Origin: Pseudogymnoascus verrucosus
Lineage: Eukaryota
Length of the DNA stretch: 64,000 bases
Strand: one strand, 5' to 3'
NCBI GenBank assembly: GCA_001662655.1
Contig: KV460272.1
Shown piece after piece: positions 1 to 64,000 of the stretch (position 1 is the stretch's first letter; each line of letters begins with the position of its first letter). The notes under the pieces are model-generated. The model was not told where the DNA came from. It ran no database searches and saw only the letters and a program-made list of their open reading frames with translations. The translations under genes were made by a program, and so were the position numbers.

Positions 1-945
1 CACCTTCCCCAAATCCGGGAGGATTTGCCGGATCGGCTTATCAAAAATCGAAAGGATATGAACGACGAAGTTCGGAACCTGGATGGACGGGACTTTCTTC
101 GCGTGCTGAGGTCTCTGCTTCTTGATGATCTGTCCAATCTGAAGCATGGAGATAGCAGGATCGTTGCCGCCAGCAAGGAAACGCTGACCAGCAGCCTCCG
201 GCTTCGTCATGGCGAGTAGATGCAGAGATGCGACGTCGCGCACATCGACGAATGAAAACTGCAAGTTCGGACACCCAGGAATACTGCCATCCATAAGTTT
301 CTTAACGACCTCCAACGACGTCGAGATATCCTTCTCCAGCGTCGGCCCACACACCATCTGCGGCGCCACCGTGACAAGCTCCATCTTGTCCGCATTAGCA
401 TCCGACTCCGCCCAAGCCCACGCCGCCTTCTCAGCAATCGTCTTGGACTTCATATACGGCGTGACCTTCACAACCCCATCTAAGTTCGTCCAGTCCTTCT
501 CCGTAAACGGCTCCGCTCGCGGCGCATGCCCGTACCCCATAGCCCCGAAGCTACTCGTCAGCACAACCCGCTTCACGCCCGCGGCGGCTGCGGCTTTGAG
601 GACGCGCAACGTGCCCTCCCGAGCGGGGATGATAAGATCGTCTTCATGCTTGGGTAGCTCGGCGGGGAAGGGCGAGGCGACATGTTGCACGTATGTGCAG
701 CCCTGGACTGCCTCGGCCCAGCCGTTATCGTCGTCGAGTGAGGCTGCGAAGATGGTGAGGCGCGCGAGTGAGGCGGGAGTGGCGCCGCCGTTTTCGAGGG
801 AGGTGAGGACGCTGGCGGAGCGCGAGAGGTTGCGGATGGTGGTTCGCACTGTGTAGCCTTCTGAGAGAAGGCCAAGTATGACGTAGGAGCCGATGAAACC
901 GGAGCCACCGGTTACGAGGACTGTTGTGGACGAGGGTGTCGCCAT
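1..945 (-). CDS. NAD(P)-dependent epimerase/dehydratase family reductase (aldehyde reductase II/dihydroflavonol reductase-like), 3' end outside window
   Basis: Manual translation from the ATG at 945: MATPSSTTVLVTGGSGFIGSYVILGLLSEGYTVRTTIR, with the Rossmann GxxGxxG motif. The frame stays open to the window edge, so it is absent from the ORF track. Confidence 0.9.
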   Translation of the reverse strand, partial: MATPSSTTVLVTGGSGFIGSYVILGLLSEGYTVRTTIRNLSRSASVLTSLENGGATPASLARLTIFAASLDDDNGWAEAVQGCTYVQHVASPFPAELPKHEDDLIIPAREGTLRVLKAAAAAGVKRVVLTSSFGAMGYGHAPRAEPFTEKDWTNLDGVVKVTPYMKSKTIAEKAAWAWAESDANADKMELVTVAPQMVCGPTLEKDISTSLEVVKKLMDGSIPGCPNLQFSFVDVRDVASLHLLAMTKPEAAGQRFLAGGNDPAISMLQIGQIIKKQRPQHAKKVPSIQVPNFVVHILSIFDKPIRQILPDLGKV

Positions 946-1386
946 TGGGGATATATATTAGGATTGAGAGAGAGGTGAATAATAATATTGTTTAAACTAC
1001 TCTATGAAGGATTTTTAAAAGGTTTACCTAGTGCTGGTATTATAGTTAAGTTGAGTTTATCAACCCAGCTCTTATCGGAGGTAAATCTGTCCGTTATTTA
1101 GGCTTTGACTGCCATACGTAAGGCGGGCGCGGGACAACGTCGAGTCCGATACCTTGCTGGCCCTCATCTGCGCCTCAACTTCGGAGTTCATTTCATAGGC
1201 ACGATGCCGCCTATGAACTCCGAACGACCTGAAATGACGTTCATATCTCCTCCTTAAACTCCGGAGCGATAAGTCCTGGCGGATTCCCCTTGGCATCCGT
1301 CCTTGGTGACTCTTCACCCTGTCCCCTGACATTCTTACCGCAAGTGTTTTTGCTAATGCCACACGAAACCCGTCACAAGCTTACAT

Positions 1387-2694
1387 CTACTCCTTGCCAC
1401 CACTCTTGGGAACAGCTGTAACATCGATGTGGATGCGGCCGCGAATTTCAATCCCTAGTCGATCAATGGTACTTGGAATCGTGAACACCCACTGTGTCGC
1501 CATAGATCCAGTAATGGGATTACGCAGTGCAGAATCATCGTTTATCATCGACTGGACATCCTCCTTCTTGATGTGTGCAACCTGCTGTGCTATATTAGTA
1601 GAAATATGGCCCTCAATGAGACCAATAGCTCTATTCTCCGGATCAAGGCGACTGAATTTCTCAGGTGGCGTTTTTTCCCTCCTACAATACCAGACGAACT
1701 CCTTCCAATCTGGCGAGTACCACAACTCCGCGGTGGGGATTGAATTGATGAGGGCAATAGGAACACAGATTCGCACTATCCAGGTCTCAGAATAGGGGCA
1801 TCGCCGCTGTGCCCATTTGCGGTATAACTCGGCAACCTCGCGTTCAGGTGTCCAGTAGTGAACCATACTGCAGTAATTGGAATCACCCCCTGGAAAAGAC
1901 GATATGACGTTCATGTCTACGCCACCATCGTCGTCGATCCACGGTGTTCCTCCCATCTCTAAGGCTGATGTTGCCTTGTATAGAGCCACGTACTTAAGCG
2001 GCGAGGGCAGCGCTGGCTCAGTCTCGGCAGGGATGAAGTTAGCGGGCAGGGAGTGACCCTCGGGGGTCTGAGAGATTGCTATAGTAGCCTTTATAACCTT
2101 AACACGGTGCTTTAAACGCTCATGGAGCTGTTCTAAAGCTGTGTAGCCAACCTTGAGTGTATCAAGCACCCAGAATAGGAGGGTTTCAGTTTCATAAACA
2201 GCCTTAAACCGCGGGTCTAGCATCCGATCTTGAAAGTCTATAGTTAATCCAACACGGGTCATAGCCTCGCAGTCTGTATAATCGCGAGACTTAAGGACCC
2301 ATATCCGTTGGGCTTGACTGGTTGCATAGTCTAAGAAGCTGTCGATGTTGATGCTAGGGTCAGGTCGGTTTATGAACCGCTCATAAATGGACTCTGCTGT
2401 AGATTGATTGAAGCCTATCAATTCAAGTGCACTAGCACTAATGGCTGCCGTCGGCATCTCAAAGCTGCCTTGCCGCTGCTGATGCCTGTCGTAGCCGGAG
2501 AAGCGTACAGTAACTCCTCCAACGGCTGATGATGATGAGGAACTCAAGGCATCCTAGAAGCCGCTCAGTGCCGCCGTAGACACGATTCGTTTACCAGAGC
2601 CGGTTCTGGCTCTGAAGACATCATCGTATTCTAGGGCTTGGGTTTCTTCAAATGTGAAGTCTCCGTCGCCAGGCGGATTTGAGATATCACCCAT
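1387..2694 (-). CDS. Hypothetical protein with C-terminal DUF3990/ART-like domain; in-frame TAG at codon 47 (possible pseudogene or downstream start)
   Basis: 386-aa ORF 1387-2547. An upstream in-frame ATG at 2694 is interrupted by TAG at 2556-2554. C-terminal motifs: LYKA..GGD..HYWT...A..W, WKEFVWYCR, LIEGHI, TQWVF. Confidence 0.6.
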
Positions 2695-3034
2695 TATGTA
2701 GCTTTTTCCTGATCGTAGATTGAAGATGTGTCGATGTGAGATACTAACTTTAGTTAGCTGGGAATTTTAATTGGTTGGAGGAAAGAGAGAAGAAGAAAGT
2801 ACGGCAACTGCCCTGCGGTTGCCATATTTATATTGTAATTTGGGGCTGGAGATATTAACGTACGATGCAGGTGGTTAAAATAGCCAGCTTAATCTTATTG
2901 TTAGACAGGCACACTATTACTAGCCTATGACTCCATTTTACCATGAGATTTGAGCAGTTCGCCCTCCATGATAATGTATGTCCTGCTGCTAAATGAAGAT
3001 TTGCTCTTTCTCAGTTTCGTTAACTTCGCATTAG

Positions 3035-4035
3035 CTATTTGGCCTTGTAGTGCTTGACGATCCACGGATGCCTTTGAACTTCATATAGTGGCATTCCCTT
3101 TTCTGGATTGACCACCAAGAGCTACAGCATTGGTGTTAATTGCTAGTATAGTCGCATGAAATATTGACTCGCACTCCTAATTAAATCTTTAGCTTCTGCT
3201 GGCGCGAAATCTGGTACGGTCATCTCGCAACGGACTATTCGTTTGTATGTGAGAACTGGCGTATCTTAGAACGGCTATCCAAAAACATATACATCAAGAC
3301 ACCCAAATTCCACAAGGCCACGGCAGCATTATACGTGTAACGGTTTATTATCTCTAGCACTAAGTAATCTATGGTTCCACACATTATTTTTCTTCTGTTA
3401 GAGGTGCGGACACACTATCTAAAATCAGCAATCTTCAGCTTACCATGGATACCGACAAGGATGTTTTCGGGTTTTGGATGTATTGATGTATCACATGCTT
3501 CTTTTACAAGAAACGTCAGAGCGGGCTATTTGAGCAATATATTTCGCAACCTTCTACTCTGGAAATCGACCTTCGCGACGAAGATGCTTATATAACTCCC
3601 CCTTTTTAGCAGATTCCAGAATTAAGAATATTCGTTTACTGTCGTGGAAATGGCAAGTGGAAACGGCCATAAAGTTAGAGGATATTAGGATGTCGAAGAT
3701 AACCTCCCGTTGAACTTGCTTCTTAACCTTTTAACGCCATTTGACTTGATTTCATCCTCGTGCATAACCTTGAGAGCACATACCAACCCACTGCTGCATT
3801 CTTTTGCTAGGTAGACGCGCCCAAACTTTCCTTTTCCTAGAGGCCGACCAATTTCGAATATGCCGAGATGGAATTGCTTCGGATATGATGGCAGCTTCTG
3901 TATTGGGGATAGTGCTTGTTCAGCTTCAGCTGATTCATTGGAACCCCCCAGTGATTTGGCCGCAGGCTTTGGGGGGGGTTGGGGGGGGTTCAAAACCAAC
4001 TGGCGCAACCGAGATCGACTGTTGCAGGGCAGCAT
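3035..4035 (-). pseudogene. Aurora/Ipl1-type Ser/Thr kinase pseudogene
   Basis: Fragments read across frames: [102 protein letters not shown]. Stops at 3675-3677, 3554-3556 and 3415-3417 plus frameshifts. The 5' boundary is uncertain. Confidence 0.9.
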
Positions 4036-4450
4036 TTTGATTTTCTAATGCAATCCTGCAGAGGTTTGAATGACTAGAAATGGAGATTTTCGACAGTTGT
4101 ATGACTGAAGATGCAATTGCCTGGTCACATTAGAATACATCTCTAACGACAGTTGGCTTGACAAACTATAGGCTTGGGATGTGTTTTCTTCTCATCGCTC
4201 GGTCTATTTTCTCCACTGGTAGAGTTTTGGGACGCGTGAGAGCCCACGGACCTAGTTTATTAGAAGGTGGCCCCGACTCCACTGATGAGTTGGTAAACAA
4301 ACTTTGGGCTTGGAATACGATTTCTCCACCCCGCTGGGACCCTTCCTGTCTTTAGCCCGGTTCTGGAACAATTGAGACGTTGACGATCCGACAACCTGGG
4401 AATGTTAAAGTCCGTCTCTAATAGCGGACTGATAGACAAACTTTCGGCTT

Positions 4451-4496
4451 GGGAGAGCTTGGGAGAGTTTGGGAGAGTTTGGGAGAGCTTGGGAGA
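4451..4496. repeat. 10-bp tandem repeat GGGAGAG(C/T)TT x ~4.5
   Basis: gggagagctt gggagagttt gggagagttt gggagagctt gggaga. Confidence 0.9.
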
Positions 4497-5960
4497 TGAT
4501 TCTTTCCATCACGGGTGGGGGTGATCATTGACAGAGTTGAGTCATTTTAATTAATATCATCGAAAGAGAACAATCAAGTCCTCGCGGTTGGGTTGAGGAC
4601 AAATCATGTGTATTTGTTATTGAGTTGTTAGTTGTCGTCGTCGATGAGACAACAATTGCTGACAACGGTTTCGTGATCCAAAGTTTTACGTTCACGAACC
4701 AATTGCCGCGCAGAATTCATAGTTTTGTAAATTTTACGACTGCGTTCTTAGTATTTGTTGAAAATTATTAACCTTATATGACTTCGTGATGCCCCTCTCG
4801 GATGTCTCCGAACCCGAACGACCCCTCTTCTCTTTTTGCCTTATCTGCGTCTGGAGCAAAAACCACGTTTCTGCCCCACCGAGTTCCCAGCTGTACCAGC
4901 ACGCCGCCGCCTTGGACCTTGGTAACACCCACATCCGACACGTGTACGCTCCTACCTTTCAGTATCGTGGACACTCTAACTCGTGGCGGGTCTGATCCTA
5001 AGTTGACAGTTTTTCTTTTAGGCTTGAAATCAGTATTATCCTTCCCTCGTTTTACTACTGTATCACGAAAAATATGAGCTGCATGCGCGTATCTGCATCG
5101 CAAGAGTTAGCTGCATTACTGTGGAGGGCTGTCTTAGTTTCACCCGCCCACGCAGGCATCTCAAACGCACAGTGATCCTACACAGGCATCCCGATACGGG
5201 AGGATTTCCCTGCTTCGTATGGTCTAAAAGACTCCGGGTGTGCCCCCGGTCCAGCCGCGCTAATAAGGGCCTTACGGGGATGCTGTGCAACTCGCCGTCC
5301 CGAGCACCAGCCGTGTCTAAAGTGACCATACTTGAAAACCAAGGATTTTTTGTCGCTTTGGATAAAAGTTATCATATCGCGGCCCATTAAAAGAGTCAGC
5401 CGCCCACATATTGAACTGGGGAGAGCCTCGAGCAGCTTCTTGGCCGCGGCACATTCTGCTATTGCATAATCGATAATCGATAATCGACAGTGTCAAGTCT
5501 TAGCGATGCACGGTCCCGACCATATTCTGGACTACTCTGGGCTATCCACCATACGCACGCACCCCACTCATCATATCCACAAAGCGGCACTAGCCAGGTG
5601 CCTCGAGAGCGATCATTCGCAGGGGATAGGTTAGTGGCGTTCAATATGCACCCAGCCTCAGCTGAGAGTGGCCCAGCTCGAGGGTTCGTGCGAACCAGGA
5701 AAACATCGGTAATGGGCCTCGGATATTTTTGTTGCCCATGCATTGCTCCTCCCTTATTGGAGCGCCACGAATGTGATAATGCCTCCCAACCCGATGTAGA
5801 ATTGGCACTGTTGGAGGATTTGAAAATGGTTAATATCCTGGTTGGTCCCTGTCCTGGAGAAGGGGTAGGATCATCTCCCGTTCGGCAAGCGTGTACTGAA
5901 CCGTACCTGTTGATTGAAAGGCAAAATCCGCGCCTCAGTCACGGCACTCATTAGAATGCT

Positions 5961-8650
5961 ATGACGGACAACGCGATCGACTGGAAGGAGTGGGAGGGAC
6001 GCATCGTCCCCAGACAGTTTACTCCAGGATTTGTGGTGCTGTCATACCTGGTCAGCTTTATCGGAGCATGGACGACTTTGGAGCTCCTTCACCGGCGGAC
6101 TGCCGGTAAAGGCCTCTACAACTGGTGCGTTCTGATCGTGAAAGTTACGAGTATCATCAAAACTAATGGATCTCGGTCAGGTTGCTCCTCTTTAGCTCGT
6201 CGATCTCTATGGGAGGCATTTCCATCTGGTGCATGCACTACATCGGCAACCGCGCAATTGTCCTAGGCGATGGGCATCTCGGAATCCAGATCGCATACAA
6301 CCAGGGCTTCACAGCTCTCTCCTTTTTCGTTCCGATCATAGTGCTCCTAGCCGCCTTCATGGCCGTTGGGTCTGACGACAAAATCAGCAGGGTCCGACTC
6401 CCAGTTGGCGGAGCCCTGGCTGGATTGGCAATCTGCGGGATGCATTACCTTGGGCAAGCTGGAATTTCGAACTATACGTGTATTTATAGCGTGGGATATG
6501 TGGTAGGCTCAGCGGTTATCGCTGTTTTCGCCAGTATCACGGCACTGTCCGTTTTTTTTGCCCTGCGTGCGGCCTGGACCGACTCATGGTGGAAGAGAGC
6601 TATGTGTGCTGTCATTCTAGGGTGCGCCGTGTTTGGAATGCATTGGGTTGCGTCCGTTGGAACAAATTATCGCCTGAAAATGGCCAATCCTGGCAAGTCC
6701 CATGACATTCCAAGGAACTCGACTGTTATCGTTATCATTGTTCTGGTATGGCTTTCCACTCGTTCTGCACCCGTAGGGATATTAACACGAGATAGTCTGT
6801 TGCTGCCTGTGTTATCATTCTTGGCCTCACCATCATTACACAGAGGAGAAGAACCCGTTCTGCAAACAGAGCTCAGCAAGTTCTCTTGGCCTCTGCAATA
6901 TTCGATCCCAATGGGAGACTCATGGTGACACCTGAAGGCCTCCTCCCAAATCAGAAGGTCACGACTTCCTATGTTGAATGGGTATGTCGAGCGAAAATCC
7001 CTTGCATCGAACTATCCCATGTACTAACCTAAACAATAGTCTTTCGACGAAGTGTTCGGAACCTCCCACCCAGTATTTCAGTGGATTTTCCGCACCACGC
7101 GCAATTGGAGCAGCATCTCTACTCTCATTCCTGGCATGCGTACTCACATCCAACAAACCAGGAAGTACCGTCCTGAGCTAAAGTCAGAAACCGATCCCCA
7201 TGACAGCGAGGACGTGTATGCAGAGAACTATTCGGTTATTTTCCGCGAACTATTCTGTACTGCCGCCGCAGATCTTGCAGAACAGTTAAACCAACCCTTG
7301 GAAAATGTTGGCGTCCTCTTCGACGAGATATTAAACACTGGCGAGATGCACAACACGGAGCCTGGAGCCAGACGGAAAGGAACCAAATCCTCCGCGGACG
7401 AAGAGACAAATGTTGCAGCAGCCCGTGTTCTCAGTAGCAAAGGACAACTCCTTATCCTTGTCCGCAGCGTGGATAGACCAGAGGCCGACCGCCTTGCAGC
7501 CTCTGGCTATCGCTTTGCCGAAGTAAAAGGCGTTGCCCCTATCCTATCTCGCAGCATGCAGATCAACTGCGATGACCTCCCGGGACAGCTCACTAACATG
7601 TACGAATACTCTAAGGACACGCCCATTATGAACCCTGGTGTCCACTTGGCGTTATTCGCCCTTAGAGCCCGTGTGCGTGGCGGTTTTGATATCCTTGTCC
7701 CCAAGAATCGCAGAAACCAGCTCCCTGCCATGAAGTTACCAATTGACAGCCTCAGGGGCTGGGAGAGCGAGTATCTTTCTCAACTCGACGGGATGTCGGT
7801 CTCCGCGTGTCTGAAATTTCTGAATGCGAAATCGCCCAACGCCGTAACCGTATCAAAGGAGCAGCTATTCGCCATAGAATTCCGCGACGCACTCGTCGCT
7901 TTGAAAGACGAAATCGACGACCCGATCTTCAACGATGCCCTCCTCATCGCCCACCCCCTAACCGTGCCCTGCCGCGGTCCTAACCCCGACGCACCGCCAG
8001 GCCGCGCAGCAATAATCACATTCCGCCTCATTGTGCCAATCCAGTTCCGCGCACACGGCCAGAAACTCGAATTCGTCCCCCTTAGCTTCTTCCGTACCCA
8101 GCAATACGTGTACAGGAATAGCCCAGATCACCAACACTTTACGCGTAAGGTACATCGCGAGTTCGCGCCGATACTTAGTAAGCGCAGGCCGAGTGTCGAT
8201 GATGGCAGGAAGAGCATTATGAGCTCGGGGCGGAGAGAGTCGAGCGAGGGATTCAAGCGCTTGGAATCGGTGTATGGCGATAACGCGATGGATATGCCGA
8301 TGCCGGCGCTGCCGCCGAGGGCACAGCGCCGGTTTTTGGGCGTGCGATTTGGGCGCAGGCATGAGAAGAGGGAGGCGCTGACGCCGCCACGGCTTAGTTT
8401 AGAGAGTGGCTCTGAGGCTATGCTAGTGGAAGATCAGTTTGGAGGGATCATGGTGAGCCAGGAAGTCAGTGTTATTGTTGGGCGTGACGAGGAGGGTGGT
8501 GGAGGCGACGATGGACAACGTGGGACGGAGCTGGTCAAGATGATGCCGCAGGCGAAGATGGGGACGAGGGGAGGCGCGACGAAGGAGTTGGATGAGCCGG
8601 AGACGTATGTTGATCGACTGATTGCTATTTGTGTTAAGGCTAGGGGATAG
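5961..8650 (+). CDS. MHYT-domain integral membrane sensor protein with long cytoplasmic C-terminus (introns ~6125-6180, 6746-6795, 6982-7039)
   Basis: Three MHYT-type motifs (WCMHYIG, CGMHYLG, FGMHWVA) in hydrophobic helices. GT..AG introns join ORFs 5961, 6182 and 7052 in frame. Confidence 0.85.
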
Positions 8651-8946
8651 GTCGGAGTATGCTTTTGTATAACTTGATGATTTAGTACGAGGAGGCGTTT
8701 CTGGAACTTGGGGGGTGGGGGTCGGTGGTTGGAGCTGGAAGGCGCGGAGTTGGCGGCGGGCTGCAAAGAAAATATATATAAATGGCGGGCGGGTGTAATG
8801 GGATCCTTGAATATGAAGTACTCATATATATTGTATTGTACAACCCCGATCACTCCCGTGATTTTCTCCGCCTTTTTCTAAAACCTACAAACAAAACTTT
8901 GGAACTAGACCACCTAACACCCCAATCCCATCCTTGACACCTCCGC

Positions 8947-10393
8947 TCACAACACTGCAGCTTGTGGGATCAAAATGGCCCACTCGCCGTTCAGATCCGG
9001 GACGGTAAGACTCCACTCGTTCTCCTCAACCTCAAACTCGAACTCTCCTAGGCCATCAATGACGAATTCGTTGGTCGCTACGTCTAGCTTACCGATGCGC
9101 CCTTGTGTCGGGTCGACAGCAGCGAGGATCGCGGCAGAGAAGATGTAATCAACCTTCACGACATCGGTAGCGGCCGTCGCACTCTTGGTGGAGATCTTGA
9201 ACGATTGAGGGTCGACGAAGAGGAAGCCCGTGGGAGGGTTGCCGGATGGGTTGCCGTTGACAACCGTCACTGCGTTGGCGACTGTGGCGTTGACTTCGAC
9301 TTCGAGGTTTCCGGCTTCCTGGGTGGAGGTTAGTATCGCCAGCAGATGGTATTGGGTCTTGGATGGAACTTACGTTACCCGTGAAGAGGATATCGGTCTT
9401 CTGGTTTCCGGCTGGTGTGGCGACAGCAATATTGAATTTACCAGCGACGTCGGTGTCTCCCTCTTCTCCAACGGCAGCTTCCCCGGCTTTGGCAGCAGCA
9501 GCTTTGGCAGCATCAGCTTTGGCAACATCAGCTTTGGCAGCATCAGCTTTGGCAACATCAGCTTTGGCAGCATCAGCCTTGGCAGCAGCAGCTTTGGCAG
9601 CAGCATCACCACCAGCGACGGCGGCAGCATTGGCAGCGGCAACCGGAACGAAGATACCCCACTCGCCGTTCATGTTTGTAACAGTCAGGGTGAGCTCATT
9701 CTCATCGGCCTCGAATTCAAGCTCTCCCAGGGCTTTGTCAATGACGAAGGTATTTGTCTCGGTGCAAAGTTTGCCGATCTGGCCATTGGCAATATCGAGG
9801 CCGACTATGTCGGGGCCTGGGGTGGTATTAGCAATCCGTTATGAAATAAGTTACTAGGAATGCTTACTGGTTGCGTCAATGATATAATCCACCTTCTGTA
9901 ACGTCAACGCATCAGCGCCCTCGGCCAAGTTAATCTTGAAACTGCTTGGCTCTAGTGCCTGGAAGCCTGTTGGTGGGGCGGCCGGAGTCTTGTTCTCGGT
10001 GACGGTGAGAGTGCGGCCTGCGGCGTTCTTGAACTCTACCTCAAGGGCGCCCACGGCAGACTTGGTGAAGAGAACGTCTTGCTGGATGTCGCCACCTTGA
10101 AGGGCAACGGCTGTGCCAAAAACCCCAGCGAGGTCGAGCTTGTTTGGATCCTCTACCTCCTCTGCTCCAGCGGCGGCAGCAGTGCCATTGGCAGCGACAG
10201 CTGCAGTGCCGGTCCCAACAGCAACAGCAGCCGCTGCCGCAGCTGCTGCCGCGGCAGCTCCGCCCTTGGGCCCCTTCTGTGCATTTTTGGTTGCTGCTGT
10301 GGCCTTGCCTGCTGGCCCATTCTTATGTGGATGCGGCGCAGCGATAGAGGTCGAAACAAGACCGGCCAAGAGGATAATGGGAAGAAAACGCAT
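8947..10393 (-). CDS. Secreted Ala-rich protein with two tandem copies of a ~140-aa beta-rich domain (introns 9817-9867, 9319-9373)
   Basis: Signal peptide MRFLPIILLAGLVSTSIAAP. Both halves share G.LEVE...PPTGF....P.SFKI....KVDYI...G.IGKL.....FVID..GE.EFE..ENE..LTV...NGEW.I. Confidence 0.85.
9489..9603 (-). repeat. 15-bp coding tandem repeat encoding AKAD(A/V)
   Basis: ttggcagcatcagct / ttggcaacatcagct units on the + strand, about 7 copies. Confidence 0.9.
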
Positions 10394-11994
10394 GGTTGCG
10401 AGAAGTATCGAAGAAGCGAGTTGGCTTTAGATCGAAATGTGAAGGACGAGAAGGGAAGAAAGGTCTGGAAAAGTAAAGGACGGTCCGGCCGTAAAGAATC
10501 AAAGGCAGGCCAGCTGAGTAGCTAAAACTTCAAGAAACAAAACGTGAGAGAGAAGGAATGGTGTTGATGATAGTGAGAGAAAGAAAAGAAGGGCATACAG
10601 AGGAAATCGTCCCCATACTTGTATATGCGCGTACAATGCCATTTCCCCAAGGTTCATACACGTCGCATCCCAACAATAGTATACGGAGGCTGTTTTCTAT
10701 TGTCGAACCTCCTCGTGGAGACAGCCAAGATCAGACGTCAAACTTGCGTCACAGCCAATGTTTTGTGGTGATGCTTGGTATACTTGGTATACTTGGCGGT
10801 GTTGGAGTTGTCGATACAAAAATAGGAAATTGGTCGCGTGCGACAACACCTATTTCAATCACTAGCTTAATTTAGTCTCCGAACACCCAGACCATGCGGC
10901 GAGAAGAGATGGAATACAAGAATACAAGGTTGTCATGGCATGTTTGGTTGCCGTGACCGTCTGTTGAAACGGGGAAGGTGGACTAAAAATGCCAAGGTGC
11001 AGGGCAATGTTAGAGATGTTGGATGATAACATTTCTTTAGAAAACACCCCATCATCACCGTCCAAGATCAAGGATAAATAGCCAAGAGGGCCAAGATGCT
11101 CGGCAATTTCAGAAATGTTAGAGAACTATTTTGTCGAGTAAAATCCTGTTACTATCGGGAATGAATCGGCATAGCAATTCAGGCCCGTAATTGGCTAGCC
11201 ATGTTTCTCTCTAGCTTTCACGAAGCAACCAATGCGCGAGGCTGGAAGGAAGAATGTATGCGCAATCTACTTCGCACTTCACTGCAACTGATTATCTCGC
11301 GGCATTCAAATATAGTATCTACTATGCATGAACATTGATTCAAGACAATTGGGCATTCTACCCACCACGTTATAAATAGGATCCGTAGTTACCTGGGAAT
11401 AATAGACACGGCGTCAAGTTTAAGCCCCTTGCCGTTCGAAGAGCGACGAGAAGGCGTGCCTCGGGCCGCCTGTGAGGCATACAAATGAGGGAAATGTACA
11501 CGAGACTGACTGCCTTGAGTAGATTGTAAAACACTGTGCCCGTTCCAATCGCATAGCAAGTTTCCTGGTGCATGGGATACTTGTGTTGACAGCTGCGATG
11601 CGTGACAGATAATGCTCGTGTGCTTGAGCCGATCGAGCTATGTGTACTTCTGGTTGGTCAATACGATGAGCGGACGCGATAGTGGACTGTTTTATGAATG
11701 CAGGGAATGAAATAGTTGCTGTAACTGTAGCTGAATAATAATTAGATGTCTGCAAAGAGCTCCGCCGGGCTTGGTCAGACTATTTATATAATATGTTGCA
11801 GTTGGTTTGGTCTATTTATTCTTCTAACTCTTCATTCCTTCATTTCAAAACGCAGACAAATATAAATCGCAAGGAAATAGGTAGAAATCAACAAACTAGT
11901 TCTCGCACCTCCACCACCTATTCCCTTCCTTGTGTAAAGCAGATACTCTGCGCCATATCCTCTCCGGTGGAAAGGAAAATCATCGCTTCAGATC

Positions 11995-13589
11995 TCAATA
12001 AAACACAGTCCCCTCCCTAAAATACCACGAATCTTCCTCACTCGTCCGAAGCAAGCATCTCAAATCAATCCGACGCCGTTCTATTTTTGATGAAATGTTG
12101 ACCAAATGCACACGTGCAGATTCCAAAACTTGTTCCGAGCCAGCCCCCTGAGGCAAGTTCTCTTCCTCAACACCCATCACAAACTCTGCGACTTTGGCTG
12201 CTCCAACACTCTCCCATGTCCCCTCTTGATGGTTCGCGGTTTCGAGTAACGCGATGGCTTGTCGTCGGATCAAGGGATGACGGCACTTCATGGCGACAAA
12301 AAAGAGTGGGAAGATGACTCCAGGTTCGAAGCAGAAGATGTAGCCTTCCGTGAACCCAGCTACCCTTTGCTGGTCAAACAAGATCTTGCCTAATGCGACA
12401 ACATGTTCGTACAGTCCATGGTGCTCATCGTGTAGGGTCTCTTGCCCATATAATCCAGTTGCAACCATTATAGTCATGGTTGTGTGGTACATTCTGAGGA
12501 GCACGATGGTGTTTCTATCATCTTCTGGTAAAAAAAACCACCAAACGATCAAATTCATTTGCCCACTGCTGTAATACTCTACGTGTCGCATCGAGTTGCC
12601 ACTGTGGAATTGGATTCGGTTCCGAGAATGCAGCAAGCCAGAAAATCCATCGAAATGTTTCGATGAGATGGTCCGTTGCATCTCTGATGTAAGCCAACGA
12701 CGGCGAGGACGTGGGAATGCTCAAATGTTGGCCCTGATGATATGGATAGGGTGCTTCGGAGTCAGCAAATGACATAGCCTGTAGGTCGAGCCGATTCAGG
12801 ACCTGCGTGATGTTGTCGGGTACCATGGGGTGTTGTTTACCATGTCTGTCAACAGCACTAGGGAGTATTTTCAGGCCATTTTGGAGGTGCATCTGGGCTG
12901 TTCTGTAATTACCCACCAAGTTCTCGTAGCACACAAACAGTACACATGCTACCAAGCCCTTGACCACCAGGTCAGAGTCGCCGGATGAACTTTGTGCCAG
13001 AAGTCTCTGTGTACATTTGACTGCAAGATTGTATTGGGTGAGAGAATAATTTTGGAACTCAACAGCAGTCCCGTCCGGATTGGCCTTGTGAGATGCCCGA
13101 AACATTCGGTGCAGCGCGCCTAGCGAACAAAGTGCATACTTAATCGCAGGCTCGGAAAGGCAAAGCTGTAGGACAAGGCGTGACCAGAAGTCCGAACTGT
13201 AGTATACAGACGTAACTGACGAGGTGCAGGTAACAAAGAAGCTAAAGATCTGCCGTTGTCGTTCATCATCAAATGCAGGAGGGGTAACAACCATGCCAGG
13301 CCCGCTCGACGGGGGGCTTTGCCTCTGTTCATGTCGCCGTTTGATACGCAGCTCATTGGAAGGAGGAATTGCAGGCTTGCTATAGCCATCACATTTGCGT
13401 CCGGTGTCTACGCAGCGCGAACAATTAGGTTTAGTTTCATCGCACCTAACCTTTCGAATCCTATCGTCTAATTTAGTTCAAGACAAAAGTGGATAATGGA
13501 CCAAATATTTCTAAAGAGGAAGGCTTAACCCACCTGCAAGTAAGGCACCCCGTCTTCACTCTAATTTTGCCACCCGTTCTTAACTCCAT
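11995..13589 (-). CDS. Zn(II)2Cys6 transcription factor with fungal-specific TF domain; frameshift at A8 run 12530-12537
   Basis: ATG at 13589: MELRTGGKIRVKTGCLTCR, intron, then IRKVRCDETKPNCSRCVDTGRKCDGY. ORFs 12518-13294 and 11995-12681 join if one A of the homopolymer is removed. Confidence 0.85.
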
Positions 13590-14225
13590 ATTTTGCTGCA
13601 AGCAACAACCTCGAATGTTTCACAGAGCGATTTATCTCACAAATAGATGGTGGTCTACGTGGTGTTGAAGTATTCGGAGAAGACGAAATTGAGCACATCA
13701 ATGCCACTGAGACTAGCCGCCAAGGCATAACGTGGGACTAGCAGATTTATGTTCATATTCCAGTAATCATTCAACGTCAACGTCCGTCTCACCCAAGACA
13801 TCTCATTTTAAGGGCTTCAGATCGACAGCTCTATTATCTGACAGGTGGGGTTGAGACCCGTTTTTTGATGACTAACTGCCGATGCGGCCAATCAGAGAGT
13901 GTTATGCGAGACAACCACGGACCCTATTCCGAGGCGGAGGATTCTCTCATCAACATTGGGGTCCACATCTCAGCATCTATTCTGAGAATCTTACAACGTG
14001 CCTGCAAACATGTTGGACCCTATATCAAGTTTGCCGATGCTACCAATTAGATATGGCATGACTTGTTAGGGCATGTTTTAAGCCTCGTGGCTCCCCATGC
14101 CTTTCTATTTAAATTTGTGTTCTGTGAAAATATAAATGTGATCAAGGCGCTTATATTTTTAAAAGAGTATAATCTTGTATTTTAAAAAACATATCCTCCA
14201 CCGTCTCACCTCCAATTTTACATCA

Positions 14226-15705
14226 ATGGAGATTTTATCATATTTTATGCTGGTTTCTCTAGCCGTTGTGGCTGTTTATGGTTCGGATTCGGTTGATCTA
14301 CCTCGCTCGTCTCGCCTTACCCTCTCCCAGAAGAAAAGTACGGGATTTCTCCACCTTGACCGACGAGATGGATTGGCTTCTGAAGGAATAAAAATTGATG
14401 CAGTATGTGTCCTGGTCTTTTGCGCCATACTTTTTAACAATTCGATAGGGATTCTGGTACGCTGACTTTACCGTTGGCGGCGCTTCCAACCTCAGTCTTT
14501 TAATCGATACTGGGTCTGGAGATATTGTTGTGAACCCAGGAATCTACATCCCCGGAAAAACATCCGAGAATCTTAATATTACTTTCGAGAATACATATGG
14601 TACAACATCGAAAGATGGCACTGGAAGTGCAACAGTGAGTACCGCCATTCACCCATGGAGCGACGCTAACAATAGAACTTCCACAGATCGTCGGCGACCT
14701 TTATTCCGACAAAGTCATCTTCGGGGGCTTGACGGCAACTCAGATTGTGGGAGCTGCAAATGGGACATCACCACTGCAAAAGTCCGGAATTGCTGGATTT
14801 TCTGGGCAGCGATTCAACCAATTCCCAGCCAGTTCCAATGCCACACCATTCTTTCAATCACTTTGCGATCAAAAGAAAGTCTCCGAATGCCGATTCGGTC
14901 TCGCACTGTCAGATGACGGTACTGGAATACAAATATTGGGAGAACTGGACACTTCTCTGTACACTGGTGATCTAGTCGTAGCACCTATTATTGAAAACTG
15001 GGTCCTTCTCGGCGACCTTGTGGTTGGCGGAGAGGTACAGGAAAGAGACATGCTGATTGAGCTCGACAGCGGAACTGCTACAATAGTTGGGTAAGTAATC
15101 TATGCCTTTGGGCCCTGATTTCTAACGAAAGTAGACCTATCGTCACTGTTTCTGCCATTTTTAACGCAACAGGCATCCAAGGTGTTCTCCGATCTACCAG
15201 CGAGGGTGATTTGCTCACTGGATATTTTCCATGCGACAAGCCCCCAACTGTTGGATTCAACTTTCCACCAAAGACCAATGCTTCTCTTGCTGGCAAAGAT
15301 AGTTTGAGTGCCATCAGCATGAGAAGCTCGACTTTCAACATCCCACTGAACGCATGGGCAGCCGTAGATAATGGCAATAATAACTGCACGGCTGTCCTCA
15401 GCGGCCAGAATTATGAAGCGCATCCAGGACTTTGGGTTATTGGTCAACGTAAGCACTATTGGCTCTCATTTTCTCGCACAAATATTGATGATTTCATAGC
15501 ATTCTTCCAAGGGCTTTACATTGATCATAACCTGGAAAATGGAACTGTTGGATTTGCCAAGCTAAAACGTACCAGCCCAGGGAGGAGTACAACAGCACCA
15601 ACAGCTTCAGTGCCAACGCCAACTGGTGACGCAATAATTCACAAGCATAGCGCTTGGGCAATGTTGGTGTTGGCCTTTAGCTTGGTCGTTGTCGTTACTA
15701 TGTAG
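14226..15705 (+). CDS. Secreted pepsin-like (A1) aspartic protease, probably GPI-anchored (4 introns)
   Basis: Signal peptide, catalytic motifs LLIDTGSG and IELDSGTA, WVIGQ and GTVGFA, then an S/T-rich stalk and hydrophobic C-terminal tail. Confidence 0.9.
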
Positions 15706-16000
15706 GGAGATGTAGCGTTTTACATAGTGTATTCAATAGGAATTGTCTGAATCTCCTGAAACCACTAGTTTAAACCGCCTTCTGTGAATACTCTGCGTCG
15801 TAGGATGAATAACCTAAAATTATATAATAATACAGCTTTTCACGTCTATCACATTCACAGTACCGATTAAAAATAGAGACTTTTTATCTGAGGGTTCAAC
15901 TGGTATGTTTAGATTCACAAATTGATAATAGGACAAAACCACGGCATAGCTGCGACTTGGACGAAGCTATAATGTAAATGTGAAATTATACATGAAGCTA

Positions 16001-17733
16001 TCACAATGCGTCCTTCTCATCTAAGTGGTCAATACGCATCGTAGCCATCACCGTCCTCGCACTTCTCTTCTCCAAACTCTTCTTCACCGGGTTGGGTGCC
16101 TCAAAGACCTCCGCTAGTTCCTCGAGAGTGCGCTCCTTGGTCTCGGGGAAATAGAAATACATCACCACCCACTCAATAAGATCCCAAGCCACAAAAAATG
16201 CATAGAAATAGTAACCAATTTTTGCGAAGGCAGGGCCCGATGCGTACTGAATAATCGTAGAAGCGATCGAAGAGTTGAGATTTCCAATTGCAGTGCCCTT
16301 GGCGCGGGTAGAGGTCGGGAGGGTTTCTGCGATGTACATGCTCTGTAGAGGTGTCCAGGCAAAGGAGAATACTATCCCAAAGACATAGATGAATCCGATG
16401 GAGGCATTGGCAGCGGCCTTGTTCGAAGGGCTGACATGGGCTATATGCGAACAGCCACACATTATTGCGAAGCAGAACGAGCAAAACACAATGCTGTAAA
16501 GGAGAAGTGGTCTGCGTCCTATTTTATCCGTGAGGCGAGCACCGGCGCAAGAGGCGATGAAGCAAATCACAGGGTAGATGGCGTTGAGCACCAACTGGGT
16601 GTGTTGATCATTAATGCCGGCTTGCCTTGCCATCTCGGGGAGATAGTAGGATGTTATACTGTTTCCTGAAATCTGGCCAAACCATGCCATGCCGACAACG
16701 CAAATCAAGCGGCGTCGGGCAGAATGAGTGTTCCATAGCTCATGGTAATCGTACCATTTCTTGTCTGATGCATCGCTACTGATCTGATGGGACATCTCTT
16801 TCATTTGTAGTTGAACGATTGGGTGCGAGACTGAACCCTCCCCGTGGTAGCGTGCAAGGACACTGACAGCTTCTTCAATCCTGTCCTGGGCCATAAGCCA
16901 TCTTGGGGATTCGGGAAGGAACCAAACGCCGACGGCAACCAGAGTAGATGTGAATAACTGACACCAAATTGGAATGCGCCAATTGTAATCGTTCTCATAG
17001 TAACTGCAACCGTAGATAATCCAGCTTGCAATTATGGAACCAATATACCTTGACACTTGTTAGATTTATTTCAGACAAGAATGCATTCGGTATTGTGCTT
17101 ACCAAGTGCAATTGTACAGGCCAGTAAGAGTTCCACGCCAAGAGGGATGAGCCATCTCACTGACATAGCAGGGTGCAGATACACAGCAGAAACTGACGCC
17201 GAAGCCGAGGATAAAACGGCCTGCGAGAAACATTCCGCTATTGACGGATGGCGCTTGGACACATGTGCCGATGATGATAATAATGGCTCCGGTGAACATC
17301 CCCGCGCGGCGGCCCCACATATCATTCACGGGGCCTGTCAGGAAGACAGCAGGAATAGAGCCGATGTTGTACATTGCAAAGACGATTCCCGTGCTAGACC
17401 CGGCCTGGGCACTTGATAAAAACTCCAATCAGCAACTGGGAACATTCTGGGACCGCAAAGGGCCTGGACTTACAGGCCAAAATAGTGCTGATAATTCGTG
17501 AGCGCATTCAAGCCACCCATAAGTGAGCCATCGTAGCCGTTCAAGCACCCGCACAGGTATGCAACAGCGAGAACACCGTACAGTCGAAACATGCTTTTCG
17601 TCCATGGGCTCTGCTTTGTTGCGTCGACATCGTCGGAGAGTTGCAGTGCTTCTCCAGTCAAGCCGATTTTTTCCTTATCGTCTCGTGTTGCATTTTCATA
17701 AAGATGAACGTCTCCTTTGCCATCTTCTGCCAT
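16001..17733 (-). CDS. MFS sugar porter of the lactose permease/cellodextrin transporter clade (2 introns)
   Basis: [58 protein letters not shown] motifs. Confidence 0.9.
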
Positions 17734-18132
17734 GGTGAATTATTCGTGAAAAAAACACAAGGTGACAGGAGAATTGTTGTGATTAAAGCGAAGGCTGCGG
17801 TGGGAATTGGTATCCCTTTGCCAGTCGAAGTGAACTGAAGGACGGAAGGAAGGATGATATGCGGATCATCAGCTCTTTATTATCATTTTACGAGTGGTGG
17901 TACAACTGCGTTCAGGATAGCTTAATTTGCGGGGTAGGAGGCGCCAAGTCTTCCCCGTGGGAAAGATTTAGAGAGAGGGATATTGAAGGCCAAACATAGG
18001 AGACCTGCTCGGGCCGCTGCGGAGTGGTGCTTAATATACCATAAACGAGCCATGTGCCGTGTTGGCTAGTTCGAAATCCTTGTTTTGCAGGTAAGCTATC
18101 TTGCCGTGGACCAGTGACAGGCCAGGTGTTTT

Positions 18133-18157
18133 TTCTCGGTGCCGCCTTCCCCGAGAA
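18133..18157. promoter_or_regulatory. Palindromic CGG-N11-CCG site (TTCTCGG-N11-CCGAGAA) upstream of permease
   Basis: TTCTCGG TGCCGCCTTCC CCGAGAA, with 7-bp perfect inverted arms, ~400 bp upstream of the permease ATG. Confidence 0.55.
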
Positions 18158-18662
18158 GAGGGTGGGATTGGAGTGCGGGGTAGCGGTGGGGTAGAGGGTT
18201 AGAACCATGGGGAGCTGTGGCAGGGGTAAGCTACTAGCTAATTACAGTAGAGCTGTGGCGGTGGAACCACCACAGAGAACAGCCCGCCAGAGAACAAAAC
18301 CCATAACTAAGACAGGTTCAGAGACCGCAGTAGAACGGGCCGAGAAACAAATTATGATGCATTCATGGCAACTGATTTGAGGGGGATGATAGTGCAGGAT
18401 CAAGCTTTTTGTAGCGCCATTTGTTTATTTCTTGCCAGGGCTAGGCCAAAATATTCAGGCTACAACATGCGCCTGTATTTACTTTGAAGTCTCTAACTAG
18501 TATCCGTAATATCCTTGGATTATGATTGTTATCGTGCCTCACAATATTTGTAGCTTCTAAGGTGAAATTTGTATAATAATTATTTTGTCTCTTATATCCC
18601 TCCGCTGCCGCGCACAGAGATAGTGTTGAAATACGGTTTAATTGATAAGTGATGGGCGCATT

Positions 18663-20964
18663 TTAATAATTCCTGGTCATCTCCCGAGAATCCGATCGAG
18701 CCTGATACTCCTGCCTAATAAAATCCTCGATCTCCCCGATCATCCTCAAGCTTTGCGCAACGCTTGGGCTTCTTGACGCATCATTCTCCCCAGGCACCCT
18801 GCTCCATTGCTGGAACAAACCTCTTAAATGACTCCCGAGAGTCAATAGCTCTTCACTTACTTGGTCTCGTAGACCTGGAATCCGACATGATGCAGTCAAG
18901 ATCAACATCCCACCAGTCATGCTCATGCTACATATCCACATATCGATCATAATGGTGTGCACATAACCCCGCAGATTCTGGATATGTAGGATGCAAGCCT
19001 GGAGACATATCTCACATTTGCTGAGAATCTCTTGGCTCACTCCGCCGTTTTCCCAACTTGCGCCGCTATTCCAGTTTTCGAGTACCCATGTCAGGTAAGG
19101 CCTATATATGACGCTCCGGCAGGTCAAATACCGCTGTCTCAAGAAGCCGCCGTGTTGGGTCTGGGTCGGTTCGGTATCTAGAGAGAACTTAAATGGCTCA
19201 GGAAGTAAATCGCGCCATTCGTCGAGCTGATGTGATAGTTCCGAGACCACGGTGGGGAAGCGCGACGGAGATGGGGAGACCCCAGTCGTGGCTGCATATA
19301 GCATGTCATGGACTCGGTTGAGAAGCCGACGCATTGAGATACATGCTAAAAAATAGAGAGAGGAGAGTTCTTCGTCTTCTGACCTTGGAATAGTCAGAGG
19401 CAGAAGAGATGGTGGGGATAAAGGGGTAGCAGGCGTGAACCTGTTGGTTATGGTGTGGGTGTTGTATTGGCCTGGGAGCGGGATTGTGGATTCAATAGAC
19501 GCGATGCCGCTTTCAGGTAGAGCAGCAAACTCTGCAAGGTAATCGCTGCTCTTTGTTAGTTACATTCTCTGTATGCCTGAGGGAGTGGAATGGGGACAAC
19601 CTTTCGAGAATGTAGCAAGACCAGAAAATTCTCCTGAGACACTCATTCTCATCGGGTGAATTAGAAGAACCGTAAGATAATAACAGACGGCACCTCGCGG
19701 CCGTTGTATTTATGTATGACCACGCCTGTAACGGCCTTTGGAGATATGCAAAGTATAAACTATAGGCGTCAATATGGTCTATATTCAGGAATCTAGGGAA
19801 GTACTGACGCAACAAAAAATAAACATTGTGTCGATTCTGTAGATATCTCCAATTGTGTGGTATACAGTCTCTTCAATACACCATCAAAATATATCTCGGC
19901 CAATCTTCTTTGAGAAAGTTGGTATTCCAAGGACTCTGGAGTCAAGGCCTCGGCGTTAAAGAGCAAACTAACAACTTGACTTGCACATCCGAGAGCCATG
20001 ACAAGTAGAGAGATGCAAGAGGAAACACTGTCATCTAGGTTCCCTGAAAGGACTAGATGTTGGACAGCAAGGAGTTTGTCTTTTAACATCGTTGGGTAGA
20101 AGAAATTAATTGATGATTGAAATGCTTCGACTACCTGTTGTACTTCATCAGCACGGAGATATGGTACTGATGTAGATGTCATAGTTCTCAATGACGATCG
20201 GGACTTCTCAAGTTGAAAGATGGGAATATAATTCTGTCGTATTGAGGGGAAGATATCGAAGTGCGGCCAGTCAAGGACCGATTCAGTAGTGGAGGTGTGA
20301 AGACCGGAAAGTACAGCGTTGTGCACACCTTGTGTATCATTTGCAGTTGTTGACTGAGATTGATGATGCGAGGAACGTTCCGCTATGTCATGAGAGTGCG
20401 TTACTTCTGGCGAGATGGCTGGATCTGTTAAGACGCGGTGGCCGAGCATGCCCACGTTTGATGTCTGATCCAGGGGTTAGCAACATCAATTGGCGACCAG
20501 AATAGGGGATTCACAATAATAGCACTCATCTCCTCAAGATGTCGCTCCATGCGCAAAACTCCATCAAGGATCAGGTCACTCTTCCCCTTCCTTCATTCTT
20601 GTGAGTAAGGCATCAATAATGTCAAAACCTTGGCTACTTACGGACCCGCCTCAGCACCATAGTTACATTCTTGGTTTGAGGATAAGCATGTCGCACATGG
20701 TTGCCCTCCATCACATCTAATTTGTAATTAGTTTAATATTGGACACAGGTAGCAATTAGCATTGCGGATCAAACATACCGGATCTTTCTTCGCCTGCAAA
20801 CGTCGCACTATTACAGATTGCAGTCAGCTTCCAGTCAGCACCTGGGTGGTTATAATGATCAAGCATTTCGTTAGTATCTGTAGGGGCACAATATATAACT
20901 GGGGTATTCTTACCGCATGCGCCGCTCGCGACCTAGACAATAGGGGCCTCCGGGGTCTGTTCAT
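18663..20964 (-). CDS. Zn(II)2Cys6 transcription factor with middle-homology region, multi-intron
   Basis: Spliced N-terminus MNRPRRPLLSRSRAAHA/CDVCRRRKIR/CDGGQPCATCLSSNQECNYG. Downstream RRIFWSCYILE and YFLACISMRRLLNRVH motifs. Confidence 0.85.
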
Positions 20965-21687
20965 AGCGGCGAAAGCCCGGGGATTTCTTCTCAGTTATGC
21001 TGGAATATGTGGGGTCATTAGTATGGCACCAGATGGGCAGCACAGTTCACATAAGTATGAGACCTAAATAAATATAGCCCGGTAAAGCAAATTCTTATAG
21101 TAACTGCAGCAGTTGGTTGGTTGGACGAGCAGTGAAGGTTGTAGTGCGGGGATGGGATGCAAGAGCGAACGTCAAAAGGGATTCACGCGCGGTAATTAAC
21201 GGCTCGCTAGTGAGTTTCGGCCAGTAATGGGGATTTCGTGGCTTGCCAACAGTTACCACCTCAACAGATGGAAACGCGGTCCCAGAACACAGAACTAGCA
21301 ACACGTAAAAGTACCAACTTCATATTGCCTATCCCATCCCACTAGAAATGTGGTAACAAATACGAGCTGAAAATTATAACCACTTGAAAAATCCACAGAC
21401 AGTATTTCGCACGTGTGAAGCTCGAGCACAACCGGCTAAATATACGTCGTTCCGTCGAATTATTAGCATAGCTATATGCCTATTGCTAGGCCGTTTTGAT
21501 TTATATAGATTATCGCGCACCACGAAAGAAAGCAACACGAAAACGAATCTCAAAATAGTACCAATGCCATTTTAAGATACGTTTTGAGATTGCGATTTGT
21601 TCCCAGTGTATTGTATGGATTCCTGGTCATGTCATGAGTGTAGAAGTGCTAAAAATAATGGGGAAGCTATAGAGTATTGTGGGGTAA

Positions 21688-25509
<3,822 letters not shown>

Positions 25510-25785
25510 ATTGCAATCGCGAAGAATTTGCGGGCTATATCTAGAAGCTTGAGATAGAAATAAGATTATCGTGCTTGTTTGGAGAAATATGGTTTGCTTT
25601 TCTTGCGTAACAAGGTTCACTCAGACTGCTTTATAAAACACATGTGAGCCCGACCATAACAGTGGTTTGTATACTCGGTATGTAAATCGAAAAAACTTTC
25701 CTGTAATTAAACAAGTGCGTGGTATCTGCTGCGTGGTATCTTAGGCTCTATGAAATCATAAACAATTCACCACCCCGCCAACTTC

Positions 25786-26697
25786 TCAAGCTTTATGGGC
25801 TTCCTTGAGCCATTCCCGGAACGTGGTAGGCTTGACCGTCTTCGCCAGCTCCTCGAGGTCGGCACCATAGTCCCTCTCATTGATCCAACCGAACATAGTG
25901 CGCAAATCCTCGACCATCCAGATCATCAATCTCGCTAGCCATCCGTAGGTGACGCCGACCGGCTTCCCTGTCTCCTTCTTGAATATGGCGTCAATCTCAT
26001 CGAACGACAAATAGTCGCTAGCAATGCTAAGAGGCTTGTTTCGGATACCCGAGGCATCAGGACGCAAAAGAGCTTCAGTTGCCCATCGTCCGATATCCTT
26101 GATCGTAGTCACCTGCATTCGCTTTCCTCTCATGTTTTCGCGCCATCCTGCCATGCAAAGTTTCCCAGGGAATCCCCAGAGAGCATTGTCGGCGAACCAA
26201 GTTGGGCGTAGAATTGTGTAGTTGATGTTCTTCCCACCTGCGCTAGCCGATTCGAGGTGTTTCTCGATTTGGAACTTGTCGGAGAAGGTCTTGCAGTAGG
26301 AGGCGTCGCGGTCACTGAGTTCCGGTCCACCGCGATCAACGGAGGAGTAGACGAAATACGACAATCCATTCGTAATGGCAGCGTCGATGAAACCTTTCGC
26401 ATCGTTCAGTTCTGTCGGCCCATGAGCCTGAGACAGGAACGCGGCTGTCTTTGTGGGGTTGACGCCTAGGTCTGACAGCTGTTTGAAGATCGCATCGGGT
26501 TGGCCGAGTTCGCCTTGCACGAGCTTAACCCCCCGGGTTGTGAGGGCGGCGGCACCAGCGCCGGCTGTATTCCGCGTCAAGACATAAATGTCCTTGGCTT
26601 GAATTGAAATAGACTTGTCTGCCAAAAGCGCATTGACGACGGCACCACCTTGACGACCGGTTCCGCCAGCGATCAGAAAAGTTGTGGGCGAGGACAT
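25786..26697 (-). CDS. NmrA-like family NAD(P)-binding protein
   Basis: IAGGTGRQGGAVV, FVYSSVDRGG, KFQIEKHL, YTILRPTWFADN. Intronless, 303 aa. Confidence 0.9.
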   Translation of the reverse strand: MSSPTTFLIAGGTGRQGGAVVNALLADKSISIQAKDIYVLTRNTAGAGAAALTTRGVKLVQGELGQPDAIFKQLSDLGVNPTKTAAFLSQAHGPTELNDAKGFIDAAITNGLSYFVYSSVDRGGPELSDRDASYCKTFSDKFQIEKHLESASAGGKNINYTILRPTWFADNALWGFPGKLCMAGWRENMRGKRMQVTTIKDIGRWATEALLRPDASGIRNKPLSIASDYLSFDEIDAIFKKETGKPVGVTYGWLARLMIWMVEDLRTMFGWINERDYGADLEELAKTVKPTTFREWLKEAHKA

Positions 26698-27345
26698 GAT
26701 TGTTACCGTGAATCTGTCGATATGTTACAAGGTGCGGATAATGGAAAGGCCGACGCAAGGCTCTTGGGTCTACATCATATATATTTAAAAGAAGGAGGCT
26801 CCTTCTTTAAATACGAGCTATAGGTATAGGTATTTCATCATCCCAGTTTGCTACATGTTTTAGTTTGTGGTTGGTGGGTGGAAGGTGGAAGGGGTCCGAC
26901 AAAGGTGTAAGAAGATCCGAAGAGGGTGGATGAGGTCCGAAGAGGGTGAGAAAAAGGCGGGAAAAGGCGGATTTAAAGGCGCGATTCGGAGGCGGGAGCG
27001 GAGGCGGCAGCGGAGGCGGGGGCGGGGCGGAAGCGAAGTCGAACGGAGGCGGACAAGATCGGTTTCTGAAAAGCTTGGGTTTGTCAGTAATTAGGCTTGA
27101 TAATCGACCACAATTTGTCATCAACTTGCGATTATACGATTCTACATAACGATGACGATTGGAAGTTTAGCAGCTTTGAGGCTGAATTAGTAAAGGTAAA
27201 TTACTTAACATAGCTATTATCAACCGTTTATAAATATAGGAAAGACTGCCGATAATTTTACTGAAAGATCATTAAAAATCGTTCCTATAAATTTAAACTG
27301 TGCAATCATACCCAACATTTCAGTGTAAATTTAAGACTTTAAACC

Positions 27346-28142
27346 ATGGTCAACACATCACCCGTCGTTCTCATCCTTGGGTCGGGTCCCAATATCGGGA
27401 AGCATGTGGCCCGAGCCTTTGCCGCAAAGGGTTACAAGGTTGCTCTGGCATCCAGAAGTCTGAAGGAAGCGGATAGTACTGCGGACCAAGTCAACATCTC
27501 CGGTGATTTCTCTGATCCAGAGTCTGTAATTAAGACCTTCTCGAAAGTGAAATCATTGCTGGGCGCCCCAAGTGTTGTCGTGTACAATGGTAAAACTACA
27601 CCCGGTACTGAATATATTGTTGAAGTATGCTGACATACTTAAAGCTGCGGCTGCAACCCAAAACAACCCGAAGGATCCGCTCTCTCTCCCATTGGCTGAT
27701 TTCACTCGAGACTTGACCATCAACACCAATAGCGCCTTTGTCGCTGCTCAGCAAGCTGTCTTGGCTTTCAAGGAACTCCCGGAGTCAGCATCAAGAACAT
27801 TCATCTATACTGGAAATATAACGAATACGACAACGATAGCACCGCTTCTTGATTTGGGTGTCGGGAAGTCAGCCACGGCACATATTATCCAATCTGCCTC
27901 CCAAGCCTACGCCGATCAAGGATTCAAGTAAGTTGTGGATTTCTATCAACGATTTTACAGGTGACAAAATTAACACCAGTAGGTTCTATTACAGCGATGA
28001 GCGGAAGGCCGATGGGGCGCCTGCGTACTCTGCTATTGACGGAGAGGCTCATGCGGAATTATATCTCCAACTCGCCGAGGGCAAGTCGCAGGGTCCCTGG
28101 CAGCAGACATTCGTCAAGGGCATTGGATATAAGAAATTCTAG
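27346..28142 (+). CDS. Short-chain dehydrogenase/reductase (2 introns)
   Basis: LILGSGPNIG, VVVYNA, FIYTGN, LGVGKSATAH, FYYSDER motifs joined across GT..AG introns. Confidence 0.85.
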
Positions 28143-29996
28143 CGACGAGTAGATTTTAGTCGTCCCCGTTTATAATACTATGAGATGAATCGTACTGTGG
28201 GACCTGGAACTTTGTTATAAGCTGCTGCTGATCGTGCGTATGCCGCTCTCCGATTATCTCCGGTAGTTACTCCAGGCACCCATACCTTACTGTACAGTAT
28301 TTTACGTACTATACAATGCCAATTCTTGTATTTGGTACTTATTGGATGTGATTATCTTCAGTCTTCCCTTTTCAATATAGTGTCGCTTTCATCCCTCGGC
28401 TCCGTAACAATGTTCTAGACGCATCCAACGGAGACGAAAGACTGCAGCATCCTGGCTGACTCGGAATACGCGGAACACATAGGTTACATTGTTAACGGGT
28501 TTTGTCTCTTCTCTCGTGACACTGCATATAGTACGTCGCTCATTGAACAATGTATGAATGTATGACGAAGAATACACCTGCGAATAATACGAGAAGGTGC
28601 TTGCACATGCATTTGAGTCTGTGCACACATTGGTGCCAAAATTCAAAATTCCGCCTCAAACAGTGCGCGTATTCACGGGTTAACACTTCCGTCTGCCTAC
28701 GCGTCCTCATCTACAGATGCGCATGGCAGGCAATAAAAATATTTTAGGGGATACAATCATGCAAGGTATGGTATGGTTACTTGGCTGCATACCTTTACAT
28801 CCCATTATTATAAACGCGACGTAACAAAGTTTTTGAGTATAATAATACACCGATGGTGGCGTATGCCAAAGGAAACCTAAATACGGAACGCAGGGGTAAA
28901 ATGGAAGAAGTGGCCGTAAAGAACAGCCGCATGGCTGCAACATCGGCCGTAAATAAGACCGCAGCCTCAATTAATATAACCGTAAAAGAACAGCACAGAT
29001 GCAAAAATAACCGTGACACAACGGTAAGAGCGGCTGGAAAGCATAGGACACCCTTGGAAATGCTTGGCTACCCAGGTCGGTTAGGGCGAGGGGGTGTGGC
29101 TATTTTAAGGATGACATGCAGATCCTGTAGATCGTGAGGATATCTCACCCGTTATACTGTTCCTGGCCTAAGGATTACGAGAACTGCAGTGACACGTCGC
29201 GTGTATAGTCAGCTGTGTTTATACGTCTACTCTCAGATTGGTAGTGTTCCAAAGGCGCAGAGCCAGCTCAGACTTCCGTGAGAAGCGACCGAAATCCCAT
29301 CAATGCGTCAGCCAAGAGCAAAACGGAGGAACGTGTTAATTAGACTGCAATTATTAGGGGCATGTATGACTACCCGAGATATGCTTTAAGTTGGTGTATA
29401 ATAGGCGGCAGCTATAGTATCTGCCATGAGCTGTCGCGTTTCGTTTTCATTGATTGTGCATACATCCTCGGCCTATGTCCGGTGAGTGGGGCCGTCAGCG
29501 TGGGGTCGAAAGGCTGTGCTCACTTATACCCCTCCTAGAAAGCGTTTTGTCCACTGTTCCTGTCAACCTTACTTTTGCCGCCTATTATTGGAGGACATGG
29601 AAAGTTCAGACGGTCCGAAGGATTCGAAGGATTCATTACCATACGGCTCTATCGGAAGCATTAATTATGCGGCTACACTCAAAGAATCCATCGTTGGCTG
29701 TGTGTGTCCATGTCCATGTCCTAATTGGGGTCCGTCTGAGTAAGACGAATTCTCTCATGGGACTTGCCTTATCCATTTCATAGGAATAAGTTGGCAAGTA
29801 CAAGCATTGCGGAGATATTGCAACGTAACACAAACTCTAAGGAACCCGATGCCAGGCAATGCGAAATGGTCGTGTATATAAGTCTGGCGACGTCTGCCCT
29901 TCTCAGAGTAAAAAATAAACTCGATCATCCTCTCAATCAGCTTTATTCTACATTACGCATCTCAAGTCTTCCATCAAAGTTATAACTACAGTCAAG

Positions 29997-30738
29997 ATGA
30001 TTGCGACTACATATCTTACTCCTGCTATTCTCGCCCTTGCCTCATTCAATGTGGTAACAGGTGCCGCTATCGACTCTATTAAAACCCCCGAAGTTATCCC
30101 CGGCCCAGGATTGCCTAGCTTGAAAGAACTTGGCCTCACATCTGCGGACCTTTACAAAATAGGGAGACCTGATTCATGTATGAGAAAAGCCCTCAACCTG
30201 GCCAAAGCGTGCTGAATGCTGACTATCATAGCTGTCAAAGAGTCCTCGGGCGATGACTCTGTCAAGACTTCCTCGATCCAAGCAAGATTTGAGCCCAGAT
30301 GCGGCCCAAGTGATTATGCATATACAAATGTTAACGAGGTAATTGCATGCTACAATTATCTCAAGGCACTTGGCAACCAGAACTGTGTTGCCCCATCTGG
30401 CTTGGGCATTGCCCACTTTTGTTACGCAGGTTCGGCAGAGATCACTGGGCAATCTTTGAACCCAAGTGGATCTTCCTCATACTGGTAAGTATTTTACCTC
30501 CCACTTAAAAACGCCTTGTTATATATGCTAACTATATATTGTAGCCATCACGTGGCCGATGCAGTGCTATGGACTGTCGACCACTGCACCCGTCCAGATC
30601 AATCAGTTGCAGGTAAGTTTGTGTTTATCAGGATTTAAAAGAGCAAATCTAATATTGTCAAAAGGATTCCAAGCTGCTACCGGCAACGGTGACCTGATCG
30701 TTGGGTCCACTAGCAAACAGTACATTGGATCTAAGTAA
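29997..30738 (+). CDS. Small secreted cysteine-containing protein (3 introns)
   Basis: Signal peptide, EVIPGPGLPSLKELGLTSADLY pro-region, Cys-rich mature part CGPSD..ACYNYL..C..FC..C..C, stop at 30736-30738. Confidence 0.8.
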
Positions 30739-31450
30739 GCAGACAGAGTGTTGAGGGAGATGGCCGGTTACCTACTCTTTATTGGGATGAGCCATTCATT
30801 AACCCGCGGCCCACGCCACTGTTGGCGATTGACGGATTGCCTTTTGGCATTATGCACAATAAATTGGTGGTTCCGTGCATCCAGTTCGATATCATAGATT
30901 CGACTAGACACTTAATATATCCTGTTTAGAAAAACTGTACTGAATTTATGCCCAACGTGACCTAATATTATAATACCACTGTTTGCTACATGCGAAGAGA
31001 GCATCTCTTTGAATATAAAAATCTCGTAGCATAAATTTAATTAACAGGGAGATGGCACAATGAGCGGCGCAAGCAAAGTGGCACACGAGTGAAGCGGTCA
31101 ATCCAAACGCATCCCCCAAAAAACGACGATTTCAACTTTGAAAACACAATTAGGGTTATTTGCCTAGAATAATTAATACACATGTTTATAAACCATTTAG
31201 CTGCAAATATAGCATGAGTTGAGGGCTGTCGTTGAAGTTGTAAAATGGCTTATGTAATCACAAGAATTTAGGTACAGGGTGCAACGGACAAGGCTGACAG
31301 ATCTGGGGGTCCACTCTTTCCCCAACTCCACAATATCGACGAGACAGCCTGGCCACCAACGCAGATAAACATTGCACGGCGACAGCGACTATGTTGACTG
31401 TCGAGGCTTCTCCCGCAAATGACTCAAGCTGCTAGATACTGTTTGCCTCG

Positions 31451-34132
31451 ATGGCTCCCCCGACGAAGAGACCGAGGCGCAATGTAGTTGTTTCGAGCTC
31501 ACCTTCTGCGCCGAAGGGCGACAATGGCAGCGATGATGAATATACACAGAAGGGAGCCGCAGCACCGATACGGACAATCGACTTTAATTCGTCTCCCATC
31601 GAGGAGCCTTCGCCGTTTGTGAGGCCGACGCGATCATTGAAGCAACCTCCCACGCCGACCAAATCGCGACAATCGACTCTGACCAGCAATGGCCAGCGGA
31701 ATACTACGTCGCTTCTCCCCAACCAGAGCCGCGCTGCTTCTAGCAGGAAGAGCGCCAGCACAAGCCCGGAGAAGCCGAGGGCTAGGGGAAAGCCGGTGGA
31801 GAAGGGGAAATCGAAAAGCCTGTATACGTTCTTCTCGACACAAGTCCAGAAACAGCAATCCCAGGGTGCACGCCCAACCGGAGAACGAAACAGAGAGGCA
31901 CTAGTCGAGGAGGATGAGGGGATATCGGATGAAGACGAGGTACCGGAAAGCAAGGCGAAGATTAGTAGCTCATTTGCTGCTGCGGCAGCGAAGCGGACAC
32001 GGGATGATATGGAGGGGGGCGTGGGCGTTATAAGTGGGAGCCAGAGGTTCATGAGGCCGCCAGTGCCGGTGCAAGCAAATAAAAAAGAGGGGGATTCCAG
32101 ACCGTGGGCAGACAGATTTGCGCCAATGGATTTAGATGAGTTGGCAGTTCATAAGAAGAAGGTATCAGATGTTGGAGGGTGGCTTGAAGCAGTTATGGAG
32201 GGGAAGCTACGGCAACGGTTGTTAATCCTCAAGGGAGCTGCTGGAACAGGAAAGACAACAACTGTGCAGCTCCTGGCGAAATCAATGGGAGCAGAAATTC
32301 TCGAATGGCGGAACCCAGCCGGATCAATGGCGTCAGACGAAGGGTTCGTCTCTATGGCAGCCCAGTTTGAAGAGTTCATGGGCCGTGGCGGAAAATTCGG
32401 ACAGCTGGATATATTCTCTGAAGATGAGCCTACTCCGCCTTCGACTTCGGTTGTAAAACCGCTCGATAGGAGGAAAAATATCATCCTCATCGAAGAATTC
32501 CCAAACACGATCACGCGCGCGTCCACAGCGCTGCAGAACTTTCGCTCTACTCTCCTCCAGTACCTCGCCGCGAACACCCCCTCCCTTGCAGACATGTACA
32601 CTCGCCCCAACGCCGCCACTGCGAAAGCCCCCATCATCCCTCTTATAATGGTCATCACCGAAACTCTACTCACCACGACCGCTACCACGGATAGCTTCAC
32701 TGCACACCGTCTCCTCGGCCCAGAGATCCTCCATCACCCTGCCGTCGCAACAATTGAATTCAACCCTGTCGCGCCAACGCTTCTCGCGAAAGCCCTCAAT
32801 CTGACGGTACAGAAGGAAGCCCGCGCATCCGGCCGCCGAAAGACCCCCGGACCGCTCGTCCTCAAGCGTCTCGCAGAGATAGGGGACGTACGCAGCGCGG
32901 TATCGAGCCTCCAGTTTCTATGTTTGCGCGGCGAAGAGGGAGATTGGGGTGGTAAAGTCGCGTTTTCGGCAAAGGGGAAGAAAGCCGCAGGAAGGGAACA
33001 GCCAATGACGAAGATGGAGGAGGAGAGTCTGGAGCTTGTTACGAGAAGAGAAGCGAGCCTGGGGATATTCCACGCTGTGGGCAAAGTTGTGTATAATAAG
33101 CGTGATACTCCCCCGACCGAGCAGGATATGCGGGCGGTTGAGATGCTACCACCATACCTTGCGCACGCGGCACGCCCACGGCCTTCACAAGTTAACTCAT
33201 CAGAACTTATTGATGAGATGGGCACGGACACGTCCACATTCATATCTGCATTGCATGAGAACTACATCCTCTCGTGCGACCCTCCAGCATCCTACGCGGA
33301 AGACTCATCAGACCTCGTCCACGCAATTGGTTGCATCGACGCCCTCTCCGACGCTGATCTCCTAACCCCTTCATGGGAATCGGCCTATGGCCAAGGTGGA
33401 GCGGGGGACGTGGCAAGACAGGATGAACTGGCCTTCCAGGTCGCTGTCAGGGGACTCTTATTTGCGCTGCCAGATCCAGTGAAACGACGGGGTGCGCCGG
33501 GGAGGGGCGGGCGAGGTCGGGGTGGCGGTGGCGGTGGCGGTGGAGGTGGGGATGCATTCAAGATGTTCTACCCGACAAGCCTCAAGCTGTGGCGCCAGAA
33601 AGAAGAGATAGGAAGCCTTGCCGATCTCGCTGCATCGCGCCTTTTACGGCGGGAAGATGGCGCAAGTACTACCAGTTCTGCGGCAGTAAATAGGGAAGTG
33701 GGCACGGTTGAAGGGTGGCGCCGCGACGCTTTTGCATCGTCTGCTGCTGCTACAGTTACGGAGGGAGGTGAACCAGATGCACCGTCGCCATCGCTTGTGG
33801 GGCTTGGCGCCTCGGCGCGGACGGAGATGCTGCTGGAACGATTACCGTATCTTTTTGCTATCCACGTGTCGCGGACACGTAGTGTAAGCCTTCCGCTGCC
33901 AAGGGCGGAGATGGAGAGGGTGGTAAAGTTTGTTGGGATTGGGGGCGTGGCAGAAGATGACGAAGATGGTGTGGGCCTTGTAGTGGATGTGGATGGGAAG
34001 GGGGAAGGTAATGAGAGAAAGGTCAAGATCTTGCGCCCTGGGGCAGCGGGCGTGGGAAGGGGGCTGGAAGAGCGATTTGGTGCCTTGAAGGCGGGTGGGA
34101 CGGTGCTGAGCGATGATGACATTGAGGATTAA
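31451..34132 (+). CDS. rad17: Cell-cycle checkpoint clamp-loader subunit Rad17 (yeast Rad24 homolog)
   Basis: PWADRFAP..LDELAVHKKKV, Walker A GAAGTGKTT, ILIEEFP, GDVRSA, LGIFHAVGKVVYNKR, LHENY. 893 aa, intronless. Confidence 0.93.
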   Translation: MAPPTKRPRRNVVVSSSPSAPKGDNGSDDEYTQKGAAAPIRTIDFNSSPIEEPSPFVRPTRSLKQPPTPTKSRQSTLTSNGQRNTTSLLPNQSRAASSRKSASTSPEKPRARGKPVEKGKSKSLYTFFSTQVQKQQSQGARPTGERNREALVEEDEGISDEDEVPESKAKISSSFAAAAAKRTRDDMEGGVGVISGSQRFMRPPVPVQANKKEGDSRPWADRFAPMDLDELAVHKKKVSDVGGWLEAVMEGKLRQRLLILKGAAGTGKTTTVQLLAKSMGAEILEWRNPAGSMASDEGFVSMAAQFEEFMGRGGKFGQLDIFSEDEPTPPSTSVVKPLDRRKNIILIEEFPNTITRASTALQNFRSTLLQYLAANTPSLADMYTRPNAATAKAPIIPLIMVITETLLTTTATTDSFTAHRLLGPEILHHPAVATIEFNPVAPTLLAKALNLTVQKEARASGRRKTPGPLVLKRLAEIGDVRSAVSSLQFLCLRGEEGDWGGKVAFSAKGKKAAGREQPMTKMEEESLELVTRREASLGIFHAVGKVVYNKRDTPPTEQDMRAVEMLPPYLAHAARPRPSQVNSSELIDEMGTDTSTFISALHENYILSCDPPASYAEDSSDLVHAIGCIDALSDADLLTPSWESAYGQGGAGDVARQDELAFQVAVRGLLFALPDPVKRRGAPGRGGRGRGGGGGGGGGGDAFKMFYPTSLKLWRQKEEIGSLADLAASRLLRREDGASTTSSAAVNREVGTVEGWRRDAFASSAAATVTEGGEPDAPSPSLVGLGASARTEMLLERLPYLFAIHVSRTRSVSLPLPRAEMERVVKFVGIGGVAEDDEDGVGLVVDVDGKGEGNERKVKILRPGAAGVGRGLEERFGALKAGGTVLSDDDIED

Positions 34133-34632
34133 CTTCGTTTTAATTTGCTTTAGGGAGTGGAGTTGGTTTGGTAACCGCTCGTGGGGCCAGGAATTTTAAT
34201 TACTGTATGCGTATGTATATGGAGAGGGAGTTTATATTGTGGAATTTATGTTATTTATACTTGTACCCTGTCTCCTGATATTCGTGATGTCTGTAAAGGT
34301 TTGAATGAGGGCTGAAACATATAACAGTGCGTCGTTCTCTCACATTCCATGTAGTAAGCGCTAAACAAGCAACGTCTCACCAAAGAGCCACCTACTACAC
34401 TACATGAAGAATAAGAGTGCCAAGACAGACGCAACCCCCTGGAAGCCACCAGCATCATAGCGGGGTCTCCCGCCGCATAAGCTTCTCTTTGAGATGTTCC
34501 CTAAGATATATCGCTTGGTTTGCCATAATTCATATATTGAATGTACGAGAAACTCTTTAATGCTGATCCGTTCGTTCCTATAAGAGGAAAACGTTAGCAC
34601 CCACTTTCATAACCTCCTACCTCAACCTCAAA

Positions 34633-36111
34633 ATGGAATACAACGGCCTCCCAAACGAGGTTCTTGACCGAATATGCTTCTATCTCTGCTTCCACTGCCA
34701 AAACCCCGGCATTTTCCCTAACTCGGACACCGCAGAGAACCGAGCCGACAAAGCCGCGCTCACTGGCCTTTGCCGCTCATCGAAGCGTCTAAACGCCGTC
34801 GCACAACCCATCCTCTTCCACTACTATGCCGCCGGCAACCTCCCCCGGAAAGTCAACACCGACTTGGGCAGGACCCGCCAGTTCTTTGGTGAAGAGGACG
34901 ACAAGCTGCCTCTTTTTGTCCGCACCCTCGTCGCACGCCCCGATCTCGCTGCCTGCATTACATCCCTCCAGCTCCAAACCTGTAACGCTGGTACCGGCTG
35001 CCCGCCCGAGATTCTCAACAGCTTCGCCCGGGCCAGCAAGGAGCTAGGCCTCGCAACCCCGACGCCCCTGTACCCAGAGTCCAACAAGTACCGCACCCTC
35101 GCCACACGCTATCGACGTAACATCCACCGCTGGCTACAAGCGCTTTCCATCGCGCTCACGCCGCGCCTCGAGATGCTCCTCCATGTCCTTGAGGACGTCA
35201 CGCCATATGACTATTTTGAAGACTCGAGCGTTGAGCTACCAGCCCTCAAGACGGTCGCGCTGCGTGGGTCGCATGCTGACTATGACCTGCACGATGTCGG
35301 ACCGCTGGTCGCCGCGGCACCGAACTTAGACACGCTGTATGCTCTCGACTGCGGTGACCCGGTGGAAAGTCAGTCATGGCTTCCCCTGGGGAGGCTGCGC
35401 AGGATTGTGGTGGAGGGGCTTCGCACTGGAGATCTGGCTGAGGTGCTGAGTGGCTGTCACTCGCTGCGGGATATGGAGTACTATATGTACAGCTGGGTGG
35501 ATAGTGTGCCTGTGATGAGGGCACTCGCTCCAGTGAGGGCGGACCTTCGGAGGCTCTGTCTTAGCCGTCTACCGTCATTGACAAAGAATTATCATGATAT
35601 GCTGCCAAGTCACGACGCAGTTTTCATACCATCCCTGTACAGCTTCGAGCAACTCGAAGACCTCGTTATCGACCAGGTAATCGTCTACAGCAAGCAAAGT
35701 GTCCCGGCCGACACGGGCCGACTCACAAGTTTTCTACCGCCCTCAATCCGAAGTGTGCATCTCACCTATGTGTACAAGGCTATGAATGCCGACCTGCTGC
35801 ATCTCGCTGCGGCAGCCTCATCCAGCTTTCCGAACCTCCACAGCGTGAAGATTGGTTTCGTGGATGTGACGCCCGCTAGAGAGGCAGAGATGGAACAGCT
35901 ACCGGTGGTGGAGGCGGCGTTTGCAGAGTCTGGCGTGCGGTTAACGTGGGGAGAGGATTTCACAGGCCCGTATTTGTATACAGTGATCCCGGGAGGGGCG
36001 CCTGGAATGACAATCGCTCACGTGAATACGACGGTTCCGGGAGGCGAGCCAGGCACAACAGTGGTTCACGTGCCGGCCGTTGCAGATAGTGTCCATTGTA
36101 GCTGTAATTGA
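34633..36111 (+). CDS. F-box-like/leucine-rich-repeat hypothetical protein
   Basis: N-terminal LPNEVLDRIC..., AALTGLCRSSKRLNAVAQPILFH, and repeated LxxLxL segments. 492 aa. Confidence 0.7.
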   Translation: MEYNGLPNEVLDRICFYLCFHCQNPGIFPNSDTAENRADKAALTGLCRSSKRLNAVAQPILFHYYAAGNLPRKVNTDLGRTRQFFGEEDDKLPLFVRTLVARPDLAACITSLQLQTCNAGTGCPPEILNSFARASKELGLATPTPLYPESNKYRTLATRYRRNIHRWLQALSIALTPRLEMLLHVLEDVTPYDYFEDSSVELPALKTVALRGSHADYDLHDVGPLVAAAPNLDTLYALDCGDPVESQSWLPLGRLRRIVVEGLRTGDLAEVLSGCHSLRDMEYYMYSWVDSVPVMRALAPVRADLRRLCLSRLPSLTKNYHDMLPSHDAVFIPSLYSFEQLEDLVIDQVIVYSKQSVPADTGRLTSFLPPSIRSVHLTYVYKAMNADLLHLAAAASSSFPNLHSVKIGFVDVTPAREAEMEQLPVVEAAFAESGVRLTWGEDFTGPYLYTVIPGGAPGMTIAHVNTTVPGGEPGTTVVHVPAVADSVHCSCN

Positions 36112-36177
36112 TAAAAGGGTAATGTCACCCCAAGGCAATAATTGTCATCTTCGTTTCTCGGATAGAATGCTCATAGC

Positions 36178-37591
36178 TTATAAATTATTCAGCCATGGAT
36201 CATCAATCAGCTCCTTAGCCGTCTTTCTCTCCTCCGGCATCCACCGCACCATCCCACTCGAAAAAGTCAGAAATTTCCTCTTTTCCTCCCCTTGTAGATT
36301 CTCCTCTTCATCTTCTAAAGATGTTTCTTCCACTTTGACGTCTCTCGTAAAGTCTCCTAAACAACGTAAGTTTATCATCCCCTAGTAGAACTCAATAGCT
36401 CACCATCCTCATCAAAAAACATATCTGAGAATTGCCCTCGCTTTAACAACTCCTTCGGTGGCGGCCCCAGCAACGCAATCATCCTAGCAATGTGCGCAGG
36501 GACCGATTCCATCCTGCTCGGTAGCCGTTCCTTGAACATGTGTTTCCCCTCATATAAGTCCCATACCTAATCAACCGATTAGTGACATTTTGAAGTTAAC
36601 CATATCGCAGCATTACACTCACCATTACACTCACCATCATTCCCACAGCCCAGATATCTATTTTCTCATTCCAGGGTATACCAAGCACAATCTCAGGCGC
36701 TCGATACAGATACGGCATTACCTCGCCCTCATACGTCTCAGCTCCGAACTGCGCGTCGCCAAAATCACAGAGCACGTTATGGGAGGCGTCGTCAGGGATA
36801 TCAAGCGCGCGCGACGCGTAAATGATACGCTCTCCATCTACCTTCCGCAACCTGGGCTCCTCCATCTCCTCCTGCTCGAAAGTCTTGAAGATGATGTCTT
36901 CTTTGACGGCGATCATGATATTACCTTCTTGGATATCTGTACCGTATACAATAAGCTCATGCGAATGCTCGAGGGAGTACTGGATCAACTTACCGGTATG
37001 AACGACATGCGCCTCAGTATGCAGGAAATCTAGAGCATATAGCAGGCACTTGGTAAAAGGCCTTTGTAGGTCTATGGAGACCTTTTCCCCGTCGCTCATC
37101 TCGCGGATTTCGCCCAAGGTGAGACCCAGTGCGTCGTGGATGAGGCATTCATGCGGGCCGCGTTTCCCTGGAAGTTGAAATGAGACTCGGAGAGAGCGGA
37201 TGCCCGTGACGCCCGGGTGGTCAGTCTTGATGGTTCTCAGATGGTGGAACCGTTTCTTCATTCTCGGCTTGGCGGTGGCCGCTGACGAAGACCTTCAATG
37301 TGACATATTCATGGCCTCTAATTATTCGGGTTAACTTCTGACAGTAAAACAATCATTGAGACGCACATACATTAGATCGCGGCAAAGCCAAGCTGTAGAA
37401 ACAGACCCAAATCCCAGCTTCCCGAGGACTTGGTACTTTGACTGGAATACTTCGCCAATTCGGACGTGGTAAAAATCGTCTGCCAAATACCACGAGAACG
37501 TCTCTTCCTCGAGCAGATAGGCGTCGTCTAGCACTTCAAACCCAGAGGTGGGCGGCTGCCGCTGTGGAGATGAAGCCCGGCCCGACTCCAT
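36178..37591 (-). pseudogene. SRPK-like (CMGC) Ser/Thr kinase with frameshift near 37250
   Basis: KYQVLGKLGFGSVSTAWLCRD, YVTLKVF, VVHT/DIQEGNI, LCDFG, YRAPE, DIWAVG. After splicing, the exon-2 frame (..QAENEETV) hits TGA while the kinase continues in another frame (HHLRTIKTDHPG). Could be an assembly error. Confidence 0.75.
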
Positions 37592-37796
37592 GGTGGATAT
37601 TTAATATGGAAGATTGGGACACACGAATGCTGCAACGCAGTCAGCAGCAGGGTATCTCCCTGAGCTCGCTAAAACATATTTTCTAATCTGAACTGTCATT
37701 TAACACAAAGCACGAGATTGTAACTTGCATCCATATTTTAATGTCCCTTTCATCCATTAACTTTCCCCATCTCACTCGTTCCATATCATCGCCACC

Positions 37797-38459
37797 ATGC
37801 GCTTCTCCGCCCTATCAATCGCAGTTCTAACACTTGTTGGAGCCCACTCCCCCGCCCTCACCAAGCGCACAAGCCCAAGCCTCAGTCTCACCGACGCCGA
37901 CGCGATCCCTGCCTTCAACCTGCCAACCCTAATCTCAACAGAAAATGTCGAGGCCAACACGCACAACATTGAGGCCATCCGTGCTACACTCGCCCTTTAC
38001 CCCCTCGCTATCGACGGCAAGAACTTTGACTCCCTCTCCCGCATCTTCGCGCAGAACGCAGTCGCAAACTACTCCGCGCCATTAAATGTCCTAACCCCGC
38101 TATCAACAATCCAATCGGTCTTAAAATCCAGCCTAAATCCCGTGACCACACAACATTCTTTTGGGACCCAGCTGATCGATATTCTATCCCACGACTCAGC
38201 CTTCTCAGTGACATACTACACGGCGACGCATTTTGGGAGGGGGACGTTTGGAGGGAAAACGGCCACCGCATTTGGACAGTATCAGGATGTGTGGAAGAAG
38301 CAACAGGATGGGAAGTGGAAGATCACCCATAGAAATTTGATCTACATGGTAGGTACAAGCCGCTACTCATAGACTGAGTCGCGCATATTGAGGTTTGTAT
38401 TGACTTGATAATAGGGCCCACTTATTGGCGACCTAACTATATTTACTTTCACTGAATAG
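37797..38459 (+). CDS. Secreted SnoaL/NTF2-like domain protein (1 intron)
   Basis: Signal peptide; IRATLALYPLAIDGKNFD, TQHSFG, GQYQD..WKI..R pattern. Intron 38349-38414. Confidence 0.8.
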
Positions 38460-38944
38460 ATGCATTACAAGAAACCTATCTATCAGACTGGTGTTATATT
38501 CCCCCCCAAAAAACGTATTAGTCGCTCCTATAGGCATAGCTATACCGGGGTTTTGAGGCGCGAGAGTCACGACGCTTAATATAAGATTCTAAGTATAGCT
38601 TCAATATGATACTTTTACAGCAACTGAAGACTAGATTCGACCTACAGTCTTCTTATACCTATTTATGTAGTATAGCCTCCTTAGATCTGAGTACTGTGAA
38701 GTCGATCTTGGTAAAAGATGGTGAGAGCTTGCGATCAGCGGAAACAAGTCAACTCGACTATCTACGACGGACTAATATTCTCGACTCGAAATGAAAGGTT
38801 TTATCGATCTGGCTAATGAGGGACCATTAAGTAGTATATGTAGGCTGTGCAGCGAATGAGGAGAGGGGGGTATGTTATCAGGCGTATCAGCGGAAAGTCA
38901 TGCAGGACCTAGACTGAAGAACACTCGTTATTGGTATTTGCTCC

Positions 38945-40817
38945 CTATTGTCTACGCATCCGCATGTCTTCAATTATCTCTTTAGTAACGCGGCTACGCT
39001 CCATAAGACCTGTGTTCACATGAGTAGGATCCATATGAGAGTCTTGGATAGAAAGCGGCCACGACGACAGGTCATAGACGTCTTCCTCTAGCTCCTTGTC
39101 GTCCAGAGCTAGTGCATGCTGTAATAAGAATTTAACCATCCATTTGTCTAAGCGGTGGGTGTTTGAGGTCTCTGATCGCAGACAACTCCGTTGAAAGACT
39201 ATCAGTCGATTAATCTATGGCAAGTCGTTAGAGTTTCACACATATGCCAGTAAACCCTGAGTAAAATGACTTTATTGTAGGCACAAAAAAAAAGTATTCG
39301 AAAGATAAACACTTACCATAAGCTCCACGCTTGGCCAGTACCGGCGTAATTGCACCAGCGACTCAAAATTAGATTCAATGCGCTGTCGGATATAATCCAC
39401 CTCATTAGGATCACCAAAAAGGAAGGAATGTAGCAACACTGAAGATGAAACAACAGTAACATGGCCGACGATATTGTAGAGTGCTTCTGCTCCGCCATGG
39501 TTACGTGAAGCTTCCAAGATTTCAGAAAAAAGTGTAGCGTGGTGTTTACAGCGCTGGGCATATGCCGCACCATTGGTTGTGAATGGCCGATTCCGATCAA
39601 GATACTGATAATATAGTAGGGTAGCGTAGTGATTGTATCCAAGATGTAGCGCTATAAAGTTACGGCCAAGGCCGCGTTCCACCTGTAGGGTTAGGTTGCT
39701 TAGAGAGTATCTCATAGTGGTCGGAAGGCTCTCCTCAAAGGCAGTTAGCTCTACAGCGGACTCGCGGACAGCGTCTTCAATGGCTTCCTCTTCCCAGATA
39801 GTTGATATGATAATTCGCTTGGTAAGGTCGGAAATATGGCTGTATATGGTAGCCATCTTAACATTATAGCCCCAAAACCCTGGCCTCCATTCAGAAGCTG
39901 GGACATCAGGGTCACCTGGCCGCATGTTTAAAAATGCTTCCTCATCCATAGGGAGTCGAGGTGCTGCGTTTAATATGTCGAATTGACGAGGTAGGCCTGA
40001 CCCACCACTCGCCCAAGTGTCCACCAAATAGCATGTCCACCAGAGACGCAGTTTAGTCTCCCGTGTAATACCATCGTCAGCATCATTCAAGACACTTAGC
40101 TTAGCTATTTGAGCCATACGATTTGCTAAAACTAGCCACTTAATATTAGCTAGCCGCATATTTGTGTGCAGAAAATTTACTTCAACAAACCGAAATATAT
40201 GGACTCGGCATCTGGATCCGAATCCCCAAGACATATATTGCCAATAAGAATACAAGCTTGAATATTTTCAACGCAGGAATGCTCTAGGTCGGATTTTAAA
40301 TGGCGTTTTGCAGCTTCAGTAAAGCTGGGAGCTTGACTTCGGATTTCCGCATCATCTGAAAAACTACTCATATATCAGAAAATGCAGCAAAATGAGAGCT
40401 CGCAAATTGTTTGAGGCTGATAGGAATATAGGAAACCACGTCATCTTTAAAACACAGGAGAGCAAGAGGATATATTCCATACCGTGCACCTAAACCTAGT
40501 ATGCTAAAAAGCACAACTGGGGCGACAGAGCCATTGGCGACAGCCTCTCTTATGGATGGTTCATGGAATAGCGCATGGGGCTTGTCATGCATGTATCGAA
40601 GGTAGAGTTCGGTGAGCGTTTCAGCAACATTTTTTGGGATATCATCTTGGTTGAGTGGCGATGGACTTTTTGTAGATTGCGGCGATATGGTGGTTTTTGG
40701 AGGCACACGTGAACAGGGCAAATTCCGGTGAACGCATGAAGAGCATGCCGTAGGCCCACTCCAGATGTCACATCTCCTTTTGCCCTTGCGGCAGTGCTCG
40801 CATGCTTTTCCAGTCAT
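38945..40817 (-). CDS. Zn(II)2Cys6 transcription factor with fungal-specific TF domain
   Basis: ACEHCRKGKRRCD....ACSSCVHRNLPC, HDKPHALFHEP, ENIQACILIG, RETKLRLWWTCYLVDTW. Spliced 3' exons. Confidence 0.88.
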
Positions 40818-41317
40818 ATTATGTACAGTTGGCTCTGCTCAAGTAGCGCACATTCGACCAACCTCGGGCCACGAGGCCGCCTATGCGAAAATTTTAAGAA
40901 AATGCTGTAAGAAAAAGAGAGAACAGAAGGTGGATAGAATAGGACGTGTTAACAGTGTGGATTGAGCAGTTTCTGGGATGTGCTGTGGAGGGGTATTTAG
41001 ATGGGTTGTCGCGTTAATATGGTGGGGTTATTCGGTGAAAAGTGGAACTTGCCAGTTCTAGTATGCGGGGTTATGTACTAGAATTTCCGCGCTAGCCTGT
41101 TTCTCCCTAGCGGAAGGGTTCACTCCAAGACCAACATCTTCTTTCCTCTCAGGAGCTTTATATACGAGAGACAGCACACCAACTACCCGGCGATATATAT
41201 TTGTAAATAATATTTTTGCATTCTTGATTAACTACTCTCAATTCTTAGCCGACTAAAATATCTATAGACAACGTTGAGGCAACATGAGTCGCCTCCATAC
41301 CCGTGCCGTGTCCAATG

Positions 41318-43359
41318 TTATGAATGAACCGTGATGTTGACGACATTTTCACCCACGCTCCGCGGATAGAATTCCAGCATCAAGCTGACTGGTTGCCCCG
41401 CAGCGATAATCTGCTGCCCTCCAGAATCATAGATAATAAAATTAGAGGAATCAAAGCCATAGTTCCCCTGGGTCCAGCGTCCCTGTTGCAATGGTCCTGA
41501 TGAGGTTGTCCAAGCGTTTGTAAGATAAGTACCGTCTGCCAACACGGCTCGTACTGTGGCTCCCTTTGCAAGCCCCGCGTATGAAATCGGAATTTCCATG
41601 TCCGTAGCTTGGGCAGTATACGAGGTAGCACCGATTGTTGGCGTACCATATTGGACGATTTGCAAACTCAAATCTGCGCCCTTGCTAAACTGCAACGTTA
41701 ACGTATCCTTAATTCCAGCAGTACTACTGGCGTCGTAGAAAGGTGATAGGTAAGCCATCGAGAGAGTCAGTACACCGCCAGAGGAGAAAGTGAACTGGCT
41801 AGTTGTTAAGCTGGTGCCAGCCGAATTTTTAATCGAAGCAAGGGTATTACCATTTAGAATGTATGATACGGACTGGTCAGTAACCGGAGCTCCAATGGCG
41901 TGAAACAAGTATGCGGAGCCGGATTGCGAAGTGGCACTTAGATCGGTAGTTGATTCTGGAAGAGAATTGACCGTATCGGCAGCTGCGTTTATAAGAATAT
42001 CAATTACGGTTTCGTCATACCAGGTATGAGTCGAGCAATCCAGGAGGTCGGCGCTGTTATCAAAAACGAAATGCGAGAAGTCGTATTAGTTGCGGTTCGG
42101 ACAAAGAAATCAAAGCATTTCCATCGTGCTGCTGTCTCTGTGTACGCAGGTGTTGCATCCCACTCGCCAATGAAGGTCGGGATGCTTGTGAAGTTGTCAT
42201 GAAAGAGGGAGAAGTCCAAATCAAGGGCAGCTTTATCATCGTCGGAACCCCAAATCGTGGTGCCCCAATCACCGAAAAACAAATGGGTCTGCATCAATTA
42301 GCAGTTGCAAGAAAGTAGATTTGCAAGAAAGTAGATATATTTAACACTTACATGGGGAGTAGTAATGAATCTGCAAACCCCATGGCTGGTTTGGGTATTT
42401 ACTGCCTCGAGAAAAATACTGGCTGGTTAAAGCGGGAGTATTTCCCAAACCACAAAGTGAAACCACCCGCTGCGGGTTAAAACCACCAGCAATGTTGATG
42501 GCATCCAAAAAAATATCGTTCAGTGCGTTAAGCTCCACTGCCTCCGACTCAGTTGATCCGGCGGGCTCGTTGATTGATTCGAAAAGGAGCTTTGATGACT
42601 TGCATCCTAGTTTCACACCAACCTGCGTCCAAATTGACTTGAACTTCTCCTCAATGAGGGTGTGGTTTGCGCCCGAGGTTGCCAAGTTAGCCCATAACTG
42701 AGAGTCGTGGTGGACATTAATTATAGCGTAGAAGCCTCGATCAAGGACTTGGTCAACAACAGCCTCAACTCGGTCCAGCCATGTACTGTCGATAGTCCAT
42801 GGCGAGGAATCGACAGAGATGTGCCCAAACCAAGTAACGAGAACTCGTATGCTTTAAAAACCTCTCGCAAGAACGTCATCAAAGGTATCAGACGTGACGG
42901 GCGGGTTTTTCCAGGAGTCTTCATTTGTGAAGGACTCAAGACTGTTTCCAAGGTTTCACCCTGGAGTCAATGCAGCAAATGCATCGGATGCAGTGATAGG
43001 GGCAAATGATGTAGTGCATGTAGGAATGAGTGCAGTCTGGCACTGGTACCAATCTAAATACATTGGTCAGTCTTCAAGTGAAGGATGACTTGTGTTTCAT
43101 GGCTTACAATCATTCGCGAAGACACATGTCTCTCCGCTATTGCATGCTATCTTTCCAGTGTAATTCAACCCACCGCCTATTAAAAAGTTATAAACTGCTG
43201 ACATAATTGAATTGGGGAAGGAGGAGAAATATTGGATTGATCGGATGCATGGTAAAAGGAGTACGCACATTGCTCCCCAAGCCCTTTCTGGGCCATTACT
43301 CCCGGCATAGCTATGCCAACCACAGTTAAGCCTGCCCTACAGGACTTATAGAAGCTCAT
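41318..43359 (-). pseudogene. CBM1-GH5 endoglucanase with C-terminal Ig/CBM-like domains, inactivated
   Basis: Signal peptide, CBM1 (QCGGLNYTG..ACNSGETCVFANDYWYQC), PG*NLGN (TGA 42956-58), GF*SIRV (TAA 42854-56), INVHHDS, FESINEP, QIHYY, FIGEW. Frameshift near 42085. Confidence 0.9.
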
Positions 43360-43877
43360 GTTTGTGCTTGGCCTAAAAGGCGCTGTGGAAACTTTGAAAG
43401 CCAGATAACACTAAAAATATTAAGTGCTTGCAAAAACATGGCCTTTCTTATAGTTAATTTTGAGAATTGTGGTTTTGTATAGTCTAGATGAAACCTACGT
43501 GGAATCAGACATCTCGGAAACAAAACTTGCTATCCGTCTCTTCTCTACTTTCCAATCACTCTAGATGAATTGATTTCTCTATCAAATTACGATGCTCATT
43601 AAACCTACACGGAACTGGATATAGTGCTGGCCCTCTATATTAATCGATTGAAGCATCATGTGAACACTGTCGCTCTTACAACAAGTATCCCTGAGGTTAG
43701 TAGCATAGTTTGCTACGAGGTAGCCAACGTTTTACCACCATTACAATAAGTGGTCGGATGCTTCAAGAGCTAAGGCAGTGTTAGTGCTTCCCCGGACAGG
43801 TCCGGCCCCACTTCTCCTCGACCAACAAGCCCACAAACATACAGGGTATATTGCAACTTGACAGCCGCGTCCGGTGT

Positions 43878-43902
43878 TCGTACCGGAGCTGGACCGGTAC
43901 GA
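43878..43902. promoter_or_regulatory. Perfect palindrome TCGTACCGG-N7-CCGGTACGA in GH5/GH3 divergent promoter
   Basis: tcgtaccgg agctgga ccggtacga. A near-identical copy lies at 49173-49197. Confidence 0.7.
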
Positions 43903-44451
43903 GGGAGAGCACAGACCTAGGTCGTCAAGATATAGTTTACAAGCCATGTTAATATGAATTACGCCGAGATCGCTTTATGATATTCCGTGCCGGATTCTAA
44001 ATTAGACATAGCTTCAGCATATCCTGTCAAAAGCCAAGATAATCCCAGGGAGAAACTTCCAGCCACTGAATTTAGAAAATGGAACTTCTTTTAACCCCGC
44101 ATTGTTTGGACGATGGAACTCCACAACTTGCCCGGAGCTCATCTTAATTCATATGCTCTGCCTCGACCCGGTCATTACCCCATAGATACCCCGCATCCGA
44201 ATGAAGGCCATGAATTAGGCAATCTTGTGTTCAACCTCATTTTTACTCTTAGCTCTCACTTACCCCTCTCTAGGCACAGTTGGCAGCTCATTACCTTTAT
44301 CCCGACATTCACGAGGTACAATGTCACCGGAGAGGAACCTACGATCTTGGGACACCTGTATATAATTGCCTGTCCGCTCGAATCAAATGAATTTCCACAT
44401 CATAGGATTGCACCCTTTCAAGGTCTCACTGGAGCATTTGTTTCCCCTAAG

Positions 44452-46846
44452 ATGCTTTTTCAGTTCTTTCCATCATGCCGTCAGTTGGTGACCGGAGCAG
44501 CTCTTGCGTCGCTAATGGGCACCGGGCATACAGCAGCCTCACCCGCCCAGAACGAACCCAGAACAAATGCCATCTATCAAGACGCGTCAAAGCCAGTAAA
44601 AGCTCGTGTCGCCGACCTTTTATCACGTATGACCTTTCTTGAGCAGCTCGCACAAACTCGCAATGTCGGGGGCATTCTCGGAGAAAATGCGTCGTTCGAC
44701 AACACAACTGTTTATTCATTTAATAACGGGCAAGGAGGCGGGTCAATATGTAAGTTGCAATTTTATTTACATAATCTTAGAACTCTCTGCTAACAAAAAA
44801 AAAATAGCTTTCGGCAACTATCAGAACCCAGCTTATCTCGCAGCAGCAACACTTGAGGATGTGGTTCTTCAATTTCAGAAGAATGACAGACTTCACGTTC
44901 CTCTAATTAATGTAGCGGATAGTGTTAATGGTGTGACTCTTCTCAACACCACACTGTTTCCGGCTACATTGAGCATGGGCCAGTCATGGAACATCGATCT
45001 CTATGGAAAAGTCGTTCAAGCTATGTCCATTGAAAACCATGCTGTCGGAATTCACTGGGTCTTGAGTCCTGAGTTGGATCTGGCTGTTGAGCCACGATAT
45101 GGACGAGTTGGCGAAATGTACGGCGAAGATAGATACCACGTGTCACGCTTCGGGGTTGCATACGTCAAAAATATGCAAGATACGGATTCGAAGGGATTCT
45201 CACGAGTCGCTACGACTGTTAAACACTGGGTTTATGGATCATCTCTCGGTGGTATCAATGAGGCCAGGATTCTCGGTGGGATTAACGACTTCTACAACGT
45301 GCACTCTTACCCATATATGGCAGTATTTGAGGAGGCGAACCCAATGGCTCTCATGCCATCCTATTCATCCTACGACAATGTACCAATGACTACCAACATT
45401 CAATACACAAAGAACGTTATTCGAGATCTGCTCAAATTTGATGGAGTTATCATCTCCGACTACGCTGCAATCTCACAAGTTCTTAGCACACAGCATACTG
45501 CGAATAACATCCAAGCGGCTGGATTGAAGGCGCTCGCAGCCACAGTTGATCACGAACTTGGCCCACCAAATCAATCTGGCATGGAAGCTCTTTCAATACT
45601 TTCTAAAAATCCAACTGTTGCAAAAGCAGTACGCGAAGCGGCTCGAAGGGTCTTGACTTTGAAATTTCTCACCAAAACCTTCGACGAACCTATCCCAGAT
45701 TTGAAGAAGCTGAACAGCTCTCTACGAACTGCAGATGCCATGCAGAGAAATTTGGATATTACCCGCGAGTCTATGGTGCTTCTCAAAAACGACGGCATCT
45801 TACCTTTGAAAAGCTCTCTTCTTTTAAAGGTCGCCGTCATTGGTCCCATGGCCGACATCATCAACCCTGGTTCTTACGCGGCAAGTGACTACTCCACAGG
45901 TTCAACAATACTGAGTGGAATAAAGAAGATATCGTCCGACGTTACCTTCTCACGGGGTTGCTTCCGCAATAATGACACCGATTTTGATACTATGAAGGCT
46001 GAGGCTGTTGCAAACGCTAGGAATGCGGGCCTCGCTGTCGTTGCCCTCGGATCCGTGGCACAAATAGTCGACACAAACGCAAACGACCGCACTGACGGTG
46101 AAGGTTTTGATCATGCGAACTTGGACTTCCCTGGTCCACAAAACGAGCTCCTCAAGGCTATTGTCGAGACTGGCACCCCAGTCGTGCTCATAGTCAGTGG
46201 TGGCCAAGCCTTTTCTATGGAATATGCTGCAAATGCGACGAATGCAATCATCCATACTTTCCTCCAAGGCGAACTAGGCGGAGACGTCTTGGCTGAAATT
46301 ATTACTGGGAAAACGAACCCCAGTGGAAAACTCACAGTCTCCATCCCCCGCCTTTCATCTGCAGTGCCCATCTACTACAACTATATCAACAGTGACCGGA
46401 AACAGGTCGGCTGGCAGCAGGTATACACCGACTACCAGTCACCTGTACTTGATCGCCTTGCACTATATCCCTTTGGACACGGTCTCAGCTATACCAAGTT
46501 TGATATCTCAGGCGTCACTGTGACAAATAACACGTCAACTCATGGTCAAATCACTGTCAAGGCAATCGTCAAAAACACTGGCTCGGTGCAGGGAAAAGAA
46601 GTCGTACAGGTATACTTCAACCAATTCGCGCCAGACATCGAGAGACCTGTTAAAAATCTTATCCGGTTTACAAAGATTGATCTCAAACCCGGGGCCTCTA
46701 CTACCGTCAGCTTCAGCATTCCAGTTAGCGAGTTGGGCTACTTCGTTAATGGAGTTAAGCAAGTGGATGCCGATCAGTACACTATTTTTGTGGGATCTAG
46801 CTCGGATGAAGCCGATTTAACTGCAACTAAAATAGTAGTTAAATAA
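44452..46846 (+). CDS. Secreted GH3 beta-glycosidase (beta-glucosidase/xylosidase, BglX-like; intron ~44750-44808)
   Basis: Signal peptide, TLFP, SPELDL..EPRYGRVGEMYGED, TVKHW, nucleophile IISDY, ESMVLLKND, DGEGFD, PSGKL, YPFGHGLSYT, C-terminal Fn3-like domain. Confidence 0.93.
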
Positions 46847-47182
46847 ATAAAAGCCGCGAAAGGAGTGGACGTGTGTGTTTGGCTTTTACTGCAACTATGG
46901 TAGTAGTACATAATTACAAACCTCAAAAAGTATTTCAAATATTAAATATCTCCTCGAACATGTCTCTAACCAAAATGTGACTAAAATTATGCCACTTTAT
47001 AAATTTGATTGAAATATAAATATAAATATTGTTTTTCGTGCCTTTTGTAGCCTAATACATGATATTTTTCAACACAAACTCCATGCAAACTCCATCTACT
47101 AGAGTGGTACAACTAAAAACAAATCGCGAGTTTGATAGGTTTATACGGTGAATTGCGTCTAAGAGTCTAAATTCTAAGTTTG

Positions 47183-48799
47183 TTAGATGATATGATCCTT
47201 TAGGACCACCCTTAGTAAATAGCTCGGTGTGCAACTCCAAGCATGACAATAACTATTGTTGTGGCAATCCCCGTACGGACTGCTTCTTGGATCTTCACTA
47301 TCAAAGAATTCCCAGAATGTGTCCGCACCTGCTCTAGCCATTCCTCCCCAGTATTCACGCATCAACTTCAAGCAGTCTTCTTGACCACCACAACGAGCAA
47401 GACCTTCAGCGACGTGGTGGTATGCGTAAGGAGTGAGGGGTTTGACAGCTTCTGGGTTCGCCATGGCGGCCTTGATTGCAGTAAGGCAAGTTTCAGCATC
47501 AGCGACTCCGGCGAGGGCGAGCCATGCTTGACTTATCCACGAAATTTGGCGATCAGGGCCACTGACAAAGACCCCAAGAGATGGATCATAGAATGACATT
47601 GCAGCCGCTGTCATTTTCTCTACAATATCCAAAAATGGCGGAGGTTTTGAGACAAGTAAAGCCAATTTGTTGACTTCCTTGCAACAGAAAAGCACGACGC
47701 CATGCATGCCAGCTGCGGTATCTAATCCCTTGGACCAATCCAGAAATTTCCACGCCTTAGTTGCGTCAGGATTGAATTTTCCGGCCTTATCTAGATGCAA
47801 TAATGCCATCTGCATACTGCTTATAACAGTGGGCCAGAGCTCAATTGCGGTTTGCACATCCCCAGACGCAACTGTATATTCGTAAACAGTTGGGCCAAAT
47901 AGTGCGTCATAGTCCACAATGTAATCCGAGGCCGCAGAAAGCTTTGGTTTCTCGAAAACGCAAGCAGGAATACTGCCATCCTCACGAGGAAGCGCTGCGA
48001 ACATGTATAAACAGCGCTTGACCAAGCTGTAATCCTTGAACGTACAGTAATTGGTCAAAGCCTGAAGCCGTAAATCACCCATCCATAATCTTCGATCTCG
48101 TCGTGGTCCATCTTCGAACACTGTCTGCATGCAATTCCGAAGGGTTTCTTGGCTGATTCGATCAATGGAAACAAGTTCTTTATCGCTGGTTTTCAAGATA
48201 TCGACACCTGACATCGTGGGAGGCGACACGGCGCTCACGGCTCGTATTTTGATGTCTGAAAAACGGATCTTGTATTTTTGAGAAGTGTCAATGATTTCGA
48301 TTTTGACATAGCGAAATGCGTATCTTCGTGGCATTTCGACATCTGTTGGGAGCCAGTCCACGTTTATGACTTCGTCCGGGAGCCAGCTCGTGCTGATCCA
48401 AGTGTTGCATGGGTGAAGATTATCGGTAACATCATACGGTATTTCGCCGAACGTGATCCGTAATCGAGCAGGCGCATCGATATTGACACCATCCACACTC
48501 AAATGAAAAGAAAGGTAGCCAACCCGGTGAGAACCGAAGTCTAAAATAAACTGGTCTCCTCGTCCATAGGAAATCGAGGAGAGCTGCTCGATGGTGTATT
48601 TTGGAAGCCCTTTGCACTTAAAGAATTCTTCTGGATCTGGCTGGAACTCAACGACAGAAAGAGGGCGATCTATCCATTCGTGCAGTATCGGCGTCAATTC
48701 CTCTGCGATTCGGGCGAAGCCATGATTGAAAATTGTCTTCGGCACCACCTCGACCTTCTGGTTTTCTGGAACCTCCAGAACTTCACAGATTGACCCCAT
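47183..48799 (-). CDS. Short-type GH78 alpha-L-rhamnosidase-like (alpha/alpha)6 glycosidase, intronless, no signal peptide
   Basis: LDFGSHRVG, RRYAFRY, VFEDGPRRDRRLWMGDLRLQA, FLDW, YWGGM...GADTFWE, NSYCHAWSCTP. Confidence 0.88.
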   Translation of the reverse strand: MGSICEVLEVPENQKVEVVPKTIFNHGFARIAEELTPILHEWIDRPLSVVEFQPDPEEFFKCKGLPKYTIEQLSSISYGRGDQFILDFGSHRVGYLSFHLSVDGVNIDAPARLRITFGEIPYDVTDNLHPCNTWISTSWLPDEVINVDWLPTDVEMPRRYAFRYVKIEIIDTSQKYKIRFSDIKIRAVSAVSPPTMSGVDILKTSDKELVSIDRISQETLRNCMQTVFEDGPRRDRRLWMGDLRLQALTNYCTFKDYSLVKRCLYMFAALPREDGSIPACVFEKPKLSAASDYIVDYDALFGPTVYEYTVASGDVQTAIELWPTVISSMQMALLHLDKAGKFNPDATKAWKFLDWSKGLDTAAGMHGVVLFCCKEVNKLALLVSKPPPFLDIVEKMTAAAMSFYDPSLGVFVSGPDRQISWISQAWLALAGVADAETCLTAIKAAMANPEAVKPLTPYAYHHVAEGLARCGGQEDCLKLMREYWGGMARAGADTFWEFFDSEDPRSSPYGDCHNNSYCHAWSCTPSYLLRVVLKDHII

Positions 48800-48998
48800 C
48801 GGAAAATGCAAGCTGGGATTTGAAGTGCTTGGGTCTAAAATCCAACATGAAAATAACACTGAAAAATATGTATTAATGACTAGACTTGTCGTTCTGCAAT
48901 AAAATGCCAGCCAAATTAGATGTTGGGGAGAGTGTTCATTTCCCCATGAAAAATCGAGGCTCTATCAGGCGATAAATGGTCTTCTGCATGAATAAGGA

Positions 48999-49454
48999 GT
49001 GGGGAAGCCGCTTTCCCGGGGGGAAGAATTGGAGAACAGAAACATGCCTGACCATCTTTCTCGGAAATCACTATCACGAAAGAACACAAGCATTAGAGTG
49101 ACTGAATGTGGACTGAGCAAGATTCCGGAGTTCCCACGGTCCAGGCCTATCCTATTCTAGCCTAGCTCCTGCTCGTACCGGCGTCGCCCCGGAACGAGGA
49201 GAATTGTGTGGGGTACAGGGTCAGTGCTGGGGTACGCAGGAGCCGCATTTCCCCGCCAAGGCGTATATTGTGGCAAATGAACTATCCCGTTTCGGTTCAA
49301 CATGCCCTAACTCGTGATATTATGCCGCGGGTTCGGCTTGAGACACGACGAGATTTTACACGGCTGGCTCGCTCCTGGACGTCCATTGTTAGCTTCATTA
49401 CATTCGGCTCTGTCGAATAGAACCCGGGGACTCTGGGGTCTGCGGGGTGCGGGG
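48999..49454. promoter_or_regulatory. Cluster of CreA/Cre1 (SYGGRG) carbon-catabolite-repression sites
   Basis: GTGGGG 48999 and 49208; CTGGGG 49227 and 49433; CCCCGC 49251; GCGGGG 49442 and 49449. Confidence 0.55.
49173..49197. promoter_or_regulatory. Palindrome TCGTACCGG-N7-CCGGAACGA in GH78/MFS divergent promoter
   Basis: tcgtaccgg cgtcgcc ccggaacga. 17 of 18 arm positions are identical to 43878-43902. Confidence 0.7.
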
Positions 49455-49694
49455 TGTACAAGGGGCTCCATTGCTCATGGTTGTGGGCAATAATTCTTTG
49501 GTTTCCATGTGGCTTCTCACCGGCAGATCTGCTTGTAGTTATAACCCACGGTTCCTCCCCATCCATTGAGGACACCAAGCGCTTGCTCTCTTTACCTTCG
49601 ACAGCCAACTTCTCCCTTTCTATTTCGAAGGCAAAGGCAAAGGCATCAAACTTTACGTCGTCGAAATTGTCACTTCCGTGGCTGAACCGCCGCC

Positions 49695-51473
49695 ATGGGG
49701 AAAGCCGTAACCATCGGATCCGGTATCTTCTTGTCCATTGGAGGTAAGCAGGCTTTTACTGTCCAAAGACGTGCAATATGCACAAGTACATGTGAATGAA
49801 GCACAGGTGCTAATTAATTCTACTAGGCTTCTTGTTTGGTTATGACAGTGGTGTGATAACTTCGACTATTGGCCAAGAGACGTTCATTGAGTACTTTGGC
49901 AACCCAAATGCCTCCGAAACAGGTGGCATTGTATCATCTTTCACCGGAGGGGCTATCATCGGTGCATTATCGGTGTCATGGCTTGCAGATAGTCTAGGCC
50001 GCAAGAAGTCCGTCTTCATCGGAGGAGTCATTTCATCTTTCGGCTGTGCGCTACAAGCCGGTGCCGCCACCATTGGTATGCTGATTGCTGGCCGTTTCAT
50101 TGCTGGAATCGCCGTTGGTCTTCTATCCGCTATTGTGCCTATGTACTGCGTAAGTTGCACATTCTGGCCAGGCGCTATCCTATCGCAGTTAAACTGACTA
50201 TTGTTTAATAGTCCGAAATTGCTGAGGCCTCCTATCGTGGGGCCCTTAGCGGCTTACTCCAATTTATGTTGTCCTGGGGCTTCTTCGCTGCCCAATGGAT
50301 TGGATATGGTTGTAACTACAGTAGTACTGCGTTCCAATGTAGGGCCTCTGTTCAAACCACCCAATGGCATAGCTGACGCAGTCAATAGGGCGCTTCCCTC
50401 TAGCATTCCAAGTTGTTCCAGGCCTTGCACTTGCGGGTGGAATATGGTTCCTTCAGGAGAGCCCAAGATGGCTTATGGAGAAAGATCGCCATGATGAGGC
50501 CCGAGAGGCACTTCGTCTCCTCCATGGAAACGGCCACAACGAAGAATATCTTGAGCTCGAATACCGCGAAATCCATGACACAATTGTTGCCGAGAAACAA
50601 GTTTCCGTGCGTTCCTGGGCTGGAATGGTTTCGAAGCCCGCCTGGAGGCGCCGCCTTGCTTTGGGAATGGGAATCCAGGCATTCGGACAGCTTTCCGGTA
50701 TCAATGTTGTCAACTATTATGGCGTCCCAATCTATAAGCTTCTCGGCATCGACACCCGTACATCGCTTATGATCATTGGTATCTCTGGGTCTCTTTCCAT
50801 CGTTTACTGTGCCCTTGGTCTGTACTTCTTGGAGCGTGTCGGCCGCATAAAGCCGATGATTTTCTCCGCTATTGGCTGTGCACTCACGCTGCTTGTTAAT
50901 GCCATCCTCAGCCAATACTACGTCACCAGTGCAAACACCGAAAGCGCCAATGGAAATGCACTGCGGGCAATGGTTGCCATGAACCTTGTCTTCAGTTTCT
51001 TCTTCACCTTCACCGGAATCATAACTTGGGTGTACCCAGCAGAAATCTTCCCGGTTGAGATTCGCGCTCGCGGCAACTCGCTTTCGACACTTATGAACTG
51101 GTGTCTCGGGTTGCTCATTGGCCAGATCTCACCCTTGGCGCTTGATGCTGTCGGATTCCGCTACTTTTATGCCTTCTTCGTCTTTAACCTATGCGCTGCC
51201 ATTTGCTATATCTTTTTATTCCCTGAGTAAGTCATCCTCTTTCACATATTATATTACCATTATCATTGCATACAAATTACTAACATCTGGCTTTCTCACA
51301 GGACGAAGGGTAAAACACTTGAGCAAATGGATACCATATTTGGTGACCAGCTCGTCCCACACGCGCTGGAAGGCCCAGAGGCGGCCGATGCAGCCCTGAA
51401 AATCTTTCAGGAGAAGCATGCTGCTACCGCCGAACAAGAGGAGCACGCCGATGAAACTGAGCCAAAGGCTTAA
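49695..51473 (+). CDS. MFS sugar porter (4 introns)
   Basis: GGFLFGYDSGVI, DSLGRK, VPMYC/SE, QESPRWL, GQLSGINVVNYY, WVYPAEIFP..IRARG, FPE/TKGKTLEQMD. Confidence 0.92.
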
Positions 51474-51868
51474 TTGTGCAACGAATCGCCTTTGGGAATT
51501 CAGCACGGACTTGCAGCACTAGTTGATGAGTATCTTTGGGGACTACGTTGAGTAACCTCGTTTTGTTGCTCGCGGCAATTAGAGATCGGTAATTTATATC
51601 TTTGTCATTTGCTGGACTTTGTCATAACGTACAGCTTGTAATGGAAGCTTTTCACTACGTAGTTTTGTTGTCGACGTGAATTCGCGACTTCGCGACTCTT
51701 GTTGTGCCGGTCAATTTTAGTCTAGTGTTAGTGTCAGTATTATTTCGGTATGACGGTAATTCTTTACTCCCTCCATTCCTGCCAGGGGAATCTTTTCAGG
51801 GACCTGAGTTACACAAACGGGAAAATGATCCCTCGCCTCATTCCGTTCCTTGAAGCTTCTAACCTTAA

Positions 51869-51985
51869 ATATGGCAAGAACAATTACCAAGCAAACTCAG
51901 TCGCAGCCTCCTCAGAACTTTCAATCCCTATATGGAAAGAACGATTACCAAGCAGACCCAGTCGCAGCTTCCTCGGAACTTTCAA
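51869..51985. repeat. Imperfect direct repeat, two ~56-bp copies, period 61
   Basis: atatggcaagaacaattaccaagcaaactcagtcgcagcctcctcagaactttcaa versus atatggaaagaacgattaccaagcagacccagtcgcagcttcctcggaactttcaa. Confidence 0.8.
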
Positions 51986-52303
51986 GCCACCGATCCTTCT
52001 CATCGCCGGTGCTTCTCGTCACCTAGCCTCTAAGGCCGATCGTGTAATAGGACGATAGAAGTCCCTTCCTAGGCTTGTAGCGATTGCAATTGTTTAATCC
52101 GGGTAACTTACTCGCCCACTAATCACACCCACTTAATTCTGGAAGAGTTTTATTTTACGCCCGCTACCATATTCGGCACTATCATTCAGAGTGAGCTAAG
52201 TTTTGTATATAGGAGAGTAGATATGATGCCTGGTCCTCTCGAGCTTGTATGAAGCAATTATATTCGCCTTTCACGCTATATCTCACTTCAGTCGTTACAT
52301 ATT

Positions 52304-54183
52304 TTAAGCAGACACCGGCCCTCCCTCATTCTTCACCCACGGCGTGCTCAGCTTCAAGAGCTTTCCAAAATCCGGTGTTCCAACACCAGTAGCCGGATCC
52401 CAACCCTTTGTAGCATTCCAGCTTGCGCCCGGGATGACTGGGCTACCGTTTGGCGCGGAGTTAAATCTGGAGTATCCATTACATCCCGTCGCTGCACCGT
52501 GCACAATATCGTTAAATCCAATATGTCCAATGGCGTAGATCCACGGGTTCAAAAATCCAAGGGGAGGAAGCTTGGAGGACAAGCGCGCAGAGTTGAGGAG
52601 CGAGATAATACCAGCTGCTGCGGGAGACGCGCATGATGTACCCTGGTATTGAACGTCTTTCCCGCTGTCATAAACGTGGTAGCGGTATGACTGCGCCGCG
52701 ATATCAGGGAAGCCACGGCCTTTCTTGTTGTAATAACCAGCATTCTTGTCACCAATTTGAGCAAGGTAGCCGCGGACTGCGGCTTCTTGGTAGAGCGGGC
52801 GAGGCCAGAGGTTAGAAAATCCTCCCGACGAGAAGTAGGTGGCCTGCTCGGGTTCGATATTGCGCGTACCACCGACGGATGTGACCCACGGGCAGGAGGC
52901 TGGAAACTGAGGTTGGAACTTGGTGGTGTTCTTGCCGTCGTTAGAGAGGCAAAAGTCTCCTGTGCCAGAGTCACCAGAAGAAAATAGGACTGAGGTTCCA
53001 CGAGCACCGAGTTGAGCGAACAGTTGGCAGACTTGCTGGGCGTAAGGGACGGGAATTTCCTAGGTTTGTTAGCTGACAAATAGAAGATTACTGGGTGTTA
53101 TCTGCCTACCTGCTCGTTCTCTCCGTATGAGATAGAGATGACTTGAGGAATCTTGCTGTTTGGTAACTTCAACAAAGCGAGCAAGAAATCGAGGTACGGC
53201 TCATTGGTGTTGTCGCTCGGGGTTGGGGAGTCTCCATCTGGAATGAGAAGCCCACGCCCGCCAACACTGAATTCAGTGACGGGGTTGGGGAATCCAAGAC
53301 TAAGTGCGTACTGGTTGTCGAGGTTGGCCTCTCCGCTGTCATCGGTACTGTTTTGATCATCGAGGCCACCATTAAACTTAATGACGGTGAAGTTCTGTCC
53401 AGCAGCATACGGGGCATATGCATCTTCGAACTTCTCTAGGTCAGAGTATCTGGCGTATTCTTCCAGGAAAGAAGCGTAACCAACTCTGCTGCCACTCTTT
53501 GGGTCGCCCTTGTAGTGAACATTGTAAAGCTGGAGAAGGCATGTTGGTGTAATTGAAACATTGCAAGCAGGATCAACCTTGGAAGAAACAGAAGGAGTCC
53601 ACTTCAGGGAAGACACAGCTTGTCCCTCTTCAACAATTTGAACCGTCGACTTCAACTTTTGAATGCCTCCAAATCGAGTTGTCGGCTGGACAAAGTTGAT
53701 ATGAGAAGCGATTTCATCCGGAACCGAGTATTGGAGGGTTCGAAGGACAGGGGTCTTCTCCTCAGCATTGCTGAACCACTGGAACTCGGTGTTCAGCAAC
53801 TTGTTCGCGGCTCCAACATTTGTCTGGAGCACGATCCAATCGCCGTCATCAGCAATAGAGGTAATGTTATTATCCAATAGCCAACTGATAACAGTATTGG
53901 ATGTCTCATCCGTAGGAGCTAACAAGCTTCTTAGCTCGAGACCCTCGTAATGCTTGCCATACTTGGCATTGTCTGGCGTCGAGACAGCAAGCATCTCCTC
54001 GTAGAACTTGTCAACATTCTGCTGTTTTAATGACAATCGGAGTTTTATGGCCGTCGCATCCTTTGCGGCACCAACTAGCGACCATCCTCTCGGGACCTCA
54101 CTCAATTGCTCGAATGGCTGAATAGCTACTACGGCCGAAGCCGAGAGCAGGAGAGCCTGAACGGCATAACGAAGGGAGAACAT
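52304..54183 (-). CDS. Secreted tripeptidyl-peptidase (sedolisin, peptidase S53; 1 intron)
   Basis: Signal peptide and pro-domain ([12 protein letters not shown]), [38 protein letters not shown], catalytic [18 protein letters not shown]. Confidence 0.93.
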
Positions 54184-54956
54184 GATTGGCAATTGCAACA
54201 GAAGCAAGCTGTGGAACTGGGTACAGAAAAAGAGAGCTATGAGAGCAGTACTTATAGTATCACACCTACCTACCTACCTACTTTGTCGATCCAATCTAGA
54301 TTCCGTCATTATCAAGGATTTTGCGCCGTCCAGGCATGGTCATGCATCACAAAGCAGCATGACAGGCAGGTACTGGACCCTGATCTCTACAAACATGTAG
54401 AAACCTTCTTAATTGAGCCTGGCACGGTCGTTCCGCATACATTATATCCCAGCTCCCCCCTGGCGACAATGCTGTTGCTTATCCGGCTGCGGCTTGTGGT
54501 TGGTACGGATGGTGATGGCTTCGGGCAGACGACCTAATTAAGTATGATTGAACGGTCACGGCGAGTCCAGTAGGCTAGCCTAAACGGGGAGGTAGATGGC
54601 TTTCTTAATACGCTAGCGTTATCTTGGCCTCGTGCCGACAAACAACATCGCTATTATTTGGTGGAGAGAGCAACAACTCCGAGGATGCCAACAGGCGACA
54701 AGAAATGCTTGTGGTGGTCCTAAACATTGAGCTTGGTTAGGCACGGGCACAGCCAAGTATAGCTAACAGGCAATAAGCATTCTCCAAGAAGCTTCTGCCA
54801 TAAGAGGGCGTGATTAACGTAGAAGGATGGCTTGGTACAAAATATGGTCGCGTATCAGACGCCAAGGCATCACATGGCTTCGCCTCCATCGCGACTTCGT
54901 TCCTGATCGCTCAGCTTTACCATGCGCTTGAACTCCCATTTCGCGATTCTTCAGAC

Positions 54957-55744
54957 ATGATGGGCACGAGTACCCGACCTAACAATTTAGATGGCGCCTA
55001 TGCGCCCGTGGACATCCCAGGAGACCAGGGGCCGTCCGGAGGCCATGTGGTAGCCACCAATCGGGCGCGCCCGCATCCAGCCTTTGTCACTGATGAGGGA
55101 CCTACCCTTTTAGTAGACACCCTAGGAAGCATTCTAACACGACGGGCGCCGGCCGTGAGAATGATATGTTACATCAGCGCTATCCTACTCACCACTGATT
55201 TCCTCACTGTCGGACTCTCTGCGAACGCGTCGTCTAATGTCGGCTCGACGGAAACAGGGTCTGCTGTCGATCCCGCAGGCATATTAATAACCACTGTTGC
55301 TGGCTTCGGAGAGATGACTTTATTTGCCATCTTGTCGTTTTGCTTCCTCTTCTGGAACTGGCATCTCGCCTACTTCCTTAGCATCGCTCTCATCGGGGTC
55401 TCGGCCCTGGGCACTGGTGCATATGGGTTGGCTATCATGGCTATTAGTATGAGTAATTCAGTATGCGCCGATAAAGGAAGCTGCAACGAAGCGCTGAAAA
55501 AGGGGTTGGCTGCTTCGTGCATTAGGGTCTTGTTAACGTGCGATAGACCCTACTCCATTTCCCCGCAAACCTGGTTGCTAACGTCAACAGTGGTCCATTT
55601 TGCTTAGTGCTTGCGTTTTGGTACTTTTTGAAGGTCCGGCCGGAAGTTCTGAAAGCCAAAGCAGAGTTTCGGAGACCGATCCAGACGCCGCTACGACGAC
55701 TCGATGGTGGGCATGATTTGGAACCCTTGTTCGTACCAAGGTAG
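54957..55744 (+). CDS. Hypothetical membrane protein (~4 TM segments)
   Basis: Hydrophobic stretches in ORF 54810-55607. A probable intron (~55538-55590, CTAAC branch) leads to a last exon ending in TAG at 55744. Confidence 0.5.
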
Positions 55745-56021
55745 GAAGGAAAACTGTCGAGAGGAGTGGAATTTTCATTGTGTTGGATACTGAGAGATGA
55801 ATGAATCAGTAGTGAGGTGGATGACTATGAGCGGATACCCAATATTATATTTTTGTGTTCATTTTTACTATATATTGTCTTGTTTATGGAAAATATCCTA
55901 CTCGAGGTATCCTACGGCTATATCTGCCGCAAACGACGAGACCCAAGGGAATTGCAAAATCGGATGATTTAGTAATATAGGTATATTATTATATGCTCAT
56001 TTGATATCTACGAGGACAACC

Positions 56022-59000
56022 CTAAGACTTCCCTTTACTAGGGCCGGGTAGCAGGCTTAATATCCCTAAGAGGATCTCAATGGGGCTTTTGCCGGACCAT
56101 TTATCTTGTGAGTTTCCGTGGTTGATGCACTCGCCGCCGATCTGCGGGTTGGTCGAGTCCCAGACAGCCTTCTGAACCTGGCCCTTGCCACAGAAGATGG
56201 AGGTATCGAAGTGGAGAAGGACGCCCCTACCATAAGCGTCACATCCCCACGACGTTGGCGTCTCGCACCCCCCTTGTTTCTTAAGGACCTTAAGGAAGTG
56301 GTTCCCGCATTCCTGGACCTCGTATGCCGGAGTCAACCCGATGGGCTCGGGGATGTACACGGCCCAACCAAAAGAGTCGCCGGCAGGATGATATGGGTTG
56401 TTCGCAACCCCACCCTCACAGGATACCGGGCCACGGGGCGAGTCACCCTTGTCGTCGCATCCGTTTAGCCACGCCGCCGGCGCGCCAGTGGCGGGATCGA
56501 GAACGACGTAGCTTGCGCGGCCCGACTTGTCCATGATCGCATACCGCACGTTGTCGCCGTTGGCTCCGACCCCACTAGCAAACACGCCGCCCTCTCGCCA
56601 GCCATATCTGGACTTGTCTTCATCTCCTTCTTCTTTGAATTCGTAGTTGTTATACCATACCTTGGCGACGCCATCGATTTTTCGCGTCCAGACGTAGTCA
56701 GCCTTTTCGTCCCTGCACCAAAAATTAGGATCGAATCGCGAACATTATAGACGCCCAAGGATTCCGGGATATCAAGCGCCAACTTACCCGTTAATATCGA
56801 CGAATTGAATCTCGTCAGGATTCTCATTGATTCCGGATGCATCCATCTTGGGGAACGGGACAAAGTAGTTTCCTGGACCACCCTCGCTCCAATTGTTGCG
56901 GTAAATCGTAGTGCCACCGTTGGGCTTCAGGAAGATGTAGTCGGCATACTAGAGCGCACCATGTCAGCACCGACTCCGTGCCTACCAGGATAGGCTCTAC
57001 GCACCCCATCACCGTCAATATCCGCCATGCGCACTCTAGCGCCAGGCCCGAGACCGCTCGCGATTTGACCCATCTCCTTGAATTGCCACCCAGTCGCGCT
57101 CCCGCTATCTCTGCCTTCGTTGAGCCAGACCCTAAGGGCACCGGTTACAGGGTCGAGAACCAAGTAGTCATCGAGATCGTCCCTGCAAATGTCAGTTAGC
57201 AAATCTATGTAGGCAACTTTCCGGGCTTCTAGGGAGCTTTAAGTGGCACCTACCTGTTGATGTCGGCAAATATAATCTGGCTCGCTGGGGCGCGACCAGA
57301 GGCGATGGGTTCACCTCCATTCAGGGCTTCAAACTTCCAACCCATGCCCTCATCCGGGCCTTTGTTTAGACTGGTACGAGAGTCAGCGTGCACCGGGCTT
57401 TATTGTGCTCTCTAAACACTTACTAAACGGAGATAGATCCACTGTCGTGGCCGAGAATCACATAGTCGTCAATCTACATGCATCATGTTCAGCAAGGCGG
57501 TATCAGAATGAGAGGGCAAATAAGGTCCACCTACAGTATCCCCATCAATATCAGCAAACACCACGCTGTCCGAAGCCCGACTCGTGTCGGCTGATCCGCG
57601 GTTCAGCCACAGATGAACGGATCCATCACTTGCGATGTACGAGTAATCTGCTTTTCCGTCTCTGCAGGAGCAGTCGTACATTAGCAAAGTTGATGTATTG
57701 AAGGAAGGCAATGAAAAATGAAAATTATACGAACCCGTCAACATCGGCAATTCTAATATCCCGCCAGTTCTTCGTGTTTTTAATTCCGGCGGCTATGGGT
57801 TGATTCCCTTCCTGTTTGGCGAAAAGGGGCAACCCGCTCTTCTGGGTCATGATGTTCAGATAACCAGAAATCCCGGCCTCATCGTCAAAAATAAGGTAGT
57901 CTACAAGGGAATTAGTGTTCTTGTTCTTCGCCAATGGAGAAAACGCCGAAAGATGGCGTGGAAAGCTCACCATCCCGTCCGTCTCCATCGATCTATCTTC
58001 TTGTTAGCACTTGTAGAACCGAGGACGGAAGCTCATAAACTTACATCTGCAAAGAAGATCGTATCGAGATCAGTAACACCACTACCCGCCGTAATGCCCC
58101 CTTGTCCGAGCCACTTAACATCTGTCCCCAGAGAACCCTGGTTCAGCCACAGCGCAGCGGATCCCCTAACGCCGATAGTGAGATAGTCAGCCCGCCCATC
58201 ACCATTCATGTCAGCCAGGCGGAGCGTCTTCCAATTGGCATGTGGCACGCCGGAAGCGATCTGGCCGCCTTCCACGAACTTCCAGCCGTGCGCCCACCCG
58301 GCGTCGGGGCCGTGGTTCCAGTAGATGTCGGCAGATCCGTCGTCGGGGTTGACGACGAGGTAGTCATCCAGTCCGTCGCCATTCATGTCCTGTACCATTG
58401 TTAGCTTGTAGTCGCACGAGAACTTCGCCCAATATATAGACAACATACAGCCAGAAAGATGGAATCGGACGGGCCCCGGCCATCCGCGAGCAAGCCATCG
58501 TTCCCAGCCTTTACCCACGCATTGGGGTACTTGTTCAGCCAGCAGCGAATAGCACCGGTATCTGGGTCGATCCAGACGTAGTCTACGCCTCACAGTCAGC
58601 GCCATTGATCTAGAATTACCTGCTTCGAATGGGCTATTTCCTTACCTGCTTTGCCATCTCCGTCCATGTCGTGAAGCCTATACACATTCAACACATTAGT
58701 GATTACTTCCATCATCAACTTAGTCATTGCGTTCATACCGGGCAAATTTGGGATCCAAACCAGTCGCTGGCATAACCTGACCCACCGATTCCCATTTACT
58801 GCGAAACTTGAAATCTCCATTCACGCCCCTCCCCGACGCCAGCTTGCCGGTCGAGTACCAATGAGGGTTCACCTTACATATTTTCCGAGACTCCAACGAG
58901 GCGGTCTTACCAGCCTCAAAGATCTCAGATGGCGTCTTCACCGTGATAGGGCTGGTTCCCCAGTCGAGCGGCGGGATGTTTTCGTCAGGCCCGCCATTGC

Positions 59001-59895
59001 TGCTGATATCTCGCACCGGGTCCGGTCCCTCTGGCACCGAGATCCAGCTAGGTGGAATCTGCGTCATAAAGTCGTACCACCAGTCGCCCATGGTGCGGTA
59101 GCCACCGTCCGTGGGATGGATTCCATCGCGCAACAGGGCCGTTGGGAACCTAGTGAAGTCAACGGCGATGACATGTTTTCCGGCTGCCGAACGGGTTTGC
59201 ACAACACCAGGGACGAGAGCTTGGAATTGGGCGGTTTGTGGTGCCTGTGCTGGCCGAGTAGTGCTAATGATCATGGCAACCAGGATGGTGGCGTCGGGAC
59301 ATTTTTGAATCATCTTGTCGATCAGAGCCCCGAGTCTCTCGGCGGCCGCGGCAGGATCCGTCGGGGCTCATGTCATTGGTGCCAGCATGGAGGAGAATGA
59401 CATTAGGTTTCTGGGCGAGAGAGGCGTCGATGTGGTCATGCATATACTTGATCGTTTTGCCTGACCATGCTGCCTGAAATATCGCCACATTAGCTTCTAG
59501 AGTCGGATGCCAGGAGTCTTATTTCAGCACTTACAAAGTATGGATCATCCATAGATCCGTACCGCTCGGTGCCGGCAAATACGACTTTATCGGCTGTGGC
59601 ACACAAACGAAGTCAGTAAGCAGTTTGTAGTAAGTTATAACAGAGCCAGCTTACCCGACAGATCGCTCCGCAGCTGCTTTCTGTAGCCATTATGGTCATC
59701 GCCCAGCCAGCCCACGGTGATAGAGTCGCCGACGGGTAGAATGCGTAGCTTCGTGCCGTTGGTCACGGCGACTCCTGGCGCTGTACTGGCATATTGGAGG
59801 GGAAGCCCAGGCGGCAACTCTTGGGTCACACCTTGAGTGCAATATAAGGACAAGCTAACAAGGCTGGCCAAACTGGTCAGGCCGTGAGGACGCAT
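56022..59895 (-). CDS. Secreted SGNH/GDSL esterase (CE3-like) + FG-GAP/VCBS repeats + Cys-rich C-terminal domain; many introns; frameshift near 59360
   Basis: ILPVGDSIT, LHAGTND and DGIHP blocks; many D(M/I)(N/D)GDG..DY repeats. GTNDMSP and DPAAAAERLGALID are in different frames with no intron between them. Confidence 0.85.
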
Positions 59896-60609
59896 CTTGG
59901 GGTTTGGGCAACTGGTTGTTGCGCCTGCTCAAACTGCGTTGGAGAGGAGCCATATTGAGAGGCCAATCTCGGGTTCTTATATATCTTGCTTTGCAATAAT
60001 TGGGATTCATAATGGCGTAATAGTCAAATCCTACCAATCTCTTTAGTACAAGGTATTATTTCTAAGAAAGCTTAACCACATTTCCGCCATACCATAGGAC
60101 TGTATAGTTCAGTCTACCTGAGTGCTCTAGTTCACTGTGAAGTTGTATCATTGAGGATCATAATCCTCGCCAAGATGCACCATGGATGAAAGCCAAGTCT
60201 CTAAATATAGCAACGACAAAACAGAACCCACATCGACATCGGGGGCCACAAAGTGAGCTTGAAAACTTGAATTGATATCTCCGAAAGGATGACCGAGCAT
60301 CGCTTTCTTGATCACCCTATTCGCCCTCTAACTTTTCTCTCTTTACTAAATTATACCTATCTAGCTAATGTCGCCGTGCAACGCGCTCAAAGTTAAAACC
60401 CTTATGACCGAGGTCCTCCCATCACGTACCTGAGAGGGTCCATCGTGGGGGCGGGAGGCGCCACCCAGCCGCTAGGCTCCACACCGATTTAGGTATAGCA
60501 TAATCCAAGTCCAACACTTGATATCGCGGCTCGATATTTAGCTAGCTGAGTAGGCACCAGCGAAATTCCCACTATCATATATCCCCGCCGACATTTATAG
60601 CCCCTCAGC

Positions 60610-61919
60610 ATGTCCATAAATCCCCAAACCCAATCCCCCTTCCTCACCCGTCTCCTCACCCTCCCCCCCGAACTCCGCGACGCCATCTACCTCTCCCTCT
60701 GGCGCTCCCACGGCCTCCGCCAACACATCATATGGCACGGGAACGACTCCTCCGGCCGACATTTCTGCAGCTGGCCATGCACGACCGACTTCTCCGCCGC
60801 CGACAATCTCCAGCGCGACGTCGACGAGCTGAGAATCCGTCTCGGCGTCCGTCTCGGCGATAATATGGGGGGTTTTGGGCCGGGAAAGGATCCAGAGGTG
60901 TCGGTGCTAACTCGCCATCTACAATCGCCGTGGATGAACCACTGGGCTTGTGGGGAGCGGGCGGCGGAGGTGCATGGGATTGATGCGAATTGGGGCTTTC
61001 AAACCGCGGGGGTGAAGTGCTGGAAGACGCACTCTACGGGCGGGAGGAAGGAACTTGTGCCCTCTTGGAGTCCTTACCTCCCCATGTTGTTGTCGTGCAA
61101 GCTCCTGTACGTCTCCTACTCCGCTTCTCCCTCATTCCCAGCCCCAACATTGTTATACTCGATTTACTCACCCCACCTGCCTGGCATCAGATCAGAAGAA
61201 TGCCTAAAATCCATCTACGAATCCACAACCTTCATCCTCACCGACCTCACAACCATCCAAACCTTCCTAGGCTACTGCGCCCTCCACCCCGCCATCAAGA
61301 AGCGGTCCAAGCAAGGCATAACCCCTCCCGCCTTCTTCAAGCACGCCCGCTCCCTCGAGCTAGCCCTCATGCCCGACTTCCCCTCCGCCCTCCTCTGCGC
61401 CGCCTACGACCTCCCTGACCTCCCCCATCGGCACTCCGTCTACGATTTCCACTGGCTCCATCTTCCCAGGTTCCAGAACCTGCAGAATCTCAATATCTGG
61501 GTATCTGCAAGGTCGTTGACTATGGCCGACCCTAAGTCAGATCAATCCTACGGCTTCACCGGCATCACCGAGCACGACGCCGCTGCGCTGGAGGGGATCC
61601 TAACCCATCTCAGCCCAGTAGCGAAAGTCACACTCAGCACGCCTCTAGCTCCTAGCGTGGGACCGCCAGAGGAGGAGGAGGGCTATCTAGATGGCGTCAA
61701 GGCGCGCGTCTATAAGCGCGGCTCAGGCGATCGTTTCCACCCGCCGCTGTATCCGATCGAACCCGGCGGCAGGTTTGACGGCGTCATCTATACGAGTCCC
61801 ACGAGGTACCTCATCCCTATTCCGTAGAACCCGCCTCCTCTCCTAACTCGTTATTGTGCTGTAGGGAGGTACGATTATCGATCAATGGCGGGATGCCTCT
61901 TCTCATGAAAAAGGCGTGA
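60610..61919 (+). CDS. Fungal hypothetical protein with F-box-like N-terminus (introns ~61107-61190, 61806-61864)
   Basis: QSPFLTRLLTLPPELRDAIY...LPMLLSCK..SEECLKSIY pattern. GT..AG introns. Confidence 0.7.
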
Positions 61920-63211
61920 GGATGGGGACTGGACTCTAGCTTAATGGCGGGAGCTATCTTCTCATGAAGAAAGCGTGGGGAAGGATTAATGTTGTTGCAC
62001 GGAGGTAACGTGTATGTTATTGCTTCGAAGTATAACCTGTGATAAGTCTGCCTGTTGCTGCCGTGGAAGAAACGAGAAATACCCAGGAAGAATCGAAGTC
62101 CCCTCCCCCCCCTTCAACTCAACAAAATGTTGGATAATCCGGTCTCTACATGCTTAACGATACCAAACCACCTTATGAATCTTCGCTCCCTTCCTTTCCA
62201 AGAAGCCCTTGAGCAAAACATGCTAACTCAACTCACCAGCAATAGCACTTTAGAGCCTTTCCCATATTTCCCCCTACTATCCCCATCACCTACCCAATCA
62301 ACATAGCCTTCCCATATGTAAATCTCTATTCAAATCAGATTAGGTTGTATAACCAGTATAGTATTCTCATACTCATGTAGCACCACCCCAACCCACCTCA
62401 ACCCACATAAAAACATTTCTCACTTCAGAACCCTACGCACAACACCCCCACTCGATCAGGGCAATTGACATTCCCCTACACCCACAGCCTCACTGCCCCA
62501 TCGTCCTCCAAACCCCTTTCCGCAGCTCTTCCCACCCCACAAGTCTCTCCCCTCATCTATCCGAGGCGAGACACATCCATACATATCACCACATACCAAA
62601 ACTTCACACTACACATTCCACACCCCCAACACTCCCAAACCAACACATCCTCAACCCCCAAAAGTTTACACAAAAAAGAGAATATATCTTTCATTTCACA
62701 TCATAATAGTCCCCTCATAATCTGCAATCTCTCATACAGAAACTATCAACATGGACTCAAATAATCCATTCTCCTCTCATCCCTCTCACTTCCTCACAAC
62801 CCCGCTACTCTAGCGGAAGCCGTCCACCGTCTATTATTATCGCGCCCATCTATAAGTTGCATCGCTCATGTATATCCACCACCACCATGCGATTTCCCCA
62901 TCCATCCTCCATCGTATGAGCAAATCTCAAGAAAAGAAAAGGGAGAGAGGAGGGCCTTCAAAAAACCGCCTACCCTCCCTTCGCCACGAGCTCGAGGACT
63001 CAGCCCCCATCCGCTCGGCCAATAAAAAAATGCAGTGTTATGGATCCGAAATATGACAAAAATGAAAAATATGTATGCGCCCAACCAGATGGTACTGTAG
63101 TTTCTTCATCATCCAAAAAAAAAATCCAAGCAAGTAGTCAAAACAATAAAAAAAACACGCTAAAGGAGACAAATTCGTAACAGAGCAGTCAGATCGATGC
63201 GTCGACCGGCT

Positions 63212-63956
63212 TTAGATGCTCATATCCCCCGTCTCAGCATTATGCTTCTGGCACGCGACCATAATCTCAACCTGCTTGGCAATATCGCCCAGCCTGCTGA
63301 GGACGACCTTATTCCCATCCACGAACCCGAAGATGGTATACTCAATCCCGACATCCTTGCAGAACTCGCGAACCAGCGCCTGCACCCTGCGCAGGTTGTG
63401 GCGGGGCACGCGCGGGAACAGGTGGTGCACGGCCTGGAACTGGAGGCCACCGTGGATGAAGTCCAACCACGCGGGGCAGTCGACATCCATGGTGGTGCGC
63501 AGCTGCTTCTGGGCGAAGGACTCGGTGGCGCCGAGGTCGGCGGTCGACATGCCCCAGTGGGAGAGCGTGATCTGCACGTGAAGAGGCATGGTGATAATGT
63601 GCGACACGAGGACGAAGGCGACGCGGATGGTCCAGGTGGGGAGCGTGAGCCAGAGCAGGCGGTAGCCGAAGAGGTACCAGTAGCAGGCCATGAAGAGCAT
63701 CTCGGTGGGGCGGGTCCAGGCTGCCGTGCCCTTGTTGGAGGAGCGCGGGGAGATCAGGTGCAGCCAGGAGAGGAGGTAGAGGTTGAAGCGCGCGATGCCC
63801 ATGACGGGGTAGTAGGTGTACTTCTGGAACTTGATGGCGATCTCGCACGCGCGGTCCCAGGCGAAGTCGAAGTTGTAGTAGGTGGAGCGGAGGGACTGGA
63901 AGAACATGGGGGAGTTGGCGAAGAGGGGGACGTTCTGAATATCAGGGTCGTGGGCC
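63212..63956 (-). CDS. sld1: Front-end fatty-acid desaturase, probably sphingolipid delta-8 desaturase (3' exon only)
   Basis: HDPDIQ..P, HVQITLSH, QLRTTMDVDCPAWLDFIHGGLQFQAVHHLFPRVPRHNLR (QxxHH box). Intron acceptor ctaac..cag at ~63957. Confidence 0.85.
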
Positions 63957-64000
63957 TGAGACATGTGGTTAGCGGGGGTCTTATCTATGGTTCAATAAAT

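What the first reader, a model, noticed from the sequence alone, without database searches (positions are those of the whole stretch)
43878..49197. Shared 25-bp palindromic operator in both divergent promoters of a glycosidase/transporter cluster
Seen: TCGTACCGG-agctgga-CCGGTACGA at 43878-43902 (between the GH5 pseudogene and GH3) and TCGTACCGG-cgtcgcc-CCGGAACGA at 49173-49197 (between GH78 and the MFS porter). The arms match at 17 of 18 positions, the spacers differ but are both 7 nt, and each site lies ~375-550 bp from both flanking ATGs. Conserved arms around a free spacer fit a dimeric protein-binding site better than a recent duplication. Known: Zn2Cys6 dimers bind CGG triplets at fixed spacing. 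Inference: this is the operator of a local regulon, probably bound by the adjacent TF at 38945-40817. I do not recognise this extended motif as a described site.
Basis: partly seen in the sequence, partly recalled or inferred. Interest (0 to 1): 0.8.

Follow-up and report, generated by a model that had tools for sequence, protein, structure and literature searches.

The report
Palindromic switch of fungal glycosidase genes
A short mirror-image DNA motif sits in front of a few sugar-cleaving and sugar-import genes in a soil fungus and in one related fungus, and is most likely the docking site of the zinc-cluster regulator encoded next door: a new example of a familiar kind of fungal gene switch.

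Summary
Observation confirmed base for base. The element is real. TCGTWCCG-N9-CGGWACGA was found three times in the 30-Mb Pseudogymnoascus genome: the two cluster promoters, and 666 bp upstream of an unlinked, intact GH3 paralogue. Between the two GH3 promoters the arms match 17/18 and the spacer 1/7, with third codon positions at 38%. One of four fungal GH78 orthologue promoters (L006, otherwise unalignable) keeps both arms at the same relative place with a 6-nt spacer; it belongs to the GH78 clade where the TF is linked, and the three without the motif do not. So the conserved unit is an everted pair of half-sites SCGGWACGAR, not an inverted CGG-N7-CCG; the regulon is not purely local; spacing is fixed within the genome but not across lineages. 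The adjacent Zn2Cys6 protein is intact, linked to GH78 in four other genomes, has no coiled coil behind its zinc cluster and is modelled as a homodimer (0.81, best control 0.00). That it binds this site is inferred, not shown. Not found in the papers searched. A new member of a known kind (cluster-specific zinc-cluster activating site), with a testable motif for an uncharacterised TF family.

The parts
43878..43902 (.). Operator site 1: TCGTACCG-N9-CGGTACGA, between the GH5 pseudogene and GH3
   Evidence: arms kept and spacer replaced in the promoter of the paralogous GH3 at G000:C6
49173..49197 (.). Operator site 2: TCGTACCG-N9-CGGAACGA, in the divergent GH78 / MFS promoter
   Evidence: counterpart with N6 spacer in orthologue L006
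43786..43989 (+). About 200-bp promoter module around site 1 that is shared with the unlinked GH3 paralogue; its 3' 64 bp also occur, without the operator, at G000:C29
   Evidence: 62/75 identical upstream of the site and 70/88 downstream (aligned columns)
38945..40817 (-). Zn2Cys6 transcription factor, 530 aa, four exons, intact; zinc cluster residues 6-35, flexible linker, Fungal_trans domain; candidate binder
41318..43359 (-). GH5 + CBM_X2 pseudogene (in-frame stops, frameshift)
44452..46846 (+). GH3 beta-glycosidase with a hydrophobic N-terminus (signal peptide judged by eye), two exons
47183..48799 (-). GH78 alpha-L-rhamnosidase of the two-domain KoRha type, single exon, no evident signal peptide
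   Evidence: PDB 4XHC, E 1.8e-125
49695..51473 (+). MFS sugar porter, divergent from GH78

Best explanation
The motif is an upstream activating site for a homodimeric Zn2Cys6 factor, most likely the one encoded at 38945-40817. Each zinc cluster reads one half-site S-CGG-W-ACGA-R pointing outward (everted). The dimer is held by the middle-homology domain, and the zinc clusters hang on a variable Pro/Ser-rich linker with no coiled coil, which fits the long half-sites and the change of spacer between lineages (N9 here, N6 in L006). One site serves the divergent GH78 / MFS pair, one serves GH3, and a third serves an unlinked GH3 paralogue that kept the site after an old duplication. The regulon probably imports and strips rhamnose/glucose-bearing plant glycosides or oligosaccharides. 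Shown: motif, copy number, positions, conservation pattern, gene content, TF-GH78 linkage by adjacent accession numbers. Modelled: TF fold and homodimer. Inferred: protein binding, which protein, activation rather than repression, and the inducer.
For: Three exact genome hits for 8-bp arms over spacers 5-14, all N9, reversed-pattern control 0; chance of one further exact N9 site about 0.01. The third hit is 666 bp upstream of the closest GH3 paralogue (57% aa, open frame; third codon positions 250/665). Arms 17/18 against spacer 1/7 between the GH3 promoters, Fisher p 2.6e-4. L006, a GH78-MFS orthologue pair (GH78 75%, MFS 80-85%), has CTCGTACCG-N6-CGGTACGAG about 335 bp upstream of GH78 in a promoter that blastn aligns to none of the other six promoters; expectation 2e-5 over the four orthologue promoters. 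CGGTACGAG is the only 9-mer common to the four motif-bearing promoters; 0 of 2000 shuffle sets share any 9-mer. L006, the window and the TF-linked records fall in one GH78 clade (99/96, 13 of 25 rows); the 3 motif-less loci are outside it. TF and GH78 have neighbouring numbers in Pseudogymnoascus VKM F-4517, F-4515, 23342-1-I1 and Cadophora sp. MPI-SDFR-AT-0126. AlphaFold2 model pLDDT 86.6, no helix between residues 32 and 55; stretch from the last Cys to the conserved HDKPH motif 36-57 aa in 15 homologues. Homodimer of residues 56-530: score 0.81, best of 3 controls 0.00, contacts agree at least 93%, pLDDT 86; the mark was reached by 21 of 30 solved homodimers and 0 of 23 monomers of microbes, on eukaryotes by 17 of 29 and 0 of 30, but by only 1 of 7 without an older solved relative.
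Against: No binding, expression or knockout data. 3 of 4 orthologue promoters have no half-site, and they form few independent contrasts. The L006 contig (3.9 kb) carries no TF, so motif and TF were seen together in one genome only. TF linkage is patchy inside the clade: Tricladium has GH3 next to GH78 but no Tricladium, Halenospora or Coleophoma TF was listed (only 479-2000 aa searched), and the Cudoniella homologue (39%, g1426) is not next to its GH78 (g6246). The genome has 7 other matches to the TF at 28-39%. Site 3 is homologous to site 1 by descent, so it is a footprint and not an independent origin; part of the shared module also occurs at C29 without the operator, unexplained. Relaxed genome counts do not exceed reversed-pattern controls (3 vs 3, 3 vs 5, 7 vs 15), and a fourth exact 8-bp-arm pair with N15 lies in a longer inverted repeat on C33. 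The homodimer pass may echo the solved Cep3 dimer, the nearest fold (TM about 0.5, 10-12% identity).
Confidence: 0.63

Rival explanations
1. The site is a real operator but is read by another, unlinked factor (one of the TF's paralogues, or a general rhamnose/glycoside regulator); the neighbouring TF has other targets.
For: Linkage is the only tie between this TF and the motif; 7 other family matches in the genome; GH3-GH78 pair in Tricladium with no TF listed; more distant TF homologues sit by other genes, e.g. fused gene models with an amidase in Fusarium oxysporum.
Against: Only three sites genome-wide, two within 10 kb of this TF; TF-GH78 adjacency kept in four other genomes of two genera; the RhaR site CGG-X11-CCG (PMC4245848, passages) is absent from both cluster promoters and from L006.
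Confidence: 0.24
2. The palindromes are relics of promoter-fragment duplication or of a small mobile element and have no present function.
For: Sites 1 and 3 sit in about 200 bp of shared DNA at about 80% identity, and a 64-bp part has an 88% copy at C29 next to unrelated genes. The GH5 beside site 1 is decaying.
Against: The spacer (1/7) is far more diverged than its flanks (about 80%) and the arms (17/18), which neutral decay of a recent copy does not give. Sites 1 and 2 share no alignable flank. The arms survive in L006, where the rest of the promoter does not align. Module searches gave only 2 other genomic places (lower bounds).
Confidence: 0.07
3. The element acts through structure (DNA cruciform or RNA hairpin in a long 5' leader or a small RNA) and not through a sequence-reading protein.
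For: Site 1 and the L006 site are perfect 9-10-bp inverted repeats; loop length varies (7 vs 4); in L006 the innermost pair is C-G where site 1 has G-C.
Against: The 8-bp core is the same sequence in 7 of 8 half-sites, with no compensatory change; site 2 and site 3 each carry a pairing-breaking mismatch that the consensus tolerates. No Rfam match near gathering score in five loci.
Confidence: 0.06

Closest known systems
Leu3 / LeuB site CCG-X4-CGG (everted Zn2Cys6 site; table in PMC12941744, passages)
   Same: Everted CGG pair in promoters of a small metabolic regulon; Leu3 is also the best PDB sequence hit of the TF's zinc cluster, weakly (E 7e-4).
   Different: Spacer 9 (or 6), and five further conserved bases (WACGA) outside each CGG; target genes are glycosidases.
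RhaR / PDR-1 site CGG-X11-CCG of Aspergillus nidulans rhaA (PMC4245848, passages)
   Same: Zn2Cys6 control of alpha-L-rhamnosidase genes through a symmetric CGG site.
   Different: Inverted, 11-nt spacer; RhaR has a predicted coiled coil behind the cluster. That motif is absent from both cluster promoters and L006, present once in the C6 promoter.
TerR of the Aspergillus terreus terrein cluster (PMC4360782, passages)
   Same: Cluster-encoded Zn2Cys6 factor without an N-terminal coiled coil, with sites in a bidirectional promoter found by motif search.
   Different: TerR reads direct repeats TCGGHHWYHCGGH, mostly as a monomer, and did not bind inverted half-sites or a shorter spacer.
Cep3 of the yeast CBF3 complex (PDB 6F07, 2VEQ)
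   Same: Nearest solved fold of the TF (TM about 0.5); a zinc-cluster protein that dimerises through its large helical domain (dimer recalled, not from a call).
   Different: 10-12% identity; Cep3 is a kinetochore protein, not a catabolic regulator.
Bacterial RhaA-GluA-GalA deglycosylation cluster of Arthrobacter sp. S41 (as described in PMC12640052, passages) and Klebsiella KoRha (PMC4690510, passages)
   Same: GH78 plus GH3 in one cluster for stepwise removal of rhamnose and glucose; KoRha, the closest solved relative of this GH78, removes rhamnose from rutin in vitro.
   Different: Bacterial; no shared regulator; the substrate of the fungal enzymes was not tested.

Membership tests
Gal4-type Zn2Cys6 transcription factor (gene 38945-40817) | Six-cysteine binuclear cluster CX2CX6CX5-12CX2CX6-8C at the N-terminus | tested here: met
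   PF00172, E 6.9e-07; pattern matched
Gal4-type Zn2Cys6 transcription factor (gene 38945-40817) | Middle homology (Fungal_trans) domain | tested here: met
   PF04082, E 1.6e-11 on P0130
Gal4-type Zn2Cys6 transcription factor (gene 38945-40817) | Lysine between Cys2 and Cys3 that contacts CGG (Gal4 K17, K18 per PMC4245848) | tested here: inconclusive
   Loop reads RKGKRR: the K18-equivalent is K, the K17-equivalent is G; the register against Gal4 is recalled, not aligned here
Gal4-type Zn2Cys6 transcription factor (gene 38945-40817) | Coiled coil right behind the cluster that fixes spacing | tested here: not met
   Model has coil at residues 32-55, pLDDT under 50 at 42-50; the modelled dimer interface is at 135-141, 161-178, 214-221. 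TerR also lacks it, so this does not exclude the protein from the family
Zn2Cys6 dimer-binding site (everted type) | Pair of CGG triplets in defined orientation | tested here: met
   CCG...CGG invariant in 4 of 4 sites; the inner inverted CGG...CCG is lost in site 3 and L006
Zn2Cys6 dimer-binding site (everted type) | Fixed spacer length | tested here: inconclusive
   N9 in 3 of 3 promoter sites of this genome; no indel listed at site 2 in runs X7 and X17; N6 in L006
Zn2Cys6 dimer-binding site (everted type) | Located upstream of co-functional genes and conserved against neutral background | tested here: met
   335-666 bp upstream of GH78, MFS or GH3 starts; arms 17/18 vs spacer 1/7; but absent in 3 of 4 orthologue promoters
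Zn2Cys6 dimer-binding site (everted type) | Direct binding and induction that depends on the site | not testable with these tools
   Needs EMSA, DAP-seq or reporters
RhaR / Gal4-type site | CGG-X11-CCG | tested here: not met
   0 in both cluster promoters and in L006, 1 in the C6 promoter
Transposon / MITE terminal repeat | Many dispersed copies with shared internal or flanking sequence | tested here: not met
   3 motif copies; sites 1 and 2 share no flank; module has 2 other partial places; the tool gives lower bounds. Target-site duplications were not examined
Known structured RNA | Rfam match or compensatory stem changes | tested here: not met
   One match at E 0.62, 20 bits against a gathering score of 40, away from the site; no compensatory change in the 8-bp core

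The most novel reading that the evidence does not exclude
An uncharacterised Zn2Cys6 family dimerises through its middle-homology domain and reads two long (10-bp) everted half-sites with zinc clusters on flexible tethers, so that the spacer can jump between lineages (9 to 6 bp, about a third of a helical turn) with the half-site unchanged, possibly in step with linker length; it runs a split regulon for uptake and intracellular de-rhamnosylation of plant glycosides, and the site travelled with a 200-bp promoter module that outlived synonymous saturation.
Probability: 0.3. Interest if true: 0.6.

Novelty: new member of a known kind. Interest (0 to 1): 0.4.

Why it matters
Most fungal zinc-cluster factors have no known site or inducer (general knowledge). 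This gives an unusually specific motif (three genome hits), a candidate factor, and a defined target set that includes a gene on another contig, so one EMSA and one deletion would settle a regulon. If the factor holds, it is a compact inducible switch for a rhamnoside-type signal, a second route to rhamnosidase control beside RhaR, and a natural case for asking how spacer length changes in a factor without a coiled coil. The kind of system (cluster-specific activator with a CGG pair in divergent promoters) is well known, which caps the surprise.

Tried and rejected
Footprinting with public runs (4 of 21 listed runs laid on 49080-50150): inconclusive. X7 spans the stretch (54 other letters in 1071) and none of the 40 rows shown falls in 49158-49218, but at that divergence an unchanged 25-mer is not rare, and spacer and arms are both unchanged. 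X17 has 40 other letters in 49080-49464 of which only 8 are shown (82 rows hidden), so its site cannot be read; X8 starts at 49195 and X11 does not cover the site. No RNA holder listed. TF search in prokaryote genome contigs: 1 weak hit, not followed. Direct-repeat arrangement of half-sites: 2 genome hits against 6 control, not pursued. The 4 other 7-bp-arm hits (N0, N3, N15, N19): at least three lie in open frames or a longer hairpin, rejected as regulon members. No site in the TF's own promoter: outside the two operators the window has one full half-site, at 9643. The quick tree made L006 sister to the TF-linked Cadophora; the careful tree does not resolve this, so only the wider clade is claimed. 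Fusarium graminearum homologue FGSG_09075: no paper listed it; its neighbour FGSG_09076 appears in RNA-silencing papers (listing only). PMC10522338, recalled as describing a fungal glycosidase cluster, gave no such passage in the main text. Earlier scan findings: none. Not in print as far as searched: half-site strings (2 unrelated papers, listing only), spacing notations; the library lacks most subscription papers, and no supplementary files (where DAP-seq motif tables would sit) were searched.
Full report
Observation. Both 25-mers are present exactly as written. They lie 374-550 bp from the four flanking start codons. No other place in the window matches within 3 mismatches, against 0.02 expected. 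A test that does not presuppose the motif found this as the only pair of equal-spacer gapped palindromes with at least 17/18 arm identity; 1 of 200 simulated windows had any such pair, though the simulations were poorer in palindromes (153 vs 221).

Setting. The window is fungal; the TF's third exon is identical to a protein named VE01_10043 of Pseudogymnoascus verrucosus. The cluster reads TF(-), GH5+CBM_X2 pseudogene(-), site 1, GH3(+), GH78(-), site 2, MFS porter(+). The GH78 is closest to Klebsiella KoRha among solved structures (E 1.8e-125), which removes rhamnose from rutin in vitro (PMC4690510, passages). The GH3's best solved relatives are bacterial-type beta-xylosidases and beta-glucosidases, so its substrate is open.

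Genome-wide. In 30.2 Mb, TCGTWCCG-N(5-14)-CGGWACGA gave 3 hits, all N9, control 0; allowing one mismatch at N9 added none (control 5); the 9-bp-arm pattern at up to 2 mismatches gave the same 3 (control 3). The tool gives lower bounds. With 7-bp arms and spacers 0-20 there were 7 hits (control 15), 3 of them the N9 sites; one of the other four has full 8-bp arms at N15 inside a longer inverted repeat upstream of a ferric-reductase-like gene. Raw counts at relaxed settings are thus not above background; what is non-random is the common spacer and where the three N9 sites lie.

The third site. It is 666 bp upstream of the closest paralogue of the cluster GH3, on contig C6. That gene has an open frame with one extra intron, 57% amino-acid identity, and 250 of 665 third codon positions identical, close to saturation. 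The two GH3 promoters still share about 200 bp: 62/75 identical columns upstream of the site, 17/18 in the arms, 1/7 in the spacer, 70/88 downstream. A recent neutral copy would not leave the spacer that much more diverged than its flanks, so I read the module as constrained. It is a footprint by descent, not an independent origin. A 64-bp part of the module has an 88% copy at C29 between unrelated genes and without the operator; I cannot explain it.

Orthologues. A metagenome scan with a GH78 alignment kept 80 of 527 relatives; four fungal-level loci had the upstream region. L006 (GH78 75%, divergent MFS 80-85%) has CTCGTACCG-CCGAAG-CGGTACGAG about 335 bp upstream of GH78. blastn found no alignment of this promoter with any of the other six, yet a global alignment places the site opposite site 2. 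Chance expectation over the four promoters is 2e-5; CGGTACGAG is the only 9-mer common to the four motif-bearing promoters, and 0 of 2000 shuffle sets share any 9-mer. L005 and L007 (GH78-MFS pairs with MFS at 67-74%) and L004 (no MFS) have no half-site. In a 25-row tree, the window, L006 and the TF-linked records share a clade (99/96), and the three motif-less loci are outside it; this is about one contrast, not many. Laying contigs of four public runs on site 2 was inconclusive because most rows of the most diverged run were hidden.

What the consensus is. The eight half-sites read S-CGG-W-ACGA-R outward. Sites 2 and 3 each carry a mismatch that breaks pairing, and the core shows no compensatory change, which points to sequence reading by a protein; Rfam gave nothing.

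Which protein. The neighbouring TF is intact, has a regular zinc cluster and Fungal_trans domain, and has accession numbers next to GH78 in Pseudogymnoascus VKM F-4517 and F-4515, two away (GH3 between) in 23342-1-I1, and next to it in Cadophora sp. MPI-SDFR-AT-0126; adjacency of numbers is taken as linkage. Against: Tricladium has GH3 next to GH78 but no TF from it, Halenospora or Coleophoma was listed (which searched only 479-2000 aa); the Cudoniella homologue is elsewhere; and the genome has 7 other matches at 28-39%. The AlphaFold2 model (pLDDT 86.6, pTM 0.82) shows no helix between residues 32 and 55; in 15 homologues the stretch from the last cysteine to the HDKPH motif is 36-57 residues, 41 here and 57 in the Cadophora protein. 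Residues 56-530 were modelled as a homodimer with score 0.81 against a best control of 0.00, contacts agreeing at least 93%, pLDDT 86, interface at 135-141, 161-178 and 214-221; the mark was reached by 21 of 30 solved homodimers and 0 of 23 monomers of microbes, on eukaryotes by 17 of 29 and 0 of 30, but by only 1 of 7 lacking an older solved relative. The nearest solved fold is Cep3, whose dimer is recalled, so the pass may reflect likeness. It supports a dimer that suits a palindrome; it says nothing about which DNA is bound.

Mechanism, as I would bet. A dimer joined by the middle domain places two tethered zinc clusters on outward-facing half-sites; a rhamnose-bearing glycoside or oligosaccharide (inferred from the enzymes) activates it; MFS imports, GH78 removes rhamnose inside the cell, and the GH3 enzymes remove glucose or xylose outside. 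Odds: real protein-bound element about 0.87; bound by the linked TF about 0.63.

Comparison. Known sites tabulated in PMC12941744 (passages) include LeuB CCG-X4-CGG, PrnA CCGG-N-CCGG, RhaR CGG-X11-CCG, AmyR/InuR CGG-X8-CGG, FUR1 CCGACGG; none matches. RhaR's site (PMC4245848, passages) is absent from both cluster promoters. TerR (PMC4360782, passages) is a precedent for a cluster factor without a coiled coil, but reads direct repeats. Searches for the half-site strings and spacing notations found nothing relevant, nor did by their listings; supplements and subscription papers were not covered.

Verdict. A real, conserved and apparently undescribed site of a familiar type, with a good candidate factor and one odd feature (same long half-site, different spacer in a relative, seen once). 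New member of a known kind; interest 0.4.

Noticed in passing
window 43926-43989; G000:C29:68676-68739 (L109); G000:C6:328559-328640 (L110): A 64-82-bp non-coding block just 3' of site 1 has copies at 88% (C29, between unrelated genes, no operator) and 79% (C6 GH3 promoter). Origin unexplained.
   Followed up: partly
G000:C33:84794-84822 (L122): TCGTTCCG-N15-CGGAACGA inside an inverted repeat with arms of about 24 bp, about 250 bp before a ferric-reductase-like frame.
   Followed up: partly
window 41318-43359: GH5 + CBM_X2 gene with in-frame stops and a frameshift; in two other Pseudogymnoascus records it is annotated fused to the TF (P0214, P0216), probably gene-model errors.
   Followed up: partly
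window 49741-49825: A short contig of run X11 joins across the first MFS intron (GT..AG, depth 5.7), a weak hint that a relative's orthologue is spliced; the run's kind is not on record.
   Followed up: no
window 47183-48799; L008-L083: The fungal GH78 is single-exon and 42-52% identical to many GC-rich metagenome relatives and close to Klebsiella KoRha; a bacterial origin of this fungal family is possible, untested.
   Followed up: no
window 12521-25506: A second sugar-related group: Zn2Cys6 (Fungal_trans_2) TF at 12521-13477, sugar porter at 16004-17059, GH2 beta-galactosidase at 21688-25506 with two in-frame stops or short introns at 22849 and 24301-24339; it lacks the motif.
   Followed up: no
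window 51869-51988: Two tandem copies of a 59-bp stretch (88%) downstream of the MFS gene.
   Followed up: no
window 49205-49215; L006 about 25 bp beyond the site: On the GH78 side of site 2 (window about 49143-49149) and of the L006 site the word ATAGGCC recurs at a similar distance; possible second element.
   Followed up: no
L005:1985-2870 and L007:5155-6050: The two motif-less GH78-MFS promoters share several conserved blocks with each other (78% over 131 bp, 77% over 53 bp), which suggests a different regulator in that clade.
   Followed up: no
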